Assembly: GCA_028280845.1 (NCBI GenBank)
Contig: JANQKZ010000006.1
Span: 135,512 to 199,511 of the forward strand
Direction: 5' to 3'
DNA length: 64,000 bases
Source of the DNA: Opitutales bacterium
GTDB taxonomy: Bacteria > Verrucomicrobiota > Verrucomicrobiia > Opitutales > JABSRG01
Shown here: positions 1 through 64,000 of the stretch, one piece after another
Layout: each line of letters begins with the position of its first letter
Numbering within the stretch: position 1 is the first letter of the stretch
Program-made: the position numbers and the translations under genes
The notes under the pieces: generated by a model
What the model saw: the letters and a program-made list of their open reading frames with translations, nothing else
The model's database searches: none
What the model was told of the DNA's origin: nothing

Positions 1-1
1 C

Positions 2-112
2 GCGTCAGCCAGGCTTAGTGCTCCGACCTCAGCCAATTTCCAAAACCTGCAAGAGCAGTTGGAAGCTATTGCCGGGGACATCATGGTTTCCGTCAACTTG
101 GTGCGTTCCTGA
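2..112 (+). CDS. Partial CDS, 3' end of an unidentified upstream gene
   Basis: Frame 2 is open from the window edge to TGA at 110-112 (...NLQEQLEAIAGDIMVSVNLVRS*). The 36 aa are too short for any domain call. Confidence 0.3.
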   Translation, partial: ASARLSAPTSANFQNLQEQLEAIAGDIMVSVNLVRS

Positions 113-163
113 AACACTTTATATCATTGCCAAAGCAGATCGCCTGAAGTTGGTTGCCCTGAC

Positions 164-997
164 ATGATGCCCCCTCTCAAACATCTTGCCTTCGTCGTGA
201 ACGAAGGAAAAACCGGTTCTTTGGAGTATGCCGGTCAACTGCGGGACCGCATCGCCAATCATCTCGATTCCTCAAAGATTTTCGAGGGCTCTTCCTTAAA
301 GCCAGAGGACCTCCAGGGTGTGGATGCCTGCTGCGTGATCGGTGGGGATGGAACCATCCTGGGAGTTGTCGAAGAGGCCGTCGCGTTTAATATCCCAGTC
401 ATTGGGATCAACTTCGGGAAATTAGGCTTTCTTACAACCTACACGCAGGAGGAGGCAGACCGTTGTCTCGCCGACCTTATCCAAGGGGACTATATCAACA
501 CCACCCGCTCTCTTCTCGCCGTAAAATCAGCGACGGGAAGTGAATCCATTGCGCTGAATGACGTAGTCGTAAAAGGGGCTCCCAATACCGGGTTGGCCCA
601 CCTCCAGGTCTGGCAAAATTCAAAGCTGGTCAACAATTTCTCCTGCGATGGTCTGGTTTTCACCACCCCCACCGGGTCGACCGCTTATAACCTCGCTGCA
701 GGCGGACCTATCATGCACCCTTCGGCCGAAGCCCTCGCCATGACCCCCATCAGCCCGCACACCTTGAGTAATCGGAGTGTGGTTTTTTCCAGTGAGGTTT
801 CCCTTTCCCTCGACCTTGCCAGTCCAACCCCAGGCCAGGCCGCTCCGCAAATTGCCGTAGACGGCCGTTACCCCTTCCAAGACGAAGGTCCCGCTGGGCT
901 CCCTCTGGAAATCTCCCTTTCGAGCAAGAAATTTACCCTCATCCATCAGGCCAGCTACGAGCACTTCGCCATCGTTCGCAGCAAGCTGAAATGGTAG
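164..997 (+). CDS. nadK: NAD(+) kinase
   Basis: 277-aa ORF with VIGGDGTILG, NDVVV and DGLVFTTPTGSTAYNLAAGGPI motifs typical of the NAD kinase family. Confidence 0.92.
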   Translation: MMPPLKHLAFVVNEGKTGSLEYAGQLRDRIANHLDSSKIFEGSSLKPEDLQGVDACCVIGGDGTILGVVEEAVAFNIPVIGINFGKLGFLTTYTQEEADRCLADLIQGDYINTTRSLLAVKSATGSESIALNDVVVKGAPNTGLAHLQVWQNSKLVNNFSCDGLVFTTPTGSTAYNLAAGGPIMHPSAEALAMTPISPHTLSNRSVVFSSEVSLSLDLASPTPGQAAPQIAVDGRYPFQDEGPAGLPLEISLSSKKFTLIHQASYEHFAIVRSKLKW

Positions 998-1410
998 CCC
1001 GGAGGACGGTAGTCGGAGGTCAGAGGTCCACTACAAGTCTTACTCCCACGCTTTCTTTAGCAGCAGTTTGGTTACCCCCATAAGCGCAAAACTTCTGGCA
1101 ACGTTTGGGAGGAAGAGTGGAGCCAGGGTGCCCCCACTTCGGACGGCAGGTAAGATCCCATGCCATCTCCCGCGGCCTGAGGGGCTGACCACCTCCAGGT
1201 TCGGCTTTACATTGCGAAAGTCATGGTAACCTGGACGCTGCTTACGCCGTAGCAGAAAAGGATAAAGACGACAGGGAAAACAAACCCCCATCCCCCATCC
1301 GAAGGGTCCCCCACTCCAGTCTGAGGCCTACAGCCTCCTCCAATTTGCGACTTGCTGCCCTAGACAGACTTAGAATAGCGTAACCCAATCTTTCTCTACC
1401 TTACCATTCT

Positions 1411-2304
1411 ATGTCAGACGAATATTATATTCGAACGCCAGACGCAGAAGAAGCGCGTGGGCCCTTTACGGTGGATCAACTTCAGTCTCTGGCCGAAGCA
1501 AAAAAAATCGACAGGGAGACCCTTTGCTATAACGAAGAGACAGAACTTTGGACCGAACTTGGGCACTACGAAGGCCTCTCTGACAAAGTCTTTCCGGAAA
1601 AGAAAAAGCTGTCCCTGAAGGTCAAAAACGATTCGCCTGACGATAAGCCCAAGCGCCGTAAGAAAGATGACACCAAACCATTAGGTTCCGGTGATGCGCT
1701 CAGTGAAGAAGAACAGGAAGCTGCAGCCGCCGCCATGGAGGAAACTGAAGAAGAACCGGAAGGCGATGGAGAGGAGGACCTCCCCGAGCATAGTGTTGAG
1801 GAAATGCTTGCTGCCGCCGAAGGCGAAACCGAGGGCACTGAACACTTGAAACGCCGCGAAGAACGTCAGGGAGCCGCCGCGGCCATGAGCTTGCCCGGAC
1901 TGGGGATCATTATGCTGCTCAGTGCGGTTTCCATGATTTTCCCTTACTATCCGGCGATCCAGACCGCACTGGAAGAGGAGGTCTACACCCAACTCCTCAG
2001 CCCCCTCCTGATCTTTGGGGGACTGGATTTGATCGTTGGTATTTTCCTCCTCCTCGGGGTTTCCGAGATTTATCCCATTGTCCGGTTTCGCGTCGCAATC
2101 GGGCTGGGTTTCTGGACCTACGTCTTCTGGGCTGGTGGAGATCCTCAACTGATGTATCTCGCCATCGCCGGACACATCAGTGTTTTCATCTGCACCATGA
2201 CCCTAAATATCTTTTTCATGATGGCAGGCCTGGCTCTCGGCATTCTGACCTTTGGTTCACTGGCCTTTCTCAGCGTCTCCGGCGCCCTCTCCGCCTTTCT
2301 CTAG
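1411..2304 (+). CDS. GYF_2-domain membrane protein (N-terminal GYF-like domain, charged linker, C-terminal TM bundle)
   Basis: N-terminus YYIRTPDAEEARGPFTVDQLQSLAEAKKIDRETLCYNEETELWTELG fits the bacterial GYF_2 pattern. It is followed by a Lys/Glu-rich linker and then about 4-5 hydrophobic helices. Confidence 0.6.
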   Translation: MSDEYYIRTPDAEEARGPFTVDQLQSLAEAKKIDRETLCYNEETELWTELGHYEGLSDKVFPEKKKLSLKVKNDSPDDKPKRRKKDDTKPLGSGDALSEEEQEAAAAAMEETEEEPEGDGEEDLPEHSVEEMLAAAEGETEGTEHLKRREERQGAAAAMSLPGLGIIMLLSAVSMIFPYYPAIQTALEEEVYTQLLSPLLIFGGLDLIVGIFLLLGVSEIYPIVRFRVAIGLGFWTYVFWAGGDPQLMYLAIAGHISVFICTMTLNIFFMMAGLALGILTFGSLAFLSVSGALSAFL

Positions 2305-2341
2305 GCCTGCCCTCGGTTAAGAGGAAGCAGGCCGCCCTCCC

Positions 2342-3841
2342 ATGCTTCAGCGGCTGCAACACCTGCTTTCCCGCATCACCCGGTTTCTTACCTGGGATGT
2401 CTGGCATTTACCCGGAGAATCCCAGAATCAGAGTCCCGGACTCTTCACCTTTATACGGGTAATACTTATCTCCGTGGAGGGAGTCTTACAAAACCGGATT
2501 ACCACCCAGGCTGCCTCGCTGTCTTTTTTCTCACTGATTGGCCTGGGTCCGGTGTTAGCCATCAGTGTCATGATTTCCGGGTTCGTGTTCAAGGATGCCA
2601 ACACAGATGCCATTACTGCCGGAATAGATCGGGCGATCGAGTTTATCGCTCCACCGGCCGCCGAATTCGAGCGCTATGAGCAAAGCCAAAAAGGCCCTCA
2701 AAGTGAATCCACAACCAGAGAGGACGGAGATCTCGGACCAGGCCAAATCACTCGGATCAACCCGAAGGTCGTTGAAGTGATCGAGCGCATCATACAGAGC
2801 TCACAATCTGGTGCTGTAGGTGTAGTCGGAGTCATCGTTCTCCTGATGATCTGTATGCAGTTACTCACCTCGATCGAATCCTCGTTCAACAGTATCTGGG
2901 GTATCCGCCGCGGCCGATCCTTCCAGCACCGGCTTATTCTCTACTGGACCCTGATTACGCTGGGTGCAGCCGTGCTCTTCACCTCAATGACTATCCGGAT
3001 TGCGCCCACGGTGGAGCGTTTCCTCTCGCAGATTCCCTTTCTGGGACAGCTCATCTTTTCATTCGGACTCACCGTAAGCCCCTTGTTTTCATTCTTGCTT
3101 GTCAGCTTTGTCCTCGCCCTGTTCTTCCGCTTTATCCCGAACACAAGGGTAAACTGGGTGCCGGCCCTCACCGGAGGTGTGTTCGTCTCCCTCCTCCTCT
3201 ATCTGAATAACTACCTGTCGTTTCTGTATATTCAACGGGCCATTGTTGGACAGAGCCTCTACGGGTCCATCGGCATCATTCCCATTCTCATGCTGGGCCT
3301 CTTTATCTTTTGGCTCTTCATCCTGCTCGGCGGACAATTGACCTATGCGATCCAGAACGTGAACCAGCTGACTTCCAAAAATGCCTGGGGCAATATCAGT
3401 GCGCACGGACGAGAGGTCGTCAGTCTCGCCGCTTTCCTGGAAATTTCCCGCCGCTTCCACGCCTGCGATGAAGGGCCCACGCCCGATGAACTATCTGCCA
3501 GGTTAAGAACCCCAATACAGATCCTGAACCTCTCCCTGAATCACCTGGAGGAGGGAGGCTGGGTCTCGGCAGTCGAAGTCCGGAGCAAGGACGGACAACA
3601 CAGTCTACGATTCCAACCGGGGAAACCGTTGAGCCATATCCGCTTGAATGAGGTTCGCAGCAGCTTTGCCCGCCAGGGAAATAATACCGGAGCCGACCTC
3701 CTGCTCAGCGAGGACCCAATCTTGAAACGACTTTTTGAGGTCGCCCCCGGTCAGGTGGACTGGGAAAATGAGGATTTTGAAACCCTCTTCGAACGCTTTT
3801 CCCCAGCTGACAGCGCGGAACAAAGCCCTGCAAAGGATTGA
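2342..3841 (+). CDS. YihY/BrkB-family inner-membrane protein with soluble C-terminal extension
   Basis: AASLSFFSLIGLGPVLAISV and multiple following TM helices are typical of the YihY/virulence factor BrkB family. At 499 aa it is longer than usual, with a soluble tail of about 150 aa. Confidence 0.7.
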   Translation: MLQRLQHLLSRITRFLTWDVWHLPGESQNQSPGLFTFIRVILISVEGVLQNRITTQAASLSFFSLIGLGPVLAISVMISGFVFKDANTDAITAGIDRAIEFIAPPAAEFERYEQSQKGPQSESTTREDGDLGPGQITRINPKVVEVIERIIQSSQSGAVGVVGVIVLLMICMQLLTSIESSFNSIWGIRRGRSFQHRLILYWTLITLGAAVLFTSMTIRIAPTVERFLSQIPFLGQLIFSFGLTVSPLFSFLLVSFVLALFFRFIPNTRVNWVPALTGGVFVSLLLYLNNYLSFLYIQRAIVGQSLYGSIGIIPILMLGLFIFWLFILLGGQLTYAIQNVNQLTSKNAWGNISAHGREVVSLAAFLEISRRFHACDEGPTPDELSARLRTPIQILNLSLNHLEEGGWVSAVEVRSKDGQHSLRFQPGKPLSHIRLNEVRSSFARQGNNTGADLLLSEDPILKRLFEVAPGQVDWENEDFETLFERFSPADSAEQSPAKD

Positions 3842-3890
3842 CATAGTCTTGAATTCACGGCAATTAGACCGGTTTTCCCACTAAATTGAA

Positions 3891-5654
3891 ATGATTTCCT
3901 GGATTCAGCAGAGACTGATTAAAAACGGTAAATGGATATTCAGTATCCTCCTCATTATTGTCATTGTTGCCTTTGTATTTGTGATCGGTAACACTCCCGG
4001 CATCCCCGGTGCCGAACGCGGCCTGGCTCGGGTCGATTTCTACGGGGTCAACCTGGCGGATCGCACTGAACTGGAGGCTATGGACCGGGCCACTGCCCTG
4101 GGCATCTTTCTCGATACCGGCAATGGACAGGTTACAGGGGAAATCATTCGACAAGTAGCCCTCTCACGGGCGGCCCTGCTCTACCTGGCCGATGCCTACC
4201 AGATCCCGCCCCCCACGGCAGATTCTATTCGGGAATACTTGTCTACCCGGCCCGTCTTCCTCGATCAGGAAGGTGAGTTTGATCCGGATGCCTACCAGCG
4301 CTTTTTCGACAACATCAAAACCAATCCTATGTATCCCGCCGCGGTCGTCGATCAAATCGTATCCGATCAATACCGCCTGGACCAAGTGTCTCAGTTGATC
4401 CAGGGCCTGGGCTACACAACCGACCATGAACAACTCCTCCAGAGCCAGCGGGAGTTGACCGAGTGGAGCCTGGAGGTGGCTGCCTATCCGGTCGCGCAAT
4501 ACCGCCCCGAGGTCGAGATAAGCGATGAAATCATTCAGGAATACTACGACGTGAATGCCTTTCAGTTCGAGACTCGTCCCCAGCAGGAACTGTCCTGGAT
4601 TTACTGGCCAAGCTCCCTCGCCAATTTCAATATTCCCGAACCTGCCGAAGACGACCTGCTCAACCACTTGGAACGCCACATCAGCCAGTTCATGCTGACG
4701 CCTGAAGAGTCGGCCGGCCGCGAGTCTTTACCCGAACCTGAGGAACTCCTTGAGCTCAAGCGGGATGATATCCTGGCCGATTGGAAAAGCACCATGGCGG
4801 CCGGTTCGACCCGTCAGACTGCGTCGGATTTCGCCTACAAATTGTATGAGGATGGCGTGCCTCAAAACGATCCGTCCTTAGCGCAACGCATTGAAGACGC
4901 CGGCGCATTCTCAGGTTCATTCAATCCCGTTGCTCGCGACACGGTTCCCACAGCCGCCGGCGAAGGGGCTACATGGAATATCCTTCAAGCCTGCCGGAGC
5001 CTGAATAACCAGCAATGGTTCACCGACGCCATCGAATTTCGCGAAGGCTATGCAGTGTTCTACCTGACCGGGGTCATTGCTCCCTATATTCCCGAGCTCC
5101 CTGAAATTCGTGACCAAGTCGAGTCGGCCTACCTCGCGGCGGAAAACCGACGACTCCTCGACGAAGCGGGCCGGGAATCTGCCGCCTACATCCGGGAGCA
5201 ATTGGCCGCGGGTGTCAGCTTCCGCGATGCTGTCAACCACTCTCCCATCTCTCCCACGTTTGACCAGCAGCTATCCAATATCAACACTGCCTTCGATTCC
5301 TTAGCGGGAGATAACTTTAATCAAAACCTCCTGGAGGAAGCCCAAAAGGTTGGTTTCCAGTTTACTGAATATGAAAATTATTCCCCTATATCCACCGAAC
5401 AAGGCCCGCCCATGGTCGTGTTCAATGCGATTCAAAATCTGGGAGTCGGCGATGTCTCAGAAATGACGATGGGGAGCGGGCAATCCTTCTTTGTCCTGGT
5501 CCGCGATAAAGTTGTACCTGAAGTCGATATTGAGAGTGAAACCTACCTGAATACAGCCAACGCCCTAGCCGCTTACTCCCAAACCCTCTTCCTCCGCAAC
5601 ACCACCGCGGAACTGATTCAGAGGGGTGCGCCTGAAGACGAAGTCATCCGCTAA
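3891..5654 (+). CDS. PpiD/SurA-N-like membrane-anchored periplasmic chaperone
   Basis: N-terminus MISWIQQRLIKNGKWIFSILLIIVIVAFVF (signal anchor) and a long soluble periplasmic region resemble PpiD-type chaperones. I could not recognise a clear parvulin PPIase motif. Confidence 0.55.
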   Translation: MISWIQQRLIKNGKWIFSILLIIVIVAFVFVIGNTPGIPGAERGLARVDFYGVNLADRTELEAMDRATALGIFLDTGNGQVTGEIIRQVALSRAALLYLADAYQIPPPTADSIREYLSTRPVFLDQEGEFDPDAYQRFFDNIKTNPMYPAAVVDQIVSDQYRLDQVSQLIQGLGYTTDHEQLLQSQRELTEWSLEVAAYPVAQYRPEVEISDEIIQEYYDVNAFQFETRPQQELSWIYWPSSLANFNIPEPAEDDLLNHLERHISQFMLTPEESAGRESLPEPEELLELKRDDILADWKSTMAAGSTRQTASDFAYKLYEDGVPQNDPSLAQRIEDAGAFSGSFNPVARDTVPTAAGEGATWNILQACRSLNNQQWFTDAIEFREGYAVFYLTGVIAPYIPELPEIRDQVESAYLAAENRRLLDEAGRESAAYIREQLAAGVSFRDAVNHSPISPTFDQQLSNINTAFDSLAGDNFNQNLLEEAQKVGFQFTEYENYSPISTEQGPPMVVFNAIQNLGVGDVSEMTMGSGQSFFVLVRDKVVPEVDIESETYLNTANALAAYSQTLFLRNTTAELIQRGAPEDEVIR

Positions 5655-6604
5655 GAGGCAGACGAAACCTCAAACAGGCTGTCCAACGCCTGGTCGACCT
5701 CGGTCTCGTCCAGGTTGATCGTCCGGTCGACCGGAATTTGCTTCCGTAACCAGGTCCGTTGTTTTTTCACCAGGGCGTAGGTGTTTGCCGTAATCGCTCG
5801 CACCAGGTCTTCCGTATCCATGCTGGCTTCCTCAATATAGGCGATGGTTTCCCGGTAGCCGATCGCTCGGGCAGCACTTGCATTTTCGGCTAATCCTTTG
5901 CCCAACATAGCCCGGACCTCCTCCACCAGGCCACGCCCCACCATCGTTTCGGCCCGTAACCGAATTCGGTCTTTGAGGACCTCCGAATCCCGAGTCAGCA
6001 GGCAAACCCGTTTCTCGAAATCCCCATAGGGAGTGGGTTGGTTCTTAAACGCCTCCTGCAACTCCGGTAAGGGCCGCCCGGACGCGATGCAACGCTCCAG
6101 GGCACGGACCACCCGTCTTGGGTTCTGTGTTTCCAGATCCCCCATCCCGTCGGGATTGAGCGCTTTCACCCGAGCCAATAAAGCAGGCAGACCCTGCTCC
6201 CGGTAGAGGGTGCGGACCGACTGACTGACCCGCTCTGGCACTTCAACCGGGTCGAGCACGGGAGCAAAAAAACTTTTCAGGTAAAATCCACTGCCTCCCG
6301 TCACCAGAAGGGTCTTACCGCGTGACAGAACATCCTTCACCACTTTCTCGCAGTAAGCGACATAGTTCACGATCGTGAATTGCTGATTCGGCTCCACGAG
6401 GTCGATCCCATGATGCGGCACGGCGGCCAACTCCGTTTTCGACGGTTTGGCCGTTCCAATATCGAGCCCCTTGTACACCAGGAGCGAATCGCAAGACAGG
6501 ATTTCTGCCCCATTTTTTTGGGCCAGCGCCCAACGCAGGGAAAGCTCCGTCTTTCCAACAGCAGTGGGCCCCGAAATGAAGTATAGCGAACCACCCATGG
6601 ACAA
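5651..6604 (-). CDS. miaA: tRNA dimethylallyltransferase
   Basis: P-loop GPTAVGKTELSL, then SCDSLLVYKGLDIGTAKP and the overall MiaA layout (317 aa). Confidence 0.92.
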   Translation of the reverse strand: MSMGGSLYFISGPTAVGKTELSLRWALAQKNGAEILSCDSLLVYKGLDIGTAKPSKTELAAVPHHGIDLVEPNQQFTIVNYVAYCEKVVKDVLSRGKTLLVTGGSGFYLKSFFAPVLDPVEVPERVSQSVRTLYREQGLPALLARVKALNPDGMGDLETQNPRRVVRALERCIASGRPLPELQEAFKNQPTPYGDFEKRVCLLTRDSEVLKDRIRLRAETMVGRGLVEEVRAMLGKGLAENASAARAIGYRETIAYIEEASMDTEDLVRAITANTYALVKKQRTWLRKQIPVDRTINLDETEVDQALDSLFEVSSAS

Positions 6605-6678
6605 ATATCTAGAGCTATAGATTTACGGTTGCAAATCCTTTACCGGCTTACCCTATGGTGTATACCTGAATCACGGTC

Positions 6679-7842
6679 ATGGATTCTGATCCCTTGCGAA
6701 TAACGATTGTTACGGAGACTTTCCCCCCCGAAGTGAACGGGGTGGCCATGACCCTGCATCGCCTGGCCACCGGTCTGCAACAGAAAGGCCATGCTGTCAG
6801 CATCGTCCGCCCCAGTCAGAATGGGGCCGCCAAAGACCAAAATGACTTCAAGGTGCTCAAAGTGCCCGGTGCCCCCATCCCGGGATATCCAGGGCTGAAG
6901 TTTGGGCTGCCCTGCGGGGGCAAACTCAAAAAAGTCTGGCGGGAGACTCCTCCGGATATCATCTATGCCGCCACCGAAGGTCCGCTCGGACTCTCCTCCA
7001 TTCGCGCCGCCAAAAAATTAGGGATTCCTGTCACCTCCGGCTTTCACACCAACTTTAACCAATACATGGATCACTACACGTTCCCCGGTATGCGATCCGT
7101 TATGACGACTTGGTTACGGTGGTTTCACAACCAGACCCGGTTTACCTTTACCCCCTCCCCTAAAATGGTTGCGGACTTGGAGGGCATGGGAATCCAGAAC
7201 GTCAAACTCCTGGGTCGTGGGGTAGACACCCGCCTCTTCCACCCGGACAAGGCCAAAGCTGACCTGCGACAAGAATGGAGAATCGCCCCGGAAGGCGCCG
7301 CCAACCTGTTTGTCAGTCGAATCGCCGCCGAAAAGAATCTCCAACTCACCGCGGAAGCTTTCCAATATATAGAAGACAAACTCCCTGGCAGTGCATCCGT
7401 CTGGGTAGGAGATGGACCCGAGCGCAAGCGATTGGAAAAGGCGTACCCAAATTTCAATTTCGCGGGTATGCGTCTCGGAGAAGAACTGGCCCAGTACTTT
7501 GCCTCGGGTGACCTGTTCATTTTCGCCAGCACCACCGAAACGTTCGGAAATGTCGTAACCGAGGCCATGGCGAGTGGTCTCGTTGTGATTGCCTATAATT
7601 ACGCAGCCCCGCAAATGGTCATTGAAGACGGCGTCAACGGCTTCCTCGCTCCCTTCGATAATCGGGACGGGTTTTTCCAAGCCATCGACCGTGCGCTTCA
7701 GGCCAGGGACCGTTGGAACACGATCCGAGAGGCGGCAAGGGTAACCGCTGAATCCCTCACCTGGGAACATATTGTCGATCGCTTTGTGGATACCCTTCGT
7801 GAAGCCAGAGGTGAAACCGAGGGTAACGCTGTCCAGGCGTAG
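6679..7842 (+). CDS. Glycosyltransferase family 4 (GT-B fold)
   Basis: RITIVTETFPPEVNGVAMTL N-terminus and C-terminal ...ETFGNVVTEAMASGLVVIA... (E-x7-E-like region) are typical of GT4/GT1-type enzymes. Confidence 0.85.
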   Translation: MDSDPLRITIVTETFPPEVNGVAMTLHRLATGLQQKGHAVSIVRPSQNGAAKDQNDFKVLKVPGAPIPGYPGLKFGLPCGGKLKKVWRETPPDIIYAATEGPLGLSSIRAAKKLGIPVTSGFHTNFNQYMDHYTFPGMRSVMTTWLRWFHNQTRFTFTPSPKMVADLEGMGIQNVKLLGRGVDTRLFHPDKAKADLRQEWRIAPEGAANLFVSRIAAEKNLQLTAEAFQYIEDKLPGSASVWVGDGPERKRLEKAYPNFNFAGMRLGEELAQYFASGDLFIFASTTETFGNVVTEAMASGLVVIAYNYAAPQMVIEDGVNGFLAPFDNRDGFFQAIDRALQARDRWNTIREAARVTAESLTWEHIVDRFVDTLREARGETEGNAVQA

Positions 7843-7866
7843 AGTACTTGAATCAAATACGCACCG

Positions 7867-9183
7867 GTGAGACCCATTGACGACGAGGACATTCGAGAGG
7901 GCTTGGCAGAATTGAGGATGCTATCCCCGAGTTTGCCAGGACAGTTTTTTTCGAAACAACCCTACGAACCCCCCTGGGATCAACGATCCTTCCTCGTTCC
8001 TCTCGCCAGATTCCGCAAGGCTCTCAACATTCAAAGCCTGGAACGGGAAGCCCTTTTAAAGGATATCCGGTTCCTCCACCGTCTCCTAGCCCAATGCTAC
8101 CCGGGTTATGAACTCGGGTTGTCGGCAGGGATGAACTGGGATGGTTCCTTCGAAAACTGGAGGGATCAGGTGAGTCGAGGACCTGCTTCCATCCCTTTGA
8201 ACCTGGGATTTAAGGGATTCCAGGATATCCTGAAGCGTTGGCCTGATGTCCACACCGGCCCCCTGACGGACCAGCTTCTATCTTCCCTTAAAGCTGTGAC
8301 CCGGCTCGAACAACCCCTGGACGGACCCCACCGGGTCGCCCCCTTGTTTGACCCAAGGGAAGCTCACTTACAGCAGACCCCTTTTTATGTAGAATCCGGG
8401 GTAGCGGATCGCTTATCTTCCCCATCGGATTCGACCACTCTACCCACCTACCAGGAGCTAGGCGGCTCGTTACTCTATCTTGGTTTTCCCCGCTTTGAAC
8501 GGAACTCCCCCGCATGGTTAACCGCAAACTTATCGAAAGGCTTGGGACTCCCGAGGATCAAAGGATTAATCTTGGACTTCAGGGGAAACCTGGGCGGTGA
8601 TCTAATATTGGCTCTCAATTCCCTGAAACCCCTTTTTCCCGGATTAAATCTGTGGACAGCCTTTCGGGGACTCATCGAGATTTCCGATGCGGAGCCCTGC
8701 CATATTTCCCTCCGTCTGGGTCAGACCCTCAGCCAGGTGGCCAAGCTATCGCCTCCCTATCCCTTGGACCTTCGCGGTGGATTTGAAAACCAGGTCCTTC
8801 GCTGGAAGCAGCCCCACGTGAAACCCACCCGTCCCAGCACTTCTCAAGCCCATGTGGACGGAGCAGAGTTTCCAATTCTCGTTCTGGCCGATGGAGCAAC
8901 ATCGAGCGATGCGGAACTGTTGGTCTACGGATTCCAAAAAGTCCTCGGCGCGGTGGTGGCGGGTGAAGTCACGGCCGGGGCTATTCGGTTGATTCAGCCC
9001 GGAGCCCTCGTGTTACCCCATACCGGGGTATTGTTCCGCTTAGCCACCGCTGTGTCATACTCCATCCCCTGCTGGGGAACTGGTGTGGGCACTGGGATCG
9101 TTCCGGACATCCTGGCGCCGGAGCTAAAGACACCACAACAAGTCGAGCATCTATTCCGGCTTGCCACCGGAGACAATCCCTAG
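7867..9183 (+). CDS. S41-family (tail-specific / C-terminal processing) peptidase-like protein
   Basis: GLILDFRGNLGGD and ILVLADGATSSDAELLV match the S41 core motifs (xDLRxNxGG; Ser-containing segment). GTG start at 7867; the alternative ATG at 7918 is in frame. Confidence 0.6.
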   Translation: MRPIDDEDIREGLAELRMLSPSLPGQFFSKQPYEPPWDQRSFLVPLARFRKALNIQSLEREALLKDIRFLHRLLAQCYPGYELGLSAGMNWDGSFENWRDQVSRGPASIPLNLGFKGFQDILKRWPDVHTGPLTDQLLSSLKAVTRLEQPLDGPHRVAPLFDPREAHLQQTPFYVESGVADRLSSPSDSTTLPTYQELGGSLLYLGFPRFERNSPAWLTANLSKGLGLPRIKGLILDFRGNLGGDLILALNSLKPLFPGLNLWTAFRGLIEISDAEPCHISLRLGQTLSQVAKLSPPYPLDLRGGFENQVLRWKQPHVKPTRPSTSQAHVDGAEFPILVLADGATSSDAELLVYGFQKVLGAVVAGEVTAGAIRLIQPGALVLPHTGVLFRLATAVSYSIPCWGTGVGTGIVPDILAPELKTPQQVEHLFRLATGDNP

Positions 9184-9194
9184 AGAAAGAGTCT

Positions 9195-9701
9195 ATGCTT
9201 TCTGTTGCAGTCTGCGGTTTGCTCGGCCTTTGGTTCATGGTTTCCTGTTTAAAGCAAACCGCGCTTCCATGGGCATCTCCCCGTTTTCATACATTCAATG
9301 TGTTCGGCTTGTTGCCCAACTGGTCTCTCTTTTCGTCCAATTTTGCCGCTTATAACTACGAGCTCTGTGTACGGTATATTTCAACGGATGGACAATCCGG
9401 CAATTGGATCCCCCTCCCCTCGGGTAGCTCCCGTATTCAAGTTCCGCCGATCTGGAACCCCGAGAGAAGAATAGGAAAAGCCTATTTGGATCTCGCCCTC
9501 AAATTAATTCAACTACGATTACTGAAGAGGGATCACATCCAGTCCAGCCTCCCCTACCTCATCTGCCTGAACATGGCCTCGGCAGCCCCTTCCCCCGCAA
9601 ATGGAAAATCGCTTGAGTTTGGTTTCTTTTTACAGGAAGGCCATAACCGGGGCACCCGGAAGTTGTTCTTTTTATCATCCCGTCACCCGGTGAACCCATG
9701 A
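9195..9701 (+). CDS. Hypothetical protein, possible SdpA-family partner of the downstream HTTM-like protein
   Basis: 168 aa with an N-terminal hydrophobic segment and an LPNWSLFSS...YEL stretch reminiscent of the W-x-F-F/S motif of SdpA-family proteins. The stop overlaps the next start (ATGA). Homology is asserted from memory only. Confidence 0.3.
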   Translation: MLSVAVCGLLGLWFMVSCLKQTALPWASPRFHTFNVFGLLPNWSLFSSNFAAYNYELCVRYISTDGQSGNWIPLPSGSSRIQVPPIWNPERRIGKAYLDLALKLIQLRLLKRDHIQSSLPYLICLNMASAAPSPANGKSLEFGFFLQEGHNRGTRKLFFLSSRHPVNP

Positions 9702-10474
9702 CCGCATTGGATGCATTGGCCTGGGGGCAGACCATTCTGGTCATGGGAATCGTGCTAAGCTCCCTGGAATACCTCGCCCTTAAGCGCTGGTTTGGCGCGG
9801 GAAAGATTTTCAGAGCGATGGCCCCCTCCGGCACGGGAGTGAACAGCTTCTATGCGCTTGCTTTGGTCATGGCGACGCGCGCCCTGGCAGCTGGCCTGCT
9901 CTGCTTTACCCCGATGGATCATATGTTGCGTTCAGGGATCCTCCTCTTCCTGGTTGTAATGACACTCTGGCTTTTCCACCGTATTCCCTTTGGCCAGGAA
10001 GGCGGAGACCAGTTGACCTTGATGGCCCTGGTCCTGCTCTTCATCCAATCCCTGGATTCTCAAAACCTGATGGTCGCTCAGGCCTGCTGTCTGTTTTGGT
10101 CCGGGCAACTGGTACTGGCGTACCTCAAAACGGGCTGGATTAAATTTGCATACTCGGGATGGCGAGATGGGACGTTGTTGCAGTTACTGGGATCCAGCGA
10201 ATTGTACGGGCATCCTTTCTTACACAAAATGGTACAAACCCAAAAAGGGCAAAAAGGGGCGAGAGCTGTCCTTCTTTTTATTGAATGGGGACTTCCGCTG
10301 AGCCTGTTACTTCCCCCAAGTGTATTTTATGTCTTTTTTACACTGGCCCTGCTATTTCATTTCGCCAACGCCGTGTTCCTCGGGTTGGGCGGATTTTTCT
10401 GGGCGATGGCCGCCGTCTTTCCTTCCCTGATTGTGACGCACGGCCTTATTCAGAGGGTCCTCCAGTCGCATTAA
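9698..10474 (+). CDS. Polytopic membrane protein, HTTM/SdpB-like
   Basis: 258 aa with about 6-7 TM helices. The GQEGGDQLTLMALVLLF, QLVLAYLKTGWIKFAYSGWRDGTLL and LALLFHFANAVFLGLG segments fit the HTTM (vitamin-K carboxylase-related, SdpB-type) pattern as I recall it. Confidence 0.4.
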   Translation: MTALDALAWGQTILVMGIVLSSLEYLALKRWFGAGKIFRAMAPSGTGVNSFYALALVMATRALAAGLLCFTPMDHMLRSGILLFLVVMTLWLFHRIPFGQEGGDQLTLMALVLLFIQSLDSQNLMVAQACCLFWSGQLVLAYLKTGWIKFAYSGWRDGTLLQLLGSSELYGHPFLHKMVQTQKGQKGARAVLLFIEWGLPLSLLLPPSVFYVFFTLALLFHFANAVFLGLGGFFWAMAAVFPSLIVTHGLIQRVLQSH

Positions 10475-10478
10475 TCCG

Positions 10479-11396
10479 ATGAAGGAATACTCCGTCAACG
10501 CTGGCCCAAGGGTCCATATCCAGGAATTAGATTCCGGGACCCATGCCGCGTTTAGCCGAATGACGTTTCCCCGGTATCGTTCAAAGGTGACGGAAGTCTG
10601 TCCCACTCATCATCTTCGACTCGCCGCTTTTTCCCGGGATAAACCGATCGGGCTCTTGTTAGGTGAAATAAAAGCCCTATCCCGGGAAATGGAAATTCTG
10701 TCTCTCTTCGTCATTCAGGGAGAGCGGAGGAAGGGAGTCGCCACCGCTTTACTGCAAGAGGCAGAGCGGATTTTAGTCAGGAATAAGGTCAAATCCATGG
10801 CCCTGGTGTTTATGGAAAAGACACAAACCCCACATCCCTTACGCCCCCTCCTGGCCAGTCAGCAATGGAACTCACCGGAAATCCGTATGGTGAGCTGCTT
10901 TTCACCTAAAACCCTCCTGTCCAGGGGCCCCTGGGTGAAGCCATACGTCAACCTGAGTCCGAGGCTAGTGTTGAAAGCCTGGGTAGATTTAACCGCCGAG
11001 GAGCGCAAGTCGGTTTACCGCGAGGATGCTCCAGAAGTGCTCAAGCCAAACCCGAAAGATCGGACCCTGGAACCCGTTTCCAGTATCGTCGTCTTTGAGG
11101 GAAAGCTTCCGATTGGGTGGATGATCAATCACGAGATTGACTCCGACCGAATCCGCTTCTCCCATCTATGGGTAAGATCTGGTATCTCCCCACGACAGTT
11201 GAACGGGATCGCCCTGGTCGGACATTCGATTCATCGTTGGGCGGAATCCCCCGCCTGCCAGGCATTAGTTTTTGCCTCCATGAACTTTCAAGCCCACAAC
11301 CGACCTATGTGGAATTTTTTGACCCGGCACTTAAAACCATATCTAGATGATATTCGCTTCTCCTTTGGGGCTCGCAAAGAACTAACCGAACGATGA
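10479..11396 (+). CDS. GNAT-family acetyltransferase, two-lobed (paralog of 16501..17409)
   Basis: Acetyl-CoA-binding-type segment ILSLFVIQGERRKGVATALLQEAERIL, plus a second C-terminal lobe. The stop overlaps the lanM start (ATGA). Confidence 0.7.
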   Translation: MKEYSVNAGPRVHIQELDSGTHAAFSRMTFPRYRSKVTEVCPTHHLRLAAFSRDKPIGLLLGEIKALSREMEILSLFVIQGERRKGVATALLQEAERILVRNKVKSMALVFMEKTQTPHPLRPLLASQQWNSPEIRMVSCFSPKTLLSRGPWVKPYVNLSPRLVLKAWVDLTAEERKSVYREDAPEVLKPNPKDRTLEPVSSIVVFEGKLPIGWMINHEIDSDRIRFSHLWVRSGISPRQLNGIALVGHSIHRWAESPACQALVFASMNFQAHNRPMWNFLTRHLKPYLDDIRFSFGARKELTER

Positions 11397-14300
11397 AAAT
11401 CGAATCAGCGGATCTGCAGCAGATTGCCTCCCGGGGGCTATTTCTCCACGAAAGGATCGCCCTGAACGAAGCGTTTTCCTCCGCCTCCGAGGCCGAAAAT
11501 CCATCCTCCGTAGAGCGACGGGTTCAAGCATGGAAAAAAGCCGGAGCTGCAGGCCACGAGGATGCCTTCCACCGCCTCCTGCAAAACGATGAGCTCGACG
11601 ATCCGGATTATACCCTCCTCTTCGAAGAATCCCTTCGCCTCAAACCAGAGGCATTTCCCGACTGGGTAAACCGAGGGGAAGCCCTTCTGGAGTCTTACTC
11701 CAAGACAGCGGAACTGACTTTTGATGAACTGGAGGCGAGCCTGCCTTTTCTCAACTCTGATACCCCGGTCGCCTTTGAACACTTGCTTGGCCCCCTGGTC
11801 TGTTTTTTCGCCCGACAGGTGGAGGCGAAATGTCCTAAGCTCCTGAATTGGGTAAGTCACTCGGCATGGAATGAATATCAGCACACCTTCCTGGTCACCC
11901 TTGCCATGATCGGCTCGGAGACCCTTGGTCAGGAGTTCAGTATATTCCGGGCGGTCCGGAAAACGATGCAGGGAAAGTCACCCGGCCGGCAGCCAGGTTC
12001 GAGGGAAATATATGCCGCATTCGTCGACCATCAAAGGCGAGGTAAATTGGTCAAGACCCTGACCCGGTATCCCCTGCTCCTTCGCTATTGGATAAGCACC
12101 GGGTATCAATTCGTCCGTAACGCAGTCACATTCTTCCACCACCTGGAAACCGATTTTGCCGATATTCGGGACGAATTAAACCAAGGTAAATCCCCAGGCA
12201 AAGTGTCCAAGCTCACTCCTGGTATCTCCGATCGTCACGATGGAGGAAAGACCTCGGTCCGCGTTGAATTCGAGGACGGACTTCGGACCATATACAAAGC
12301 AAAATCCCTGGATACCGAGGTGGGATATCATCGGCTGTTGGATTGGTTGAACCAACAAGGCCTCTCTACTCCCCTGAATGGATATCATGTTATTGATAAA
12401 CAGGGACACGGTTGGGTCGAATTTGTCGATGTTCAGGCCTGCCGGAATAAGGAAGAGGTCAAGACCTACTTCACCCGGGGAGGCATGCTCCTCGCTCTTT
12501 TCTACGCCATCGAGGGCAGTGACCTTCATAATGAAAATCTCATCGCTCACGGAGCGCATCCCGTAATCGTCGACTTGGAAACCATCCTCCAGTCTCGTCC
12601 ACGATCCCTGGAGGAAAGGGGTCCCGGCCAGGCTCTCATTCAGGCAAACCAGTTTTTCTACTGGGATTCCGTTTTCCGGACTGCACTTCTGCCCCGTTGG
12701 GAAATAGGGCCTGAAGGACAGAGCTATGACATAAGTGGCCTGGGCGGAGTTCAGGAACACACCACAAGTTTTGTGCAGAAACAGTGGAAACAGATCAACT
12801 CGGACGACATGCAATTAACCCGGCAAACCTTATCGACATCGCCTAACCAGAATGTCGTCCGTTTGAACGGGACGATTCAACTGCCGTCCGATCATCGGGA
12901 AGAACTGCTTCAGGGGTTTCGGGAGATGTATGCCTTGCTTCTGGAGAAGCGGGAGGAGCTCCTGGCACCTGGTGGCCCCCTGCATAGACTGTCCCGGTGC
13001 CCGGTCCGCTTTATTCAGCGCAATACCCGGATCTATGTGACCCTTTTAAGAAAACTGGCTCTGCCTAAAAATCTAACCTTTGGGCCGGATGCCAGCATTG
13101 TGGTCGAATCCCTTGCCCGACCTTTTTTAAGCCTCGACGCACCACACCCTTACTGGCCCCTCGTGAAAGTCGAACGGGAAAATTGTTTTCACCTTGATAT
13201 TCCGCGGTTCATGGCAAATCCGGATTCAGCCGACTTGGAGATTTCCGCTGAAAAAACGCTGCCCGCCTTTTTTGAAGAGCCGGCCTGGGAGCAGGTTCAG
13301 AAACGGTTCAGGACCCTTTCTGAGGCGGATTGCGACCTTCAACAAGCCTTTATCCGATCTTCTTTTGCCAGTACGCCCAGCCAGTCACTCGAGCCACCCC
13401 CAACGGATATCAATCCAACAGCCTGGGAAAATGTGGATCCCCAGGCCTGGGAGGACGAAGCCCTGGAACTCGCAGAAAAAGCCTGCCATGCTGCCATTCG
13501 TTCCTCAGGAAATGAGGTGTCCTGGTTAACTTTGTCCTATTTTGCGGAGGCGCAACGATGGCAGGTCCAACCCATGGCCGCCCGGCTTTACGACGGGCTA
13601 TGTGGTCCCCTGGTCTTTCTCGCTGCGGCTGAGCGCGTATCCGGCGGCTCCCCGGAGTTTCGAGCCACCCTCGAAGGAACCGTGCGATCCATTTCCAGTT
13701 TTCTTCAGGACGCTTATGCTGCGCGATACCTGTTTGAGGCAGGTACGGGAGCAGGTCTGGGAGCTTCCAGCTTGATTTATGCCCTGGTTGTTGCCGGCGC
13801 CTTACTGGAAGATCGCGATACCCTGAACTTGGCTGAAAAATGCGCCTTCTGGGTCGGAGAGGACCAATGTGAGGCCGACCAGCGCAATGATTTATTGGGC
13901 GGCAATGCCGGGGCCGTCTCAGCCTTCCTGGCCCTCCATTCTGTCCGCTCCTCCGGGACCTGGATGGACCGGGCCCTCGCCTGTGGCGATCTCCTGCTGG
14001 GCCAACGGGTCAAGACGGATTCGGGATACCACACCTGGCTGACCTTGGAGAACAAACCACTCCTGGGCTTTTCCCACGGGGCCGCCGGGATCATCATGGC
14101 TTTGAGCCAGCTGGGTGAACAGTCCGGGGAAAGTCGGTACATCGAGGCGGCAGAAGAGGCCCTCGCCTATGAGAATTCATTCTTTGACGAGGAAAAAGGC
14201 AATTGGCCCGACCTGCGCTATCGACAGACCAAAGACGGGTACCACTTTACAAACCGGTGGTGCCATGGTGCGCCCGGGATTGGCTTGGGACGGCTTTACA

Positions 14301-14650
14301 CGCCCTTGCCGGGCTTGGTCGAACAGGATATCCTCCGTGCCTTGGACTGCACGAAATCGCAACCCCTTACTCCCCTGGATCATTTATGTTGCGGGAATCT
14401 TGGCCGAGCCCAGGCCCTTCAAGTGGGGGGACTCCGCACCGGGGACACAAGCCTGGTCCTATCGGCCCAGAAATTGACCCAACAAGTCTACTCCCGGGCC
14501 AGAAACCAAGGGGGTTACGGTCTGGGGCTCGCGCCCGGGCTGGACATTTTTTCCTTTCACCAGGGCCTCGCCGGGATCGGCTATCATTTCCTCTGGATGA
14601 ACCACCTGAACACCTTACCTTGTATCCTCGCATGGGAAACAACACCGTAA
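11393..14650 (+). CDS. lanM: Class II lanthipeptide synthetase (LanM), ProcM-like CCG type
   Basis: 1085 aa. The N-terminal dehydratase region carries the kinase-like loop DLHNENLIAHGAHPVIVDLETI. The C-terminal LanC-like cyclase has GFSHGAAGI, WCHGAPGIGL and DHLCCGNLG. Confidence 0.93.
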   Translation: MKIESADLQQIASRGLFLHERIALNEAFSSASEAENPSSVERRVQAWKKAGAAGHEDAFHRLLQNDELDDPDYTLLFEESLRLKPEAFPDWVNRGEALLESYSKTAELTFDELEASLPFLNSDTPVAFEHLLGPLVCFFARQVEAKCPKLLNWVSHSAWNEYQHTFLVTLAMIGSETLGQEFSIFRAVRKTMQGKSPGRQPGSREIYAAFVDHQRRGKLVKTLTRYPLLLRYWISTGYQFVRNAVTFFHHLETDFADIRDELNQGKSPGKVSKLTPGISDRHDGGKTSVRVEFEDGLRTIYKAKSLDTEVGYHRLLDWLNQQGLSTPLNGYHVIDKQGHGWVEFVDVQACRNKEEVKTYFTRGGMLLALFYAIEGSDLHNENLIAHGAHPVIVDLETILQSRPRSLEERGPGQALIQANQFFYWDSVFRTALLPRWEIGPEGQSYDISGLGGVQEHTTSFVQKQWKQINSDDMQLTRQTLSTSPNQNVVRLNGTIQLPSDHREELLQGFREMYALLLEKREELLAPGGPLHRLSRCPVRFIQRNTRIYVTLLRKLALPKNLTFGPDASIVVESLARPFLSLDAPHPYWPLVKVERENCFHLDIPRFMANPDSADLEISAEKTLPAFFEEPAWEQVQKRFRTLSEADCDLQQAFIRSSFASTPSQSLEPPPTDINPTAWENVDPQAWEDEALELAEKACHAAIRSSGNEVSWLTLSYFAEAQRWQVQPMAARLYDGLCGPLVFLAAAERVSGGSPEFRATLEGTVRSISSFLQDAYAARYLFEAGTGAGLGASSLIYALVVAGALLEDRDTLNLAEKCAFWVGEDQCEADQRNDLLGGNAGAVSAFLALHSVRSSGTWMDRALACGDLLLGQRVKTDSGYHTWLTLENKPLLGFSHGAAGIIMALSQLGEQSGESRYIEAAEEALAYENSFFDEEKGNWPDLRYRQTKDGYHFTNRWCHGAPGIGLGRLYTPLPGLVEQDILRALDCTKSQPLTPLDHLCCGNLGRAQALQVGGLRTGDTSLVLSAQKLTQQVYSRARNQGGYGLGLAPGLDIFSFHQGLAGIGYHFLWMNHLNTLPCILAWETTP

Positions 14651-15561
14651 CACTCAGTGTCCTGGAATTTGGCTACTTGGGCCCCAATCAGGACGCCCGC
14701 CTGCGCCTACAGGCTGTCGTGGACCACGGCCCCGTCTTCGAAGCCATGGGGTTTCATCGATATTGGTTGGCCGAACATCATGAGGCACACTTCGCCTTCG
14801 CCGTGCCGGAACTTATGATCCCCGCAATTGCGGCGAAAACTTCGACCATTCGTTTGGGAACGGCCGGTGTGCTCATGCAATTCCACAGCCCCCTGAGAAT
14901 CGCAGAATCCTTCCGCATGCTCGAAGCCCTCTACCCCGATCGCATCGACTGTGGTGTCGCCTCCGGGGTTACCGCCCATGTCGAGGTCCGCAAAGATCTT
15001 TATCCCGACTTTGACTTGGATCGCGCTATCCGGGATCGCCAATACACCCAGCACGTGGAGCGCCTCATCACCCTGCTGCGGGATGAAGCCCACTACGACC
15101 ATCGCCATTACCGCAGTGTGAGCCCGGCTCGGCAAGCCAGCCCGGCCATCACGCTCCTGGGCGCTGCCCGAGGCAAGGGAAACCAAATCCTGGCCTCCCG
15201 GCACGGGACCGCCTTTTGCTATTCTCTGGCCCATGGTCCCTCCGAACAAGGCCCGGCCATTTGCCAAAGATATCGAGAAAACTTTCAGGCCAGTAAGACC
15301 CTTCAGGAACCCAAGCTACTCATCGCCGCCACCGTCATATGCGCCGAAACCAACGCAAAAGCAGTCGAGTATTTGAATTACTTAAAAGCGATGAACCAGA
15401 CCGTGGGCACAGTGATTATGGGTAACCCGCGATTGTGCCGGGATAAAATACTCCAGCTTTGTGAACAGTTTCAATGCCATGACTTCGTCATCATCCCCAT
15501 GTATCCCAAGGCCCATCAGGTCACAGAAGGCATGGAACGCCTTATGGAGACATTCTCGTAA
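14632..15561 (+). CDS. LLM-class (luciferase-like, group 1) flavin-dependent oxidoreductase
   Basis: LSVLEFGYLGPN...GFHRYWLAEHHEAHFAFAVPELMIPAIAAKTSTIRLGTAGVLMQFHSPLRIAESFRMLEALYPDRIDCGVASG matches the luciferase-family group 1 pattern. The homology starts at the ATG at 14632, which overlaps the lanM end by 19 nt. The ORF-track start at 14203 is an out-of-frame run-in through lanM. Confidence 0.85.
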   Translation: MGNNTVTLSVLEFGYLGPNQDARLRLQAVVDHGPVFEAMGFHRYWLAEHHEAHFAFAVPELMIPAIAAKTSTIRLGTAGVLMQFHSPLRIAESFRMLEALYPDRIDCGVASGVTAHVEVRKDLYPDFDLDRAIRDRQYTQHVERLITLLRDEAHYDHRHYRSVSPARQASPAITLLGAARGKGNQILASRHGTAFCYSLAHGPSEQGPAICQRYRENFQASKTLQEPKLLIAATVICAETNAKAVEYLNYLKAMNQTVGTVIMGNPRLCRDKILQLCEQFQCHDFVIIPMYPKAHQVTEGMERLMETFS

Positions 15562-15596
15562 AAAAAAGCAGGATCGGAAATCCTGCCTTTTGATTT
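15560..15596. terminator. Bidirectional rho-independent terminator between the LLM gene and the precursor operon
   Basis: The A-run at 15560-15567 is followed by the hairpin gcaggat-cggaa-atcctgc at 15568-15586 and then cttttgattt. Read on the minus strand, the hairpin is followed by T8. Confidence 0.75.
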
Positions 15597-15618
15597 AAAC
15601 TGAATGAAGGCCTGGGAA

Positions 15619-15999
15619 CTAGACGCAACCGCCAACCGCGCCCACACCGGGATAACCAATGCTAACGGTTGAGGTCACCGCACAAGAGGCTGCACAGGAT
15701 GCTGCGCACCGCGCGCCCCCTGCTACCTGTTCCAACTCACTATCGGAGAGTTCTTCGTCCTCATCGACAGGCTCATCGAGAATGATATTCACGAGCGCAC
15801 CCTTACCATCGTGAAACTTGACCGAGATCCCATCCGGAACGGGTTTGGCCGATTGCTCCATGATGGCCGCCTGGGGATCGCTCAGGGCTTTTTCTCGAAA
15901 AGCAGCATCGGTACGGGCACGTTCAATGGTGGAACGAAGCAGGTCCTCAATATCACGCGGTTCCCAATTCGGACTAGCCGCACTATCGAAGTCTGACAT
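15619..15999 (-). CDS. NHLP-leader lanthipeptide precursor A1 (core 15622..15714)
   Basis: 126 aa. The leader ...AFREKALSDPQAAIMEQSAKPVPDGISVKFHDGKGALVNIILDEPVDEDEELSDSELEQVAGG fits the nitrile-hydratase-like leader (NHLP) pattern and ends in a double glycine. The core is ARCAASCAASCAVTSTVSIGYPGVGAVGGCV. Confidence 0.88.
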   Translation of the reverse strand: MSDFDSAASPNWEPRDIEDLLRSTIERARTDAAFREKALSDPQAAIMEQSAKPVPDGISVKFHDGKGALVNIILDEPVDEDEELSDSELEQVAGGARCAASCAASCAVTSTVSIGYPGVGAVGGCV

Positions 16000-16001
16000 G
16001 A

Positions 16002-16334
16002 CTAGAATCCTTGACTGACGACACAGCTAGCGGCGCAACTGCCTCCGCAACGATTTCCGTCTCCGACACCCCCTGCTACTTGCTCCAATTCGCTGTCACT
16101 CAATTCTTCGGCGACAGGATCAGGCAGGACAAAGGTAAAGGTAGCTCCAGCGTTATCCACGAAGCGGATAGAAACACCTTCCGGAATGGGTTTATCCGTG
16201 AATTTTGCGATGGCCGCATGGGGATCTGACATTGCGAGTTCGCGTAATTCGGGATCAGTGCTTGATTTTGCTAGAAGTTCGGAAGCAACTTCGTTAATTG
16301 AATCTTCGGTCCAGGGTCCGGGATCGATGGCCAT
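16002..16334 (-). CDS. NHLP-leader lanthipeptide precursor A2 (core 16005..16067)
   Basis: 110 aa. The leader is ...ELRELAMSDPHAAIAKFTDKPIPEGVSIRFVDNAGATFTFVLPDPVAEELSDSELEQVAGG and the core is VGDGNRCGGSCAASCVVSQGF. Its stop lies 2 nt upstream of the A1 start, and an AAGGA Shine-Dalgarno for A1 sits inside its last codons. Confidence 0.88.
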   Translation of the reverse strand: MAIDPGPWTEDSINEVASELLAKSSTDPELRELAMSDPHAAIAKFTDKPIPEGVSIRFVDNAGATFTFVLPDPVAEELSDSELEQVAGGVGDGNRCGGSCAASCVVSQGF

Positions 16335-16500
16335 AAGGTATCCTTACTAGAGGTTAATTCGTGGTGTTTAAGAATTGAGATAGCGACAGAATGGATTTTC
16401 TGTAGCTGGAAGTGTTAGGGCATCTTTGCCTGTGTAAAGGTTGAATTTAACCTACTATGCCCTATTAGCCCCCCTGTTGAGTTTTCATGGTTTATTTACA

Positions 16501-17409
16501 ATGCCTAATATAGGGTCTATCCCCGATCCCCGCCTGGTGGACTTGGAAGACCTGCGGGCCCTTCGATATCGCTCCTTCACCTTTCCGACTCATGCCAATC
16601 TGCTCTCCCAGACAGAGAGACCGGAAGTCGTGGCTATCGGGTTGGAACGGGCAGGACGACCCATCGGCCTGGGACTCGGGATGCGGGGAAACAGTGAAGC
16701 CTATTCCGGTGACATCCTGTCGCTGGCCGTGGCTGCCGAATATCGAACCCAAGGCTACGGCAGTGCGCTCCTCAATCGTTTGGAGTGCCGCCTTCAGCAA
16801 AAGGGGGCCTGCTTTGCCAGCCTACAGTACATGTCCCACCAGAAGAGCACCCCTTATCTGGAACGCATGCTTCGTTCCGCTGGTTGGGAAGAGCCAGTCC
16901 ATCGGCAATTGTTCTGTGCCTCCACCTACACAAGGATTCTAAAGGCCCCCTGGATGCGCTTCAGAACCCTGCCGGACGGCTTCGAGACCTTTTCCTGGCC
17001 TGCAGGACTTCAAGATTCGGAATGGAAACGACTGACTGGCGAAGGTGGGCGAGCGTCCTGGTTCCCGGAATTGTTAAATCCCTTGCATAGCGTGGAAGAC
17101 ATCGATGGAGAAAATAGCCTGGGATTGCGGTTTCGGGGGGACCTGGTCGGATGGCTGATCGCTTTCCGGATTGCCCCGACGACCGTCCGCTATCAAAAAC
17201 TCTTTATCAAGGATGAATTCCAGAAACAGGGATTGGCGATTCGACTCCTGGCGATGGGGATTTATCCCCTGCCCTCCACTGGGGTCGACTCCGCGGTCTG
17301 GGATGTGATCCCCACTAGCAAGAATATGCTCAATTTTGTTGAGCGGGGTTTGCGACCCTACTGCACAGAATACAAATGGTCGATGGGAGCCATCAAACGG
17401 TTTTCCTGA
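16501..17409 (+). CDS. GNAT-family acetyltransferase, two-lobed (paralog of 10479..11396)
   Basis: ILSLAVAAEYRTQGYGSALLNRLECRL GNAT core. The segment STPYLERMLRSAGWEEP...APWMRFR aligns by eye with TPHPLRPLLASQQWNSP...GPWVKPY of the other GNAT. I prefer the ATG at 16501; the ORF track opens at a TTG at 16441. Confidence 0.7.
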   Translation: MPNIGSIPDPRLVDLEDLRALRYRSFTFPTHANLLSQTERPEVVAIGLERAGRPIGLGLGMRGNSEAYSGDILSLAVAAEYRTQGYGSALLNRLECRLQQKGACFASLQYMSHQKSTPYLERMLRSAGWEEPVHRQLFCASTYTRILKAPWMRFRTLPDGFETFSWPAGLQDSEWKRLTGEGGRASWFPELLNPLHSVEDIDGENSLGLRFRGDLVGWLIAFRIAPTTVRYQKLFIKDEFQKQGLAIRLLAMGIYPLPSTGVDSAVWDVIPTSKNMLNFVERGLRPYCTEYKWSMGAIKRFS

Positions 17410-17425
17410 TTTCCCCACATAGTCC

Positions 17426-18355
17426 ATGGATCCGATACCTCTCATAATCCTGGAAGAGCACCACGAGGCATTTTATACCCTGGTCGCAGCCAAAAAGAAG
17501 GGGTGGCTGGGGGATCAGCCGTACGCCCTCCTTCATGTCGATGAACATTCAGACATGTCGCTTCCTCGCTTGAGACATCCCCTTCCCCGGAAGCGTGACC
17601 CGATAGAAACCTGGATTCGATTTACCTACAATGAGCTGGATATCGGGAATTTCATTTGGCCCCTGGTCTATTTAGGTCATTTGGACTCGGTCACCTGGTT
17701 TCGCTTCCAACACAAAAAGGCAGTCACACCCCGGCATCTCGAAATATGCACCACGGATGACCGGGGGCTGGAATTTATGACGGCCGGATCTCTGGATCAG
17801 ACCGCTTATCGAAACCGACCCGACCGACGCTCCCTCCGCTATGAAACCCGTTCACCTGGCGAAAGCTACGCACCCGACGGCCCGTGGATCTTAAGTATCG
17901 ACGAGGATTTTATTGCCGCCAACCCCTTTCCAAAGATAGAGGATCGGGTGATCGAAATCACGGAAGCCAGTTACCATGCCTTTCTCCGGGATCCATACCA
18001 TTTTCTCAGGATTTCACCGGGCTCCAAGCCGAGTGTATTTGTAAAAGATAAGCGATATTTCTTAAATTTTAACGATCTTCCTTCCTCCGGAGTAACCGAT
18101 TCCTTACAAGTACTGGATTTATCGCCTCGTTATGAAACCCTCAACACCCTTTTGAAGGGAATTCGCCGGCCTCCTGAGTTGATTATGCTTTGCCGCTCGT
18201 TAAAAAGTGGTTACCTGCCTATAACGCTTTTCCCCTCCATTGAAGCACGCTTGTTGCGAGACCTCAGCCATTGCTATCCCACCCAACTTATTCGGGTACA
18301 CGAAATCATCCCCGACTCTGTGAAAGTCGAATACGCCTTTTACCCCAATGATTGA
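17426..18355 (+). CDS. UPF0489-like protein (arginase/ureohydrolase-related fold suspected)
   Basis: The N-terminus PLIILEEHHEAFYTL...ALLHVDEHSDMSLP resembles UPF0489 (PF12640). The motifs EEHHE, HVDEHSD and LSIDEDFIAANP resemble the ureohydrolase metal-binding signatures (GGDHS, DAHxD, SxDxDxxDP). Confidence 0.5.
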   Translation: MDPIPLIILEEHHEAFYTLVAAKKKGWLGDQPYALLHVDEHSDMSLPRLRHPLPRKRDPIETWIRFTYNELDIGNFIWPLVYLGHLDSVTWFRFQHKKAVTPRHLEICTTDDRGLEFMTAGSLDQTAYRNRPDRRSLRYETRSPGESYAPDGPWILSIDEDFIAANPFPKIEDRVIEITEASYHAFLRDPYHFLRISPGSKPSVFVKDKRYFLNFNDLPSSGVTDSLQVLDLSPRYETLNTLLKGIRRPPELIMLCRSLKSGYLPITLFPSIEARLLRDLSHCYPTQLIRVHEIIPDSVKVEYAFYPND

Positions 18356-19310
18356 AGACCACTCCTCGGGAACCACATCCGCCATCGTGCCTCCCTATCC
18401 CCTACCCTTTGAAGCGATAGAGCGGAGGGACGGTCTGTCTCCTGAAGTTTTCCAGGAACGCTATGAAAGCGGAATGCGCCGCCCGGTCGTGGTGACCGAC
18501 GCCATGCAGGAATGGCCTGCCTGGGGAAAGTGGGGGTTTGATTTTTTCGCGAAACAGTATGGAGAAGAACGCGTCGTCGTCACCAACCGCCTGTCCGGGG
18601 CCACGGCCGCCCGGCGGATAAAGATGGGAGATTTCATTACCTATTGTCAGTTTCCTGCCTTCAGTCCCCTTTCCAAAAACGAGACGGATACCCCCTTTTA
18701 CCTGACCTCATTTTCTCCCTTCGTAGACCACCCCGAGCTCTACGGAGACTTTGAGGATCCCTACTTTCTGAGTAACCTCTACCGGTCTCTCGAGGGTCCC
18801 CTGGGCGATTGGTATAAACAAGGCTTCGGCTGGATTTTTATTGGACCTGCGGGAACCCTCTCCCCTCTCCATCTCGATCTTTTTGGAACCCATGCCTGGC
18901 TGGCCCAATTTCATGGGCGGAAGCGCTTCCTTCTGTTCCCGAAAACAGACTTCCCCTACGTCTACGATGGTCGGCCTGATTTTATTAACCCGGATCTCAA
19001 GGCCTTTCCGGACCTCGCCAAGACCCGACCGGTCCTGGCCATCCTCGAGCCTGGGGAAGTCATTTATATCCCAGAGGGATGGGCTCATCATGTGGTCTCA
19101 TTAGATCCCTCCATATCCCTCACATTTAACTTCGTGGACGCCAGTAATGCCGTCGACCATGTGATGGCCATCACCCGCGACTTGCCAAACTGGGTGAACA
19201 AAACCGGAACTGATTCCTTTAAGCAGGCAAACCGGGTATACTGGACCCAGGCGGAGTTCAGTTTTCCTGGCCAGGATGACAACAATGGGAAGGAAGAAGG
19301 TTCTCACTGA
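18348..19310 (+). CDS. JmjC / cupin_8 Fe(II)/2-oxoglutarate-dependent oxygenase
   Basis: WIFIGPAGTLSPLHLDLFGTHAWLAQFHGRKRFLLFP ... IYIPEGWAHHVVSLDPSISLTFNF gives an HxD...H facial triad on a cupin fold, typical of JmjC-only hydroxylases. The start overlaps the upstream stop by 8 nt. Confidence 0.8.
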   Translation: MIEDHSSGTTSAIVPPYPLPFEAIERRDGLSPEVFQERYESGMRRPVVVTDAMQEWPAWGKWGFDFFAKQYGEERVVVTNRLSGATAARRIKMGDFITYCQFPAFSPLSKNETDTPFYLTSFSPFVDHPELYGDFEDPYFLSNLYRSLEGPLGDWYKQGFGWIFIGPAGTLSPLHLDLFGTHAWLAQFHGRKRFLLFPKTDFPYVYDGRPDFINPDLKAFPDLAKTRPVLAILEPGEVIYIPEGWAHHVVSLDPSISLTFNFVDASNAVDHVMAITRDLPNWVNKTGTDSFKQANRVYWTQAEFSFPGQDDNNGKEEGSH

Positions 19311-19311
19311 T

Positions 19312-20955
19312 ATGCATATAGCCAGGATTCAGCCTGCTCGCTTGCTATCCCGAATCTCACCTTGGATCATCCTTCTGGCGTGGTCCTGTACGGGAGTCGG
19401 CCAAGCGCGGAACGACCCGAATCCCCTGCAGATTGATCGTTCGATCCCGGCTCCGGATGATCTTCCCCAGTCCAGATTGGTCGGGCCCACGGCTCCTCCC
19501 GGGCCGTTGACCCTCGAAGATGTGATCCGAATCAGTCTGGAGTCCAATGTGGAGATCCTCGTTCGCCAAGAGGACGTCATCATCGCGGACGCCCAACTGC
19601 AGCAGGTCTCTTCCGTGTTTAACCCGCAGATTGACGCCACCCTGGATAGCAACGAAACCCGGGTGAACTCCGCGCTCTCGACCGCTCCGGAAGATCTTTT
19701 TATTTCCGAGTCGGAAACGTCCACCTACTCTCTCGCCGTCACCAAAACCTTCCGCAGCGGGATTTCTCTCACCCCCAGCCTGGAATACGATTTATCTGCA
19801 TCCAATACGGACGGATTGGTGCCTTCCAACCGCGGCATCTGGCAACTGAACATCACGGTTCCCTTACTGAAAGGATTCGGCAGAATCGCCACAGCTGGAA
19901 AGGAGCTGGCGGCCCAGAAAAATGTAGAAGCCGTGCAGTTTGCCTATGAGCATACACTGTCCGAGCAACTCTCCCTGGTCGTCGCGGCTTACTGGAGTTA
20001 CCTCTCGGCCGCCCGAAATCTCGATATTCTTCAAAGGGCAGAACAGCGGGGCGAACTGCTCCTCCGACAGACCGAAGCCCTGATCGAGGCAAATCAACTG
20101 CCTGCCGCCGAAATCAGTAAATCCCAGGCCGATTTATCCGCCCGCCGCGCTGACCGCTCCAGGGGAGAACTCAGCCTCTTTTCGGCTAGGCGCAACTTGG
20201 GGCTCCTCATGGGACTATCCAAAGAAACGGTCACTACCCTAACGGAACCCTCCACCCCGTTCACGATTGTCCCCCCGGTAGACCCAACTTCCCTCCTTGA
20301 TCAAAGTGAACGCTACGTCGATTTGGCTCTGCAACAACGCCGGGATTTACAAGCTGCGGCTGGACAGACTAAGGCGACTGAGGTGTTGAGAAAGCAAGCC
20401 GAAGCCCTGGATAAAATCCAGGTCGACTTCACCTTGGGGGTTGGCTATTCGGGCTATTCCCCAGGGCGTTCTTTCAGCGCCAAACCGGAATCCTTTTACC
20501 GGCATCTCGAAGGGCCCAGTTATGAGGCGACCTTCAACATCGGTTGGGGCTGGAATCGCAACCTCGAAAAAGGAACCTTGCGCGAACGGCTCTCCCGGGA
20601 AGCCCAGGCCCGCTATGCGGAAGTCCAGCTGGAACGCGAGATCTACTCCGGGGTGATCCGAGCCTTAGAAAACTTGAGGACCGCTTCCCTCACCCTGGAA
20701 GAATCTAACAAGGCTCAACTGCTTTTCCAGAAATCGCTCGAATTAGAGGCTCAAAAGCTCCAGTTGGGCCAAGCTACCATTATTGATGTCATCAACCTGC
20801 AGGAACGCCTGACCCAGGCGGAACTCGAGTTGACTCAGGCTCAGCTTCAATACGTCAATGCCATCGTCGAGCTTCGTTTTCAAACCGGAACCCTCCTGAA
20901 TCTACAGGAGGATATGTTTCAATTAAACCAGGATGCCCTGACGACCCTCCCCTAG
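19312..20955 (+). CDS. TolC-family outer-membrane efflux protein
   Basis: Signal-like N-terminus, LTLEDVIRISLESNVEILVRQEDV... and two long coiled-coil repeat halves typical of OEP/TolC. The ATG at 19312 lies 1 nt after the JmjC stop; the track start at 19276 overlaps it. Confidence 0.85.
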   Translation: MHIARIQPARLLSRISPWIILLAWSCTGVGQARNDPNPLQIDRSIPAPDDLPQSRLVGPTAPPGPLTLEDVIRISLESNVEILVRQEDVIIADAQLQQVSSVFNPQIDATLDSNETRVNSALSTAPEDLFISESETSTYSLAVTKTFRSGISLTPSLEYDLSASNTDGLVPSNRGIWQLNITVPLLKGFGRIATAGKELAAQKNVEAVQFAYEHTLSEQLSLVVAAYWSYLSAARNLDILQRAEQRGELLLRQTEALIEANQLPAAEISKSQADLSARRADRSRGELSLFSARRNLGLLMGLSKETVTTLTEPSTPFTIVPPVDPTSLLDQSERYVDLALQQRRDLQAAAGQTKATEVLRKQAEALDKIQVDFTLGVGYSGYSPGRSFSAKPESFYRHLEGPSYEATFNIGWGWNRNLEKGTLRERLSREAQARYAEVQLEREIYSGVIRALENLRTASLTLEESNKAQLLFQKSLELEAQKLQLGQATIIDVINLQERLTQAELELTQAQLQYVNAIVELRFQTGTLLNLQEDMFQLNQDALTTLP

Positions 20956-20992
20956 GTCTGATGAAACACACTATGATGAAAGGTTGGCTGAC

Positions 20993-22249
20993 ATGGATCC
21001 CATGAAGAAAATTTTCAGGCAAAAATCGCTCGATAAAATCTCGTCTCCCGAGCGCCTGGACGAACTCATGCAGGTTACGAGTCCCCGCCTCTGGATAGCC
21101 CTGCTTACCCTGGGGATCCTCCTGGCCTTTACTCTGGTCTGGGGCGTATTCGGGAGAATCCCCCAAAAGGTTCACGGTCGGGGCATCCTGATCAAAACTG
21201 AGGGACTCTACACCGTGACCACTGAAGGGGCCGGACGGGTTGTGGAAATCTCAGTCAAACCCGGAGAATCCATCGAGACGGGACAGCACATAGCCCGGGT
21301 GGAAGACCCGAATATGCAAAAATTAATCAAAGACGGAAAGGCAAATCTAGCCCGCCTGCAGGAAGTCCACAACACACTCGTCGAGTTCAACCACCGTGAA
21401 GTGAAACTCAAACAGGAATCCATTGATAGGCAGAAAGTCGGCCTGGAAAACACTTTGGATTCGCTGAATCGTAAGGCGTCCTACTTGAAGGAACAACTGA
21501 AGACATTTGACAAACTCTTGGAGGAAGGACTCGTCACCACCAAAACGCGACAACAAACCAACCTCGAAATTCTTCAAGTCGAACTGCAGATCGAGGAAAA
21601 CCACAACAAAATCAGTAACCTGGTGTTGGCCCGGGAGGAAGTGGAAAGCCAGTCGACTCAAGAGATTCAACAATCACAAACTCAGTTGGAGACAGAGCGG
21701 CGTCGGTTAGAGGAACAGGAATTAGCTTACGAGAGAGAAGCCGCCGTGGTCTCCCCCTATTCCGGGAATGTCCTGGAAGTACTCGTCGACCAGCACCAGT
21801 TAGTTGGAGTGGGGAATTCCGTCATCAATTTGGAGTTAACCGGACAGGATTTGACTGTGAGCTTCTTCATCCCTGACACGGAAGGGAAGAAGGTTCGCGA
21901 GGGCTCAGTAATCCAGGTATCCCCGACCACCGTAAAAAAAGAACGCTACGGCGTGCTGCTCGGCGAAGTTGTCAGTATTTCGGAGTTTCCGGCGACCCCT
22001 GTCTTCATGATGCATATCCTTCAGAACAAGGAACTCGTTCATGAAATGGCCCAGACTGGTGATCAATTTGCCGGCGTAGCCTCCATCCAGAAAGATAGCA
22101 ACACCCCGAGCGGGTTTCGATGGTCCTCCGCCCAAGGCCCACCCAAGCAATTATACGCCGGGACGATTTGCGAAGTGAGTGTCGTGACCGAAGAGACGCC
22201 CCCCATCTCCCTCGTCATTCCCTTCCTCCGAAAGCTGTTCGGTTTATAA
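20993..22249 (+). CDS. HlyD-type membrane fusion protein, NHLM bacteriocin-system secretion protein type
   Basis: FRQKSLDKISSPERLDELMQVTSPRLWIALLTLGILL N-terminus, a long coiled coil and a C-terminal beta-barrel region, as in TIGR03794-type adaptors. First ATG at 20993; the track opens at a TTG at 20984. Confidence 0.82.
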   Translation: MDPMKKIFRQKSLDKISSPERLDELMQVTSPRLWIALLTLGILLAFTLVWGVFGRIPQKVHGRGILIKTEGLYTVTTEGAGRVVEISVKPGESIETGQHIARVEDPNMQKLIKDGKANLARLQEVHNTLVEFNHREVKLKQESIDRQKVGLENTLDSLNRKASYLKEQLKTFDKLLEEGLVTTKTRQQTNLEILQVELQIEENHNKISNLVLAREEVESQSTQEIQQSQTQLETERRRLEEQELAYEREAAVVSPYSGNVLEVLVDQHQLVGVGNSVINLELTGQDLTVSFFIPDTEGKKVREGSVIQVSPTTVKKERYGVLLGEVVSISEFPATPVFMMHILQNKELVHEMAQTGDQFAGVASIQKDSNTPSGFRWSSAQGPPKQLYAGTICEVSVVTEETPPISLVIPFLRKLFGL

Positions 22250-22253
22250 GCCC

Positions 22254-24464
22254 ATGGCGGATTCAGACACAACACAGCCAGATTTTAAGCCGTCTATGGT
22301 GAAGAAAAAGCGGAGGATCAAGACCCCTTCGGTTCTTCAAATGGAGGCCGTGGAGTGTGGAGCTGCCTCCCTGTCCATGATTCTAGGTCATTACCATTAC
22401 CGGGAATCGCTGGAGCGCCTTCGGGTCGAGTGTGGAGTTACCCGGGACGGCAGCAAAGCCAGCAACTTGCTCAAGGCGGCCCGCCGCTATGGCTTGAACG
22501 CAAAAGGCTACCGGAAAGAGCCGCAGCAGTTGGCAGATATGCCCCTCCCCATGGTGGTATTCTGGAATTTTAATCACTTCCTCGTCCTGGAAGGTTTCGG
22601 TTCCAAGTGGGTTTATTTAAATGATCCGGCCACCGGTCCCCGCAAGGTAACTTATGCCGAGTTTGACGACAGCTTTACAGGAGTCGCGCTGACCTTCGAA
22701 CCGGGTGAAGACTTTAAAGCAGGCGGAGAAAAACCCAGCTTCATCAACTCCCTGAGAAGACGCCTCCGGGGATCCGAGCTAGGACTCGGCTTCCTAGTAT
22801 TAGCCACGCTCTTTCTGGTCATCCCGGGACTGGTTGTTCCAGCCTTCAGCAAAATATTTATCGACCAGATTCTGATTATGGGCAGGCAGGAATGGCTGCG
22901 TCCCCTCCTGCTGGCCATGATCATTGCTCTTGGTATCCAGACGACTTTATTTTATCTGCAAAAACAGTCGCTTCGCCGCCTCGAAGTCAAGTTGGCCATC
23001 AAGATGTCGAGTGAGTTTTTCAGGCGAGTCCTCAGCCTGCCGGTTCAATTCTTCCAGCAGCGCTTTGCCGGGGAGATTGCCAACCGGGTTGCCCTCAATG
23101 ATCGAATTGCCCAATTACTATCCGGAGAGCTGGCCACCAATACCGTCGGTTTAGGCCTACTGGTGTTTTACGGCTCAGTGATGCTGCTCTACGACTGGGT
23201 ACTTGCCCTGGTCGCCATCGGGGTCGCAGCCAGCAATCTCGTTGTCCTGAAATTCATCTCCCGCAAGCGGAGGGACATCAACGCCCGCCTCTTACAGGAT
23301 CAAGGCAAACTGGCGGGCTCTACCATGGCCGGCCTCCAGATTATAGAAAGCCTGAAAGCCAGCGGAACAGAGGGGAATTTCTTTTCTCAATGGGCCGGCT
23401 ACCAGGTCAAATTTCTGAACGGAATGCAGGGTCTTGGCGTAACCAACCAACTGCTCGCGGTTCTGCCTACTACCCTGCAGGCATTCAACACTGCATTGAT
23501 CCTGGGCCTGGGCGGGTATCGAGTCATGGAAGGTGTCCTCAGCATGGGAGACTTGGTGGCCTTTCAGGTCCTGATGGGCAACTTCACCAAACCGGTTAAT
23601 GAGTTTGTCAAGCTGGGCAGCTCACTCCAGGAAGTGGATGGCAATCTCAAGCGCCTGGACGATGTCCTCAAAAACAAACCCGTAGTTGAGTTTATCGAGC
23701 CCGAAAGCAAACCGGATGCCGGGGACATGAAGGTTCCGATCGAAATGACGGGGCTGGTGGACATCCGCAACCTTTCCTTTGGGTATTCTCCGTTGGATCC
23801 TCCCTTTATCGATAACTTTAACCTTACGGTGCGACCGGGAGAACGGGTGGCTCTGGTAGGTCCCTCCGGATGCGGGAAGTCGACCCTCGCGAAAATTGTC
23901 AGCGGCCTCTACGATCCCTGGACGGGTGAAATCCTCTTCGATGGATTTGCCCGGAGCGAGTATCCCCGCCATTTGTTTACCGACTTCTTCGCCGCGGTGG
24001 ACCAGGATATCTTTCTTTTTGACGGCACCATCAGAGACAACCTCACCCTATGGGACAAAACGGTTTCCCAGCAGGATATGATCTTCGCCTGCAAGGACGC
24101 CTGCATTCATGACATCATTTCCGAGCGATCCGGAGCTTATGAAGGTGTCGTGGCAGAAGGAGGGAGAAACTTCAGCGGGGGGCAACGCCAACGCCTGGAA
24201 ATTGCCCGGGCCTTAATCAGGAACCCGCGGGTCCTCATCCTCGACGAAGCGACCAGCGCCCTCGATCCGGCGACCGAACGCCAGATCGATGAGAATCTGC
24301 GGAGGCGTGGATGCTCCTGTATCATTATTGCCCACCGCCTGAGTACCATTCGGGACTGTGATCAGATCCTGGTGCTCCAACGCGGCAAAGTCGTTCAACA
24401 TGGAGATCACAACAGCCTGATGATGGAGCAGGACGGCATCTACGCCAATTTGGTCAACCTCTAA
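22254..24464 (+). CDS. Bacteriocin ABC transporter with N-terminal C39 peptidase (NHLM peptidase/ATP-binding type)
   Basis: The C39 domain has its catalytic Cys in LQMEAVECGAASLSMILGHY and its His in NFNHFLVLEG. It has a 6-TM domain, Walker A GPSGCGKST, signature FSGGQRQRLEIARAL and Walker B VLILDEATSALD. Confidence 0.9.
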   Translation: MADSDTTQPDFKPSMVKKKRRIKTPSVLQMEAVECGAASLSMILGHYHYRESLERLRVECGVTRDGSKASNLLKAARRYGLNAKGYRKEPQQLADMPLPMVVFWNFNHFLVLEGFGSKWVYLNDPATGPRKVTYAEFDDSFTGVALTFEPGEDFKAGGEKPSFINSLRRRLRGSELGLGFLVLATLFLVIPGLVVPAFSKIFIDQILIMGRQEWLRPLLLAMIIALGIQTTLFYLQKQSLRRLEVKLAIKMSSEFFRRVLSLPVQFFQQRFAGEIANRVALNDRIAQLLSGELATNTVGLGLLVFYGSVMLLYDWVLALVAIGVAASNLVVLKFISRKRRDINARLLQDQGKLAGSTMAGLQIIESLKASGTEGNFFSQWAGYQVKFLNGMQGLGVTNQLLAVLPTTLQAFNTALILGLGGYRVMEGVLSMGDLVAFQVLMGNFTKPVNEFVKLGSSLQEVDGNLKRLDDVLKNKPVVEFIEPESKPDAGDMKVPIEMTGLVDIRNLSFGYSPLDPPFIDNFNLTVRPGERVALVGPSGCGKSTLAKIVSGLYDPWTGEILFDGFARSEYPRHLFTDFFAAVDQDIFLFDGTIRDNLTLWDKTVSQQDMIFACKDACIHDIISERSGAYEGVVAEGGRNFSGGQRQRLEIARALIRNPRVLILDEATSALDPATERQIDENLRRRGCSCIIIAHRLSTIRDCDQILVLQRGKVVQHGDHNSLMMEQDGIYANLVNL

Positions 24465-24467
24465 GCC

Positions 24468-27443
24468 ATGCCCACCTCTCGCACCACTGATACCAGAACC
24501 CCCTTTTACCGGGAAGCGGATCCCTTGGTTCGCGCCCTTTTCGAGAGCCGGGGAGAACGGTCCGACTTGCCTGGAAATGCTCCCATACTCCTCGATTCTT
24601 ATGCTGCCTGGCTGGTCGAGAAGGGCCAAGTCGAACTCTTTTCGGTTGAGGTAGAAGAGGGACAGCCGGTTGGGGCACGCAGTCACCTCCTCACCTTGCC
24701 CCAGGGCAGGATTTTCCTCGGCATGGGGGAATCGATTAACGAGGGCTTACTAGCGGTCGGTGGAACCAACACCCGAATCATCCGTCTCCCGCGCGAGGTC
24801 ATTCGAGATGCGATCAAAGAAGATAGTACGCGCCCTGTCGTGATTGAGCAGCTGAAACTCTGGGTCTTACAACTGAACCTTAGTATCGCCGAACCGCTAT
24901 CCCGAGACCCCGACCATAGAGTGAAACCGGGAAACCCGCTCCAGGCCCAGGCCGGCCAAACCATGGTGACGGCAAACGACCTACTCTGGCTTCGGATCCA
25001 TACGGGTTCGGTCGCGTTTGATGCAAACCTCGATGTGGCTTGGGCAGACCCGTCGCTCTGGCTTCCCTTAACCCCCAGACGCGTCCTGGTTCCCATCGAA
25101 AACTGTATTTTTGAGGCGGTCACGACCGAGGATCTCGCCAGTCGCGAAGGACAGGTATTGTGGGACAGCCTCCAGGCCTTCTATCACCAGCTCTTTGAGA
25201 TTCGTGCCCGCCTGCGGGAAGGGGACACGGCCAGAGAACTGGAACGCTTAAAACAGCAGGAGGAATACGCCAGGGTCGCTGCCGAAACCGCATACGATCA
25301 CCTGGTCGCCGCCCTGGGGAAAAAAGATAAAGCTATCCTCGCTCGCTACAAGGCCATGTCCGCCAGTCCGGTCTTTCATGCAGCAGGCCTCGTCGCCCAC
25401 CACCAGGGAATCGAGATTAGCTTACCGAAAGGACTCGACGAAGTGGGGACTACCGGCAGTCCAGTGGATATGATTTTGAGAGCGTCCCGCTTGAAGGCGC
25501 GAAAAGTGGCCTTGCGCGGCGAGTGGTGGAAAGCATCTCATGGCCCTCTCCTGGCACGCATGGAGACAGATAACCGGCCCGTGGCCCTCATCCCTCATGG
25601 ACCGGACCGCTACTTACTCCACGATCCCGTCGACGATAGTACCGTGGCCGTGACCGATAAAGTGGCTTACGCCGTGACCCCCTTCGCGACCTCCTTTTAC
25701 AAACCACTTCCCGAGAAGCCCCTGAAATATCGGGACCTCCTTACCTTCGTCTATAAAGACTGCATGTGGGAATCGCGCTGGATCTTTCTCCTCTCTTTCG
25801 CTGGCGGGGTGTTGGGTCTCGTTGCCCCCTGGGCCACGGGGATCATTTTTGATACGATCATTCCTGCGGTCGAATACAGCCAGCTGCTTTACCTGACTCT
25901 CGGGATGTTGTTCGCTGTGGGAGGTGCTGGGGCCTTCAATTTCCTGCGCAATATTCTGGTCCTGCGCACCGAAGGAATCTTCGACGTAAAGCTCCAGCCG
26001 GCCTTGTTCGACCGCCTCCTGCGCCTCCCCGTGGACTTTTACCGAAACTACACCGCCGGGGATCTGGCCGAACGCGCCCGGACCATTAACATGATTCGCG
26101 AGGTGTTTTCAGGCAGTATGGTCAATTCCATCATGAGTGGTCTGCTCGGCTTTCTCGCAATTGGCCTCATGCTCAGTTACAACGTAAAATTGACCCTCGT
26201 TGGAATCGGCCTCGGTTTATTCGCCGCCTGCTTTACCTTTATCACCAGCTACCTTAAACTCCACTACGAACGACGAATTCTGGCCCTGGAGGGCAAAACG
26301 CAAGGTCTCGTGTTACAGCTCTTGACGGGGATATCGAAGCTGCGGAATGCGGGAGCCGAGGTGCATGCCTTTTCCTCCTGGACCAAAACCTTCAGCCGTC
26401 AAAAGCAGCTCGACTACAAGGCCAGGGGGTATGACAACGTGGTCTCCATTTTTGCCGAGACCTACATCCTGGCGTGCAGCATCATCATCTTTTTCATGCT
26501 GTTCGAATTCGCCCAGAATGATCCTTCTCAGATCCTGTCAACCGGGAAGTTCCTCGCTTTCAGCGCCGCCTTTGGCCTGTTCATTGGAGGCGTCCTCGGG
26601 ATTGCCCAGTCCTTCGTCCAAGTCATCAACATCGGGCCCATGCTGGCCCGCATTCAGCCGATCCTGGAAAGCGTACCGGAGTCGAATGCCGACGCCATGG
26701 ATCCACCGGAACTCACCGGACGGATTGAACTGAGCCGGATCCGCTTCCGATACAATCCCCAAGATCCCCTGGTGATCAAAGATGTCAGCCTGACTATCCT
26801 CCCTGGCGAATTTGTGGCCTTCGTCGGTCCTTCAGGATCAGGAAAATCCACCATCATGCGCCTCCTCCTCGGGTTCAATCGTCCCGAAAAAGGAAGCATC
26901 CATTACGACAACTACGACTTGGCCAGCCTTGATGTTTCCGGCGTTCGGCGCCAGATGGGGCCTGTCCTGCAAAACGGCCAGCTCCTTCCGGGCGACATCT
27001 ATTCCAATATCATCGGCGCTCGATCCCTCAGTGAACAGGATGCTTGGCAGGCGGCTAAACTGGCCGGGGCCGATACCGAAATCGCCGCCATGCCGATGGG
27101 AATGCATACCCTGGTGAATCCATCGGCCACGACCTTGTCAGGTGGTCAAATCCAGCGCCTTCTGATTGCCCGAGCCATCGCCTCGAATCCCAAAATTTTC
27201 CTCCTGGATGAAGCCACCAGCGCCTTGGACAATCGCTCCCAAGCTGTTGTGACCGAAAGTCTGGATCGTATGAAGGTCACACGGGTCGTCATCGCCCACC
27301 GCCTGAGCACTATCATGAACGCAGACAAAATTTTCGTCATCGTGAAAGGCGAGCTCGTCGAACAAGGGGATTACCATTCCCTTATGCGTCAAAACGGCGT
27401 CTTCGCCGAATTGGCCCGCCGCCAAATGGTGGACGAGGAATAG
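24468..27443 (+). CDS. Second bacteriocin-export ABC permease/ATPase (NHLM ATP-binding type) with an N-terminal extension of about 400 aa
   Basis: 991 aa. C-terminal ABC exporter with Walker A GPSGSGKST, signature LSGGQIQRLLIARAI and Walker B IFLLDEATSALD. There is no C39 Cys motif. The N-terminal soluble region (…AAWLVEKGQVELFSVEVEEGQPVGARSHLLTLPQGRIF…) looks like a cNMP-binding-type beta-roll. Confidence 0.85.
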   Translation: MPTSRTTDTRTPFYREADPLVRALFESRGERSDLPGNAPILLDSYAAWLVEKGQVELFSVEVEEGQPVGARSHLLTLPQGRIFLGMGESINEGLLAVGGTNTRIIRLPREVIRDAIKEDSTRPVVIEQLKLWVLQLNLSIAEPLSRDPDHRVKPGNPLQAQAGQTMVTANDLLWLRIHTGSVAFDANLDVAWADPSLWLPLTPRRVLVPIENCIFEAVTTEDLASREGQVLWDSLQAFYHQLFEIRARLREGDTARELERLKQQEEYARVAAETAYDHLVAALGKKDKAILARYKAMSASPVFHAAGLVAHHQGIEISLPKGLDEVGTTGSPVDMILRASRLKARKVALRGEWWKASHGPLLARMETDNRPVALIPHGPDRYLLHDPVDDSTVAVTDKVAYAVTPFATSFYKPLPEKPLKYRDLLTFVYKDCMWESRWIFLLSFAGGVLGLVAPWATGIIFDTIIPAVEYSQLLYLTLGMLFAVGGAGAFNFLRNILVLRTEGIFDVKLQPALFDRLLRLPVDFYRNYTAGDLAERARTINMIREVFSGSMVNSIMSGLLGFLAIGLMLSYNVKLTLVGIGLGLFAACFTFITSYLKLHYERRILALEGKTQGLVLQLLTGISKLRNAGAEVHAFSSWTKTFSRQKQLDYKARGYDNVVSIFAETYILACSIIIFFMLFEFAQNDPSQILSTGKFLAFSAAFGLFIGGVLGIAQSFVQVINIGPMLARIQPILESVPESNADAMDPPELTGRIELSRIRFRYNPQDPLVIKDVSLTILPGEFVAFVGPSGSGKSTIMRLLLGFNRPEKGSIHYDNYDLASLDVSGVRRQMGPVLQNGQLLPGDIYSNIIGARSLSEQDAWQAAKLAGADTEIAAMPMGMHTLVNPSATTLSGGQIQRLLIARAIASNPKIFLLDEATSALDNRSQAVVTESLDRMKVTRVVIAHRLSTIMNADKIFVIVKGELVEQGDYHSLMRQNGVFAELARRQMVDEE

Positions 27444-27506
27444 TCCCCTACCTCTTCGTTCTCCTCGCCCCACTTCGAAGCGAAACCCAGCCAAGCCGGG
27501 CACAAT

Positions 27507-28475
27507 TCACGGCTTCCCCCCAAATTCCCGCCGCGAAAACGCGACCCGGTCCTCCGCCTGCATCATCATATGGTCCCGTCGCGATAACTGCTCAATCCGT
27601 TCAAGGCGCGGCTGCAGGCCAGTCTGGTTGGCGATTTGAATCGCGAGGCCAGGCCGGGCATTCAATTCCAGCAACAGCGGCCCCCGCTCACGATCCAACA
27701 CGATATCCGCACCCAGGTAGCCGATTTCCGTCATCTCATAACAGCGGGTAGCTAACAGGATCAGTTCATCCCATTGAGGAACCACCAATTCGGCCAGAGC
27801 CCGGCCCGTATCCGGGTGATGCTCAACCGGACGGTCAAACTGAACCGCCGCACTTGCTCGACCTGTAATCAAATCAATCCCTGCCCCAACGGCTCCCTGG
27901 TGTAAATTGGCTTTTCCATCTGAAGCTTCGGTGGACAGTCGCATCATCGCCATCACCGGATACCCGCGGAACACCACGACCCGGACGTCGGGCACTCCTT
28001 GATAGGAGAATCCCTCGAAGGCATCACTGAACTGGATTAGAGCTTCCACCATGGCCTTGTCGTTACGCCCGCCTAAACTGTAGAGGCCGCTCAGGGTGTT
28101 GTTCACATGCCGCCGGATATCGGTTAGCGAGAGCGCTTCCTTACTGGGCTTCAAGTAGCTGTCTCCATCCCTGCCCATAATGACCAGAATACCCTTACCT
28201 GCACTCCCCTGAGAAGGCTTGATCACAAGTTGATCATGGGGAGCCAGGAGCTCAGCCAGTCTGTTGACCTCGTGTTGTCGCTCTACCACGCCGTAGAGCT
28301 GGGGAACCGGAATCCCAAATTCCTCAGCCAGCCGTTTCGTGGTCAATTTGTCATCAACCCGGGGATAGTGTTCACGCCGGTTATATTGTGCAATAAATCC
28401 ACCGTTTCGCTGATTCATCCCGAGCACGCCCGCTCGCCTCAGGGCTGCAGGTGAACTGAGTTTAGGAAGCCTCAT
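27507..28475 (-). CDS. Alpha-L-glutamate ligase-like (RimK-related) ATP-grasp protein
   Basis: The N-terminus LRRAGVLGMNQRNGGFIAQYNRREHYPRVDDKLTTKRLAEEFGIPVP is characteristic of the RimK-related E-ligase-like family. The ATP-grasp core is VIKPSQGSAGKGILV...LELNARPGL. Confidence 0.8.
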   Translation of the reverse strand: MRLPKLSSPAALRRAGVLGMNQRNGGFIAQYNRREHYPRVDDKLTTKRLAEEFGIPVPQLYGVVERQHEVNRLAELLAPHDQLVIKPSQGSAGKGILVIMGRDGDSYLKPSKEALSLTDIRRHVNNTLSGLYSLGGRNDKAMVEALIQFSDAFEGFSYQGVPDVRVVVFRGYPVMAMMRLSTEASDGKANLHQGAVGAGIDLITGRASAAVQFDRPVEHHPDTGRALAELVVPQWDELILLATRCYEMTEIGYLGADIVLDRERGPLLLELNARPGLAIQIANQTGLQPRLERIEQLSRRDHMMMQAEDRVAFSRREFGGKP

Positions 28476-30040
28476 CCGTCCTCCTTAGCAGCTTGGGATT
28501 CGGCAAGCGGAGAAAACCGGATTAATTCGGTAAGCCGATAACCGGCATATTGGCCAAGCCCAAGAATACCAGCCAGTACGACCAACAAGAGTTCGGGAAA
28601 AATGAAAACGAGATAACGTAGGGTTCCGTTCCCCATCACGAAATAGGCAAGGATCGCGACAACCAAACTGCCAGCGGCTTGAACTGCCACCTCATGCAGG
28701 CCATCTTCCTCCCACAACACGGAAAGCCGCTCCACCGTCCAGGCCAGGATAATGGTAGGGAACAGGGTCACTGACGAAGCAATCGCCAGATTAAAGCGCG
28801 ACCCAATCAATCCGAACCCCACCATGATCCCAATCACCACCACTACGACAGCTGATATGCGAGGCACCAGCAACAGATCCAACCTGGATAGGTAAGACCG
28901 CATAATCAGCCCGGCACTCACTACAATAACAAAGAGGATCAGCCCGGAGAGCAGGGTCGTTTTCAAAAAGGCCATTGCCAGCAGAATGGGCATAAAGGTC
29001 CCCGAAGTCTTGATTCCCACCAGATTGCGCATGATCACAACGACCAGAGCCCCGAGAGGGATCATCAGTAATAGTCGGTAAGAGTTCTGTTGTTCAATAC
29101 TGAGCTGAGAAAGGGAAAAATTCACCCAGCTCCCCGACTGTTGTTCTGAGGCCTGCTCCAGGACAAAAGTAGCTGGCAACTGGCGTTTCATCACAGCAAA
29201 TTCAACCCGAGCATCCCGGCCTCCCCGAAGTTCGATGAGAGCGGGCCCACCCCGCTGCCACGCGAGGATATCACCGTCTTCAACCGGTTGGGGGTTACCC
29301 CAGGCAAATAAATCACCTTGCCCGTCATCACCAAGTATGAGCACACCAGGCACCAGACTCTGACTTGAACTACTCTCTCCGAGCACAAGGGCCCGAATTA
29401 AATGCGCATTATAGCCGGCCTTTAAAGCCAGGTTTAACAGAAGCCTGGACTTCGCTAAGTCAGACTTTGCCCCCTCTAACAGATATTGGACATTCTGGTT
29501 AGTGGAATCGCCCAGCAATTGAATCAGCTGGCCCATAAAGGTCACACCGTCTGCTGAGTACCGTTTAGCCTGCGAGACGACCTGGTCCGCCGCCACCGAC
29601 AGCGGCTCTTCCATGTAGGAGGGATCTAATACGGCGGGAGGTGGTAGAACGTCAAAATCCATGCTGCTCGGTCGTTTGTAAACATCGACCCGGTAAAACA
29701 ATTCCTGCCTCCCGCGCCGAGCCTCCTCTCTTGACCAGGTCACGGTCCGATAAAATCCGGTCTTCTCATTTTGCGCCCCCGGGGGGGTAAAGCCATAATC
29801 CAGAGAAGTTCCGATTTCGTCCAGGATACCCAAGGTGGGTTGCTCCCCGGGTACGGCGAGTTTTACTTTTACGGGACCTCCTGTCGCCCGGAAACTGACC
29901 TTCGCTTCAATCGTCCAGATAGCAATCTGCTGCCGGGGGATGAACGGATAGCCCACCTCCAGATACTTATGAATGGCAAGCCCTAGTCCGACCGCCGTTA
30001 ACGCCAGGATGAGGAGACGGAGTTGAATCTTGGACTTCAC
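28472..30040 (-). CDS. Inactive-transglutaminase-like domain fused to a 7-TM domain
   Basis: 522 aa with an N-terminal TM anchor, a soluble domain of about 300 aa, and then about 7 hydrophobic helices. This architecture and the adjacency to the RimK-like gene match the PF14400/PF14402 family. The stop overlaps the downstream start (ATGA). Confidence 0.7.
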   Translation of the reverse strand: MKSKIQLRLLILALTAVGLGLAIHKYLEVGYPFIPRQQIAIWTIEAKVSFRATGGPVKVKLAVPGEQPTLGILDEIGTSLDYGFTPPGAQNEKTGFYRTVTWSREEARRGRQELFYRVDVYKRPSSMDFDVLPPPAVLDPSYMEEPLSVAADQVVSQAKRYSADGVTFMGQLIQLLGDSTNQNVQYLLEGAKSDLAKSRLLLNLALKAGYNAHLIRALVLGESSSSQSLVPGVLILGDDGQGDLFAWGNPQPVEDGDILAWQRGGPALIELRGGRDARVEFAVMKRQLPATFVLEQASEQQSGSWVNFSLSQLSIEQQNSYRLLLMIPLGALVVVIMRNLVGIKTSGTFMPILLAMAFLKTTLLSGLILFVIVVSAGLIMRSYLSRLDLLLVPRISAVVVVVIGIMVGFGLIGSRFNLAIASSVTLFPTIILAWTVERLSVLWEEDGLHEVAVQAAGSLVVAILAYFVMGNGTLRYLVFIFPELLLVVLAGILGLGQYAGYRLTELIRFSPLAESQAAKEDG

Positions 30041-30044
30041 GGAC

Positions 30045-30569
30045 TTATTGCTTGGGCTTGGGTTGTTTCGTTTGCGTATAGGCCACGCTCACGTCGACGA
30101 TTAAGGTCCCCCGCAATAAGTTGCGCCCGATCAGCAAGGGAAACTCAAAGTCAGTACGATCAGCCAGATTAAATTCGTAGCGACGGGTCCAGTTGCCCAA
30201 AGTGGCCTCCAACTTGACTACGTAGCGCTTCATGGATTCTTCCCCGCCCCGCCGCCGGATACTCGCAATCCGTTCCACGGGTTTTTCCAGCTCCACGGCT
30301 TTTCCCGACTCCGGTTGAATCAAGGTAAAGGAAACCCAGGTCTCCCCGTCCCGCTCAAACGCTTCGATGTCCAAAGCATGAATGGAACTCGTCGTCGCAC
30401 CTGTATCAATACGGGCATTATATCGAGCCCCGGCTTCGGAAATATAAAAATACTCCGCCTCTCCAATCACCAGTCGCTCTACCTCCGCAGGGTCCTCTTT
30501 AGATCGCAGATCGACCGGAGGGGTCAGTATACATAGACAAAGTAAAGCAACAAAGAATCGGAGTCTCAT
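30045..30569 (-). CDS. Retropepsin-like 'ATP-dependent zinc protease' family protein (PF05618-like), secreted
   Basis: Signal peptide, then ARIDTGATTSSIHA (D-T-G-A aspartic-protease-like motif) and LLIGRNLL near the C-terminus. It is the usual first gene of the RimK-like triad. Confidence 0.7.
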   Translation of the reverse strand: MRLRFFVALLCLCILTPPVDLRSKEDPAEVERLVIGEAEYFYISEAGARYNARIDTGATTSSIHALDIEAFERDGETWVSFTLIQPESGKAVELEKPVERIASIRRRGGEESMKRYVVKLEATLGNWTRRYEFNLADRTDFEFPLLIGRNLLRGTLIVDVSVAYTQTKQPKPKQ

Positions 30570-30852
30570 AGGGAATGCCTCACCTTAAATTTCCCTACTC
30601 CCTCGTCAAGCCCCCCAACACGCCTCCCCTCATTCCAGGGCGGAAATCCTTTTTGCGTGAATTCGCCTTCATTCGGGGTTTCAGAATGGCTAACCCCACT
30701 TTGGTTTGAATAAAATTTTTACTTTTAACCCGCTATCAATCAATGATTTAAATAAAAAATGACACAAATGTCATTTAATTTTATTAGCGTATATCCGATA
30801 GTATTAACATTAACGCCTAAAATTTACTAAAACATCAAAAAAATAGCTACAC
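30570..30852. promoter_or_regulatory. AT-rich divergent promoter region containing a 20-bp palindrome (30757..30776)
   Basis: A 283-bp intergenic region between divergent genes that is visibly much more AT-rich than its surroundings. It contains aaatgaca-caaa-tgtcattt, perfect 8-bp inverted arms. Confidence 0.4.
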
Positions 30853-31362
30853 ATGAGTATCCAAAACAAAATCACCCTCCTCCTGGCCACCTTCGTGGGA
30901 ATCACGGCCACGGCGAATGCTGTGGTCAACGTGAACATGGAGCCCGTCGGCACCCAGTATCGCGACTTGGCCTTCGAAGGACGGGACGGCCAGAAAGCCA
31001 ATGAGCGCTTCGCCAGGGAAATGACCCAACACATGCAGCAGCTCACCGGAGACATGCTACCTCCTGGTGCTGAGATCACCATCACCTTTATCGAGGTAGA
31101 CATGGCCGGAAACTACGAACCCCAGTTGGACCCTGAATTCAACGACGTTCGGATCATGACCAGTATTTACGCTCCCTATCTGGAGTTCAGCTACATCGTT
31201 AGCGGCGAAGACGGAGATGTCCTAAAGACCGGGGAAGCGAAACTCACGGATCCCGCCTGGATGAACAATATCAGGGCCCCTTTCCATAACAGTGACCAAC
31301 TGTTCTACGAAAAGGAGCTGATGACACGTTGGGCAAAAGAGGAATTCCGAGGTGGTTTTTAA
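30853..31362 (+). CDS. Secreted hypothetical protein, DUF3016-like
   Basis: Signal peptide MSIQNKITLLLATFVGITATANA. The segment ...LPPGAEITITFIEVDMAGNYEP...DVRIM... resembles the DUF3016 pattern (LP-x-G-x-L-x-I-x-V-x-D-V-D-L-A-G) as I recall it. Confidence 0.45.
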   Translation: MSIQNKITLLLATFVGITATANAVVNVNMEPVGTQYRDLAFEGRDGQKANERFAREMTQHMQQLTGDMLPPGAEITITFIEVDMAGNYEPQLDPEFNDVRIMTSIYAPYLEFSYIVSGEDGDVLKTGEAKLTDPAWMNNIRAPFHNSDQLFYEKELMTRWAKEEFRGGF

Positions 31363-31404
31363 TCCTCCCACAACGATTTAAAAAAGATATCACACTGAGA
31401 AACC

Positions 31405-31441
31405 GACAAAGGCAGGGCTCTTCACAAGTCCTGCCTTTGTC
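31405..31441 (+). terminator. Rho-independent terminator after the DUF3016-like gene
   Basis: The 12-bp stem gacaaaggcagg / cctgcctttgtc has a 13-nt loop and is followed by ttgtatcgatttt. Confidence 0.6.
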
Positions 31442-32035
31442 TTGTATCGATTTTACAAGAGGAAACGGAGGGAGAGGAGGAAATGGAAAACCGTGGTCCT
31501 GGCCGACACCGCGGTCTCTGTCAGCCTCACTTGGAAGGACTGGGTCACCCGCTACATTCTCTTTCCCAAATGGGCCATGACCCTGACCATGCGCCTCATC
31601 CCAGTCCGCCGGTTTGTGGATCTTTCCTTCTGGCCGGCCCGAGTCACCAGAAACAACAAGTGGTTCGGGCAGGATTACCAAACGGCCAACTACGTGAAGG
31701 CCTGCATACTCCAACGCAGCTCCCGGGATTACGTCAAAATTTATGGTGCCCTCTACGGCTTTAAATTAAAACCCCTCGAGCGGATCGCCATCCCTACCCT
31801 GGTCCTAAACGGCGAACATGAATCCGCGTCCGTCTTTCGGCACACCCAATACATGGAGGAAAATATCCCCGGGTTGACCTTCATTGTCATCCCTAACGCT
31901 GACCACACCTCCAGCATGGAAAACCCGGAAAAGCATCTCACAGAGGCACAGAGATTACTCAGACAACCCAGATCTTTTCCAGTGCCGAAGGAGCCCTTTT
32001 CACTTTCAATTTCGCTTCTCCCTTTCTTCTCCTGA
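31442..32035 (+). pseudogene. 5'-truncated alpha/beta-hydrolase remnant
   Basis: The translation covers only the cap and C-terminal part of an alpha/beta hydrolase (...TVVLADTAVS...IPTLVLNGEHESASVF...IVIPNADHTSSMENPEKH). The N-terminal 90-100 aa or so, which carry the HG and GxSxG nucleophile motifs, are absent. There is no ATG start, and the ORF abuts the upstream terminator. Confidence 0.5.
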
Positions 32036-32090
32036 ACGGTTCAGTGACTCCAGGCGTGATATCTAGCGGCTCAATCACCAGCATTCCGGC

Positions 32091-32981
32091 ATGGAAATGC
32101 GTTCTCTACTTTGTTTCGTCCTTTTTTTCTCTCAATTCCCTTCCCTTTTTGCTGCCGAAGCCCCCTGGCAGGGTAAGGGCAGGATCGCGATCAGCTCGGA
32201 TGGCAATCACCACGATCACGATGACTGGGCCGCCACGCCACTGACCCTCGCCATCCTCGCCTCCCAGGGTCTCCAGGATCAGACCGTCCTTTATGTCTAC
32301 AGCGACCATGTCTGGGGCAATGGAGGGCACCAGGGCCGGGGTTACGAAGAGATGCAGATCAGTGCCCTGGGAGGCCAAAAACAATTTGGGTTCGAGTCGA
32401 CTAAATTCATCGCCGGGGTGGATGACCCAGAGGCCGCGTATGCCGCCATGGCCGAGGTGATCAATGCCTCGTCCGCCAATGACCCGCTTTTCATTATTGC
32501 CGCCGGCCCTATGCATGTTGTGGGTGAAGGCTTGCGCCTGGCAGATCAATCGAAGCGGAAATACGTCAGCGTCATTTCCCATTCCCCCTGGAATAACTGG
32601 CACTCCGATCGACCGGGGAAAGGGGAAGACCATAGCGGATGGACCTTTGACGAAATGATCGAAACCTTCGGAACCCGGACCGGCGGATCCGTCGAGTTCA
32701 TCCAGATCGCCAACCAAAATGGCGGAGACGGCTACCCCGGGCTCCACACCGACCGCACCGCTTTCGATTGGATCCTCACCTCACCAGCCCGCGACCAGGC
32801 TCCGTATAAAAAAGGATCCTGGGATTGGCTCTATGCCCGACAAGAAAGCTGCATCAAAAGAGGGGGAAAGAACTTCGATCCATCCGACGCTGGCATGGCC
32901 GTCTTTCTCCTTACCGGTGAAGATAAAACCAGCCCGGATCACGTCCGGCGTCTGCTGGAAAATCCAGTGGTGAAGGAGTAG
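32091..32981 (+). CDS. Secreted hypothetical protein
   Basis: 296-aa ORF with signal peptide MEMRSLLCFVLFFSQFPSLFAAEA and a His/Asp-rich segment DGNHHDHDDW. I cannot assign it to a family. Confidence 0.55.
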   Translation: MEMRSLLCFVLFFSQFPSLFAAEAPWQGKGRIAISSDGNHHDHDDWAATPLTLAILASQGLQDQTVLYVYSDHVWGNGGHQGRGYEEMQISALGGQKQFGFESTKFIAGVDDPEAAYAAMAEVINASSANDPLFIIAAGPMHVVGEGLRLADQSKRKYVSVISHSPWNNWHSDRPGKGEDHSGWTFDEMIETFGTRTGGSVEFIQIANQNGGDGYPGLHTDRTAFDWILTSPARDQAPYKKGSWDWLYARQESCIKRGGKNFDPSDAGMAVFLLTGEDKTSPDHVRRLLENPVVKE

Positions 32982-33266
32982 TTAGGGGGGTGAGGCTGGA
33001 GCTTGTAGACGATTGCTTCAGCCCGGTAGGCCTCACCATGCCGATTAACAAACGATCGGTCATCGCGAATGGAGTGAAGTGATCTCACAAATTCAGCGTT
33101 ATCAGCGGTAAAGATCGGAACAGAAGCTCGGGAAGAAGCTAGCTTCACAAGAGGAAAGGGAGCCGGGGAGACCCTTTTTCTTTCCACGGTTCCATTCTGG
33201 AGAAAGAAAACCCCCTTTCATGTAAATTCGCATTTTTCGTAGTTTAAAAAAAAAGCCAATTTCAAC

Positions 33267-33698
33267 CTAATCTGGAATCACCACATATTGATCCTGTCCT
33301 CCTGAAACCCATTTAACGCGAATTCGTTTATCCAAGGTAACCAGCTTGCCCTTGCGCTCTACAGCCAGGGCAAGCAAGTATAGGTCGGTGAGCTGCTTGC
33401 TTTTGGTTTTTCTGAGGTCAGGCATCACTTCCAGATTCCGAATACTTAAAGAATCTGACCAAAATTGATGTCCCGGGAACAAGCAAAGCCGGACCAACAG
33501 GGACCGCACTTCCTCGGGGGAGCCTGGGGCATTAGGGTAGGACGGATTCGACAAAATTCGCACAAACCCATTTTCGGTTATCGGACAAGTGGCCCACCCC
33601 TGTCGGGCCACCGCCTTGAACCATTTCCTGACTCGGCTATGGTGGACATGGTCCGGATCCGCCAGAGCGATCAAGACGTTTACATCAAGGAGCATCAT
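33267..33698 (-). CDS. vapC: Type II toxin, VapC-family PIN-domain ribonuclease
   Basis: MMLLDVNVLIALADPDHVHHSRVRKWF is the typical VapC (TIGR00028-type) N-terminus with the first acidic PIN residue. 143 aa, 5 nt downstream of a small antitoxin gene. Confidence 0.85.
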   Translation of the reverse strand: MMLLDVNVLIALADPDHVHHSRVRKWFKAVARQGWATCPITENGFVRILSNPSYPNAPGSPEEVRSLLVRLCLFPGHQFWSDSLSIRNLEVMPDLRKTKSKQLTDLYLLALAVERKGKLVTLDKRIRVKWVSGGQDQYVVIPD

Positions 33699-33703
33699 TG
33701 GGC

Positions 33704-33952
33704 CTAGACCTCCTCCTCATTCGATAAATCATATACCTGCTCACTGGTGACTTTGCCCCGACGCGAAGAAAAGTAAGGGAGTCCATCCTCATCTATCAGA
33801 AAAGCCGCGCTACTCCCTGGATCCGACTGTTCATCGACCAACTCCCGGCGCAGGGCATGCTCAACCAGCGCTTTTAAAGTTGTCCTCCGACGAAACGCTA
33901 CGGCCTTGGCTTCGTTCAGTAGGTCATCCGGGAGTTCTAAGGTCGTTTTCAT
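33704..33952 (-). CDS. vapB: Type II antitoxin (VapB-like)
   Basis: 82 aa. MKTTLELPDDLLNEAKAVAFRRRTTLKALVEHALRREL is typical of small antitoxins paired with this VapC subfamily. Confidence 0.7.
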   Translation of the reverse strand: MKTTLELPDDLLNEAKAVAFRRRTTLKALVEHALRRELVDEQSDPGSSAAFLIDEDGLPYFSSRRGKVTSEQVYDLSNEEEV

Positions 33953-34314
33953 ATGGTTATATATATGGGTTTATGGGTATATGGTAGTATTTGGCGAGTT
34001 TCACAAGAGGAAAGAATAGGTCAAAGACTCCAGGCTGGGGTCATAATTATGTGCCTCTTGTGTTGTTTTAGGCTACCCTCCCTACGCTTTTTACACGAAC
34101 CAATCGTTTTCAGAATTCCCAAACAGACCCCAATCCCTTGCGGTTCACCTGCATCACAACCCCAAGATCTAGGGATCAAGCGACCAAATCGTTGTTACGA
34201 TCCGGTTAACCCTGTCACAACCAGGTCAAAAATGGGAATAAGGTGTGAATAACTTTTGACCCCCGACAAACCGCCCTTTAATCGAAATTCCCGAGCTGAA
34301 TGATCCTCTTCTAA

Positions 34315-35259
34315 ATGAAAAATGTATCTCTCAAATACAAAACCATCTTTCTCTCGGACGTCCACCTCGGCATGGCGGACTGTAAGATCGAGGATGTAAA
34401 TTTTTTCCTGAAACACGCCCATTGTGATCGCCTGATCCTGAATGGGGATATCATCGACGGACTCGCCCTCAAACGTGGAGGAAAATGGACGAAAAAGCAC
34501 ACGCGTTTCATTCGCCTTGTCCTCAAGAAAATGGAGAAGAAGCGGACAGAAATCATCTATGTCCGGGGCAATCACGACGACATCCTCAAACGTTTTCTTC
34601 CGCTAAAGTTCGATAAACTCCAGGTTGTAGATAAATTTGTCCATAGTACACCGAATGGTGAATACCTCTGCATCCATGGAGATGGGCTTGATATGATTTG
34701 CGCCCACCACCCATGGCTCATGCATGTGGGTAACTTCGGGTATGACTTTATGCTCTGGCTGAATCGCAAGTACAATGCCTGGCGGGCATGGAGAGGAAAG
34801 GAGTATTTCTCGATCAGCAAAGTCATTAAAGCAAAGGTCAAAGGCGCCGTCAGTTTTGTTGGAAATTACGAAGACGAATTGCAGAAACTGGCCGAGCGTA
34901 ATGGCTACAAGGGTATCATTGCCGGACACATCCATACGCCCGGCAACAAGATGATAGGCAACGTCCACTACCTGAATTCCGGAGACTGGGTAGAATCGTC
35001 CACCTGCATCGTGGAGCACTTCGACAACACCTTTGAGGTGCTACAATTTGAAGACTTTATAGCCAGGCTCCAGGAAAAGGCTGAACGGAAGAAAGGAAAA
35101 ACAGGCGCCAAAATCATCTGCATCGGCGATGACCTTCCTCCTGAGGAAGAAGAGGAGGAGGAAGATATCATCGCTACTGCCATGGTCGATACTTACGTAG
35201 AGGAAAAAAAGATCTCTCGAAAAAAACAAAAGGCCGCCGCTAAGGCCGCTGCGGTGTAG
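34315..35259 (+). CDS. UDP-2,3-diacylglucosamine diphosphatase-like metallophosphoesterase (LpxH/LpxG-like)
   Basis: Calcineurin-like motifs IFLSDVHLG, LNGDIIDG, RGNHD and GHIHTP, plus an unusual Glu-run and Lys/Ala-rich C-terminal tail. Confidence 0.7.
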   Translation: MKNVSLKYKTIFLSDVHLGMADCKIEDVNFFLKHAHCDRLILNGDIIDGLALKRGGKWTKKHTRFIRLVLKKMEKKRTEIIYVRGNHDDILKRFLPLKFDKLQVVDKFVHSTPNGEYLCIHGDGLDMICAHHPWLMHVGNFGYDFMLWLNRKYNAWRAWRGKEYFSISKVIKAKVKGAVSFVGNYEDELQKLAERNGYKGIIAGHIHTPGNKMIGNVHYLNSGDWVESSTCIVEHFDNTFEVLQFEDFIARLQEKAERKKGKTGAKIICIGDDLPPEEEEEEEDIIATAMVDTYVEEKKISRKKQKAAAKAAAV

Positions 35260-35486
35260 CCAACCGATTTGCATTTTTGTCGGGGCTGCGCTCGCCGCAG
35301 GTCCTGAGCCTGTCAAAGGGTGTATGCCCCATTGATCATTGGATCTTGGACTTGGATATTGATTCTTATTGAATAGGAAATGGTTTAGCCGCCCTACTAG
35401 CAGCATCACCCTACCGAATCCCTATTAAGGGAACCTTTGCTCTGACGATGGTTCAGTATAAGTAGACCTTTTACCACAGATAAATC

Positions 35487-35921
35487 ATGAAAACAAAGAC
35501 CCTCACCCTCCTTTTTTCTCTAGCTCTCTTCACTGGGCTGGCCGGGTGCGCGACCACTACTGGCACCGCCGGCAAGGTGAGAACTGGGTCCCCCCTGAAC
35601 CAGGAATACCCGACGACGTGGATAACTGAAGCTGACCAGGCTCCCATTCTTCAGTCCGGGAAAGCACCTTCCCAGCCCATCGGTGAAGCCTTCGCCAGCG
35701 GCTTTGCCAAACTTACCTTCACCGTGACGGCCGAAGGCAAAACCGAAAATATCAGAGTTGTTGATTCCGAAGGCAGCCGCTACTTCGGCGGAAACTCCAG
35801 GGAAGCCATTAAATACTGGCGTTATACTCCGGCCATGAAAGACGGTCAGCCTGTCGCTTGTGATGGTGAGATCACTTTTAACTTCACCGGAGCTACCCGG
35901 GGAGCGCGGCCTCAAAATTAA
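35487..35921 (+). CDS. Lipoprotein with TonB C-terminal-like domain
   Basis: Lipobox LTGLAGC. The C-terminal segment KLTFTVTAEGKTENIRVVDSEG...AIKYWRYTPAMKDGQPV resembles TonB_C. Confidence 0.6.
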   Translation: MKTKTLTLLFSLALFTGLAGCATTTGTAGKVRTGSPLNQEYPTTWITEADQAPILQSGKAPSQPIGEAFASGFAKLTFTVTAEGKTENIRVVDSEGSRYFGGNSREAIKYWRYTPAMKDGQPVACDGEITFNFTGATRGARPQN

Positions 35922-35947
35922 CTTTAATCTGAATAACCTTTAAACTT

Positions 35948-35978
35948 AAAACCGGGGTGGACACGCCCCGGTTTTTTG
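35948..35978 (+). terminator. Rho-independent terminator
   Basis: Stem accgggg / ccccggt with loop tggacacg, followed by a T6 run (aaaaccggggtggacacgccccggtttttt). Confidence 0.8.
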
Positions 35979-36279
35979 TATCCATAAAATGGTTACGGAT
36001 AAGGGTAAGCCATAGCCAAATTAACCATACTTCCTGTCTCCTGCTTTAAACCTCAGATTACGCAGATACGTTGATAACCACAGCTTATCGCTTACTGACT
36101 AAAGCCACACCCTCCTTGTGTCTCCGTACCCTTTAGTCAGTTTGGTCGAAAACGATCGCGATAAGGAAAACAAGTTCGCGTCACGTCTCTCGCGCCGGCC
36201 ATGCTGCAGGCAGGAAGCGCTACATTTTTATTTCCTATCTCCTTAGGCGCCCTTGCTCGCCAACGTGCACGCCTCCTTT

Positions 36280-37818
36280 TTAATCGAGGAACATCTTGCT
36301 TGTCGCGTGGAACTCATCCTTCAGGGCTGGATACAATGCGCGATATCGGGGATAGAGCCGGCCGTATAGCTCGGCGTCTACGCCGGGGCTGGCTTCAGCC
36401 GTATTCTGAATGGTAGATTTGCAAGCTGTAGCCACATCCGGGTAGTGACCACTGCAAACCCCGCCCAGCAATGCGGCACCAAAAGCCGCTCCTTCGGTGG
36501 CATTCACAGTGACTACCCGTTGGGCAAAAACATCAGCCATCATTTGGCGCCAGAATGGGTTTTGCGCACCGCCTCCACTCACGACGACTTCCTCCGGCTG
36601 AATCCCGAGGTGGGTCATGAGCTGGAGCGAATCGTTCATGCCGAAAGTAATGCCTTCCAGGACTGACCGAACCATATGCCCCTTGGCATGGCGCAGGGTT
36701 AAACCAATGAAGGCGCCACGAGCAAGCGGATCCGGATACGGCGTTCGCTCTCCGGACAAGTATGGCAGAAAGAGCAGGCCTTCGCAGCCCGCCGGCACAC
36801 TGGCCGCTTTTTCAACCAGGAGGTCATAGGCTTTCCCACGTCCTTGCTCTTCTAAGGCAAGCTCAGTCCGTCCCAAAGCATTCCGAAACCACTGGAACGA
36901 ACCCGCGGCAGAAAGCATCACTCCCATGAGATGCCACTCTCCGGGCACAGCTGAACAGAAGGCATGGAGATTACCTTCCGGCTCAACCCTGAATTCCTTG
37001 GAGTGCGCGAAAACCACCCCGCTCGTGCCGAAGGTGGCCGAAATCTTGCCCTCTTCGAAGATTCCGGACCCGACCGCCTGGGCAGCCTGATCACCGGCTC
37101 CTGCCGCAATGGGGATTCCGGCTTTCAGGCCTGTGGCAATCGCGGCTTCCTCGGAAAGGTGGCCCGAGATCTCTACACTTTCCATCAGGGGAGGTAACCA
37201 TTTGGGATCCACCCCGGTCGCATCAACCATTTCGGCAGACCACTTGCGCGAGCCAACTTCCATGAGGGAGGTGCCCGACCCATCGGCGACATCCATGGCC
37301 AATTCCCCCGATAAGCGGTAGCGCACGTAATCCTTGGGAAGCAGAATATGTTTGATTTTCGCAAATACAGTCGGCTCATGCTTTTTGACCCAGGCAATTT
37401 TCGGGGCCGTGAACCCCGGTAAAACCGGATTCCCGGTAATCGACAAAACTTTGTCTGCCCCGACGGAAGTTGTGATTTCGGCACATTCCTCTGCCGTCCG
37501 CTGATCATTCCACATGATACAGGGGCGCAACACTTCTCCCTTAGACCCGAGAAGGACCAACCCGTGCATCTGCCCCGTCAGTCCGATGGCAGCAATGGAC
37601 TCACCGTTCACGCCCCCTTTCCGGATAACCTGGCGGATGGCTTGAATACTGGCCTCCCACCAATCCTCCGGATCGGACTCTGCCCAGAGCGGCTTGGGGG
37701 TGTGGAATTTGTATTCAGGGGCCGCGGTCGCCACCACCGTTCCGTCCAGGCGGATTAATACCGCCTTGGTGGAAGAAGTTCCGACATCGATCCCGAGAAG
37801 AAGAGGTTGGTCACTCAT
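36280..37818 (-). CDS. xylB: Xylulokinase
   Basis: FGGY kinase with LLLGIDVGTSSTKAVL at the N-terminus, 512 aa, immediately downstream of xylA. Confidence 0.9.
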   Translation of the reverse strand: MSDQPLLLGIDVGTSSTKAVLIRLDGTVVATAAPEYKFHTPKPLWAESDPEDWWEASIQAIRQVIRKGGVNGESIAAIGLTGQMHGLVLLGSKGEVLRPCIMWNDQRTAEECAEITTSVGADKVLSITGNPVLPGFTAPKIAWVKKHEPTVFAKIKHILLPKDYVRYRLSGELAMDVADGSGTSLMEVGSRKWSAEMVDATGVDPKWLPPLMESVEISGHLSEEAAIATGLKAGIPIAAGAGDQAAQAVGSGIFEEGKISATFGTSGVVFAHSKEFRVEPEGNLHAFCSAVPGEWHLMGVMLSAAGSFQWFRNALGRTELALEEQGRGKAYDLLVEKAASVPAGCEGLLFLPYLSGERTPYPDPLARGAFIGLTLRHAKGHMVRSVLEGITFGMNDSLQLMTHLGIQPEEVVVSGGGAQNPFWRQMMADVFAQRVVTVNATEGAAFGAALLGGVCSGHYPDVATACKSTIQNTAEASPGVDAELYGRLYPRYRALYPALKDEFHATSKMFLD

Positions 37819-37836
37819 GGGAAAGGGAGTAATGGG

Positions 37837-39144
37837 TTAGATGAATTGGTTAAAGATGGATTCGAGTACCTCTTGGCGACCACTGCGGATCGTTGGCTCC
37901 TCCCTGCCTATAATATAAGCTTCCAGATCGGCCAGGGAGACTTGGCCCCCTTCCACTCTGGCTCCCATTTCGGAATCCCAGCTGGAATACCGGTCCGTCA
38001 CAAATTCCTCGATGCGCCCATCCGCGCGTATAGCAGCGGCGATCTTTAGCCCTCGAGCAAAGGTATCCATTCCGGCGATATGAGAATGGAACAGATCCAC
38101 CGGTTCGAAGCTGTCGCGGCGGCGTTTCGCATCAAAGTTCAATCCACCCGTGGTGAACCCGCCCATGCGCATCAATTCGAGCATGATGGTGGTAGTCCCA
38201 TAAATATTGGTCGGAAACTCGTCGGTGTCCCACCCGATGAACTCGGTTCCCGAATTGGCATCCACCGAGCCAAGTGCGCCCGCGTCGGCGGCCACTCGCA
38301 TTTCGTGCTGCATGGTATGCCCGGCCAACTCCGCATGATTGGTTTCCAGATTGAGCTTAAAATGATCCATCAGGTCATACTGTCTGAGAAAATTCAGGCA
38401 GGCTGCCGAATCACTGTCATACTGGTGGGTGGTCGGTTCTTTTGGCTTCGGCTCAATGTAGAACTGGCCATCAAACCCGATCTCCTGTTTAAACGCCACT
38501 GCCATATGGAGCAGGGCCGCCAGATGGTCCAGCTCCCGCTTCATGTTGGTGTTCAACAAGGTAGAATATCCCTCACGACCACCCCAGAAGGTATAGCCCT
38601 CTCCTCCCAGGCGATGAGTCACCTCGATGGCTTTTTTCACCTGAGCAGCGGCGTAAGCAAAAACATCCAACTCCGGGGATGTTGCCGCTCCCTGGCCATA
38701 GCGGTGATTCGTAAACAGACAAGCCGTTCCCCAAAGGAGCTTTTTCCCGGTGCTTTGCTGATAAGATTCCAGGACCTCGGCAATGGCATCCAGATTGGCA
38801 TTGGACTCCGTGAGCGTCGCTCCCTCTGGCGCAACGTCACGATCATGGAAGCAGTAATAATCGATTCCGATCTTTTCTAGAAATTCAAAAAACACCCCCA
38901 CGCGATGCTTAGCATTCTCCAGGCTTTCGGTCCCATCGTCCCAAGGCATCTGGGCAGTCCCTACACCAAATGGGTCCGATAGCGGGTTCCGCATCGTGTG
39001 CCAATACGGAGAGGCAAACCGAAGGTGATCCTTCATGGCCTTTCCCTCTACCAACTCGTCCGGGTTGTAGTGTTTAAACGCCAACAGGTTTTTACTGTCA
39101 GGGCCTTCATATTCAATTTTCGAAATATCAGGAAATGCACTCAT
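37837..39144 (-). CDS. xylA: Xylose isomerase
   Basis: 435 aa. ...FKHYNPDE...FCFHDRD..., FWGGREGY and [13 protein letters not shown] match class II xylose isomerase throughout. Confidence 0.93.
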
Positions 39145-39303
39145 GATTTGGGGGAATTGGGGTTAGTTAAAGGCTGAGTTCCATCCTTGGTTTTGGAATA
39201 AGGATGACAACAGTGATCTTACAAAATCCACGTCAACAGGTTAACCGCATTTTGCGGTATTTTTCTGTTGTTTTGCGTAAAATCAAGGGTTTCACTTTGA
39301 GCT

Positions 39304-40461
39304 GTGGCTTCCCCCGTCCGCATTGCCTTTCTTTTGAGTTCTGTCAACGTAAGGCGGTTCATGCCGGGTATGATCGGTCAGGTTCGGCCGGACTATGAGT
39401 ATTGGCACATGGACATTTACAGACCTTGGAGCGAGGTCCTCTCCTTAGTCGATAAATGGAAACCAACCACTATGGTAACCGAGGTCATTGAAGGCATCAC
39501 GGAACCGATAGTCTCGCTGGGCCTGCCAACGGTAGTGGCACCAGGAGAATATGATGCAGACAACGTGGTGAGTATTGATGTCAACGACGTCCAGGTGGGC
39601 CATTTGGCAGCTCAACACCTCCTGGATCTGGGCATCCCCAACCTGGCTTACCTTGGAAATCAAACGATCTATTCGGTTCAACGGCACCGCGGGTTTGGGG
39701 ATTCCATATCAGTCAATGGCATACCGCTGTCGGCCCACATCGAAAAGGAGCCCCGGGCCAAGCAGTACCTCGAACACTTTCAGCCGCCATCCAAAGCTCT
39801 CATTCGATGGCTGCGGCGACTGCCCAAACCTGTAGGGATTTTTGCTGCCCACGACCCCCTCGGACGCTTGCTTTCAGAAACCTGTCGCGATCTGCAGCTT
39901 TCCATCCCAGAGGAGGTGTCCCTCCTCGCGGCCAATAATGATGAGTTGATTTGCGACCTCACCACGCCCCCCTTATCCAGCATCGATATTCCCTGGAAAC
40001 GGATCGGTAGTGAAGTCATCCACTGGGCGAATCGTATCGGCACCGAGGGATTGCCTACCCAGCGACACTTCACGATTGATCCCCTACCGGTCCACAAACG
40101 CCAATCCACCGAAGTTTCTGCTGTCGAAAGCCCGAGACTCGCCCAAATCCTCCAATACATCGATCGAGAGGCCACACGGGGAATCAATGTGAATGATGTG
40201 CTGCATGCGTTTCCCGTTTCACGCCGGTGGCTGGAAAAAACCTGCCTCACCTACTTGGGGAAGTCTCCCAAAAGCCACATACTGGATAAGCGCCTCGAAG
40301 CGGCAAAACGCCTCCTGATCCATACCGACCTGATGATCTCCGAAGTAGCCGAGCGCTCCGGGTTTTCTTCAGGCGAGCGGTTCGCTGTGAATTTCCGCCG
40401 TAAGGAAACCATCACTCCGAGCCAGTTTCGCAAGGAGTACAGCCTGTCTCCTCAGGGGTGA
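39304..40461 (+). CDS. XylR-like regulator (sugar-binding domain + AraC-type HTH)
   Basis: The C-terminal AraC HTH (…DLMISEVAERSGFSSGERFAVNFRRKETITPSQFRKEY) is preceded by a periplasmic-binding-protein-like domain. The gene is divergent from xylAB. The start is uncertain (GTG 39304 or ATG 39361). Confidence 0.7.
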   Translation: MASPVRIAFLLSSVNVRRFMPGMIGQVRPDYEYWHMDIYRPWSEVLSLVDKWKPTTMVTEVIEGITEPIVSLGLPTVVAPGEYDADNVVSIDVNDVQVGHLAAQHLLDLGIPNLAYLGNQTIYSVQRHRGFGDSISVNGIPLSAHIEKEPRAKQYLEHFQPPSKALIRWLRRLPKPVGIFAAHDPLGRLLSETCRDLQLSIPEEVSLLAANNDELICDLTTPPLSSIDIPWKRIGSEVIHWANRIGTEGLPTQRHFTIDPLPVHKRQSTEVSAVESPRLAQILQYIDREATRGINVNDVLHAFPVSRRWLEKTCLTYLGKSPKSHILDKRLEAAKRLLIHTDLMISEVAERSGFSSGERFAVNFRRKETITPSQFRKEYSLSPQG

Positions 40462-40659
40462 AGATAGCTGTGGGATAAGGCCAACTTCCAGGCAAGTGGT
40501 CCAATACGATTTGCTCGACCAACTCCGCATCGCTCCATCGGGCTGGATGGGGATTTCGATCAGAATGTACCCCACCTCTCCCCCTCCCCGCAGAGCACTC
40601 ACAATTTCAAGACGATCGAATCCATTTACATCACATTCAATTTGACTTATGCTGAGCCC

Positions 40660-41751
40660 ATGAACCGTCGACACTTTATTCAAGCCACCTCCACCGCCAT
40701 CGCCGCTACCCCTATCACCTCATCGCTGAAGGCCGGCACCGCGAATGCGATGGCCAAGGATATCGATTTCTCAAAGTTTAAAGGCTTCAACCTGCTGGAA
40801 AAATTCTGGTTGGATAACAATGAACCCTTCAAAGAGGAGGACTTTGAAATGATGGCGGAATGGGGGTTCAACTTTGCCCGCCTCCCCATGTCCTATTGGA
40901 CTTGGGGAGACCCGAAGGACTGGGACTATTTCGACGAAACCGTCTTGAACGAAATCGAAGCCGCCGTCGACCTGGGCCGCCAATACGGAATTCATGTGAA
41001 TATCAACTTCCACCGGGCCCCGGGGTATTGCGTAAACGATGGCCACCTCGAACCTTACCAGCTGTTTGAAGACCAGATAGCGGTGGATGCCACCCGAAAG
41101 CACTGGATGGTATTCGCGGAGATGTTTAAAGGCGTGTCCAATGAATACGTCACCTTCGACATGCTCAACGAACCCAAGGACATCCCCGTTGAAGTGCACA
41201 ACCCGGTTATGTCTCAGATCATTGAGGGCATCCGGTCCGTCGATCCGGATCGGACCATCGTGGTGGACGGGTTACGCTACGGGCGTGACCCCATTTTTGG
41301 CCTGGACTACCCGAACATGGTTCAAAGCACCCGCGGGTATGATCCCTTCCAACTTACCCACTACAAAGCAGGATGGGTAAACTCTAGCAATTGGCCCCTG
41401 CCCACATGGCCCTTTGTCGATAGCTCAGGAAAATCATGGGAAGCTGAGGAAATCTGGGAGGACCGTATCGTTCCCTGGCAGAAGTTGGAAGCCACCGGCA
41501 CCCAAGTCCATGCCGGTGAATGGGGAGTCTATAAGTATACCCCACACGACGTCACCCTGGAGTTTTTCAAGGCCAACCTGTCCAACTGGAGAAAAGCCCG
41601 ATGGGGCTGGGCCCTGTGGAATCTGCGGGGGGATTTCGGATTCCTCAATAGCGGGCGAGCCGATGTGAATTACGAGAAATTCCATGGCCACCAGCTCGAT
41701 CGCAAAATGCTCGAGCTCCTATTAGAGGATTTAGAGTTGAGCAAAGGGTAA
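40660..41751 (+). CDS. Glycoside hydrolase family 5, Tat-signal
   Basis: Twin-arginine signal MNRRHFIQATSTAIAA. The acid/base is in FDMLNEPKD and the nucleophile in VHAGEWGVY. ATG at 40660; the track opens at a TTG at 40642. Confidence 0.8.
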   Translation: MNRRHFIQATSTAIAATPITSSLKAGTANAMAKDIDFSKFKGFNLLEKFWLDNNEPFKEEDFEMMAEWGFNFARLPMSYWTWGDPKDWDYFDETVLNEIEAAVDLGRQYGIHVNINFHRAPGYCVNDGHLEPYQLFEDQIAVDATRKHWMVFAEMFKGVSNEYVTFDMLNEPKDIPVEVHNPVMSQIIEGIRSVDPDRTIVVDGLRYGRDPIFGLDYPNMVQSTRGYDPFQLTHYKAGWVNSSNWPLPTWPFVDSSGKSWEAEEIWEDRIVPWQKLEATGTQVHAGEWGVYKYTPHDVTLEFFKANLSNWRKARWGWALWNLRGDFGFLNSGRADVNYEKFHGHQLDRKMLELLLEDLELSKG

Positions 41752-41810
41752 TTTTGGAAGGTGAAATGGGAGTGTGGATTGGGAATTCTCCCCCAATCCC
41801 ATCGCCCAAT

Positions 41811-43217
41811 TCAATCCGCATCGTGGACTACCCCTAATTCAACCGGGTCAATCGTGAAGGCCCAGCGCTCAGTATTGGTTTTGTCGATACACTTAATTCT
41901 AATTTTTCGATCAACTTTGGTGCCGACGAGTTCGACCTGAACGAAATTCTGCGTCCCCACCAGGGTGCCTTGAACCACTGCGGGATCCATGGCTTTATCA
42001 CTTTCCTCCACATTCCAGGAACCACTGGAAAGCGGAGAGGAGGTTACCTCATAGACCCACTGGTCCGGTCGAATCTGCTGCCGGTAGAGTCCGGAGTGGT
42101 GCACATCGCCGGTCACAAACACCACGCCGCGAATATCATGATTACGAATGAAATCCAGGATCTCATTTCGCTCGCGCTGATATCCGTGATGGCTGTTGTT
42201 TCCGGCACCGACCGTCGCCAGGAACTGATTGCCGGTAACGATAAATTTGTAGGGATAAAGGCCAAGGTCTTTGATGTGCAACAGGGATTGCTTTAACCAG
42301 TCAACCTGTCTGGCCCCAAACTGCGTCTTGTCAGGAAACATGGCCGGGTCGAGCCGGGGATCATCCCGATAATAGTGATTATCCATGAGGATGAAGGCGG
42401 CGTCTCCCCAAAAGAACTTGGAGTATACTCCGGGGTTGTCGGGCTCTCCCCAGGTCGGGTTCGTGAAGTAGGTTTTAAAGGCCTCCAAGGCGACTGCTTT
42501 AAACTCAAAGGATTTGTTGGCATCGTTTGAGCCAAATTCATGGTCATCCCAAGTCGCATAATGCGGCATGGTTGCAAGCAGGGGTTGCAGATCCGGCGTT
42601 CTCCTTGTGTGAGAAAAGCGGTACCAGATCCCCGTCTCCGAGCTGAAATCAGCCTCCCGTAAATAAACGTTATCTCCCGACCACAGCATGAAGTCCGCTC
42701 CAGTATCCGCCATGTGCAGCAGGATTTCAGTCCCCTTTCCGTAAGGGGTGCCGGGACGATCAAAGGGCTCGTCATTGATATAGAGACAAGATCCGGTCAG
42801 GAAAGCAAAGTCAGGAGGATCATCATTGCTGCGCCATTCCCATTGCTCGGTGGTCCGGAACTCCAGGGGGTAGTCAAATTCCTGCTCCACCCCATCGATC
42901 ACCACCCGGTACTCAAAGGTTTTTCCCATCTCGAGAAGCGAGAGGATCGCCAACATGGGTTGAACCCCTGCCTTGTTGGTCACCGGATTCTCTGAACGCC
43001 AGACCCGTTCAGGGCCTATGGTTCCCTTTTCCCGGTAGAAAACTTCCACCAAATCCGCCCCCTGGGTTTCCAACCAGATTTGCCCCTCCATGTGGGACTG
43101 GTGGCCCAGCATGGGTCCGGATATCAGTTCTCCTCCGTATACATTCGAAGCGGTGAAGGCGGCAAGTGCCAGGCTGGGGGTGAGCAGGATAGCTTTGAGC
43201 AAACCAATTGTGTCCAT
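41811..43217 (-). CDS. PhoD-like alkaline phosphatase / phosphodiesterase
   Basis: Metallophosphatase motifs FAFLTGSC, SGDNVY, TWDDHEF and TGDVHHS in a 468-aa secreted protein. Confidence 0.8.
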   Translation of the reverse strand: MDTIGLLKAILLTPSLALAAFTASNVYGGELISGPMLGHQSHMEGQIWLETQGADLVEVFYREKGTIGPERVWRSENPVTNKAGVQPMLAILSLLEMGKTFEYRVVIDGVEQEFDYPLEFRTTEQWEWRSNDDPPDFAFLTGSCLYINDEPFDRPGTPYGKGTEILLHMADTGADFMLWSGDNVYLREADFSSETGIWYRFSHTRRTPDLQPLLATMPHYATWDDHEFGSNDANKSFEFKAVALEAFKTYFTNPTWGEPDNPGVYSKFFWGDAAFILMDNHYYRDDPRLDPAMFPDKTQFGARQVDWLKQSLLHIKDLGLYPYKFIVTGNQFLATVGAGNNSHHGYQRERNEILDFIRNHDIRGVVFVTGDVHHSGLYRQQIRPDQWVYEVTSSPLSSGSWNVEESDKAMDPAVVQGTLVGTQNFVQVELVGTKVDRKIRIKCIDKTNTERWAFTIDPVELGVVHDAD

Positions 43218-43379
43218 CCCACAAGGTTTGGCCGAGCCCCTTCTCCCGTCAACGGGTTTTGGAAAATCACATTATCAACGTTTCCTAATTGTTACAATAA
43301 AACCCAACTCTCCGACAGGCAACAGCTTAAGGAAAACCAAACTCTCCCGATAAAATGCTATTGCACAATCCCACCTGAA

Positions 43380-44267
43380 ATGACCACCATGCGGTCCATG
43401 CGCTTAGGGTTTTCCCGTATAGCTATCCTACTCACCTGCCTGACTCCGCTCCTCCTCTTTGGCCAGGAAGAGTATCCATTGGGTCGTGAATCCGGGAAGC
43501 TCATCATTGATCGCCTCATTAATGAGCAAAACATCCAGACGGAGGTGGCAGATATTGTCCTCGCCGTCATCGATAGTTCGGGAAATGTAAATCAACGCGA
43601 ACTTCTCGTCGCCGCCAGCCGGGCAGAAAGGGGACACTTTAATTATCTGATCCGGTTCACCGCCCCGAGTGACATTGCCGGAACCGGCCTCATCTCCAGA
43701 GAACAGGATAGCGGAGATATTGAACAATTCCTTTATCTTCCTGCCCTCGGACAAATCACCCCCATTACCGGCGACAGTAAACAATCCTCATTCATGGGGT
43801 CCGACTTCACCTACGAAGACCTGCAGCGCGAAAGTACCCAGCACTACGAATATGCCTATGTCGGAGACACCCGCATAGGAAACCGGATGGTTTACAAAGT
43901 TGTCGCCCTGGCCTCCACCCCGGGCCGGAAAAAGATTACCGGGTATGCCCGTCGGATCCTCTTCATCGATAAGTTGAATTTAAATGTGCTGAAAGTAGAG
44001 TTCTACGATAAAAATAATGTCCACCAGAAGACCCTGGAAGCCTTTGACTATTCCGTGCAGGAAAGCAACCTGACGACCCGGCGCCCCCAGCGCGCCGTTA
44101 TGGAGAACCATATCAAACGAACCACTTCCATTCTCACCCTGCGACAAGGCCGAACCAATGTCCCCATCTCCAAGGAGCTGTTTGTCCCGGATTCCCTCCA
44201 GATCTGGACCCAGGAAAATGAAGCCCAGATTCGGGACCTACTCAGCTTTACCCCGGACAACAGCTGA
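43380..44267 (+). CDS. LolA-like outer-membrane lipoprotein-sorting-type protein (partner of the MMPL transporter)
   Basis: Signal peptide MTTMRSMRLGFSRIAILLTCLTPLLLFG. ...FLYLPALGQITPITGDSKQSSFMGSDFTYEDL... is typical of the LolA_like (PF17131) family that pairs with RND/MMPL permeases. I prefer the ATG at 43380, because the track ORF start at 43080 overlaps phoD. Confidence 0.6.
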   Translation: MTTMRSMRLGFSRIAILLTCLTPLLLFGQEEYPLGRESGKLIIDRLINEQNIQTEVADIVLAVIDSSGNVNQRELLVAASRAERGHFNYLIRFTAPSDIAGTGLISREQDSGDIEQFLYLPALGQITPITGDSKQSSFMGSDFTYEDLQRESTQHYEYAYVGDTRIGNRMVYKVVALASTPGRKKITGYARRILFIDKLNLNVLKVEFYDKNNVHQKTLEAFDYSVQESNLTTRRPQRAVMENHIKRTTSILTLRQGRTNVPISKELFVPDSLQIWTQENEAQIRDLLSFTPDNS

Positions 44268-44457
44268 GGTCGGAGAGCCTGAGCCGGATGACAGCCCCCA
44301 TTCACGATCGACGAGCGATCATTTTCAACCAGAGGGAAAACCACTCTAGCCCTGGCAAGTGAGGCCCTATCTCCGCCTCTTTTCGCTTTACCTAAGCTCT
44401 TGAAAACCGAATGCTTACGGGAAGATCTCTCCGCTCCCTACAGAATAATATCTCTCG

Positions 44458-47271
44458 GTGCCCCGCCTATTCACCATCTGCCACCGCTATGCGATGCCTA
44501 TTATTGGGCTCGTCCTCGCCTTAACCTTCTGGGCGAGCACTCAGGTCGCCAACCTCGAAATTGAGGTCAGTAGCGATGCCCTCTTAAGCAAGGACAGTGG
44601 CCTGATCCGCGAATACGAAATCATTCGTTCGCAATTTGGGTCCGATCAGGTGGTTGGGATTTATATCCGGGACGATTCCCTCTTTGCCCCAGAGACACTG
44701 AGAAGCCTGGCCGAGCTCAACCGGAAGTTGAATCGGATGGGCAAGATTCAACGGGTAGAAAGCCTCTTCAGTGTCCCCAGCATCCACCGGTCTGAAATTG
44801 GGCTGGAGACCGGCCCGCTTCTCAAGCAGGACGCCATCCCGGACGATCAAACCTATCTCGATTCCCGGCGGGCGATGGCTCTGGAGAATCCACTCTTTGT
44901 GCGCCGGGTCATTTCCAGAGATGGAAATGCCACCATGATTACGCTCTTTATCAAAGAGCGAGAATCTGAAGCCCTTACCCAGGGTCAGTATTTTTCCCAC
45001 CTTCATCAGGAAGTGGAGCAAGTCCTTGAAGAACATGTGGACGATTTCGATGCCCTGTTCCAAGTAGGGTCGCCGGCGGTGCAACATTCCATTGCCCAGT
45101 TTATCGTCGATGACCAGAAAGTCCTGCTCCCCATCGCCGCCGTTCTGCTCGTCGTCCTGATCGGGATATCGATGCAGAGTATTCCGGGGGCGATCATCCC
45201 GATTCTCAATGCAGTGTTGGCCAGTTCCCTGGTCCTCGGCCTCATGGCCGGCCTGGGAGTCCCCCTGAACATGCTGAACAGTATCGTTCCGGCCATGCTC
45301 CTGATTATCGGCGCCACGGAAGATGTGCATTTCCTCTCCGAGTATCGAGATGCCATTAATGAAGGTTTAGACCGTCGCCAGGCAGTCAAACAGACAGGGG
45401 TCAAAATTGGGCTCACCCTCGTGCTGACGGGCATTACGACCACCTTGGGCTTTGCCTCCACAGCCGTAGCCGATCTGGATATTCTACGTGAGTTTGGTAT
45501 CACCGCCGGTCTCGCCATGTTCATCCGGCTATTGCTTTCCATTGCCTTTCTCCCTGCCCTGCTCCGATTTATCCGCATCAAGCCATCGCGCAAGCCAGGA
45601 GGAAAGCAAAGGGCCACCCGCGGGTTACAGCGTTACTCAGACAGTTATGCCTCTTTTGCCCTGAATACGCTGCTTGATCACAAGGTCATGATTATCGGTA
45701 TCATGGCGGTCATCACGATCCCCTCCCTGTTTCTGGGGCGCACCATTCATGTGGGCAATGACCTCACCGGCTTTCTCCAGGACCGGTCCCCCATCATTCA
45801 GCATCTGAATCAGGCCGGGCGTGAGCTCAGCGGATCCAAGGTTATCTTTCTCACGATCCACAACGAACCGGGTTCCTTCAAGGAACCTGCCAATCTGCAT
45901 ATGCTGGCGGCGATCCGGAATCGACTCGAAGAATCGGGGCGGTTCGATTCCGTGACCGCCCTTTCTGATCACATCTCCCTGCTCAACCAGGAATTCAAAT
46001 CCGGGGAAGCGGCCGACTTTCAAATCCCGGATGATCCGGCCCTGATTGCTCAGTACCTGCTCTTCCTGAGCCCCGGATCACTCCAACCCTACGTCAGTGG
46101 TGACTTTGGGAAGGCCAACATTGTCTTGCGCAGCAGTATAGACGACAGCCGTGAATTCAGCCAGGTGTACCAACAAATCAGATACAGATTGGGCACCGGG
46201 GAATTTGGAGATCTTAATTTTTCCCTCACCGGAAAATCTATCCTAGTCGCCGAAGCCGTGGATGAAATCGTTAAAAGCCAGGTGGCTAGCCTTGGAGTCG
46301 TCATCGTCATGCTACTCCTTATCGTGGCCACCCTGTTCGTCTCCTGGAGAGCCAGCCTGCTTGCCGTTCTCGCCAATCTTTTCCCGGTCGTCATCCTCTT
46401 CGGTGTGATGGGCTTGCTCAAAATACCTCTCAATGTCGGCACCTGCATGGTGGCGGCCATTACCGTGGGGATCGCAGTCGATGACACCCTTCACCTCATG
46501 GTTCGCTACAACCGGGAACTGAAATCCACAAAGGACGAACTCAAGGCACTTCATTCTGCCCTGGCGGCTGAGTTCCAGCCTGTGATGACGACCAGCCTGG
46601 GGCTGGCCATCGGTTTCCTCGTCTTATCTTTTTCCAGTTTTATTCCGATCCGACAATTCGGCCTGCTCAGCGCCATGGTGATCATGCTCGCCGTAGTAGC
46701 AGACTTAATCCTCACCCCCGTCCTCCTCTCCACGACCCGCCTCATCACGATCTGGGATATGATTGGACTCAAAGTCCGAAACGCCCTGCTCGAACGCTCC
46801 CCTCTCTTTGAAGGCATGAAGCCCTGGCAAGCCAAGAAGCTCATACTGACAGCTACCATTCAGGAATATCAGCGGGGCGACTACATCATCCATCAGGGCG
46901 AAGAGGGATCGACCATGTATGTCGTAATCGACGGGAAGTTAAGTGTCGAACGAGGCAAGGGCCAAACCCGTTCGCACCTCGCCGTCCTTACCGTGGGCGA
47001 CGCCCTGGGTGAAGTTGCCCTGGTTTCAAAGTCAAAACGCACCGCTGATGTCATCGCCAAAACCCACACCAAGGTTCTCGCCCTGGATTGGGATTCCCTC
47101 CTCAGCCTCCAGCGGTTTGCCCCCTATTTATCCTCCCGCCTCTTCCTGAACCTGTCTCGTATCATGGGAGATCGGATGGTCAGTTCACTCGGCCAATTGG
47201 ATACGGCTGCACCATTCCTTCCCAAAAGCGAAGAGTCACTCGGTCGGGGTCAGAAAAACGTCGAAGAGTAG
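44458..47271 (+). CDS. MMPL/RND-superfamily transporter fused to a C-terminal cyclic-nucleotide-binding domain
   Basis: Two 6-TM MMPL halves with large periplasmic loops. The C-terminal 150 aa or so, …IQEYQRGDYIIHQGEEGSTMYVVIDGKLSV…LTVGDALGEVALVSKSKRTADVIA…, carry the cNMP-binding signature (GE-x-AL...R-[ST]-A). Confidence 0.8.
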   Translation: MPRLFTICHRYAMPIIGLVLALTFWASTQVANLEIEVSSDALLSKDSGLIREYEIIRSQFGSDQVVGIYIRDDSLFAPETLRSLAELNRKLNRMGKIQRVESLFSVPSIHRSEIGLETGPLLKQDAIPDDQTYLDSRRAMALENPLFVRRVISRDGNATMITLFIKERESEALTQGQYFSHLHQEVEQVLEEHVDDFDALFQVGSPAVQHSIAQFIVDDQKVLLPIAAVLLVVLIGISMQSIPGAIIPILNAVLASSLVLGLMAGLGVPLNMLNSIVPAMLLIIGATEDVHFLSEYRDAINEGLDRRQAVKQTGVKIGLTLVLTGITTTLGFASTAVADLDILREFGITAGLAMFIRLLLSIAFLPALLRFIRIKPSRKPGGKQRATRGLQRYSDSYASFALNTLLDHKVMIIGIMAVITIPSLFLGRTIHVGNDLTGFLQDRSPIIQHLNQAGRELSGSKVIFLTIHNEPGSFKEPANLHMLAAIRNRLEESGRFDSVTALSDHISLLNQEFKSGEAADFQIPDDPALIAQYLLFLSPGSLQPYVSGDFGKANIVLRSSIDDSREFSQVYQQIRYRLGTGEFGDLNFSLTGKSILVAEAVDEIVKSQVASLGVVIVMLLLIVATLFVSWRASLLAVLANLFPVVILFGVMGLLKIPLNVGTCMVAAITVGIAVDDTLHLMVRYNRELKSTKDELKALHSALAAEFQPVMTTSLGLAIGFLVLSFSSFIPIRQFGLLSAMVIMLAVVADLILTPVLLSTTRLITIWDMIGLKVRNALLERSPLFEGMKPWQAKKLILTATIQEYQRGDYIIHQGEEGSTMYVVIDGKLSVERGKGQTRSHLAVLTVGDALGEVALVSKSKRTADVIAKTHTKVLALDWDSLLSLQRFAPYLSSRLFLNLSRIMGDRMVSSLGQLDTAAPFLPKSEESLGRGQKNVEE

Positions 47272-47365
47272 ATCTGTTTAGGCTTTCCAAACTGGAATAA
47301 ACCGTCTAACACCTTCAGCTCTGACAACTGACTAATCCTAAAACGAACCAACCTAAACGAACACC

Positions 47366-47827
47366 ATGGCTACTAATGGTAAATCTCCGGCACCAAAGAA
47401 AAAGGTCGCCGCTAAGAAAAAAACCGCCGCCAAGAAAGCTCCGGCCAAAAAAGTTGCTGCTAAAAAAGCTCCAGCGAAGAAGGCTCCCGCTAAAAAGGCT
47501 GCAGTAAAGAAAGCCGCAGCGAAGAAAGCCCCGGCTAAAAAAGCTGCCGCGAAGAAGAAAGCCACAGCTGCTTCCAAAACAACGATTGTCGCTCGCATCG
47601 ACACCGGCTTCGGCAACGAACTCTATGTCCGTGGCGAAGGTGGCGGTTTGAGCTGGGATGAAGGCATCCTGATGGAGTGCTCCGCGTCGGATGAGTGGAC
47701 CTGGTCCACTACTTCCGCAAAATCCGGAATCGTCTTCAAATTCTTGTTAAACGACCAAATCTGGTCCCTCGGCGAAGACCTCACCGTTCCGGCCGGCGGC
47801 ACTTCAGTCTCCACGCCGGATTTCTAG
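47366..47827 (+). CDS. Histone-H1-like Lys/Ala-repeat protein with C-terminal beta-rich (CBM20/48-like) domain
   Basis: Residues 10-66 or so are (A/P)KK(A/V)A repeats. The C-terminal segment TIVARIDTGFGNELYVRGEGGGLSWDEG...WTW...FKFLLNDQIWSLGEDL resembles a starch/glycogen-binding module. A strong terminator follows. Confidence 0.7.
   Translation: MATNGKSPAPKKKVAAKKKTAAKKAPAKKVAAKKAPAKKAPAKKAAVKKAAAKKAPAKKAAAKKKATAASKTTIVARIDTGFGNELYVRGEGGGLSWDEGILMECSASDEWTWSTTSAKSGIVFKFLLNDQIWSLGEDLTVPAGGTSVSTPDF
47393..47563 (+). repeat. Imperfect tandem 15-nt (5-codon) AKKAP/AKKAA coding repeats
   Basis: PKKKVAAKKKTAAKKAPAKKVAAKKAPAKKAPAKKAAVKKAAAKKAPAKKAAAKKKA. The nucleotide repeats gc(t/c)cc(g/a)gc(c/g)aa(a/g)aa(a/g) are visible. 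Confidence 0.8.
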
Positions 47828-47849
47828 TCCAATTATACCTCTTATTTTT

Positions 47850-47877
47850 AAAGGCGGCCTCCGGGCCGCCTTTTTTT
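47850..47877 (+). terminator. Rho-independent terminator
   Basis: aaaggcggcc-tccg-ggccgcc followed by T7. Confidence 0.85.
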
Positions 47878-47983
47878 GGGGCTATTCTTTGATATTCTCG
47901 TGCCACGCGCAAGCGCGGGTCCTACGGCCAATCCCGCGAAAGTATTTGATAATACACAGGCAGGGGTCACCTTGGAGACTACC

Positions 47984-49702
47984 ATGAAACTTTCTCCCTT
48001 CCTCCTCTGGGTTCTGTGTAGTATTTTTAACATTTCATCTTCAATGGCTGCAGATCGTATCACTGGAAAAATGTTTGCCACCCGCTCGGAGGTAGTGGCC
48101 CCCAACGCAATGGCGGCCACCAGCCACCCGCTCGCCACCCAGATCGCGCTCGATATCATGAAAAAGGGAGGCAGCGCAGTCGACGCCGCCATTGCAGCCA
48201 ACGCCGCCTTGACCCTCATGGAACCTACCAGCAACGGGATCGGAGGGGACCTCTTTGCAATTGTATGGGATCCTCAAACCCAACGGCTTCATGGGCTCAA
48301 TGCCAGTGGGCGATCGCCCATGGGGTTAACCAAAGACAAATTAAAAGAACTCGGATATGCTGAGGGCCTTCCCTTTATGGGGGTCCACTCCATATCCGTC
48401 CCGGGTTGTGTAGATGGATGGTTTGAATTGCATGATCAATTTGGAACCCTCCCCATGGCGGATGTGCTCGAACCCACCATTGATTATGCCAGGAACGGTC
48501 ATCCTGTAAGCGAGCTCATCGCTTATTACTGGGAACGCAGCCTGGCGAATCGGCGGGACCGGGATGATATGCCAGGTTTTGTTGAAACCTTCTCCATGCC
48601 CAACGGCGAAGCTCCCGCCAAAGGGGATATCTGGAAGAATCCGGCCCTGGCCAACACCCTGGAAACGATCGCCACCGGTGGCCGTGATGCATACTACCGT
48701 GGGCCTTTGACCAATGTTATGGTCGATTACCTGCAGGAACATGGATCCTTATTGAGCCGGGAAGATTTCGCCAGTCATGAGAGCAACTGGATCGATCCGG
48801 TCTCGACGAACTATCGCGGATGGGATGTCTGGGAAATTCCACCCAATGGACAAGGCATAGCAGCCCTCCAGATCCTGAATATTCTGGAAGGCTATGACCT
48901 GGCCTCCTATGGCTTTGGCAGTTTTGAGCATATTCACCTCTTTGTGGAAGCCAAGAAGCTGGCTTACGAGGATCGCGCCAAGTATTATGGAGATCCTGCC
49001 TTTTCCAAAATTCCAGTGAAGGAACTGATCTCCAAATCCTATGCGGATGAGCGCAGAAAATTGATTTCCATGGACCGCTCCACGCCCCGATACGATCCGG
49101 GTGTGCTGCAGCATGGCGACACAATCTACCTCGCGACCGCTGACCGAAATGGAATGATGGTATCCCTCATCCAAAGTCATTTTGCCGGCTTTGGCTCGGG
49201 CGTCACCATTCCAGAGTTGGGGTTTGGCTTTCAGAATCGTGGCGCTTCTTTTGTCATGGACGAAGGCCATGCCAATGAATACGCCCCCGGGAAACGCCCC
49301 TTCCACACCATCATCCCTTGCTTTGTTACCGAAAACGGAAAGCCACTGATCGCATTTGGCGTCATGGGAGGGGATATGCAGCCCCAGGGTCATGTCCAGA
49401 TCATCATCAACATGAAAGACTTTGGGATGAATTTGCAGGAAGCCGGCGATGCTCCTCGAATTCACCATGCCGGTTCCACTGATTTTTACGAGGATAACAG
49501 CACCATGGAAGACGGCGGAGAGGTAAACCTGGAATCCGGCTTTTCCCCCGAAGTCCGTCGCGAACTCGAGTTGAGGCGGCATCGATTGGAAGATGCAGTT
49601 GGCACCTACGGCGGGTACCAGGCCATCATGCGGGATCCGGAAACCGGAGTCTACTACGGCGCCTCCGAATCCCGCAAAGACGGCCAGGCCGCAGGATACT
49701 AG
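47984..49702 (+). CDS. ggt: Gamma-glutamyltransferase
   Basis: Signal peptide MKLSPFLLWVLCSIF. GGSAVDAAIAANAALTLMEPTSNGIGGDLF, autoprocessing site QHGD-TIYLATAD, and GVMGGDMQPQGHVQ. I prefer the ATG at 47984, because the track start at 47876 lies inside the upstream terminator. Confidence 0.9.
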   Translation: MKLSPFLLWVLCSIFNISSSMAADRITGKMFATRSEVVAPNAMAATSHPLATQIALDIMKKGGSAVDAAIAANAALTLMEPTSNGIGGDLFAIVWDPQTQRLHGLNASGRSPMGLTKDKLKELGYAEGLPFMGVHSISVPGCVDGWFELHDQFGTLPMADVLEPTIDYARNGHPVSELIAYYWERSLANRRDRDDMPGFVETFSMPNGEAPAKGDIWKNPALANTLETIATGGRDAYYRGPLTNVMVDYLQEHGSLLSREDFASHESNWIDPVSTNYRGWDVWEIPPNGQGIAALQILNILEGYDLASYGFGSFEHIHLFVEAKKLAYEDRAKYYGDPAFSKIPVKELISKSYADERRKLISMDRSTPRYDPGVLQHGDTIYLATADRNGMMVSLIQSHFAGFGSGVTIPELGFGFQNRGASFVMDEGHANEYAPGKRPFHTIIPCFVTENGKPLIAFGVMGGDMQPQGHVQIIINMKDFGMNLQEAGDAPRIHHAGSTDFYEDNSTMEDGGEVNLESGFSPEVRRELELRRHRLEDAVGTYGGYQAIMRDPETGVYYGASESRKDGQAAGY

Positions 49703-49826
49703 ATCAGACTGAAAGCTATTGAGGCCGGAAGCATCGTTCTCTCCTCGTAGCCGGAACCGTAATCGTTGTCACATTCGGCTGAAGGAGAGGAGGCAGCCGG
49801 AAGTTTCGAGCTCAAGCCCACGGCAT

Positions 49827-49903
49827 AAAAAAACCCTCGGCATTCGCTGAAACCGTGGGCGTATTGGCGTGCCACCCGAAGCTCCCCAGAGCGAAGGATG
49901 GCG
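49827..49903. repeat. 77-bp direct repeat, left copy (tRNA-Asp 3' tip + trailer)
   Basis: 74/77 identical to 52665..52741. The three differences are all C here versus T there. Confidence 0.9.
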
Positions 49904-49965
49904 CCCGTCGCCCTTACACTTTGCCGAGGCACGCATTCTTCTGACCAAGTGAAACTTGGAGAAAA

Positions 49966-49982
49966 ATGGCGGGATAGACGAG
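49966..49982. repeat. 17-nt duplicate of the tRNA-Asp 3' end (att-like remnant)
   Basis: atggcgggatagacgag is identical to 52736..52752, which covers the last 16 nt of tRNA-Asp plus 1 nt. Confidence 0.8.
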
Positions 49983-50175
49983 GCTTGAGACGCTCTACAC
50001 AAGATGATTTACGTCCGTAAAAGCAAAAAAGAGGAAGTCCTCACCAGCTAAAAAGGCGTTCCACGAATTCTGATTTCCCAACCTTTGATTGATAGGACAG
50101 GCACTGGAAGCGTGAAAGCAGGGCAAAGAAAAGATGAGTAACCATTCTCAAGCTTCTGAAAAAAGAGAGTAGTGG

Positions 50176-51249
50176 TTACCATCCTAAGCTGGCCTGAACT
50201 GAACCAAACTGGTGTCCGCCTTCCTGACCACCAAATTCATTGGTTCGAAAGGTTCGGGCATAAGTGACTGTAAATCGTTGATACCTTGCTCCAAAGCCGA
50301 TTATGGCTTCAGCGACAAGAGGCTTTGAACCGACGGCACCATCAAAATCGCGGAACCATGGACCGTCCAAAGTAATGTCATGAGCAACCGCTGTTCCACG
50401 TCCACCAGCTAAACCAAAAATCGACCAGGCCCCTGTGTTTGTTCGATCTCCGACAAAGAGTTCATGACTGTAACTTCCCAGTTGAATTCGGGGAGTCATA
50501 TACTGAATTGGAAGGTTCCAACCACCCCGAAATAGAAGTCCAGTAAAAGCATCAGTTCGAAAATTCCCTAAAGTCGCACCCCATTCCCAATAACCATCAA
50601 AATCAATCCCGCCAGCGGAAGTTTTCCCCAGATTAACCTTACTGTCAAAGTGGAGATTAATGGTGATTTCCTGAGGAACTTGTGAATCCCAACCCTGAAA
50701 TATTGGAGAACCACTAATGTGGGTATGAACATATTCTTGAGACTCTTCAGCTATGGACGCCTTTCCTGTTGTGCCAACCGAAAGCAGCATGGAAACCAGA
50801 GCTTTTTCATTTTTTGCATGAACAGAAAATTCCAGGCCAAGCCAACCTGCATAGGGTCGCTTCCCAGGGGGAGCAAAAAGTAGTTCATGATCTTCAGGAG
50901 TAAACATTAGTTGAGTCAGACCCACTCCCCAATCGTATTCGGTCTTGGAAGGTTGGACCTTCTGGGAGAAAAAAACGCCCACTGTATCATCTGCCTCTTT
51001 TCCAAGGTTTTTGAGAAAAGCCTGAAAGGCGTTCATGGTCTCCGGAGAGATTTGTTGAAGATATGCAACCCGAACCCCACTCGTGTAGTTCTGGTCTGAG
51101 CCTGTGAAAAGATCATTATCTAACTGAAACAGAAGATATCGCAGGCGTCTCTCTCCGGCTAGGTCCTGGGCAGGAGAAACTTGAAGAGTAGGAAATACTC
51201 CAAAAAAGAGTAAAATGAAGGTGAAGAAAACCTGTGTCCGACCTACCAC
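50176..51249 (-). CDS. LpxR-family (DUF2219) outer-membrane protein, putative lipid A 3-O-deacylase
   Basis: Signal peptide; LFQLDNDLFTGSDQNYTSGVRVAY, MFTPED...KRPYAGWL, QGWDSQVPQE and GATLGNFRTDAFTGLLFRGGW fit the DUF2219/LpxR pattern. Confidence 0.65.
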   Translation of the reverse strand: MVGRTQVFFTFILLFFGVFPTLQVSPAQDLAGERRLRYLLFQLDNDLFTGSDQNYTSGVRVAYLQQISPETMNAFQAFLKNLGKEADDTVGVFFSQKVQPSKTEYDWGVGLTQLMFTPEDHELLFAPPGKRPYAGWLGLEFSVHAKNEKALVSMLLSVGTTGKASIAEESQEYVHTHISGSPIFQGWDSQVPQEITINLHFDSKVNLGKTSAGGIDFDGYWEWGATLGNFRTDAFTGLLFRGGWNLPIQYMTPRIQLGSYSHELFVGDRTNTGAWSIFGLAGGRGTAVAHDITLDGPWFRDFDGAVGSKPLVAEAIIGFGARYQRFTVTYARTFRTNEFGGQEGGHQFGSVQASLGW

Positions 51250-51305
51250 ATAGTGATGGTTATTTCATGCCAGAACACCATGCAAGTTTAGGAGACAGAT
51301 TTTTC

Positions 51306-51881
51306 CTATTTGGGGAGGTCAATATGTAAGCTGCTAAGCAGGTAGTAGTAAGAAACCACCGCCAGAATGCCCAAGCCTATCGTAATTAAAATTTTCATTT
51401 TCATACCATGAGCATGATATTTCTCACGTTCGCGATGAGAAGTCACATCCATCATTTCATCACCGAAATAGATCGAGAGTAAAGTACCCGCCGCACTAAT
51501 AATCAGGATACTCCAATATGGATAGGGTTCAGTCAGAATCTTTTCCAAAAGAGAGGTCAAAAAAGTAAGACTATACGTTCCTCTGAACCTCCAAAGCATT
51601 GCCAGATTTATTCCAATGGCGATAAACCAAATAGCAACTTGGGTAAGTGCCATTTTGACCCCAAATAACAGTCGAAGCGGGAACGCTATGACAAACCCGC
51701 CATCAGCTATCGGGGTGCACAAAACGAAAAAACTCCACGTCAGAAGAGCCAACCCGAATCCAGTAGATGCATCATACTTCAAGGACATCCATATAAAATA
51801 GCCGACCAAGAGAACTATCAGTAAGAGGAACTTTAGAATAGTCTCTCTATGAGTGGGGTGCTGAAGGCTTAATTTACTCAC
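51306..51881 (-). CDS. Hypothetical integral membrane protein
   Basis: 191-aa ORF with about 5-6 hydrophobic helices. No family recognised. Confidence 0.5.
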   Translation of the reverse strand: MSKLSLQHPTHRETILKFLLLIVLLVGYFIWMSLKYDASTGFGLALLTWSFFVLCTPIADGGFVIAFPLRLLFGVKMALTQVAIWFIAIGINLAMLWRFRGTYSLTFLTSLLEKILTEPYPYWSILIISAAGTLLSIYFGDEMMDVTSHREREKYHAHGMKMKILITIGLGILAVVSYYYLLSSLHIDLPK

Positions 51882-52072
51882 GAAGCTCCTTTCATCGCAT
51901 GTTTTTATGGTCTAACAAGTCTTTATTACGTTTATCCTTTGGTCAAATATCGTGACCAAATTCAACGAGCTCAAGGCGTCGGAAAACATTCCTCCATCCA
52001 GGCTGATAGTCTAGTGGAAAAAGTGAAATGGGATGATGGAGACTGCAGCTCTCACTCATTTCTCGCAAGCGG

Positions 52073-52664
52073 TTATTTCCAGTAGTATTCCGCCTGGTCA
52101 CCGAGCTTGTAACCAATTTCCAATAAGCGATTATACTTTGAGATCCGCTCACTCCGAGATGCTGAACCCGTCTTTAAATGCCCACCATCCATGGCTACGG
52201 CAAAGTCTGTGAGACAACTACCTTCATTTTCTTCTGAGCGATGTGAAAGAAAATACCGCCAACGAGCTTTCCTGCACACTCTTACCGCTTCAATAGTCTC
52301 GGTAACAGTGCCTATTTGGTTTAAATTTAATGAGACGGGAGTTCGCAGTCCTGAGCTCGATTCCTTTGCGAATCTACTTTGTATTTGTAACAAAAATGTC
52401 ATCCCCAACAACTTCAATTTGATAACCGGAAGAAGTGTTAAATTTCGCAAATCCGTCCCAATCATCCTCTGACAACAGGTCTTCCCAAAGGATAATAGGA
52501 TACTGCTTTAACCAGTCCCCGGCTTTGGCAATGAGGTCATCGCTAGTCAAATTACCTTCACCTGACCATTTTAAATGATAGTTTCCGGGTGAGTCCGTAG
52601 CGATGGAATTCGCGGCACTGCGCAGTGGAGGCCGTTTTCGAGTCTGGGACAGGGCAGCAGGCAC
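52073..52664 (-). pseudogene. eno: Enolase pseudogene (5'-truncated, frameshifted)
   Basis: Two overlapping minus-strand ORFs in different frames together encode only the C-terminal 180 aa or so of enolase: ...QYPIILWEDLLSEDDWDGFAKFNTSSGYQIEVVGDDIFVTNTK / RFAKE...LNLNQIGTVTETIEAV...SHRSEENEGSCLTDFAVA...LKTGSASRSERISKYNRLLEI. The frame shifts near 52370-52385. The N-terminal 250 aa or so are absent, and conserved residues have degenerated (LIKxNQIGT has become LNLNQIGT; SGETED has become SEENEG). Confidence 0.75.
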
Positions 52665-52736
52665 AAAAAAACCCTCGGCATTCGCTGAAACCGTGGGTGT
52701 ATTGGCGTGCCATCCGAAGCTCCCTAGAGCGAAGGA

Positions 52737-52741
<5 letters not shown>
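52665..52741. repeat. 77-bp direct repeat, right copy (last 5 nt of tRNA-Asp + 72-nt trailer with terminator-like hairpin/T7 on the minus strand)
   Basis: 74/77 identical to 49827..49903. On the minus strand it ends cccacggtttcagcgaatgccgagggttttttt. Confidence 0.9.
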
Positions 52742-52814
<73 letters not shown>

Positions 52815-52909
52815 TGTGGTGTGAGAAAGAATGAGAACGTAGCATTCGGATTGCGGGAGTCAACAGGTATTTTAGGAAAAAGCCAGCCAATTAAAAACAG
52901 GGATTCGGG

Positions 52910-55003
52910 TCATAACTCCTCGCCTACCGCACGCAGGAAAAGTGTCTCCCCATCTGGCATCTCCGGCGGATGGAAATACACCTGGTAAGGGGCATTATCG
53001 TCCATCCCGAGGGGAATCCAGGCCTCCGGAGCACGGCCTAAGGCATAGGAAAACGAAACCCGGGCCGGGACATTGGCCTTATTCACCAGAGCTTCCAAGT
53101 GGACGCGACCAGGGAAGCTATGCCCTGCATGGGAATAGGGTTCTCGCACCAGCTCGCCATTTTCGAGCGGAATCTGAATTGAAACGGACAGGGCCCTTCC
53201 CCCGCGCGGGCGGGCATGGGTCGATTTGAGCACTATGGCCTGCAATGGGTCTACGGTGAGCTCGAGATCTCCCCCTTCCCCAAGCTCAAACATCTGTCCG
53301 ATCTGATTGCCTCCGGAATCAGTTTCATAGATCACTTCAAAGTGATGCCCCCCGGTAAAGAAGGTCATGACCTTTCCGGTTTGCGGGTTATCCCTGTCAT
53401 TGTTTCCCACAAAAATATATTCGTGGCCCGTATTCGGATCATAGCGAGAGATGGCGAGCAAGTGCTCCCTCTCCGTAGGACGACTAACCTGCAGCCCCTG
53501 TCGTAAGCCAGCCTCCGCTTTGTAGACCTGAATCATGCGTTTGAAGCTGAGAAACAGTGGATGGGTCGTATCAAAATTGGAGTCAGCCGTGGTGCCGGTC
53601 GTTCCCAGGAGGTCGATCCCATTATAAGTGGCAACCTGGCTTGGCATCATATCTTCACGGGCGGCGTTATCCCCTCCTGTGCCGACGAAACCCTGTTCGT
53701 CTCCATAATAGATTATGGGTTGTCCCCGAAGAAAGAAGAGACTGGCATAGCCCAGCTCAACCAGGTCAATCCGTTGATCCTCACTCATTCCAGGATTATC
53801 CACTTCGATAAAATGGGCCCACCTGCCCATGTCGTGATTTCCCAGGAAGATAGGACGGATCCTCGAGTTTGAATCGACGTCCAAGTGATAATCATCCGCA
53901 TCAAAATACGCATATAACCCGGCCGAACTCAGGCCGCGAGACACCCAATCACGGAGGCCGAAGGATAACCCGAAATCCAGTGTCGCATCGAGGCTGCCTT
54001 CCGTAGAAAACTCACTGGTAAACCGCTGGTCTCCATCGAAAATCTCCCCAAAAAGGAAAAAATGGTCAATCCCCACCTTTGCCGCCTCGGCGCGCAGGGC
54101 CTCCCCAAAGGGAATCCAGAACTCCCGGTTGACATGCTTGACCGTGTCCACCCGAAAGCCGTCTATTTTATATTCACGTATCCAAAACGTAAATACATCA
54201 ATAAAGCCATCCACTACCTCCGGTTTTTCAGTAAATAGATCATCCAGACCGAAAAAATCACCATAGAGGGAATCCTCTCCCGAAAAGGTGGTGTTTCCCC
54301 GATTGTGGTAGTTTGTCAGGTCATTGAGCCATCCAGGGTTCTTTCGGTTCACATCTTCCACGTTTACCGTTGGCGTATATGGAAAGCTGCCGTTTATATC
54401 CAATTCAGGAAACGTCGCGTCCCCGTTTCCATCCCAGGCAAAGTCCCGATCATCGAAAACCATCCCCCCGGAATCCCTGAAGGGGAAAGTAGATTTATCC
54501 CGGTAGGAATATTGGTTTTCGGTGAAATAGATCACATCGGCGGTGTGATTTACGACGATGTCGAGATATAGTTTCATCCCCCTCGCATGCACCGCTTCTA
54601 CCAGGGCTTTAAACTCCTCGTTTGTCCCGAGATGTGGATCCACATTCAGAAAGTCAGTGATCCAATAGCCATGATACCCTGCGGAGCTGAATTGAACCGG
54701 CTTGTTAGTCATAACCGGTGTTATCCATAAGGCGGTCACCCCAAGGGTTTGCAGGTAATCCAGTCGGTTTTGCAGTCCGGCGAGATCGCCCCCATGAAAA
54801 AAGTTGTCGGCCCCAGGGTCATAACCCGTGGTTTCCCGCCCGCCCGTGTACCCGCCGCGGTTGTTATCGGGGTTTCCATCTTCAAAGCGATCGATCAACA
54901 GGAAGTAAAAGACCTCGTCCTGGATTGGATGATTCAAGGCCAGAAGGGCGTGCATTTCCGGAATGCAGTTCAAGCAAAGGGCGAAAACAATAACGCGGAT
55001 CAT
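52910..55003 (-). CDS. GH13 alpha-amylase-family glycosidase, secreted
   Basis: The four GH13 regions are present: DIVVNHTA, GFRVDTVKH, FLFGEIFDG and FLGNHDMGR. Signal peptide; 697 aa. Confidence 0.9.
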   Translation of the reverse strand: MIRVIVFALCLNCIPEMHALLALNHPIQDEVFYFLLIDRFEDGNPDNNRGGYTGGRETTGYDPGADNFFHGGDLAGLQNRLDYLQTLGVTALWITPVMTNKPVQFSSAGYHGYWITDFLNVDPHLGTNEEFKALVEAVHARGMKLYLDIVVNHTADVIYFTENQYSYRDKSTFPFRDSGGMVFDDRDFAWDGNGDATFPELDINGSFPYTPTVNVEDVNRKNPGWLNDLTNYHNRGNTTFSGEDSLYGDFFGLDDLFTEKPEVVDGFIDVFTFWIREYKIDGFRVDTVKHVNREFWIPFGEALRAEAAKVGIDHFFLFGEIFDGDQRFTSEFSTEGSLDATLDFGLSFGLRDWVSRGLSSAGLYAYFDADDYHLDVDSNSRIRPIFLGNHDMGRWAHFIEVDNPGMSEDQRIDLVELGYASLFFLRGQPIIYYGDEQGFVGTGGDNAAREDMMPSQVATYNGIDLLGTTGTTADSNFDTTHPLFLSFKRMIQVYKAEAGLRQGLQVSRPTEREHLLAISRYDPNTGHEYIFVGNNDRDNPQTGKVMTFFTGGHHFEVIYETDSGGNQIGQMFELGEGGDLELTVDPLQAIVLKSTHARPRGGRALSVSIQIPLENGELVREPYSHAGHSFPGRVHLEALVNKANVPARVSFSYALGRAPEAWIPLGMDDNAPYQVYFHPPEMPDGETLFLRAVGEEL

Positions 55004-55189
55004 GAATGGGGATGGGGTGTGCGCGGCGGGAACCCCGCCGTCTCCCTATTCTGCCCCGATTATCTGCTAGAGGATAAGGGCCCTCCCCATGAATTTTCTG
55101 GGAAGTTGAGGATAATTCTTTGAACCCACTCACCAAAAACACTCCCTGGGTTCGTCAAAGCTTCGTTCAATTTAAGATTCAAGCCCAAC

Positions 55190-55228
55190 TCCCCAAAAAG
55201 ACTAGGGCCGGCCCCCTCAGGCCGGCCC
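55190..55228 (-). terminator. Probable terminator of the nifJ / DHOD-like operon
   Basis: 9-bp GC stem gggccggcc / ggccggccc (55205-55228). On the minus strand it is followed, after a 5-nt spacer, by T5. Confidence 0.5.
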
Positions 55229-55280
55229 AATCTATCTCTCTTTTCTCGCATTAAGGGTAGCCTATGCAGGCTACATCCCC

Positions 55281-56276
55281 TCAGGAAGTCTTCCAGCTCT
55301 GGATGATCTTCATGTAGTTGGTCCGTTCGATCGCCTCCGCGTCTCCGCTACGCATATGGCTCATATTGCCACGCATCTCTTCGAGGGATTCGTACTCGAA
55401 CTCTTCTAACCAGTGCTGTAATTCCGTGATATAGCGTTTCAAGGTATCCGGCCCTTCACGGAGAAGGGCCGATACAACTTGTATACAGGATGCCCCAGCC
55501 ATGGTCCCTTTTACGGCATCCATCGCGCCATGAACTCCGCCGCTCAAGGCCAGGTCGGCGTCGACCTTTCCATAGAGGATGGCAATCCAGCGGAGTCGTA
55601 ACAGCAGTTCCTCGGAGGACGACAACTTTAGGGTAGGTGTCACCTCGAGGTTTTCTATATCTATATCGGGTTGATAAAAACGGTTGAATAGCACGAGGCC
55701 GTTCACCCGGAGGGCATCCAGGCTTCGGGCAAAATGGGCTAGGGAAGAATAATAGGGCGATAGTTTGACAGCCACCGGAATTCGGGTGCGGTCACGAATG
55801 CCGGCCACTACCTTGATCAAACGGTCTTCCATCGCGCTTCCGGAAATCTCCGGATCGGCCCCGAGGAAATAGAGGTTCAGTTCCAGGGCATCGGCTCCCG
55901 CTTCCTCCATCATCCGGGCATATTGGAACCAGTCCCCGGTTTCCGAACCATTAATCGAGGCAATGACCGGAACATCGACGGCTTGCTTCACCTTCTGGAT
56001 ATGGGCCAGGTACTGGTCTGGCCCCAGGGCGAAGTCCTCCACTTCGGGGAAATAGGTCGTGGCCTCCGCATAGGATTCTTCCACACTTTCCACATAGGCG
56101 GAATATCCGGTTTGCTGGTGGATGATTTGCTCAACAAACAGGGAGCGCATAACGATAGCTGCGGCTCCCGCGTCTTCGAGTCGGCGGACCGAATCCAAGT
56201 TATCCGCCAGGGGGGATGCTCCGGCGACGAAGGGATTCTTTAGATTAAATCCAAGGTATGGGGAAGAAAGGTCCAT
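55281..56276 (-). CDS. Dihydroorotate-dehydrogenase-like TIM-barrel flavoprotein (PFOR-associated)
   Basis: NPFVAGASPL, VIASINGS, ALELNLY, VAVKLSPY and NRFYQPDID resemble class 1 DHOD/DPD-like proteins. It lies 18 nt downstream of nifJ on the same strand. Confidence 0.7.
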   Translation of the reverse strand: MDLSSPYLGFNLKNPFVAGASPLADNLDSVRRLEDAGAAAIVMRSLFVEQIIHQQTGYSAYVESVEESYAEATTYFPEVEDFALGPDQYLAHIQKVKQAVDVPVIASINGSETGDWFQYARMMEEAGADALELNLYFLGADPEISGSAMEDRLIKVVAGIRDRTRIPVAVKLSPYYSSLAHFARSLDALRVNGLVLFNRFYQPDIDIENLEVTPTLKLSSSEELLLRLRWIAILYGKVDADLALSGGVHGAMDAVKGTMAGASCIQVVSALLREGPDTLKRYITELQHWLEEFEYESLEEMRGNMSHMRSGDAEAIERTNYMKIIQSWKTS

Positions 56277-56294
56277 GGTGTGCAGGGGGTTGGA

Positions 56295-59200
56295 TTACGA
56301 GGCAGGAGTTTCTCCATTGGTGGGTGGAGTGGACAATGCTTTATAATGCACATACCGCTCGTCCACCATGCGCTGAGCCATTTTCGCCAATTGCTTGGCA
56401 CGCTCGGGATTGCTCAAGTGTAACATCTTGAAACGGCCTTCATTAGCCATGTATTCGCTAACGGAGGCGCGGGGTTTCGGTGAATCGAGGTGGAAGGCAG
56501 GTTTGCCCTCCTCGACATTTCTCGGGTCGAACCGGTAGATTGGCCAGTAGCCGCTGTTCACCGCAAGCTTCTGCTGATCAATCCCATGAGTCAGGGAGTA
56601 GCCATGAGCAATACAATGGCTGTAAGCGATGACCAGGGAGGGTCCGGGATAACTGGCGGCCTCTACCATGGCTTGTACAACCTGAGAGTCACGATAGCCC
56701 ATGCTGACTTTGGCCACATAGACATGTCCATACTCCGAGGCGATGAGGCCCAGGTCCTTTTTGCCGATGGCTTTACCTCCCGCGGCAAACTTCGCAACCG
56801 CCCCTATCGGGGTCGACTTACTTTGCTGTCCACCCGTGTTGGAGTATACCTCGGTATCGAGTACCAGGACATTAATATTCTTGCCGCTCGCCAGGACATG
56901 ATCGAGCCCGCCGAAGCCGATGTCGTAGGCCCATCCGTCGCCCCCCATGATCCAGACCGATTTTTCCACGAGGTGATCAATCAGGCTTCCCAACCGTTCC
57001 GCATCTCGCGCATCGGGGATCTGGGTGACGAGGGACTTCAGGCGCTCCACACGTTCGCGCTGCAGTTCGATATCTTCATCCGTAACTTGCGGCGCAGCGA
57101 TTATTTCCTCAATGAGCTCCTTATCCAGGGCATCGGCATGTCGAGTAATAATACTCTCCGCGATTTCTTTCCGTTTCTCTACTCCAAGACGGATCCCTAA
57201 GCCGAACTCGGCGTTATCTTCAAACAGAGAGTTGGACCAAGCGGGTCCTCGACCATTGCTGTCGCAGGTATATGGAGTTGTCGGCAGATTGCCGCCGTAA
57301 ATGGAGGAGCACCCCGTAGCATTGGCGATCAGGAGACGGTCCCCAAACAACTGCGTGAGCAGTTTGACGTAGGGGGTTTCCCCACAGCCCTGGCAGGCAC
57401 CGTTGAACTCAAAGTACGGCTGACGGAACTGGACCGACTTGATTTTCATATCCAGGTCCTTCTTGTCCGGGTTAGGCAAGTTGAGGAAGAAATCCCAATT
57501 TTCCGCTTCCACGTCTTTGAAGTCCTTGTGGGGCTTCATGTTGATCGCCTTGAATTTGGGTTCCTTACGATTCTTGGCCGGACACACCTGGACACACAAA
57601 CTGCAACCGGTGCAATCTTCAGGAGCTACCTGGATGGTGAATTTCTTTCCCTTCAGGTTGCGATCCTTGAAGTCTACTGACTGGAAGTCTTCAGGAGCCT
57701 TTTCCAGCTCTTCCGGATCAAAGAATTTTCCCCGGATGGTAGCATGCGGGCAGACCGTAACGCACTTCATGCACTGGGTGCAACAACTCGGATCCCAGAT
57801 CGGGATTTCCTGGGCAATATTGCGTTTTTCCCATTTGGCGGTATCGCTTGGCCAGCGACCATCCAGTGGCATTGCGCTGACGGGTAAACCGTCTCCACGT
57901 TGTTCCAGCATGGGAGCGATGACCTCGCGGACAAACTCGGGAGCATGTTCCGGAATCAACGGAATCAACTCGACCCCTTTCACCGCTGCTCCAGGGAGCG
58001 GCAGTTCGTGGAGGCCGGACAGGGCCTGGTCGACCGCAGCAAAGTTCTTCTGGACAATGGCTTCCCCCTTCTTCCCGTAGGTTTTCTGGATGGTATCTTT
58101 GATCTTCGCAATGGCTTCGTCCTTATCCAAAATACCGGAAATGGCAAAGAAGCAGGTTTGCATGATCGTGTTGATCCGTCCCCCCATGCCAGCGGCACGC
58201 GCCACCTTGTAGGCGTCGATGATGTAACATTTCAGCTCTTTCTCTCGGATGACCCCCAGCGTTTCCTCTGAGAGATGATTCCAGGTGTCCTCACCTTCGT
58301 ATGGGCTATTCAGCAGTAAGACCGCCCCTTTGGCGGCGGCATCCAATACGGGAAATTTATCGAGGAAACTGAACTGGTGGCAGCCGACAAACTTGGCATT
58401 CTGCACCAGGTACGGGGCGTGGACGGTGTCCGGGCCAAAACGCAGGTGCGAGATGGTCATACCTCCCGACTTTTTGGAGTCGTAAACGAAGTAAGCCTGC
58501 GCCTGATACTCAGTTTCTGTACCGATGATCTTGATGGTGTTCTTGTTGGCTCCCACCGTGCCATCCGACCCAAGACCGAAGAAAAGGGCGCGGAAGACAT
58601 CGTCCGCCTCAATGTCCAGCTCATGTTCATAAGCCAGAGACAAGCCGGAAACGTCATCCAGAATCCCCACCGTAAAGCGGGGTTTCGGCGTGTCGGCCTG
58701 CAGCTCATCAAAAACGGCCTTGGCCATGCCTGGATTAAACTCTTTGGATCCCAGACCATAACGTCCGCCAATGATTTGCGGGCGGACAGCAAATGTATCC
58801 GGATTCTGGCTACATGCGGAATCAATCGCACCCACCACATCCAGATAGAGGGGTTCACCCAGGCTTCCAGCTTCCTTCGTCCGATCCAGAACCGCGATGC
58901 GTTTCACCGTTTTCGGCAGGGCTTCGATAAAGCGTTCGGTGTAAAACGGTCGGTAAAGGCGAACGATGATCACCCCGACCTTTCGGCCCTGGGTGTTCAA
59001 ATATTTCGCGGTCTCGACCACCGTTTCCGCACCGGAACCCATCACTACCACAACTTCTTCCGCTTCCGGATCTCCAACATAATCAAACAGGTGATACTGG
59101 CGGCCCGTTGCCTCGCCCAGAATATCCATCGCTTCCTGAACCTTATCCCCACACCGATCGTAAAAGTGATTCGCAGCTTCTCTTGCCTGGAAAAAAGTGT

Positions 59201-59882
59201 CAGGATTCTGGGCGGTTCCACGCACGTTCGGGGCATCCGGAGTCATTCCGCTTTTGCGGAAAGCCGTTAGGGCTTCAGGGTCCACCAACTTGTCCAGAAC
59301 CGCTTGATCCAGGACTTCAATCGTATTCACCTCATGGGAGGTCCGGAACCCGTCAAAGAAATGCAGGAAAGGAATGCGGGTTGGAAGTGTGGCTCCATGA
59401 GCGATGCCCGCCATATCATGGGCTTCCTGTACCGAACCCGACGCCAACATGGCAAAGCCGGTCTGCCGACAGGCCATCACGTCGGAATGATCCCCAAAGA
59501 TGGATAGCGCGTGGGTCGCCAGGGCCCGCGCACTGACGTGCATGACAAACGGTGTCAACTCCCCGGCTATTTTATACATATTCGGGATCATCAACAACAA
59601 CCCCTGCGAGGCGGTAAACGTCGTAGAGAGAGCTCCGGCCGATAGGGCCCCATGCAGGGCGCCGGCTGCTCCCCCTTCCGATTGCATTTCATAAACGGTG
59701 GGTACCGATCCCCACAAATTTTCCTGGCCTTTTGAGGCCCATTCGTCCGCTAACTCGGCCATCGGGCTGGAGGGTGTTATCGGGTAGATAGCTACAACCT
59801 CACTGAATTGATAAGCTACTTTCGCAACCGCTTCATTTCCGTCCACCGTTGCTTTAACTGGGGTATCTGCTGCTTTAATCAC
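56295..59882 (-). CDS. nifJ: Pyruvate:ferredoxin (flavodoxin) oxidoreductase
   Basis: 1195-aa single-chain PFOR with two 4Fe-4S motifs (CTQCMKCVTVCPHA, CTGCSLCVQVCPA) and the TPP-binding segment GGDGWAYDIGFGGLDHV. Confidence 0.95.
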   Translation of the reverse strand: MIKAADTPVKATVDGNEAVAKVAYQFSEVVAIYPITPSSPMAELADEWASKGQENLWGSVPTVYEMQSEGGAAGALHGALSAGALSTTFTASQGLLLMIPNMYKIAGELTPFVMHVSARALATHALSIFGDHSDVMACRQTGFAMLASGSVQEAHDMAGIAHGATLPTRIPFLHFFDGFRTSHEVNTIEVLDQAVLDKLVDPEALTAFRKSGMTPDAPNVRGTAQNPDTFFQAREAANHFYDRCGDKVQEAMDILGEATGRQYHLFDYVGDPEAEEVVVVMGSGAETVVETAKYLNTQGRKVGVIIVRLYRPFYTERFIEALPKTVKRIAVLDRTKEAGSLGEPLYLDVVGAIDSACSQNPDTFAVRPQIIGGRYGLGSKEFNPGMAKAVFDELQADTPKPRFTVGILDDVSGLSLAYEHELDIEADDVFRALFFGLGSDGTVGANKNTIKIIGTETEYQAQAYFVYDSKKSGGMTISHLRFGPDTVHAPYLVQNAKFVGCHQFSFLDKFPVLDAAAKGAVLLLNSPYEGEDTWNHLSEETLGVIREKELKCYIIDAYKVARAAGMGGRINTIMQTCFFAISGILDKDEAIAKIKDTIQKTYGKKGEAIVQKNFAAVDQALSGLHELPLPGAAVKGVELIPLIPEHAPEFVREVIAPMLEQRGDGLPVSAMPLDGRWPSDTAKWEKRNIAQEIPIWDPSCCTQCMKCVTVCPHATIRGKFFDPEELEKAPEDFQSVDFKDRNLKGKKFTIQVAPEDCTGCSLCVQVCPAKNRKEPKFKAINMKPHKDFKDVEAENWDFFLNLPNPDKKDLDMKIKSVQFRQPYFEFNGACQGCGETPYVKLLTQLFGDRLLIANATGCSSIYGGNLPTTPYTCDSNGRGPAWSNSLFEDNAEFGLGIRLGVEKRKEIAESIITRHADALDKELIEEIIAAPQVTDEDIELQRERVERLKSLVTQIPDARDAERLGSLIDHLVEKSVWIMGGDGWAYDIGFGGLDHVLASGKNINVLVLDTEVYSNTGGQQSKSTPIGAVAKFAAGGKAIGKKDLGLIASEYGHVYVAKVSMGYRDSQVVQAMVEAASYPGPSLVIAYSHCIAHGYSLTHGIDQQKLAVNSGYWPIYRFDPRNVEEGKPAFHLDSPKPRASVSEYMANEGRFKMLHLSNPERAKQLAKMAQRMVDERYVHYKALSTPPTNGETPAS

Positions 59883-60257
59883 TGTGGGTTCTGAGTTGAG
59901 AGATGGTTCTTACCTTCGACCGATTCCGTGGTTTCCCGAAGGTGATTGCCAGTGTAAGGAGACCTTATCTCTTGTCCATTTTAAAATTAGTAATTTTTAT
60001 ATTTTTTTATAATCTAATTACGTATTCTAATGATACAAAGTCTCAATTTGCCCTTTTCCCCAGCGTCTCCCTCCCCTTCCCTTCCTGGAAATCACCTCCG
60101 GGCCTGGACCGGAATTTCTTTTCTTCGTGGTGTTGAGATTTTCGGAATAAACTGACTTTGTTGTTTATCCCACTCAAAACAGACCGGTCTGTCTCTAGGC
60201 GGTAACAATACTCATAAAATCTCACAACCTATTCCCTATTAAAAAGAAAGCTCACTC

Positions 60258-60704
60258 ATGAAAAACAAACGACCTCGATCAGCAACGATCACTACCTGGA
60301 TGTTTCAGCTCATTGCGGCAGGAATTCTTCTACAAACCCTCTTCTTTAAGTTTTCTGGCGCGCCGGAATCTGTTTACATTTTTGAGATGATCGGTCTCGA
60401 ACCGCTGGGTCGATATGGGAGCGGAATCGCAGAGGGGATCGCGGGAGTGTTGCTCCTCATCCCGGCGACAGCCTGGTTGGGAGCAGCTCTGGCTGCAGGA
60501 ATCATTTCCGGAGCCATATTCTTTCACCTGACCTCCCTGGGTATCGTGGTCCAGGATGACGGGGGTACGCTGTTTGCCATGGCTCTCGTCGTGTTCTTTT
60601 TCAGCCTGGGGGTTCTGGCTATCCGTCGACGTGAAATCGCTTTTCCGAAGCTTGTGCGGGGTTTGCTGTCAAGGCAGTTCCTGCCAACGGGCCAGAAAGC
60701 ATAA
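60258..60704 (+). CDS. DoxX-family membrane protein
   Basis: 148 aa with 4 TM helices and a DoxX-like pattern (…LQTLFFKFSGAPESVYIFEMIG…GIAGVLLLIP…). Confidence 0.6.
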   Translation: MKNKRPRSATITTWMFQLIAAGILLQTLFFKFSGAPESVYIFEMIGLEPLGRYGSGIAEGIAGVLLLIPATAWLGAALAAGIISGAIFFHLTSLGIVVQDDGGTLFAMALVVFFFSLGVLAIRRREIAFPKLVRGLLSRQFLPTGQKA

Positions 60705-60864
60705 GCGCAGCTTGCGCTTCACGCACTGTTGAGGGGAAGGCGGTTCAGGTAACCATCCAATCCACATCCAGAGGAATATTCCGGATTAAGGAATCTCCTA
60801 CTTCAAAATTACCCTTCCCTGCCGACTGTGAGTTTTGTTAAATGCAGGGAAATTCTGTCGAGTC

Positions 60865-61365
60865 ATGCAAGGAATCATCCACCAAAACCTGGTCTGCCTG
60901 GAACAAGGCCTGGCGCTCCTTGAACAAATCGAGGCTAAATCCTACACCCAAAAAGATAAAACCGCCATGGATGCCTGCATTGGGGACCATATGCGACACA
61001 GTCTGGACTTTTTTGAGACTTTTTTTGCAGGCCTCGACAGGGCGTGCGTAGATTATGAAGCGCGTCAACGGGATACCCGCGTGGCTACAGACCCTAAAGT
61101 CGCCTACAACCGGCTTATGGGCTACCGTGAACGTCTGGTCCAGCTGTTGGAGGGTGAGGATAAACCGCTTAAAGTAGAATCGGATAGTGAGGAGGATGGG
61201 CCCTCAGACTCCACCCTCTCCCGCGAGCTCAACTTTTTGTTGTCCCATACCGTGCATCATTTTGCCCTCATTGCTTACATTTGCCGATCAATCGGAGTGT
61301 CCCTTCCTCAGGATTTCGGCGTTGCGGGATCGACGCTCCGATACAAAGCCAGCCTGAAACCTTAA
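60865..61365 (+). CDS. DinB-like four-helix-bundle protein
   Basis: His-containing helices (IGDHMRHSLDFFETF ... LSHTVHHFALIAYI) resemble the DinB/YfiT-like metal-binding triad. The start is uncertain (ATG 60865 or TTG 60835). The stop overlaps the next start (TAATG). Confidence 0.5.
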   Translation: MQGIIHQNLVCLEQGLALLEQIEAKSYTQKDKTAMDACIGDHMRHSLDFFETFFAGLDRACVDYEARQRDTRVATDPKVAYNRLMGYRERLVQLLEGEDKPLKVESDSEEDGPSDSTLSRELNFLLSHTVHHFALIAYICRSIGVSLPQDFGVAGSTLRYKASLKP

Positions 61366-62114
61366 TGTGCACTGTAACGGCTTGGCCGGGCCACAACCAA
61401 ACCAAGATCTATTTTAACCGGGACGAGATGAAGACTCGACCGCGGGCAAAGCCCTTGTCTGCCCATACAACTGGCGGGACTTCATGGCTGGGATGTATAG
61501 ATCCCGTGGGAGGCGGCACCTGGCTCGGCGTAAATGCATACGGCGTGGCGGTCGGGCTGCTGAACTATTATCACGCGGGCAATGTCAAGGAGGCCATCGC
61601 CGGAGGATCGACGAGCCGCGGACAACTCGTTGTTCATCTGTTGGGACAAGGGCGGGCACAAAAGATGGAAACGGTGATGGACAGTTGCTCGGTTCATGCT
61701 TACCAGCCCTTTCATTGTTTCGTCATTCAAAGGGAAGGCGGTGGACATATATGGACCTGGAATGGCCAGCAATTGATCAAAGATCGAATCGAGGACGCAC
61801 CCTGGTTTTACTCTTCCTCCTCCTATAAAACTCACGACGTTATCGCTTTCCGGAAAGCGCGCTTTTCTAAACTCCAAACCGCCTTTGAGTCCTCCTTCAG
61901 CAGGGAAACCCCCGATATCCACGCGTATCATTTTCGTTTGCACCCCGAACACCCCATGGAGAGTCCGCTTATGTTAAGAGAGCAGACGAAGACCCGTTCG
62001 ATATCCTTGGTTACTCTCTCTCCGGAAATGGCACGCTACGACTTTTGGGCAGTGGATCCCCATGGTAAACCCGAATCCCAGGCTCAAAGCCAAACTCTGG
62101 ACATTGTGACTTGA
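61365..62114 (+). CDS. NRDE-family (TANGO2-like) protein
   Basis: N-terminal MCT... (Cys2) and the FNRDE motif define the NRDE family (PF05742). I prefer the ATG at 61365 over the track start at 61281. Confidence 0.7.
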   Translation: MCTVTAWPGHNQTKIYFNRDEMKTRPRAKPLSAHTTGGTSWLGCIDPVGGGTWLGVNAYGVAVGLLNYYHAGNVKEAIAGGSTSRGQLVVHLLGQGRAQKMETVMDSCSVHAYQPFHCFVIQREGGGHIWTWNGQQLIKDRIEDAPWFYSSSSYKTHDVIAFRKARFSKLQTAFESSFSRETPDIHAYHFRLHPEHPMESPLMLREQTKTRSISLVTLSPEMARYDFWAVDPHGKPESQAQSQTLDIVT

Positions 62115-63841
62115 AGAACGCACCAGACAGGCCCGGAGTCCGTTGGGCTGTCCTTCTGGCATTTGCCACCGGGGCGCTTCTGCTCGTCTGGGCTTCCGGA
62201 AAATGGGACCTCGGAAACCTGCAGAATTGGACCGAAGACCCGCCGCTCAATATTTCCCCGACCGGCTGGTTTTTTATTTTCCTCTTCAGCACCTTCATCA
62301 CCGAAGACCTCACCTGCATTTTTGCGGGCTTGCTCATCAGCCAGGGAGTGGTCGATTTCCTGCCGGCTACCCTGGCCTGTTTTACTGGAATTTTCCTCGG
62401 AGACGGCGCACTCTTTCTCATCGGAAGGTATTGGGGGCGAGATGCACTTCAATGGAAATGGGTCCGCAAACTTATTTCCCCTCAGGCCGAAGCCAGGGCC
62501 GAACGTTTTTTCAAAGCACGGGGTCCCTGGATTATTTTGGCCACTCGCTTTCTTCCTGGGGCTCGCCTTCCTACCTATTTCGCAGCCGGGGTCATGCGAA
62601 GCCACCCAGGATCGTTTTTTTTCTATTTTGCCTTGGCTGGACTTGCATGGACTCCGCTCCTGGTCGGTTTGGCCGTCATCGTGGGCAATCAGCTCATCCC
62701 CACGTTCGAGTCCTACGCGGCCTGGGCCCTTCCCGCCTTCCTGGTGACCGGCGCCTTTTTGTTTCTCTCTTTGCGGTCGATCGAGCGCTTGGCCACCTGG
62801 AAAGGACGCCAACTCCTGAAATCAAGATTTCACCGCTGGAACCAGTGGGAGTTCTGGCCCCCTTTTTTGTTTTATCCTCCGGTGGTTCTCTATGTCGCCT
62901 GGCTCGGCCTCCGCTATCGGAGCATCACGCTTCCTGGCCTGGCCAATCCGGGAATACCCCTTGGTGGATTTGTTGGGGAATCAAAATCAGACATTCTTCA
63001 CTCCCTTCAAACCCATCGGCCGAATGCCATCGCCCGGTTCATCTGCCTGGATAGCCAGGATGCGTCAGCTTCTCTGGAGACCATCCGCCAGTTTCAGAGT
63101 GCCCTGAAGCAGCCTTGGCCAATCGTATGGAAACCTGACACAGGTGAGCGAGGTAAAGGCGTTCATATCCTGGAGAATGAGGAGATGTTGAAAGCAGCCC
63201 TTTCCGATAACCCCGGACGGTTTATCATCCAGGAGTATATTGAGGGGCTCGAGTTTGGGGTGTTCTACATCCATTACCCGGGAGCCGCAAAGGGGGAGAT
63301 CTTCTCCATCACAGACAAACAACTCCTCACCGTCACAGGAGATGGTAAAAGTACGCTTTGCCGCTTAATCCTCCAGCATCCGCGAGCACTTAGCATGGCC
63401 CCCACCTTTCTCAAACGGTTTCCCGATGCGGAGGACCGGGTGCCGCAAAAAGGAGAGACGGTGAAACTCGTGGAGGTGGGAACCCATTGCCAGGGTGCAC
63501 TCTTTCTCGATTCCACTCGGGAAGCCACCGCCGCCTTGGAACAAACTATCCGCAGAATATCTGAAGGACTCCCGGGATTTCATTTCGGGCGTTATGATTT
63601 GAGGGTGCCTAGCCTGGAAGATCTTAAAGCCGGACAACATCTGAAAGTTCTCGAACTCAATGGGCTGACCTCAGAAGCCACCCACATTTACCATCCGGGA
63701 ACCCCTCTCTGGAAAGCCTACGGAACTCTATTTCGGCAATGGAGGCATGCTTTCGCCATTGGAGCGATAAACCGCAAAGCCGGGGCCACTCCCCCCTCTC
63801 TCATGGAAGTAGGCAAAGCTTTATGGAACCATTACCGATAG
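62111..63841 (+). CDS. Fusion protein: DedA/VTT-domain membrane region + C-terminal ATP-grasp ligase
   Basis: The N-terminal 200 aa or so (…FITEDLTCIFAGLLISQG…GIFLGDGALFLIGRYWGR…ILATRFLPGARLPTYFAAG…) are DedA/SNARE-associated. The C-terminal 330 aa or so (…IVWKPDTGERGKGVHIL…FIIQEYIEG…LRVPSLEDLKAGQHLKVLELNG…) are ATP-grasp. The TTG start overlaps the upstream stop (TTGA), and there is no in-frame ATG nearby. Confidence 0.65.
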   Translation: MKNAPDRPGVRWAVLLAFATGALLLVWASGKWDLGNLQNWTEDPPLNISPTGWFFIFLFSTFITEDLTCIFAGLLISQGVVDFLPATLACFTGIFLGDGALFLIGRYWGRDALQWKWVRKLISPQAEARAERFFKARGPWIILATRFLPGARLPTYFAAGVMRSHPGSFFFYFALAGLAWTPLLVGLAVIVGNQLIPTFESYAAWALPAFLVTGAFLFLSLRSIERLATWKGRQLLKSRFHRWNQWEFWPPFLFYPPVVLYVAWLGLRYRSITLPGLANPGIPLGGFVGESKSDILHSLQTHRPNAIARFICLDSQDASASLETIRQFQSALKQPWPIVWKPDTGERGKGVHILENEEMLKAALSDNPGRFIIQEYIEGLEFGVFYIHYPGAAKGEIFSITDKQLLTVTGDGKSTLCRLILQHPRALSMAPTFLKRFPDAEDRVPQKGETVKLVEVGTHCQGALFLDSTREATAALEQTIRRISEGLPGFHFGRYDLRVPSLEDLKAGQHLKVLELNGLTSEATHIYHPGTPLWKAYGTLFRQWRHAFAIGAINRKAGATPPSLMEVGKALWNHYR

Positions 63842-63862
63842 GGATGGACTGTTAGGCTGTCT

Positions 63863-64000
63863 ATGACCCTTAAAACAGAAATAGCGATTCGGGAGCTGAC
63901 GCCTGCTGATTCACACTTTCAGAAGGAAATGACCTACATTGCCCTTTGGGATCCACCCGGAAGCTCAAGGCGCCCCCGGTCGGTCCTCGAGCATCCCAAG
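63863..64000 (+). CDS. Partial CDS (5' end), possibly a GNAT acetyltransferase
   Basis: The ATG at 63863 opens a frame that stays open to the window end (MTLKTEIAIRELTPADSHFQKEMTYIALWDPPG...). The IRELTPAD start is typical of GNATs, but 46 aa is too little to be sure. Confidence 0.3.
   Translation, partial: MTLKTEIAIRELTPADSHFQKEMTYIALWDPPGSSRRPRSVLEHPK

Follow-up and report, generated by a model that had tools for sequence, protein, structure and literature searches.

Phaeornamide, the product of the pha cluster of Pseudophaeobacter arcticus, belongs to the selidamide family (Hubrich et al. 2022, PMC8784127). In the pha pathway, Arg is converted to Orn and then to 4-OH-Orn, followed by fatty acylation of the side chain, and the product contains a four-residue MeLan ring, Cys4-Thr7, that is formed from one C-x-x-T unit with the Cys on the N-terminal side (PMC8784127). 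The acylated OH-Orn is core residue 2 in phaeornamide, the acyl-Orn of kamptornamide is at core residue 1, and acylation persists in the PhaA R2K and KspA R1K mutants (PMC8784127). Selidamides, ribosomal peptides with a fatty-acylated side chain, were described recently; reconstitution has been achieved for no more than three pathways, whose products bear a single acyl group and between one and four rings each. The rings of landornamide are Cys2-Ser7 and Cys10-Thr14 (PMC10028609). LanMs of the ProcM clade are defined by three Cys zinc ligands, with CCG in place of CHG, and catalyse cyclisation in both directions (bioRxiv 10.64898/2026.01.31.703028); the substrate dictates which rings these enzymes form, and the outcome is difficult to foresee.

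Here, we analysed a 64,000-nucleotide stretch of DNA from an Opitutales bacterium (the window), and we consider it fairly probable that the region at ~7.9-27.4 kb is a selidamide-type (phaeornamide-like) lipolanthipeptide cluster making two peptides with reversed C-x-x-S/T rings. The chemistry would be of the known selidamide kind and not of a new kind, in a variant that is so far uncharacterised. The region contains the following features:

7867-9183, plus strand: S41-family peptidase (PF03572 at 1.2e-9)
9195-9701, plus strand: conserved 168-aa protein with an N-terminal hydrophobic anchor or signal (residues 1-20)
9698-10474, plus strand: conserved 258-aa multi-pass membrane protein with several hydrophobic segments
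10479-11396, plus strand: GNAT1 acyltransferase, 305 aa (PF00583 at 6e-8); its stop overlaps the LanM start
11393-14650, plus strand: class II LanM with a three-Cys (CCG) zinc site (TIGR03897 at 750.7 bits, cutoff 304)
14632-15561, plus strand: luciferase-like (LLM) flavin oxidoreductase, MsnO8 subfamily (TIGR03558 at 181.6 bits, cutoff 166.95; PF00296)
15568-15586, no strand assigned: terminator-like GC hairpin with A-run/T-run flanks, between the convergent LLM and A1 genes
15619-15999, minus strand: precursor A1, long type, 126 aa, with NHLP leader and GG cleavage site
16002-16334, minus strand: precursor A2, short type, 110 aa, with NHLP leader and GG cleavage site
16501-17409, plus strand: GNAT2, predicted side-chain fatty acyltransferase, 302 aa (PF00583 at 6e-13)
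17426-18355, plus strand: OspR-like peptide arginase (PF12640/UPF0489 at 3.2e-12), predicted to form ornithine from the core Arg
18348-19310, plus strand: JmjC/Cupin_8 Fe(II)/2-oxoglutarate hydroxylase (PF13621 at 3.3e-28, PF08007 at 1.5e-6)
19276-20955, plus strand: outer-membrane factor of the export module
20984-22249, plus strand: HlyD-type adaptor of the export module
22254-24464, plus strand: C39-peptidase ABC transporter of the export and leader-cleavage module
24468-27443, plus strand: second ABC transporter of the export module

The glycosyltransferase gene at 6679-7842 was left out of the cluster because homologues are missing in all related loci.

Re-translation reproduced exactly the ORFs, coordinates, core sequences and Cys/Ser/Thr counts given by an earlier, sequence-only reading of this DNA. 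The A1 core, ARCAASCAASCAVTSTVSIGYPGVGAVGGCV, comprises 31 aa (15622-15714) with 4 Cys and 6 Ser/Thr and follows ELEQVAGG, the junction found at the leader end in the precursor alignment, and the A2 core, VGDGNRCGGSCAASCVVSQGF, comprises 21 aa (16005-16067) with 3 Cys and 3 Ser. The translated motif stretches are RCAASCAASCAVT in A1 (15673-15711, minus strand) and RCGGSCAASCVVS in A2 (16014-16052, minus strand), and the core Arg is at position 2 in A1 and position 6 in A2. Against TIGR03793, the model for leaders homologous to nitrile hydratase alpha (cutoff 50.9 bits), A1 scored just below at 48.0 bits (8.4e-13) and A2 below at 45.9 bits (3.7e-12); the leaders also gave weak NHase_alpha matches. 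The leader assignment is convincing in biological terms although formally under the threshold, and the proposal that A1 and A2 are LanM substrates with NHLP leaders is supported by the LanM profile match and these leader matches. We take both to be genuine precursors, probably of a ribosomal lipopeptide of the "selidamide" type. Around the two precursor genes, a search for sigma-70-like promoters gave none.

When the window is translated in all six frames, the pattern [RK]-C-x2-[ST]-C-x2-[ST]-C-x2-[ST] appears two times, in the A1 and A2 cores, and on average 0.0 times in 200 shuffles (0.015 when R/K is not required); the R-(C-x-x-S/T)x3 motif greatly exceeds chance expectation. Homologous cores from Verrucomicrobiota, Acidobacteriota, Alphaproteobacteria and metagenomes, 63 distinct ones in all, retain it, and in these the first Cys is preceded by R in 54, by K in 7 and by another residue in 2. 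An alignment of 36 precursors showed at least 90% conservation of R97, C98, C102, A104, S105 and C106, with leaders dropping to ~40% identity. The C-x-x-S spacing emphasised by the sequence-only reading proved to be conserved in the homologous precursors, with Ser/Thr at +3 of 188 of the 189 array Cys. Relative to the array Cys of the 63 cores, Ser/Thr is found at +3 in 99%, at -1 in 67%, at -5 in 33% and at +7 in 79%, counts that are partly circular because the array itself is defined through the C-x-x-[ST] pattern. Arrays consist of 2, 3 or 4 units in which Cys is always first and Ser/Thr always last, and in the short peptides of the family the number of Cys equals that of Ser.

The closest related locus is that of an Opitutaceae MAG (L007). 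Between it and the window, the A1 core shows 23 synonymous and 0 non-synonymous codon differences and the A2 core 13 and 1, respectively, compared with 33 synonymous and 36 non-synonymous differences in the A1 leader; the cores are under strong purifying selection. Long and short core types occur together in the window, L001, L004/L006, L007, L008, L009, L027 and L028, that is, in every related cluster with enough sequence, which supports the earlier suggestion of a two-component pair in the form of a conserved two-peptide system. A full-text search that did not extend to the precursor tables of Hubrich et al. gave no relevant publication on RCAASCAASC/RCGGSC-type cores, and a literature search on lanthipeptides with arginase and GNAT in Verrucomicrobia or Acidobacteria gave Hubrich et al. 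only; follow-up papers on peptide arginases and RiPP acyltransferases do not mention either group.

The sequence-only reading had given the conserved Arg no role, which the gene context supplies: arginase, hydroxylase and GNAT genes adjoin the precursors. The order GNAT-arginase-Cupin directly after the precursors is kept in L004-L008, L027 and the P0020 contig and spans three phyla. For GNAT2, the listed ORF starts from TTG at 16441, but the ATG at 16501 is the likelier start, and the database copy P0054 has 302 aa. GNAT1 and GNAT2 are full-length paralogues (23% identity, E 5e-18), and a second GNAT is also found in L004/L006, L007, L028 and L030. The nearest outgroup homologue of GNAT2 lies in an NHLP-LanM-Cupin-GNAT cluster of Chamaesiphon; PhaN and KspN were not among the 9 matches of a protein search, and the solved structures in the PDB included no informative relative.

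The arginase aligns with OspR (PDB 8BRP) at 3.4e-34. The binuclear-Mn ligands of OspR are His12, Asp39, His41, Asp43, Asp165 and Asp167, in DXHXD and related motifs (PMC10028609); the EEH, DEHSD and IDED stretches of the arginase align with the OspR motifs, all six Mn ligands and the adjacent Glu are conserved, and the enzyme looks active as far as its residues indicate. Because its score against NF052474, the FlmR/OhkR model, is under the cutoff (5e-48, 164 bits against 350), we place it in the PF12640 family but outside the FlmR/OhkR subgroup. A tblastn search of the arginase against plasmids gave no match to the pha locus. The JmjC/Cupin_8 protein aligns with the JMJD6 lysyl hydroxylase (4e-22) with the HxD...H motif kept, and is predicted to be the PhaI analogue that hydroxylates the ornithine.

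Two features expected of selidamides were seen, namely two ~300-aa GNATs encoded with the precursors, and near the N-terminus of the core an R where an arginase is present or a K where it is absent. All R-core clusters with enough flank have an arginase (the window, L004-L008, L010, L027, L028 and the P0020 contig). Among the K-core relatives, L030 and L001, the former encodes six K-cores together with two GNATs and a LanM, and neither an arginase nor a hydroxylase is present in the 10 kb to each side; the arginase is likewise missing from a Chamaesiphon cluster whose core has K at position 1. The cores of L010 (ARNNNNNIKPL) are Cys-free, and this locus has GNAT and arginase and no LanM. Because R or K covaries with the arginase and core Cys with the LanM, the selidamide reading is supported. 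Together with the arginase, hydroxylase and GNAT neighbours, the R/K covariation indicates that the conserved core Arg is the lipidation site, and this single Arg is probably converted to a fatty-acylated (hydroxy)ornithine. Because nostolysamide activity did not require lipidation, the functional importance of the modification is uncertain.

The LanM contains DUF4135 (PF13575 at 2e-104) and LANC_like (PF05147 at 1e-44) domains. Its 'HLCCGNLG' aligns with 'SLCHGLIG' of LicM2 (PDB 6ST5), the CCG motif also occurs in the LanMs of L001, L007, L008, L009 and L028, and, judged by these residues, the enzyme has the CCG signature of the ProcM clade. Canonical rings from Dha(i) to a downstream Cys had been considered unable to explain the array, and this holds across the family, in which a Ser/Thr precedes the first Cys in just 9 of the 63 cores. 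Between the two topologies that the sequence-only reading left side by side, a row of three four-residue rings, each with its Cys on the N-terminal side, is better supported, by the phaeornamide ring, than interlocked i->i+5 rings. That reading overstated how unusual Cys-N-terminal rings are: in this enzyme lineage they already occur in landornamide, nostolysamides and other ProcM-clade products. The C-x-x-S units probably each close into a small sulfur-bridged ring. Because phaeornamide has a C-x-x-T ring and the LanM a ProcM-type CCG site, the product is most likely a lipolanthipeptide pair in which each peptide has three consecutive reversed four-residue rings.

Several genes fall outside this core pathway. 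From its sequence, the LLM protein is predicted to be an accessory enzyme for tailoring that recurs among related clusters; its ATG lies inside the LanM gene, giving a 19-nt overlap at the LanM 3' end, its nearest PDB entry is 4US5 (3.5e-29), and homologues occur in L007, L028 and the P0020 contig, with two copies in L030. Homologues of the S41 peptidase are present in most related clusters (L007, L027, L028, L004 and the P0020 contig), and it possibly has a role in second-step trimming or immunity. A link of this peptidase to the VGDGN-like N-terminal extension was rejected, as presence and absence of the two are uncorrelated across loci: L030 has N-terminal extensions without the peptidase, and L028 has the peptidase with a one-residue extension. 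The 168-aa and 258-aa proteins both have homologues in L004, L006, L007 and L027 and gave no match in Pfam searches; the latter, with a weak SdpB-like NCBIfam match (0.0049), is a candidate for an immunity or export accessory role. The export module (19276-27443) is conserved in L004-L010 and L027.

The same pathway might instead yield overlapping or interlocked rings from the 3 Cys and 3 Ser, either as Dha(i)-to-Cys(i+5) plus long reversed rings or as Cys(i)-Dha(i+7), which we judge unlikely yet the strongest of the alternatives. Six perfect matchings of 3 Cys and 3 Ser are combinatorially possible, among them Cys(i)-Dha(i+7) and overlapping rings; ProcM-clade enzymes do make overlapping rings, set by the substrate, as in the three overlapping C-terminal rings of nostolysamide, and Ser/Thr stands at +7 of 79% of the array Cys. 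However, a canonical i-to-i+5 pairing would reach no array Cys other than the third and fourth (33% with Ser/Thr at -5), and in the closest pathway the one ring that has been solved spans a single C-x-x-T unit. The variation from 2 to 4 units with a strict Cys-first/Ser-last order also suits independent ring modules.

Another departure from consecutive rings would involve the LLM protein: some motif Ser could be dehydrated and then reduced to D-Ala (LanJ-like), or thioethers could be oxidised, leaving fewer rings than units. The gene is translationally coupled to that of the LanM and recurs in five related clusters, and in A1 the Ser/Thr exceed the Cys by two. The LLM GarO S-oxidises actagardine. 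A Dha reductase of the LLM family is also known, namely the F420H2-dependent LxmJ (LanJC) of the MSMEG_4879 family (PMC8068269). The window's enzyme, however, is in the MsnO8/FMN subfamily (181.6 bits), and as an LxmJ-type Dha reductase it was rejected with 24.5 bits against TIGR03564, the MSMEG_4879 model, whose cutoff is 234.25. The same motif is moreover kept in the clusters from which the LLM gene is absent (L004/L006 and L008), and Cys and Ser are equal in number in the short peptides, and we regard this alternative as improbable. Least probable by our estimate, and hardly to be expected, is an ordinary prochlorosin-like LanM/NHLP pair that is not lipidated, with an Arg that is merely charged and with GNAT, arginase and hydroxylase acting elsewhere. 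This was the implicit view of the sequence-only reading, and GNATs are indeed common and can act as resistance enzymes, but the three genes stand right after the precursors in an order conserved across three phyla, R or K covaries with the presence of the arginase, the Arg is >85% conserved at the same position, and an equal gene set lipidates PhaA experimentally (PMC8784127).

For the favoured selidamide-type pathway with consecutive reversed rings, we infer the individual chemical steps, and likewise how the rings connect, which acyl chain is attached and what activity results, from the observed genes, motifs, conservation and covariations. Both precursors would be bound via their NHLP leaders, and the peptide arginase would turn the single core Arg (position 2 in A1, position 6 in A2) into ornithine, which the JmjC/Cupin enzyme would hydroxylate (4-OH-Orn in the pha pathway) before a ~300-aa GNAT puts a fatty acyl group on the side-chain amine. 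Largely independently, the CCG-type LanM would dehydrate the Ser/Thr of each C-x-x-S/T unit and add the Cys three residues upstream, giving three consecutive, non-overlapping four-residue (Me)Lan rings, and the C-terminal Cys30 of A1 would probably close a further large ring onto a spare dehydro residue. For the A2 core at -3 H2O and with Arg converted to OH-Orn, the computed mass is 1892.760 Da before acylation and, taking 3-OH-C10 as an example of the acyl group, 2062.891 Da after it. The C39-ABC/HlyD/OEP system would then cleave after Gly-Gly and export the peptides, and the LLM oxidoreductase, the second GNAT and the S41 peptidase may carry out additional tailoring steps. The products are likely membrane-active.

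The locus defines a widespread, strongly conserved subfamily with >60 distinct cores in which a lipidation cassette of arginase, hydroxylase and GNAT is combined with a compact ring array built from repeats and with a pair of peptides that is itself conserved, and the R/K-versus-arginase covariation offers a simple genomic rule to predict acylation sites. If the proposed structure is true, it would provide a genetically encoded modular "stapled" lipopeptide scaffold from which mimics of lipopeptides could be engineered, a clean natural system for testing how ring direction is determined by CCG-type LanMs, and a source of uncharacterised tailoring enzymes (the second GNAT, the LLM protein and the S41 peptidase). 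More tentatively, with somewhat less than even confidence, we suggest that (C-x-x-S)n is an undescribed scaffold, in which an unbroken ladder of 2-4 reversed four-residue lanthionine rings, joined head to tail, directly abuts a fatty-acylated hydroxy-ornithine, with an obligatory long/short pair and MsnO8-type tailoring. If so, Gram-negative soil and freshwater bacteria would make this ladder scaffold, and the MsnO8-type flavoenzyme would catalyse a reaction new to its subfamily, such as S-oxidation of thioethers or reduction of Dha.

Extras aside, the gene set of the locus equals PhaA/N/R/I/M/T (PMC8784127): both have an NHLP precursor with GG, a LanM, a PF12640 arginase, a JmjC_2 hydroxylase, a GNAT and peptidase-ABC export, and A1 resembles phaeornamide in having its acceptor Arg at core position 2. 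The likeness is drawn from gene set and protein families, and the hosts here are Verrucomicrobiota and Acidobacteriota. Whereas phaeornamide derives from one precursor and has one ring, the locus encodes a long and a short precursor type, both conserved and each with 3 tandem units (2-4 in the family); A1 has an extra C-terminal Cys, the Arg directly abuts the first Cys, and a second GNAT, the LLM oxidoreductase, the S41 peptidase and two conserved proteins are added to the pha set.

Kamptornamide (ksp) and landornamide (osp) of Kamptonema sp. PCC 6506 are, as here, NHLP/proteusin lanthipeptides with a peptide arginase, and the tandem C-x-x-S array is missing in both. Landornamide likewise has rings with the Cys N-terminal, and OspR is the solved homologue of the locus arginase, but its pathway is without GNAT and uses a radical-SAM epimerase. 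Kamptornamide also differs from the locus, in that its only ring comprises nine residues and runs in the canonical direction (Thr11-Cys19) and its pathway is without hydroxylase. The LanMs of nostolysamides and prochlorosins share the three-Cys (CCG) zinc site of the locus enzyme and form rings in both directions, and acylation of nostolysamide Lys1 by a GNAT without arginase parallels the K-core relatives L030 and L001. Those systems have Nif11 leaders and overlapping rings, with one substrate for NpuM and many hypervariable ones for ProcM, in contrast to the two strongly conserved core types of the locus. Two-component lantibiotics consist of two distinct peptides with synergistic action; cytolysin and bicereucin are two-peptide lantibiotics made by one LanM. 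As in those systems, two different co-conserved precursors here adjoin a single LanM; cytolysin and bicereucin, unlike the present locus, come from Firmicutes, are non-lipidated and are made without arginase or GNAT.

The two adjacent precursors, the LanM gene and the hairpin between them lie in the window as follows.

11393-14650, forward strand: LanM
15568-15586: terminator-like hairpin, between the operon of LanM and a luciferase-like oxidoreductase (LLM) and the convergent precursors
15619-15999, reverse strand: A1 precursor (long type), 126 aa, leader ending ELEQVAGG
16002-16334, reverse strand: A2 precursor (short type), 110 aa, leader ending ELEQVAGG

The sequence-only reading had placed both precursor ORFs exactly, and the motif stretches translate as it gave them. 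Both leaders are nitrile hydratase alpha-related (TIGR03793; 8.4e-13 for A1 and 3.7e-12 for A2, with scores slightly below the curated cutoff), and the cores are ARCAASCAASCAVTSTVSIGYPGVGAVGGCV (A1) and VGDGNRCGGSCAASCVVSQGF (A2). The R-(C-x-x-S/T)x3 array matched twice in a six-frame translation of the window and about zero times across 200 shuffles.

The gene neighbourhood is far more informative than the peptides and LanM alone, to which that reading had been confined. Upstream on the forward strand are an S41 peptidase, two conserved proteins without known function, the acyltransferase GNAT1 and LanM, followed by an MsnO8-type LLM; the listed ORF opens further upstream, at TTG 14203, but the gene starts at ATG 14632, inside the overlapping 3′ end of LanM. 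Running divergently from the precursors are GNAT2 (listed from TTG 16441; its 302-aa database copy P0054 begins at ATG 16501), the PF12640 peptide arginase and the Cupin_8/JmjC hydroxylase, ahead of export genes encoding an OEP, an HlyD adaptor, a C39-ABC transporter and another ABC transporter. The two GNATs are paralogous over their full length, with 23% identity. At 9195-10474, two overlapping genes with no Pfam match encode a signal-anchored protein of 168 aa and a multi-pass membrane protein of 258 aa, the latter with a weak SdpB-like match; the pair is kept beside the LanM and GNAT1 genes in four related clusters, and both proteins are candidates for immunity or an undescribed modification role.

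On balance, we consider it fairly probable that the locus is a phaeornamide-like selidamide cluster for a lipolanthipeptide pair, in which the conserved Arg of each peptide would be the (hydroxy)ornithine lipidation site and each C-x-x-S/T unit would most likely close its own reversed four-residue ring. The phaeornamide (pha) cluster reconstituted by Hubrich et al. comprises an NHLP precursor, the arginase PhaR, the Fe/2OG hydroxylase PhaI, the GNAT PhaN, the LanM PhaM and a peptidase-ABC exporter; core Arg2 is converted to ornithine and 4-hydroxyornithine and then N-delta-acylated with 3-hydroxydecanoate, and this acylation depends on the arginase step and persists in R-to-K mutants (PMC8784127). 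The arginase of the window aligns with the solved structure of OspR (8BRP) at 3.4e-34 and retains its EH, DXHXD and DXD manganese ligands (ligand list from PMC10028609). The hydroxylase is similar to the JMJD6 lysyl hydroxylase, with the HxD...H motif intact.

Protein searches returned 36 relatives for A1 and 21 for A2. Members of the family come from many metagenomes and from MAGs labelled Opitutaceae, Vicinamibacteria, Caulobacteraceae or Bryobacteraceae. Identity between leaders falls to approximately 40% in the alignment, but conservation of the array's Arg, three Cys and Ser is 90% or higher. Compared with the closest relative of the locus, the Opitutaceae MAG L007, the A1 core differs by 23 synonymous and 0 non-synonymous codons and the A1 leader by 33 and 36, respectively. 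Database proteins and peptides read from the fetched loci were pooled into 63 distinct family cores, of which 57 carry three array units, three carry two and three carry four; the first Cys is preceded by R in 54, K in seven and another residue in two. The C-x-x-S/T spacing that the sequence-only reading had noted is kept, with Ser/Thr at +3 of 188 of the 189 array Cys, at −1 of 67% and at −5 of 33%, a count that is partly circular because the array itself is defined by the C-x-x-[ST] pattern. Long and short cores occur together in every cluster with enough sequence. Because relatives lose the C-terminal Cys of the A1 type (P0023-P0025) or gain two (L009, L028 and P0027), the A1 tail is more plastic than the array.

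On the favoured reading, the spare Ser/Thr of A1 (S15, T16 and S18) and Cys30 would allow an additional large ring. The next most probable reading is the same selidamide pathway with another ring pattern. The rings of landornamide, from the same enzyme lineage, are Cys2-Ser7 and Cys10-Thr14 (PMC10028609). Independent modules are favoured over interlocked rings because the unit number ranges from two to four, every array opens with Cys and closes with Ser, the short peptides have a 1:1 Cys:Ser ratio, and the first Cys has no possible upstream partner (Ser/Thr precede it in only nine of the 63 cores, a partly circular count). The LanM zinc site reads LCCGNLG, where LicM2 has LCHGLIG, and CCG is common to six family LanMs. 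According to the nostolysamide study, ProcM-clade LanMs, which are recognised by a zinc site with three Cys ligands, form rings in either direction, and the Cys is N-terminal in three of the four nostolysamide rings (bioRxiv 10.64898/2026.01.31.703028).

Considered together, the related loci indicate that the Arg goes with the arginase/GNAT lipidation cassette, and the C-x-x-S array with LanM. All R-core clusters with enough flank contain the arginase (the window, L004-L008, L010, L027, L028 and the P0020 contig). The complete locus L030 (JAESFR010000035.1, 7831-18663), flanked by uvrB and, at its other end, by a stretch without a large ORF, encodes LanM, two GNATs, two tandem LLMs and six or seven diverse precursors; six cores have K replacing R (e.g., YGNKCGGSCGASCGVSL), the core DLKIAGGGTIKTEDLKRSALFR is wholly Cys-free, and no arginase, hydroxylase or transporter genes were found within 10 kb on either side. 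L001 has three K-cores on a contig too short to score arginase. A Chamaesiphon NHLP-LanM-Cupin-GNAT cluster, the source of the closest outgroup to GNAT2, encodes a K1 core but no arginase. In L010 (Bryobacteraceae MAG, 8253-9182) the Cys-free, very short NHLP cores ARNNNNNIKPL and RNNNNNNVKPPSTS adjoin GNAT, arginase and ABC export genes with no LanM. These and the Cys-free core VNRNNVNL of P0051, on 32 contigs labelled Candidatus Sulfotelmatobacter, may be minimal linear Asn-rich lipo-ornithine peptides.

The LLM is present in the window, L007, L028, the P0020 contig and, twice, L030. Because L004/L006 and L008 keep the motif without it, it is an accessory tailoring enzyme; the L027 contig ends too early to score. 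Its family is the MsnO8/FMN subfamily (181.6 bits), and 4US5 is the nearest structure. Membership of the F420-dependent family MSMEG_4879, which includes the Dha reductase LxmJ (PMC8068269), was rejected at 24.5 bits against a cutoff of 234. In its place, L004 and L006 carry two radical-SAM genes of approximately 650 aa and a DUF7005 gene, which may encode alternative tailoring enzymes of the Acidobacteria clusters; DUF7005 also adjoins the Chamaesiphon GNAT cluster (L031, 9288-10460).

4735-6681 and 13098-16328 of L004 (GCA_013328875.1): radical-SAM and DUF7005 genes, with the same layout in the Vicinamibacteria MAG L006

The window at 0-7.8 kb and 27.5-64 kb holds housekeeping functions unrelated to the cluster. 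Directly right of the cluster, at 27507-30569 on the reverse strand, are genes for an ATP-grasp protein (ATPgrasp_ST), an inactive transglutaminase-7TM fusion and a putative Zn protease (PF05618); this trio had no counterpart among the related loci and is probably not part of the RiPP cluster. At 44458-47271 (forward strand), a 937-aa MMPL/RND-type transporter is fused to a C-terminal cyclic-nucleotide-binding domain, an unusual fusion.

No description of these cores was found in the literature searched; they may already be listed among the selidamide-type precursors that Hubrich et al. compiled by bioinformatics, which include Acidobacteria. The ring direction with Cys N-terminal, which the sequence-only reading had called non-canonical, is already established in this lineage by phaeornamide, landornamide and nostolysamide; the phaeornamide ring, Cys4-Thr7, is a single C-x-x-T unit in which the Cys precedes the dehydro residue (PMC8784127). 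The window cluster resembles a pha-type selidamide cluster in gene content and predicted mechanism, but differs from it in its predicted array of tandem rings, its conserved pairing of a long with a short peptide, its second GNAT, the addition of an LLM, an S41 peptidase and two genes without known function, and the taxonomic range of its family.

Follow-up and report, generated by a model that had tools for sequence, protein, structure and literature searches.

The window analysed here, a stretch of 64,000 nucleotides from an Opitutales bacterium, contains two overlapping genes whose products are a predicted peptide arginase (309 aa) and a predicted JmjC-only oxygenase (320 aa), lying within a class II lanthipeptide cluster (Table 1). 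Both open reading frames and their 8-nt overlap were found as described in the original prediction. The arginase gene ends in ...CCC AAT GAT TGA (stop at 18353–18355), and by direct reading the ATG of the JmjC gene (18348–18350) lies inside these last codons and the stop, which gives the overlap ATGATTGA. The same JmjC start was present in an independent gene call on an identical public contig (L001), which was retrieved by exact-sequence look-up with the JmjC protein; the equivalent look-up with the arginase retrieved no contig. In related loci the junction consists of a 4-nt overlap (L005 and L006), a gap of 6 nt (L004) or a gap of 23 nt (L002). Exact translational coupling was therefore rejected as a kept trait: the adjacency and order of the two genes are conserved, but the exact 8-nt overlap is not. 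The motifs quoted earlier for the two proteins are all present, EEHHE (10–14), LLHVDEHSDM (35–44) and LSIDEDFIAANP (156–167) in the first and PLHLD (H175/D177) and GWAHHV (H247) in the second, and the PF12640, Cupin_8, JmjC, JmjC_2 and NCBIfam peptide-arginase matches described below indicate that they are not chance matches.

Table 1. Genes and other features of the lanthipeptide locus, with positions in the window
Feature	Position	Strand	Annotation or basis
S41 peptidase	7867–9183	+	Peptidase_S41, E 1.2e-9
168-aa protein	9195–9701	+	Conserved accessory gene
258-aa membrane protein	9698–10474	+	L004 orthologue has a weak HTTM match
GNAT-1, second, putative RiPP-type GNAT paralogue	10479–11396	+	Acetyltransf_1, E 6e-8
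LanM, class II lanthipeptide synthetase, 1085 aa	11393–14650	+	TIGR03897, E 1.9e-225, 750 bits
Luciferase-like (MsnO8-family LLM) oxidoreductase, putative accessory enzyme	14632–15561	+	Downstream of LanM
Precursor A1 (NHLP leader), core ARCAASCAASCAVTSTVSIGYPGVGAVGGCV with Arg as residue 2	15619–15999	-	TIGR03793
Precursor A2 (NHLP leader), core VGDGNRCGGSCAASCVVSQGF with Arg as residue 6	16002–16334	-	TIGR03793
GNAT-2, putative RiPP-type (selidamide-like) N-acyltransferase, ~302–322 aa	16441–17409	+	Acetyltransf_1, E 6e-13
Peptide arginase (predicted), 309 aa	17426–18355	+	PF12640/UPF0489, OspR/KspR/PhaR type
Arginase/JmjC overlap, 8 nt	18348–18355	+	Direct reading
JmjC-only Fe(II)/2-oxoglutarate oxygenase (predicted), 320 aa	18348–19310	+	Cupin_8/JmjC_2
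OEP	19285–20955	+	Pfam OEP; overlaps the JmjC 3' end
HlyD	20984–22249	+	Pfam HlyD_3
C39-peptidase ABC transporter	22254–24464	+	Peptidase_C39, ABC_membrane, ABC_tran
Second ABC transporter	24468–27443	+	Pfam

The export and leader-cleavage genes (19285–27443) belong to the same operon and are syntenic in L002, L004, L006 and L089. The accessory genes at 7867–10474 are conserved in the acidobacterial variant of the locus, with homologues in L002, L004, L005/L009, L010 and L089. The LLM oxidoreductase scored above the cut-off of TIGR03558 (181.5 bits, cut-off 166.95), matched Bac_luciferase (E 1.5e-28) and was also called in L001.

Family assignment and active sites of the two enzymes

The arginase is a member of the PF12640 (UPF0489) family (E 3.2e-12, 47.6 bits, cut-off 27) and also matched the NCBIfam model NF052474, pept_arginase (E 5e-48, 164 bits, model positions 2–285 of 287). 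Its score lies under the 350-bit cut-off of NF052474, a narrow "exception"-type model for the FlmR/OhkR family, and the protein belongs to the wider PF12640 arginase family, outside the FlmR/OhkR subgroup. It is a full-length homologue of OspR, the crystal structure of which (PDB 8BRP) was matched over residues 4–294 (E 3.4e-34). The Mn ligands of OspR are H12, D39, H41, D43, D165 and D167, together with Glu11 (PMC10028609), and numbering through the OspR alignment gives H12, D39, H41, D43, D159 and D161, together with E11, as the predicted ligands here; these columns are invariant or at least 90% conserved in 17 homologues. The motif set expected of an OspR-type arginase, EEH(N/H)EAF, DxHxD and (L)DIDxD, is represented by EEHHEAF (E11, H12), HVDEHSD (D39, H41, D43) and SIDEDF (D159, D161). 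An AF2 model of the protein (pLDDT 87.5, lower in parts of residues 190–230) gave 8BRP as its best Foldseek match (TM 0.79–0.80 over 309 columns, E 1e-24). Both the sequence alignment and the AF2/Foldseek comparison indicate an alpha-beta-alpha fold with an extra insertion (dimerisation) domain, the insertion region aligning to OspR. The structure check thus found a ureohydrolase-type fold, with the ligand residues present in the sequence, and the arginase-related identity proposed for this protein is borne out by the PF12640, NF052474 and 8BRP matches and the intact ligands. We conclude that the 309-aa protein is a predicted peptide arginase of the OspR type in which the binuclear-metal site is complete.

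OspR, from the landornamide pathway of Kamptonema sp. PCC 6506, is 32% identical to the arginase in the structural alignment, and the three motifs, the six Mn ligands and the NHLP/LanM context are common to both. The two differ in the third motif, which is LSIDEDF here and LDIDIDYFSC in OspR, the non-ligand first Asp being replaced with Ser. Furthermore, each core here offers a single target Arg, against two in the OspR system, and the arginase lies beside GNAT and JmjC genes, whereas the OspR system has a radical-SAM epimerase instead. A tblastn search of plasmids with the arginase yielded no match.

The 320-aa protein was assigned by Pfam to Cupin_8 (E 3.3e-28, 99.7 bits, cut-off 27.4), JmjC (29.1 bits, cut-off 24) and JmjC_2 (PF08007; 28.2 bits, cut-off 22), and it matched the PDB sequences of JMJD6 (E 4e-22), JMJD5 and FIH. 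The iron triad H175-x-D177...H247 and the 2OG-binding K192 are invariant in 23 sequences and align with their counterparts in JMJD6 (H-x-D, Lys and His), which we take to be H187/D189/K204/H273. With an AF2 model (pLDDT 88.9), Foldseek returned JMJD5, JMJD6, JMJD7, TYW5 and FIH as top matches, JMJD5 being the closest (E 1e-21, TM 0.83 on the target), and the predicted fold is a double-stranded beta-helix of the JMJD5/6/FIH subgroup. The Pfam scores, the invariant triad and the fold matches uphold the earlier JmjC/cupin_8 assignment with its HxD...H triad, and the protein is predicted to be a JmjC-only Fe(II)/2OG oxygenase with intact catalytic residues. JMJD5 hydroxylates Arg at C3, JMJD6 and JMJD7 hydroxylate Lys residues of proteins, and FIH-type JmjC enzymes act on Asn and Asp. 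The human JMJD5, JMJD6 and JMJD7 share the fold, the triad and the 2OG-binding Lys with the bacterial protein and likewise act on basic side chains of polypeptides, but they are only 24–28% identical to it; the protein described here is encoded in a RiPP operon and presumably acts on ornithine within a peptide carrying a leader. A 40%-identical JmjC protein was found in an NRPS locus (L007), so members of the JmjC clade do not always go together with arginases. No protein from Pseudophaeobacter was among the matches to a profile built from 12 JmjC sequences.

Precursor peptides, GNATs and conservation of the gene order

The two precursors scored just below the 50.9-bit cut-off of TIGR03793 leader_NHLP (A1: E 8.4e-13, 48 bits; A2: E 3.7e-12, 45.9 bits), and both leaders end in ...ELEQVAGG, with the GG cleavage motif. 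Each core contains a single Arg, immediately preceding the first Cys as previously pointed out, and lacks Lys. The homologous cores start with VGDNNRC, VGSNNRC, GGSGNRC, GDANRC, DRC, SRC, GRC or RC, such that "RC" at the core start, in the form x0-5-R-C, is nearly universal in loci with the arginase-JmjC pair. The pairing of a short and a long precursor is kept across four phyla. Judging from these alignments, no other residue is nearly as good a candidate substrate of the pair as the single conserved core Arg. This part of the original prediction stands, but the pair was seen there as a two-enzyme system and the GNAT gene upstream of it was missed. The same prediction offered Asp3 or Asn5 of core A2 as alternative targets of the pair; these residues vary among homologous cores and are lacking in A1-type cores, and they were rejected as a conserved target of the JmjC protein.

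GNAT-2 lies 16 nt upstream of the arginase gene (its start may be at 16501) and is homologous along its whole length to a GNAT from a ksp-like cluster in a Kamptonema MAG (L028; 35% identity across 282 aa, E 5e-59). GNAT-1, whose stop shares 4 nt with the start of LanM, is 23% identical to GNAT-2 over its full length and is kept beside LanM in L002, L004, L005 and L010. The possibility of one GNAT per precursor type was considered and rejected, since six loci (L006, L017, L038, L052, L037 and L042) encode both peptides and a single GNAT.

The order precursor-GNAT-arginase-JmjC(-LanM) is conserved in L002, L004, L005/L009, L006, L010, L012 (which has no LanM), L017, L032, L037, L038, L039, L042, L052, L082 and L089, in Acidobacteriota, Alpha- and Gammaproteobacteria, Elusimicrobiota and Bdellovibrionales (five phyla). 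The named relatives are from Bryobacteraceae, Vicinamibacteria and Acidobacteriota. In the genome scan, the JmjC gene was directly downstream of the arginase gene in 11 of the 74 arginase loci with enough downstream DNA. A GNAT was present in all 11 of these arginase-JmjC loci, as against 8 of the 63 other arginase loci, although these counts are not phylogenetically independent; in all 11 the GNAT gene was directly upstream of the arginase gene (in L082, upstream of a tandem pair). Among the loci examined for co-occurrence, the adjacent pair was seen only in RiPP loci. The pha locus was absent among the 80 loci returned by the genome contig scan.

Relationship to phaeornamide-type pathways

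The original prediction knew of neither family as a lanthipeptide tailoring enzyme. This is contradicted by published systems, in which a peptide arginase lies beside LanM (landornamide, OspR/OspM) and an arginase, an Fe/2OG hydroxylase and LanM occur together (phaeornamide, PhaR/PhaI/PhaM; PMC8784127). Phaeornamide is a member of the selidamide family from Pseudophaeobacter arcticus, in which the Arg at core position 2 is converted to Orn, 4-hydroxy-Orn and then an N-delta-fatty-acyl derivative; the operon encodes PhaA (NHLP), PhaN (GNAT), PhaR (PF12640 arginase), PhaI (PF08007 Fe/2OG hydroxylase), PhaM (LanM) and transporters, hydroxylation was found exclusively on Orn-containing species, and the arginase was needed for acylation (Hubrich et al., PNAS 2022; PMC8784127). 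The pair therefore represents no new class of lanthipeptide tailoring chemistry, the pathway type (selidamides) being already known.

The likeness to phaeornamide extends to the NHLP precursor with a Gly-Gly end, the Arg near the core start (at core position 2, as in A1), LanM and the C39-ABC exporter, the PF12640 arginase and PF08007-matching Fe(II)/2OG hydroxylase are matched by family, and the RiPP-clade GNAT has a probable counterpart in GNAT-2. The published operon description and construct names imply a phaeornamide order of A-N-R-I-M; the window retains the N-R-I part of it, and many relatives retain all of it. The locus differs in having two precursor types with 3–4 Cys each rather than one with a single MeLan ring, two GNATs, and a LanM gene moved upstream along with genes for an LLM oxidoreductase, an S41 peptidase and two proteins of uncharacterised type. 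For the hydroxylase here, Cupin_8/JmjC is the best description; the shared PF08007 match and the same gene position make it a candidate orthologue of PhaI. Kamptornamide (KspA/KspN/KspR/KspM) also combines an arginase, a GNAT and LanM, components found here too, acting on N-terminal core Arg residues, but it is made without a hydroxylase, and its cores open with several Arg in succession (RRR...) where those here have a single "RC".

We consider it probable that the arginase and the JmjC oxygenase catalyse the intermediate reactions in a lipolanthipeptide pathway of the phaeornamide (selidamide) type. Together with the upstream GNAT, they match the known enzyme set that converts one Arg of a ribosomal lanthipeptide into a fatty-acylated hydroxy-ornithine, in what would be an uncharacterised member of this pathway type. 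LanM would dehydrate and cyclise the NHLP precursors A1 and A2, and the arginase, with its binuclear Mn centre, would release urea from the core Arg (Arg2 of A1, Arg6 of A2) by hydrolysis at its guanidino group, leaving ornithine (-42.02 Da). The JmjC oxygenase would then hydroxylate the same ornithine side chain (+15.99 Da), GNAT-2 would move a fatty acyl group onto the ornithine delta-amine, and the C39-ABC/HlyD/OEP system would cleave after Gly-Gly and export the product. The choice of Orn rather than Arg as the JmjC substrate, the order of the steps, the regiochemistry and the acylation are drawn from the published pha and ksp pathways and would apply here by analogy.

The arginase and the JmjC protein could instead make a free (hydroxy)ornithine that is left unacylated, in a landornamide-like manner, with the GNATs serving otherwise (acetylation elsewhere, immunity or another amine). 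Landornamide does stay unacylated, as do three of kamptornamide's four ornithines (PMC12703449), and the presence of two GNATs implies that at least one has a role outside the pha model. We nevertheless regard this as unlikely: a GNAT accompanies every arginase-JmjC pair of the genome scan, GNAT-2 is homologous throughout its length to the ksp-like GNAT, and, since each core has one Arg and no Lys, Orn would be the sole side-chain amine available as acceptor. The GNAT gene upstream points to a module for Arg to Orn, hydroxy-Orn and N-acyl lipidation, and not to a two-enzyme system.

The JmjC protein might instead act independently of the arginase, hydroxylating another residue (Asp or Asn, as FIH does, or another core or leader position). 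FIH is among its sequence and fold matches, and related JmjC proteins occur without an adjacent arginase in the NRPS locus and in L091, where LanM-LLM-JmjC has no arginase directly upstream and the contig is truncated. However, the proteins closest to it in fold modify Arg or Lys, Asp3 and Asn5 of A2 lack the near-universal occurrence of "RC", JmjC adjacency was confined to arginase+GNAT loci in the genome scan, and hydroxylation in the pha pathway is on Orn only, making this reading quite unlikely. Hydroxylation of Arg first (JMJD5-like, at C3), followed by conversion of hydroxy-Arg to hydroxy-Orn by the arginase in the reverse of the pha order, would agree with JMJD5 as the closest structural match and with the need of at least one peptide arginase, PbsE, for a pre-modified substrate (PMC12703449), but it is very unlikely given the Orn-exclusive hydroxylation of the only characterised pathway (pha) and a gene order in which the arginase precedes the JmjC gene.

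A possible acidobacterial branch of the selidamides

Selidamides are ribosomal lipopeptides, of interest because they mimic nonribosomal lipopeptide antibiotics while being encoded by genes; to our knowledge only three of their pathways have been characterised. Tentatively, the acidobacterial version of the phaeornamide-type pathway may constitute a distinct selidamide subclass, a two-peptide, multi-ring lipolanthipeptide with further undescribed modifications, although we rate this as less likely than not to be so. The short (..RCGGSCAASC..) and long (..RCAASCAASCAVTSTVSIG.PGVGAVGGC.) peptides would then both carry an N-acyl-(hydroxy)ornithine beside the first ring, and extra modifications would come from GNAT-1, the LLM oxidoreductase, the S41 peptidase and the HTTM-like membrane protein. 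A two-component mode of action would agree with the short/long pairing across phyla. As a portable cassette, the arginase-hydroxylase-GNAT module is present in at least five phyla and tied to the conserved "RC" at the core start. The locus also suggests that the acidobacterial variant is a richer one, having two peptides, several rings and additional enzymes, and this variant could be expressed in a heterologous host.

The arginase and JmjC genes and their products

The original prediction of two adjacent plus-strand open reading frames was borne out, and all the motifs it quoted were found in the encoded proteins of 309 and 320 aa. The arginase gene ends with ...AAT GAT TGA at 18355, the JmjC gene starts with the ATG at 18348, and ATGATTGA is common to both; an independent gene call on an identical public contig (L001) gave the same coordinates. 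The operon is tightly packed, in the order GNAT, arginase, JmjC, OEP, HlyD, C39-ABC and ABC. The ATPgrasp_ST ligase and inactive-transglutaminase/7TM protein genes probably lie outside the gene cluster.

Genes of the window locus, in order of position
Feature	Position	Strand	Remarks
S41 peptidase, 168-aa protein, 258-aa membrane protein	7867-10474	+	Travel with the cluster in Acidobacteriota
GNAT-1, second RiPP-type GNAT	10479-11396	+	23% identical to GNAT-2; stop overlaps LanM start by 4 nt
MsnO8-family luciferase-like (LLM) oxidoreductase	14632-15561	+	Directly after LanM
Two NHLP precursor genes	15619-16334	-	Divergent from the arginase/JmjC operon
GNAT-2	16441/16501-17409	+	About 300 aa; first of packed operon; 16-nt gap to arginase
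Arginase	17426-18355	+	Second in packed operon
JmjC	18348-19310	+	Third in packed operon
OEP	Start 19276 or 19285	+	Overlaps JmjC 3' end
ATPgrasp_ST ligase, inactive-transglutaminase/7TM protein	27507-30040	-	Convergent pair beyond second ABC transporter

The 309-aa protein can be assigned as a peptide arginase with very high confidence. It matched PF12640 (E 3.2e-12) and covered the whole NCBIfam model NF052474 ('peptide arginase, FlmR/OhkR family'; E 5e-48), scoring 164 bits, below the 350-bit cut-off of that narrow model; its residues 4-294 matched crystallised OspR (PDB 8BRP; E 3.4e-34). In OspR, Mn is bound by His12, Asp39, His41, Asp43, Asp165 and Asp167, assisted by Glu11, and the family motifs are EEH(N/H)EAF, DxHxD and LDIDLDYFSC (PMC10028609). 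Counting through the 8BRP alignment, in which the PDB index is the published number plus 1, placed E11, H12, D39, H41, D43, D159 and D161 of the window protein at these positions. The metal-ligand and E11 columns were invariant in an alignment of 17 homologues, except for D159, missing in one sequence. OspR was also the only significant PDB match (TM 0.79-0.80, E 1e-24) of the AlphaFold2 model (pLDDT 87.5). The concern that the protein might have a different fold or lack metal ligands therefore does not apply.

The 320-aa protein, a JmjC-only oxygenase, passed the Pfam thresholds for Cupin_8 (E 3.3e-28), JmjC and JmjC_2/PF08007 (28.2 bits, against a cut-off of 22 bits), and its nearest solved sequences were JMJD6, JMJD5 and FIH. 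The active site is intact: H175-x-D177, H247 and the 2OG-binding K192 were invariant in 23 homologues, and likewise in a 12-sequence set from five phyla. Its AlphaFold2 model (pLDDT 88.9) matched JMJD5, JMJD6, JMJD7, TYW5 and FIH. Of these, JMJD5 hydroxylates arginyl C3, JMJD6 lysyl C5 and JMJD7 lysyl C3, so the nearest folds target basic polypeptide side chains.

Genomic distribution of the module

In a JmjC-based survey the named relatives were acidobacterial, suggesting an acidobacterial origin for the window, and eight contigs with homologues at 44-100% identity were examined. The arginase gene lay directly upstream of the JmjC gene in seven of them (L001, L002, L004, L005, L006, L089 and L090). 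A GNAT gene preceded the arginase, and NHLP precursors the GNAT, in L001, L002, L004, L005 and L006, which had enough upstream DNA, and in L089. The eighth contig (L091), which is truncated, has the order LanM-LLM-JmjC-OEP-HlyD-C39ABC, with the LLM gene at 1383-2324. In Vicinamibacteria-type contigs (L005/L009, 10900-13008; L090, 1599-4774), a radical SAM protein of 640-700 aa and a DUF7005 protein are encoded directly after JmjC.

A profile search of genome contigs with the arginase retrieved 80 loci, 74 with at least 1.2 kb downstream. A JmjC homologue was directly downstream in 11 of these 74, accompanied by a GNAT in all 11 and by NHLP precursors and LanM in 10 each; a GNAT was present in only 8 of the 63 loci without it (Fisher p 2e-8, the loci not being independent). 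The order precursor(s)-GNAT-arginase-JmjC-LanM is conserved in Caulobacteraceae (L017), Nisaea (L032), Pseudohaliea rubra DSM 19751 (L037), Chromatocurvus (L039), Alteromonadaceae (L042), Elusimicrobiota (L038, L052), Bdellovibrionales (L082) and Acidobacteriota (L006). A wide occurrence of the pair outside RiPP loci, which the original prediction held would count against it, was therefore not seen. The predicted two-enzyme pair was confirmed, but the GNAT gene immediately upstream had been overlooked. The Bdellovibrionales MAG (L082, 9150-10879) has two tandem arginase paralogues between GNAT and JmjC.

A neighbour-joining tree, rough and with no support values, grouped all JmjCs of the precursor-GNAT-arginase-JmjC loci in one clade, separate from eukaryote-like JMJD6 relatives and with an NRPS-linked protein nested inside. 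The gene for this 40%-identical protein (L007, 6812-7714) has an NRPS module (A-PCP-C) on one side and YcaO, P450 and halogenase genes on the other, suggesting that a non-RiPP or hybrid pathway also draws on this hydroxylase clade. A 34%-identical homologue (L008) occurs in an unrelated context. More distant JmjC-like genes were found 0.5-9 kb from the arginase in Bacteroidota (L054, L045, L061, L063, L064, L066, L072) and an osp-like Kamptonema locus (L015). Two of their products were placed in the rough tree, those of the Ohtaekwangia koreensis ohk cluster (L054, 19019-19852) and of L015 (7481-8443), and both were outside the clade. The FlmR/OhkR paper makes no mention of a hydroxylase in its main text.

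Precursor cores and the candidate substrate

The window cores, following the leader end ...ELEQVAGG, are ARCAASCAASCAVTSTVSIGYPGVGAVGGCV and VGDGNRCGGSCAASCVVSQGF; each has a single Arg, followed immediately by the first Cys, and lacks Lys. Ornithine formed from this Arg would therefore be the sole side-chain amine available to a GNAT. At module-bearing loci, the cores directly after GG begin ARC, GRC, SRC, DRC, RC, GDANRC, GGSGNRC, VGDNNRC or VGSNNRC, the conserved element being the Arg-Cys pair. This favours the core Arg among the originally predicted targets. Action of the JmjC enzyme on a residue other than the Arg-derived one is less probable; Asp3 and Asn5 of the A2 core, the alternatives proposed, vary or are absent in homologous cores and are therefore unlikely targets. 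The long peptides of L037 and L042 lack Arg (MFCLASC..., ICLISC...), and the short ones retain SRC.

Short (..RCGGSCxxSC.., about 15-21 aa) and long (..RCAASCAASCAVTSTVSIG.PGVGAVGGC., about 30 aa) core types co-occur across four phyla (the window, L002, L004, L006, L010, L017, L037, L038, L042, L052 and L089). Both carry an N-terminal R-C-x-x-S-C-x-x-S-C and are served by one LanM, a pairing reminiscent of two-component lanthipeptides. At three acidobacterial arginase+GNAT loci without LanM (L011, L012, L013), the cores are short, rich in Asn and free of Cys (VNRNNVNL, SNRNNVVL, ARNNNNNIKPL); these loci, of which only L012 has JmjC, may encode linear lipopeptides.

Relationship to selidamide pathways

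Selidamides are lanthipeptides in which a fatty acyl group is attached to an N-terminal Orn or Lys of the core (Hubrich et al., PNAS 2022, PMC8784127). In Pseudophaeobacter arcticus, the pha operon encodes PhaA (NHLP precursor), PhaN (GNAT), PhaR (PF12640 arginase), PhaI (PF08007 Fe(II)/2OG hydroxylase), PhaM (LanM) and transporters; acylation needs prior Arg-to-Orn conversion, and core position 2 of the product is 4(S)-hydroxyornithine N-acylated with 3(S)-hydroxydecanoate (PMC8784127). The description of pha as a single operon and the names of the constructs imply an A-N-R-I-M order, which matches the precursor(s)-GNAT-arginase-JmjC-LanM order of the lineages listed above. With its PF08007 membership and identical operon position, the window JmjC may be orthologous to PhaI. 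Unlike pha, ksp has no hydroxylase, a difference paralleled by arginase+GNAT loci with JmjC and those without (L011, L013, L027, L065 and ksp-like L028). GNAT-2 shares 35% identity across 282 aa (E 5e-59) with the GNAT encoded in a ksp-like Kamptonema cluster, the cores of which begin RRR....

We consider it fairly probable that the window locus follows a similar scheme. LanM would form the rings, the arginase would convert the single core Arg to Orn (-42 Da), the JmjC enzyme would hydroxylate the Orn side chain (+16 Da), a GNAT would acylate N-delta, and the product would be cleaved after GG and exported by the C39-ABC/HlyD/OEP machinery. The present analysis shows the identities of the enzymes, their intact active sites, the conservation of gene order and that of the core Arg; the JmjC substrate, step order, hydroxylation position and acyl transfer are proposed by analogy with the pha and ksp work. 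Less probably, the Orn stays free, without acylation, or hydroxylation precedes hydrolysis; in pha, only Orn-containing species were seen hydroxylated (PMC8784127).

The original prediction named neither enzyme family as a known tailor of lanthipeptides. However, landornamide combines the arginase OspR with the LanM OspM, and this and the pha precedent (PMC8784127) show both to be known tailoring families, known together. The arginase-JmjC pair is uncharacterised, and adds no new tailoring chemistry to an enzyme set already described.

The position of GNAT-1 next to LanM is conserved in acidobacterial relatives, and some loci have both peptide types yet a single GNAT. The LLM oxidoreductase might reduce dehydro-amino acids, presumably as LLM-type LanJ reductases do. 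The L004 orthologue of the 258-aa membrane protein has a weak HTTM match. The published selidamide GNAT clade already includes acidobacterial members (PMC8784127). Nevertheless, the window locus and its acidobacterial relatives differ from characterised selidamides in their conserved short/long multi-Cys precursor pair, second GNAT (GNAT-1), MsnO8-family LLM oxidoreductase, S41 peptidase and two unannotated proteins, and could therefore mark a distinct subclass.
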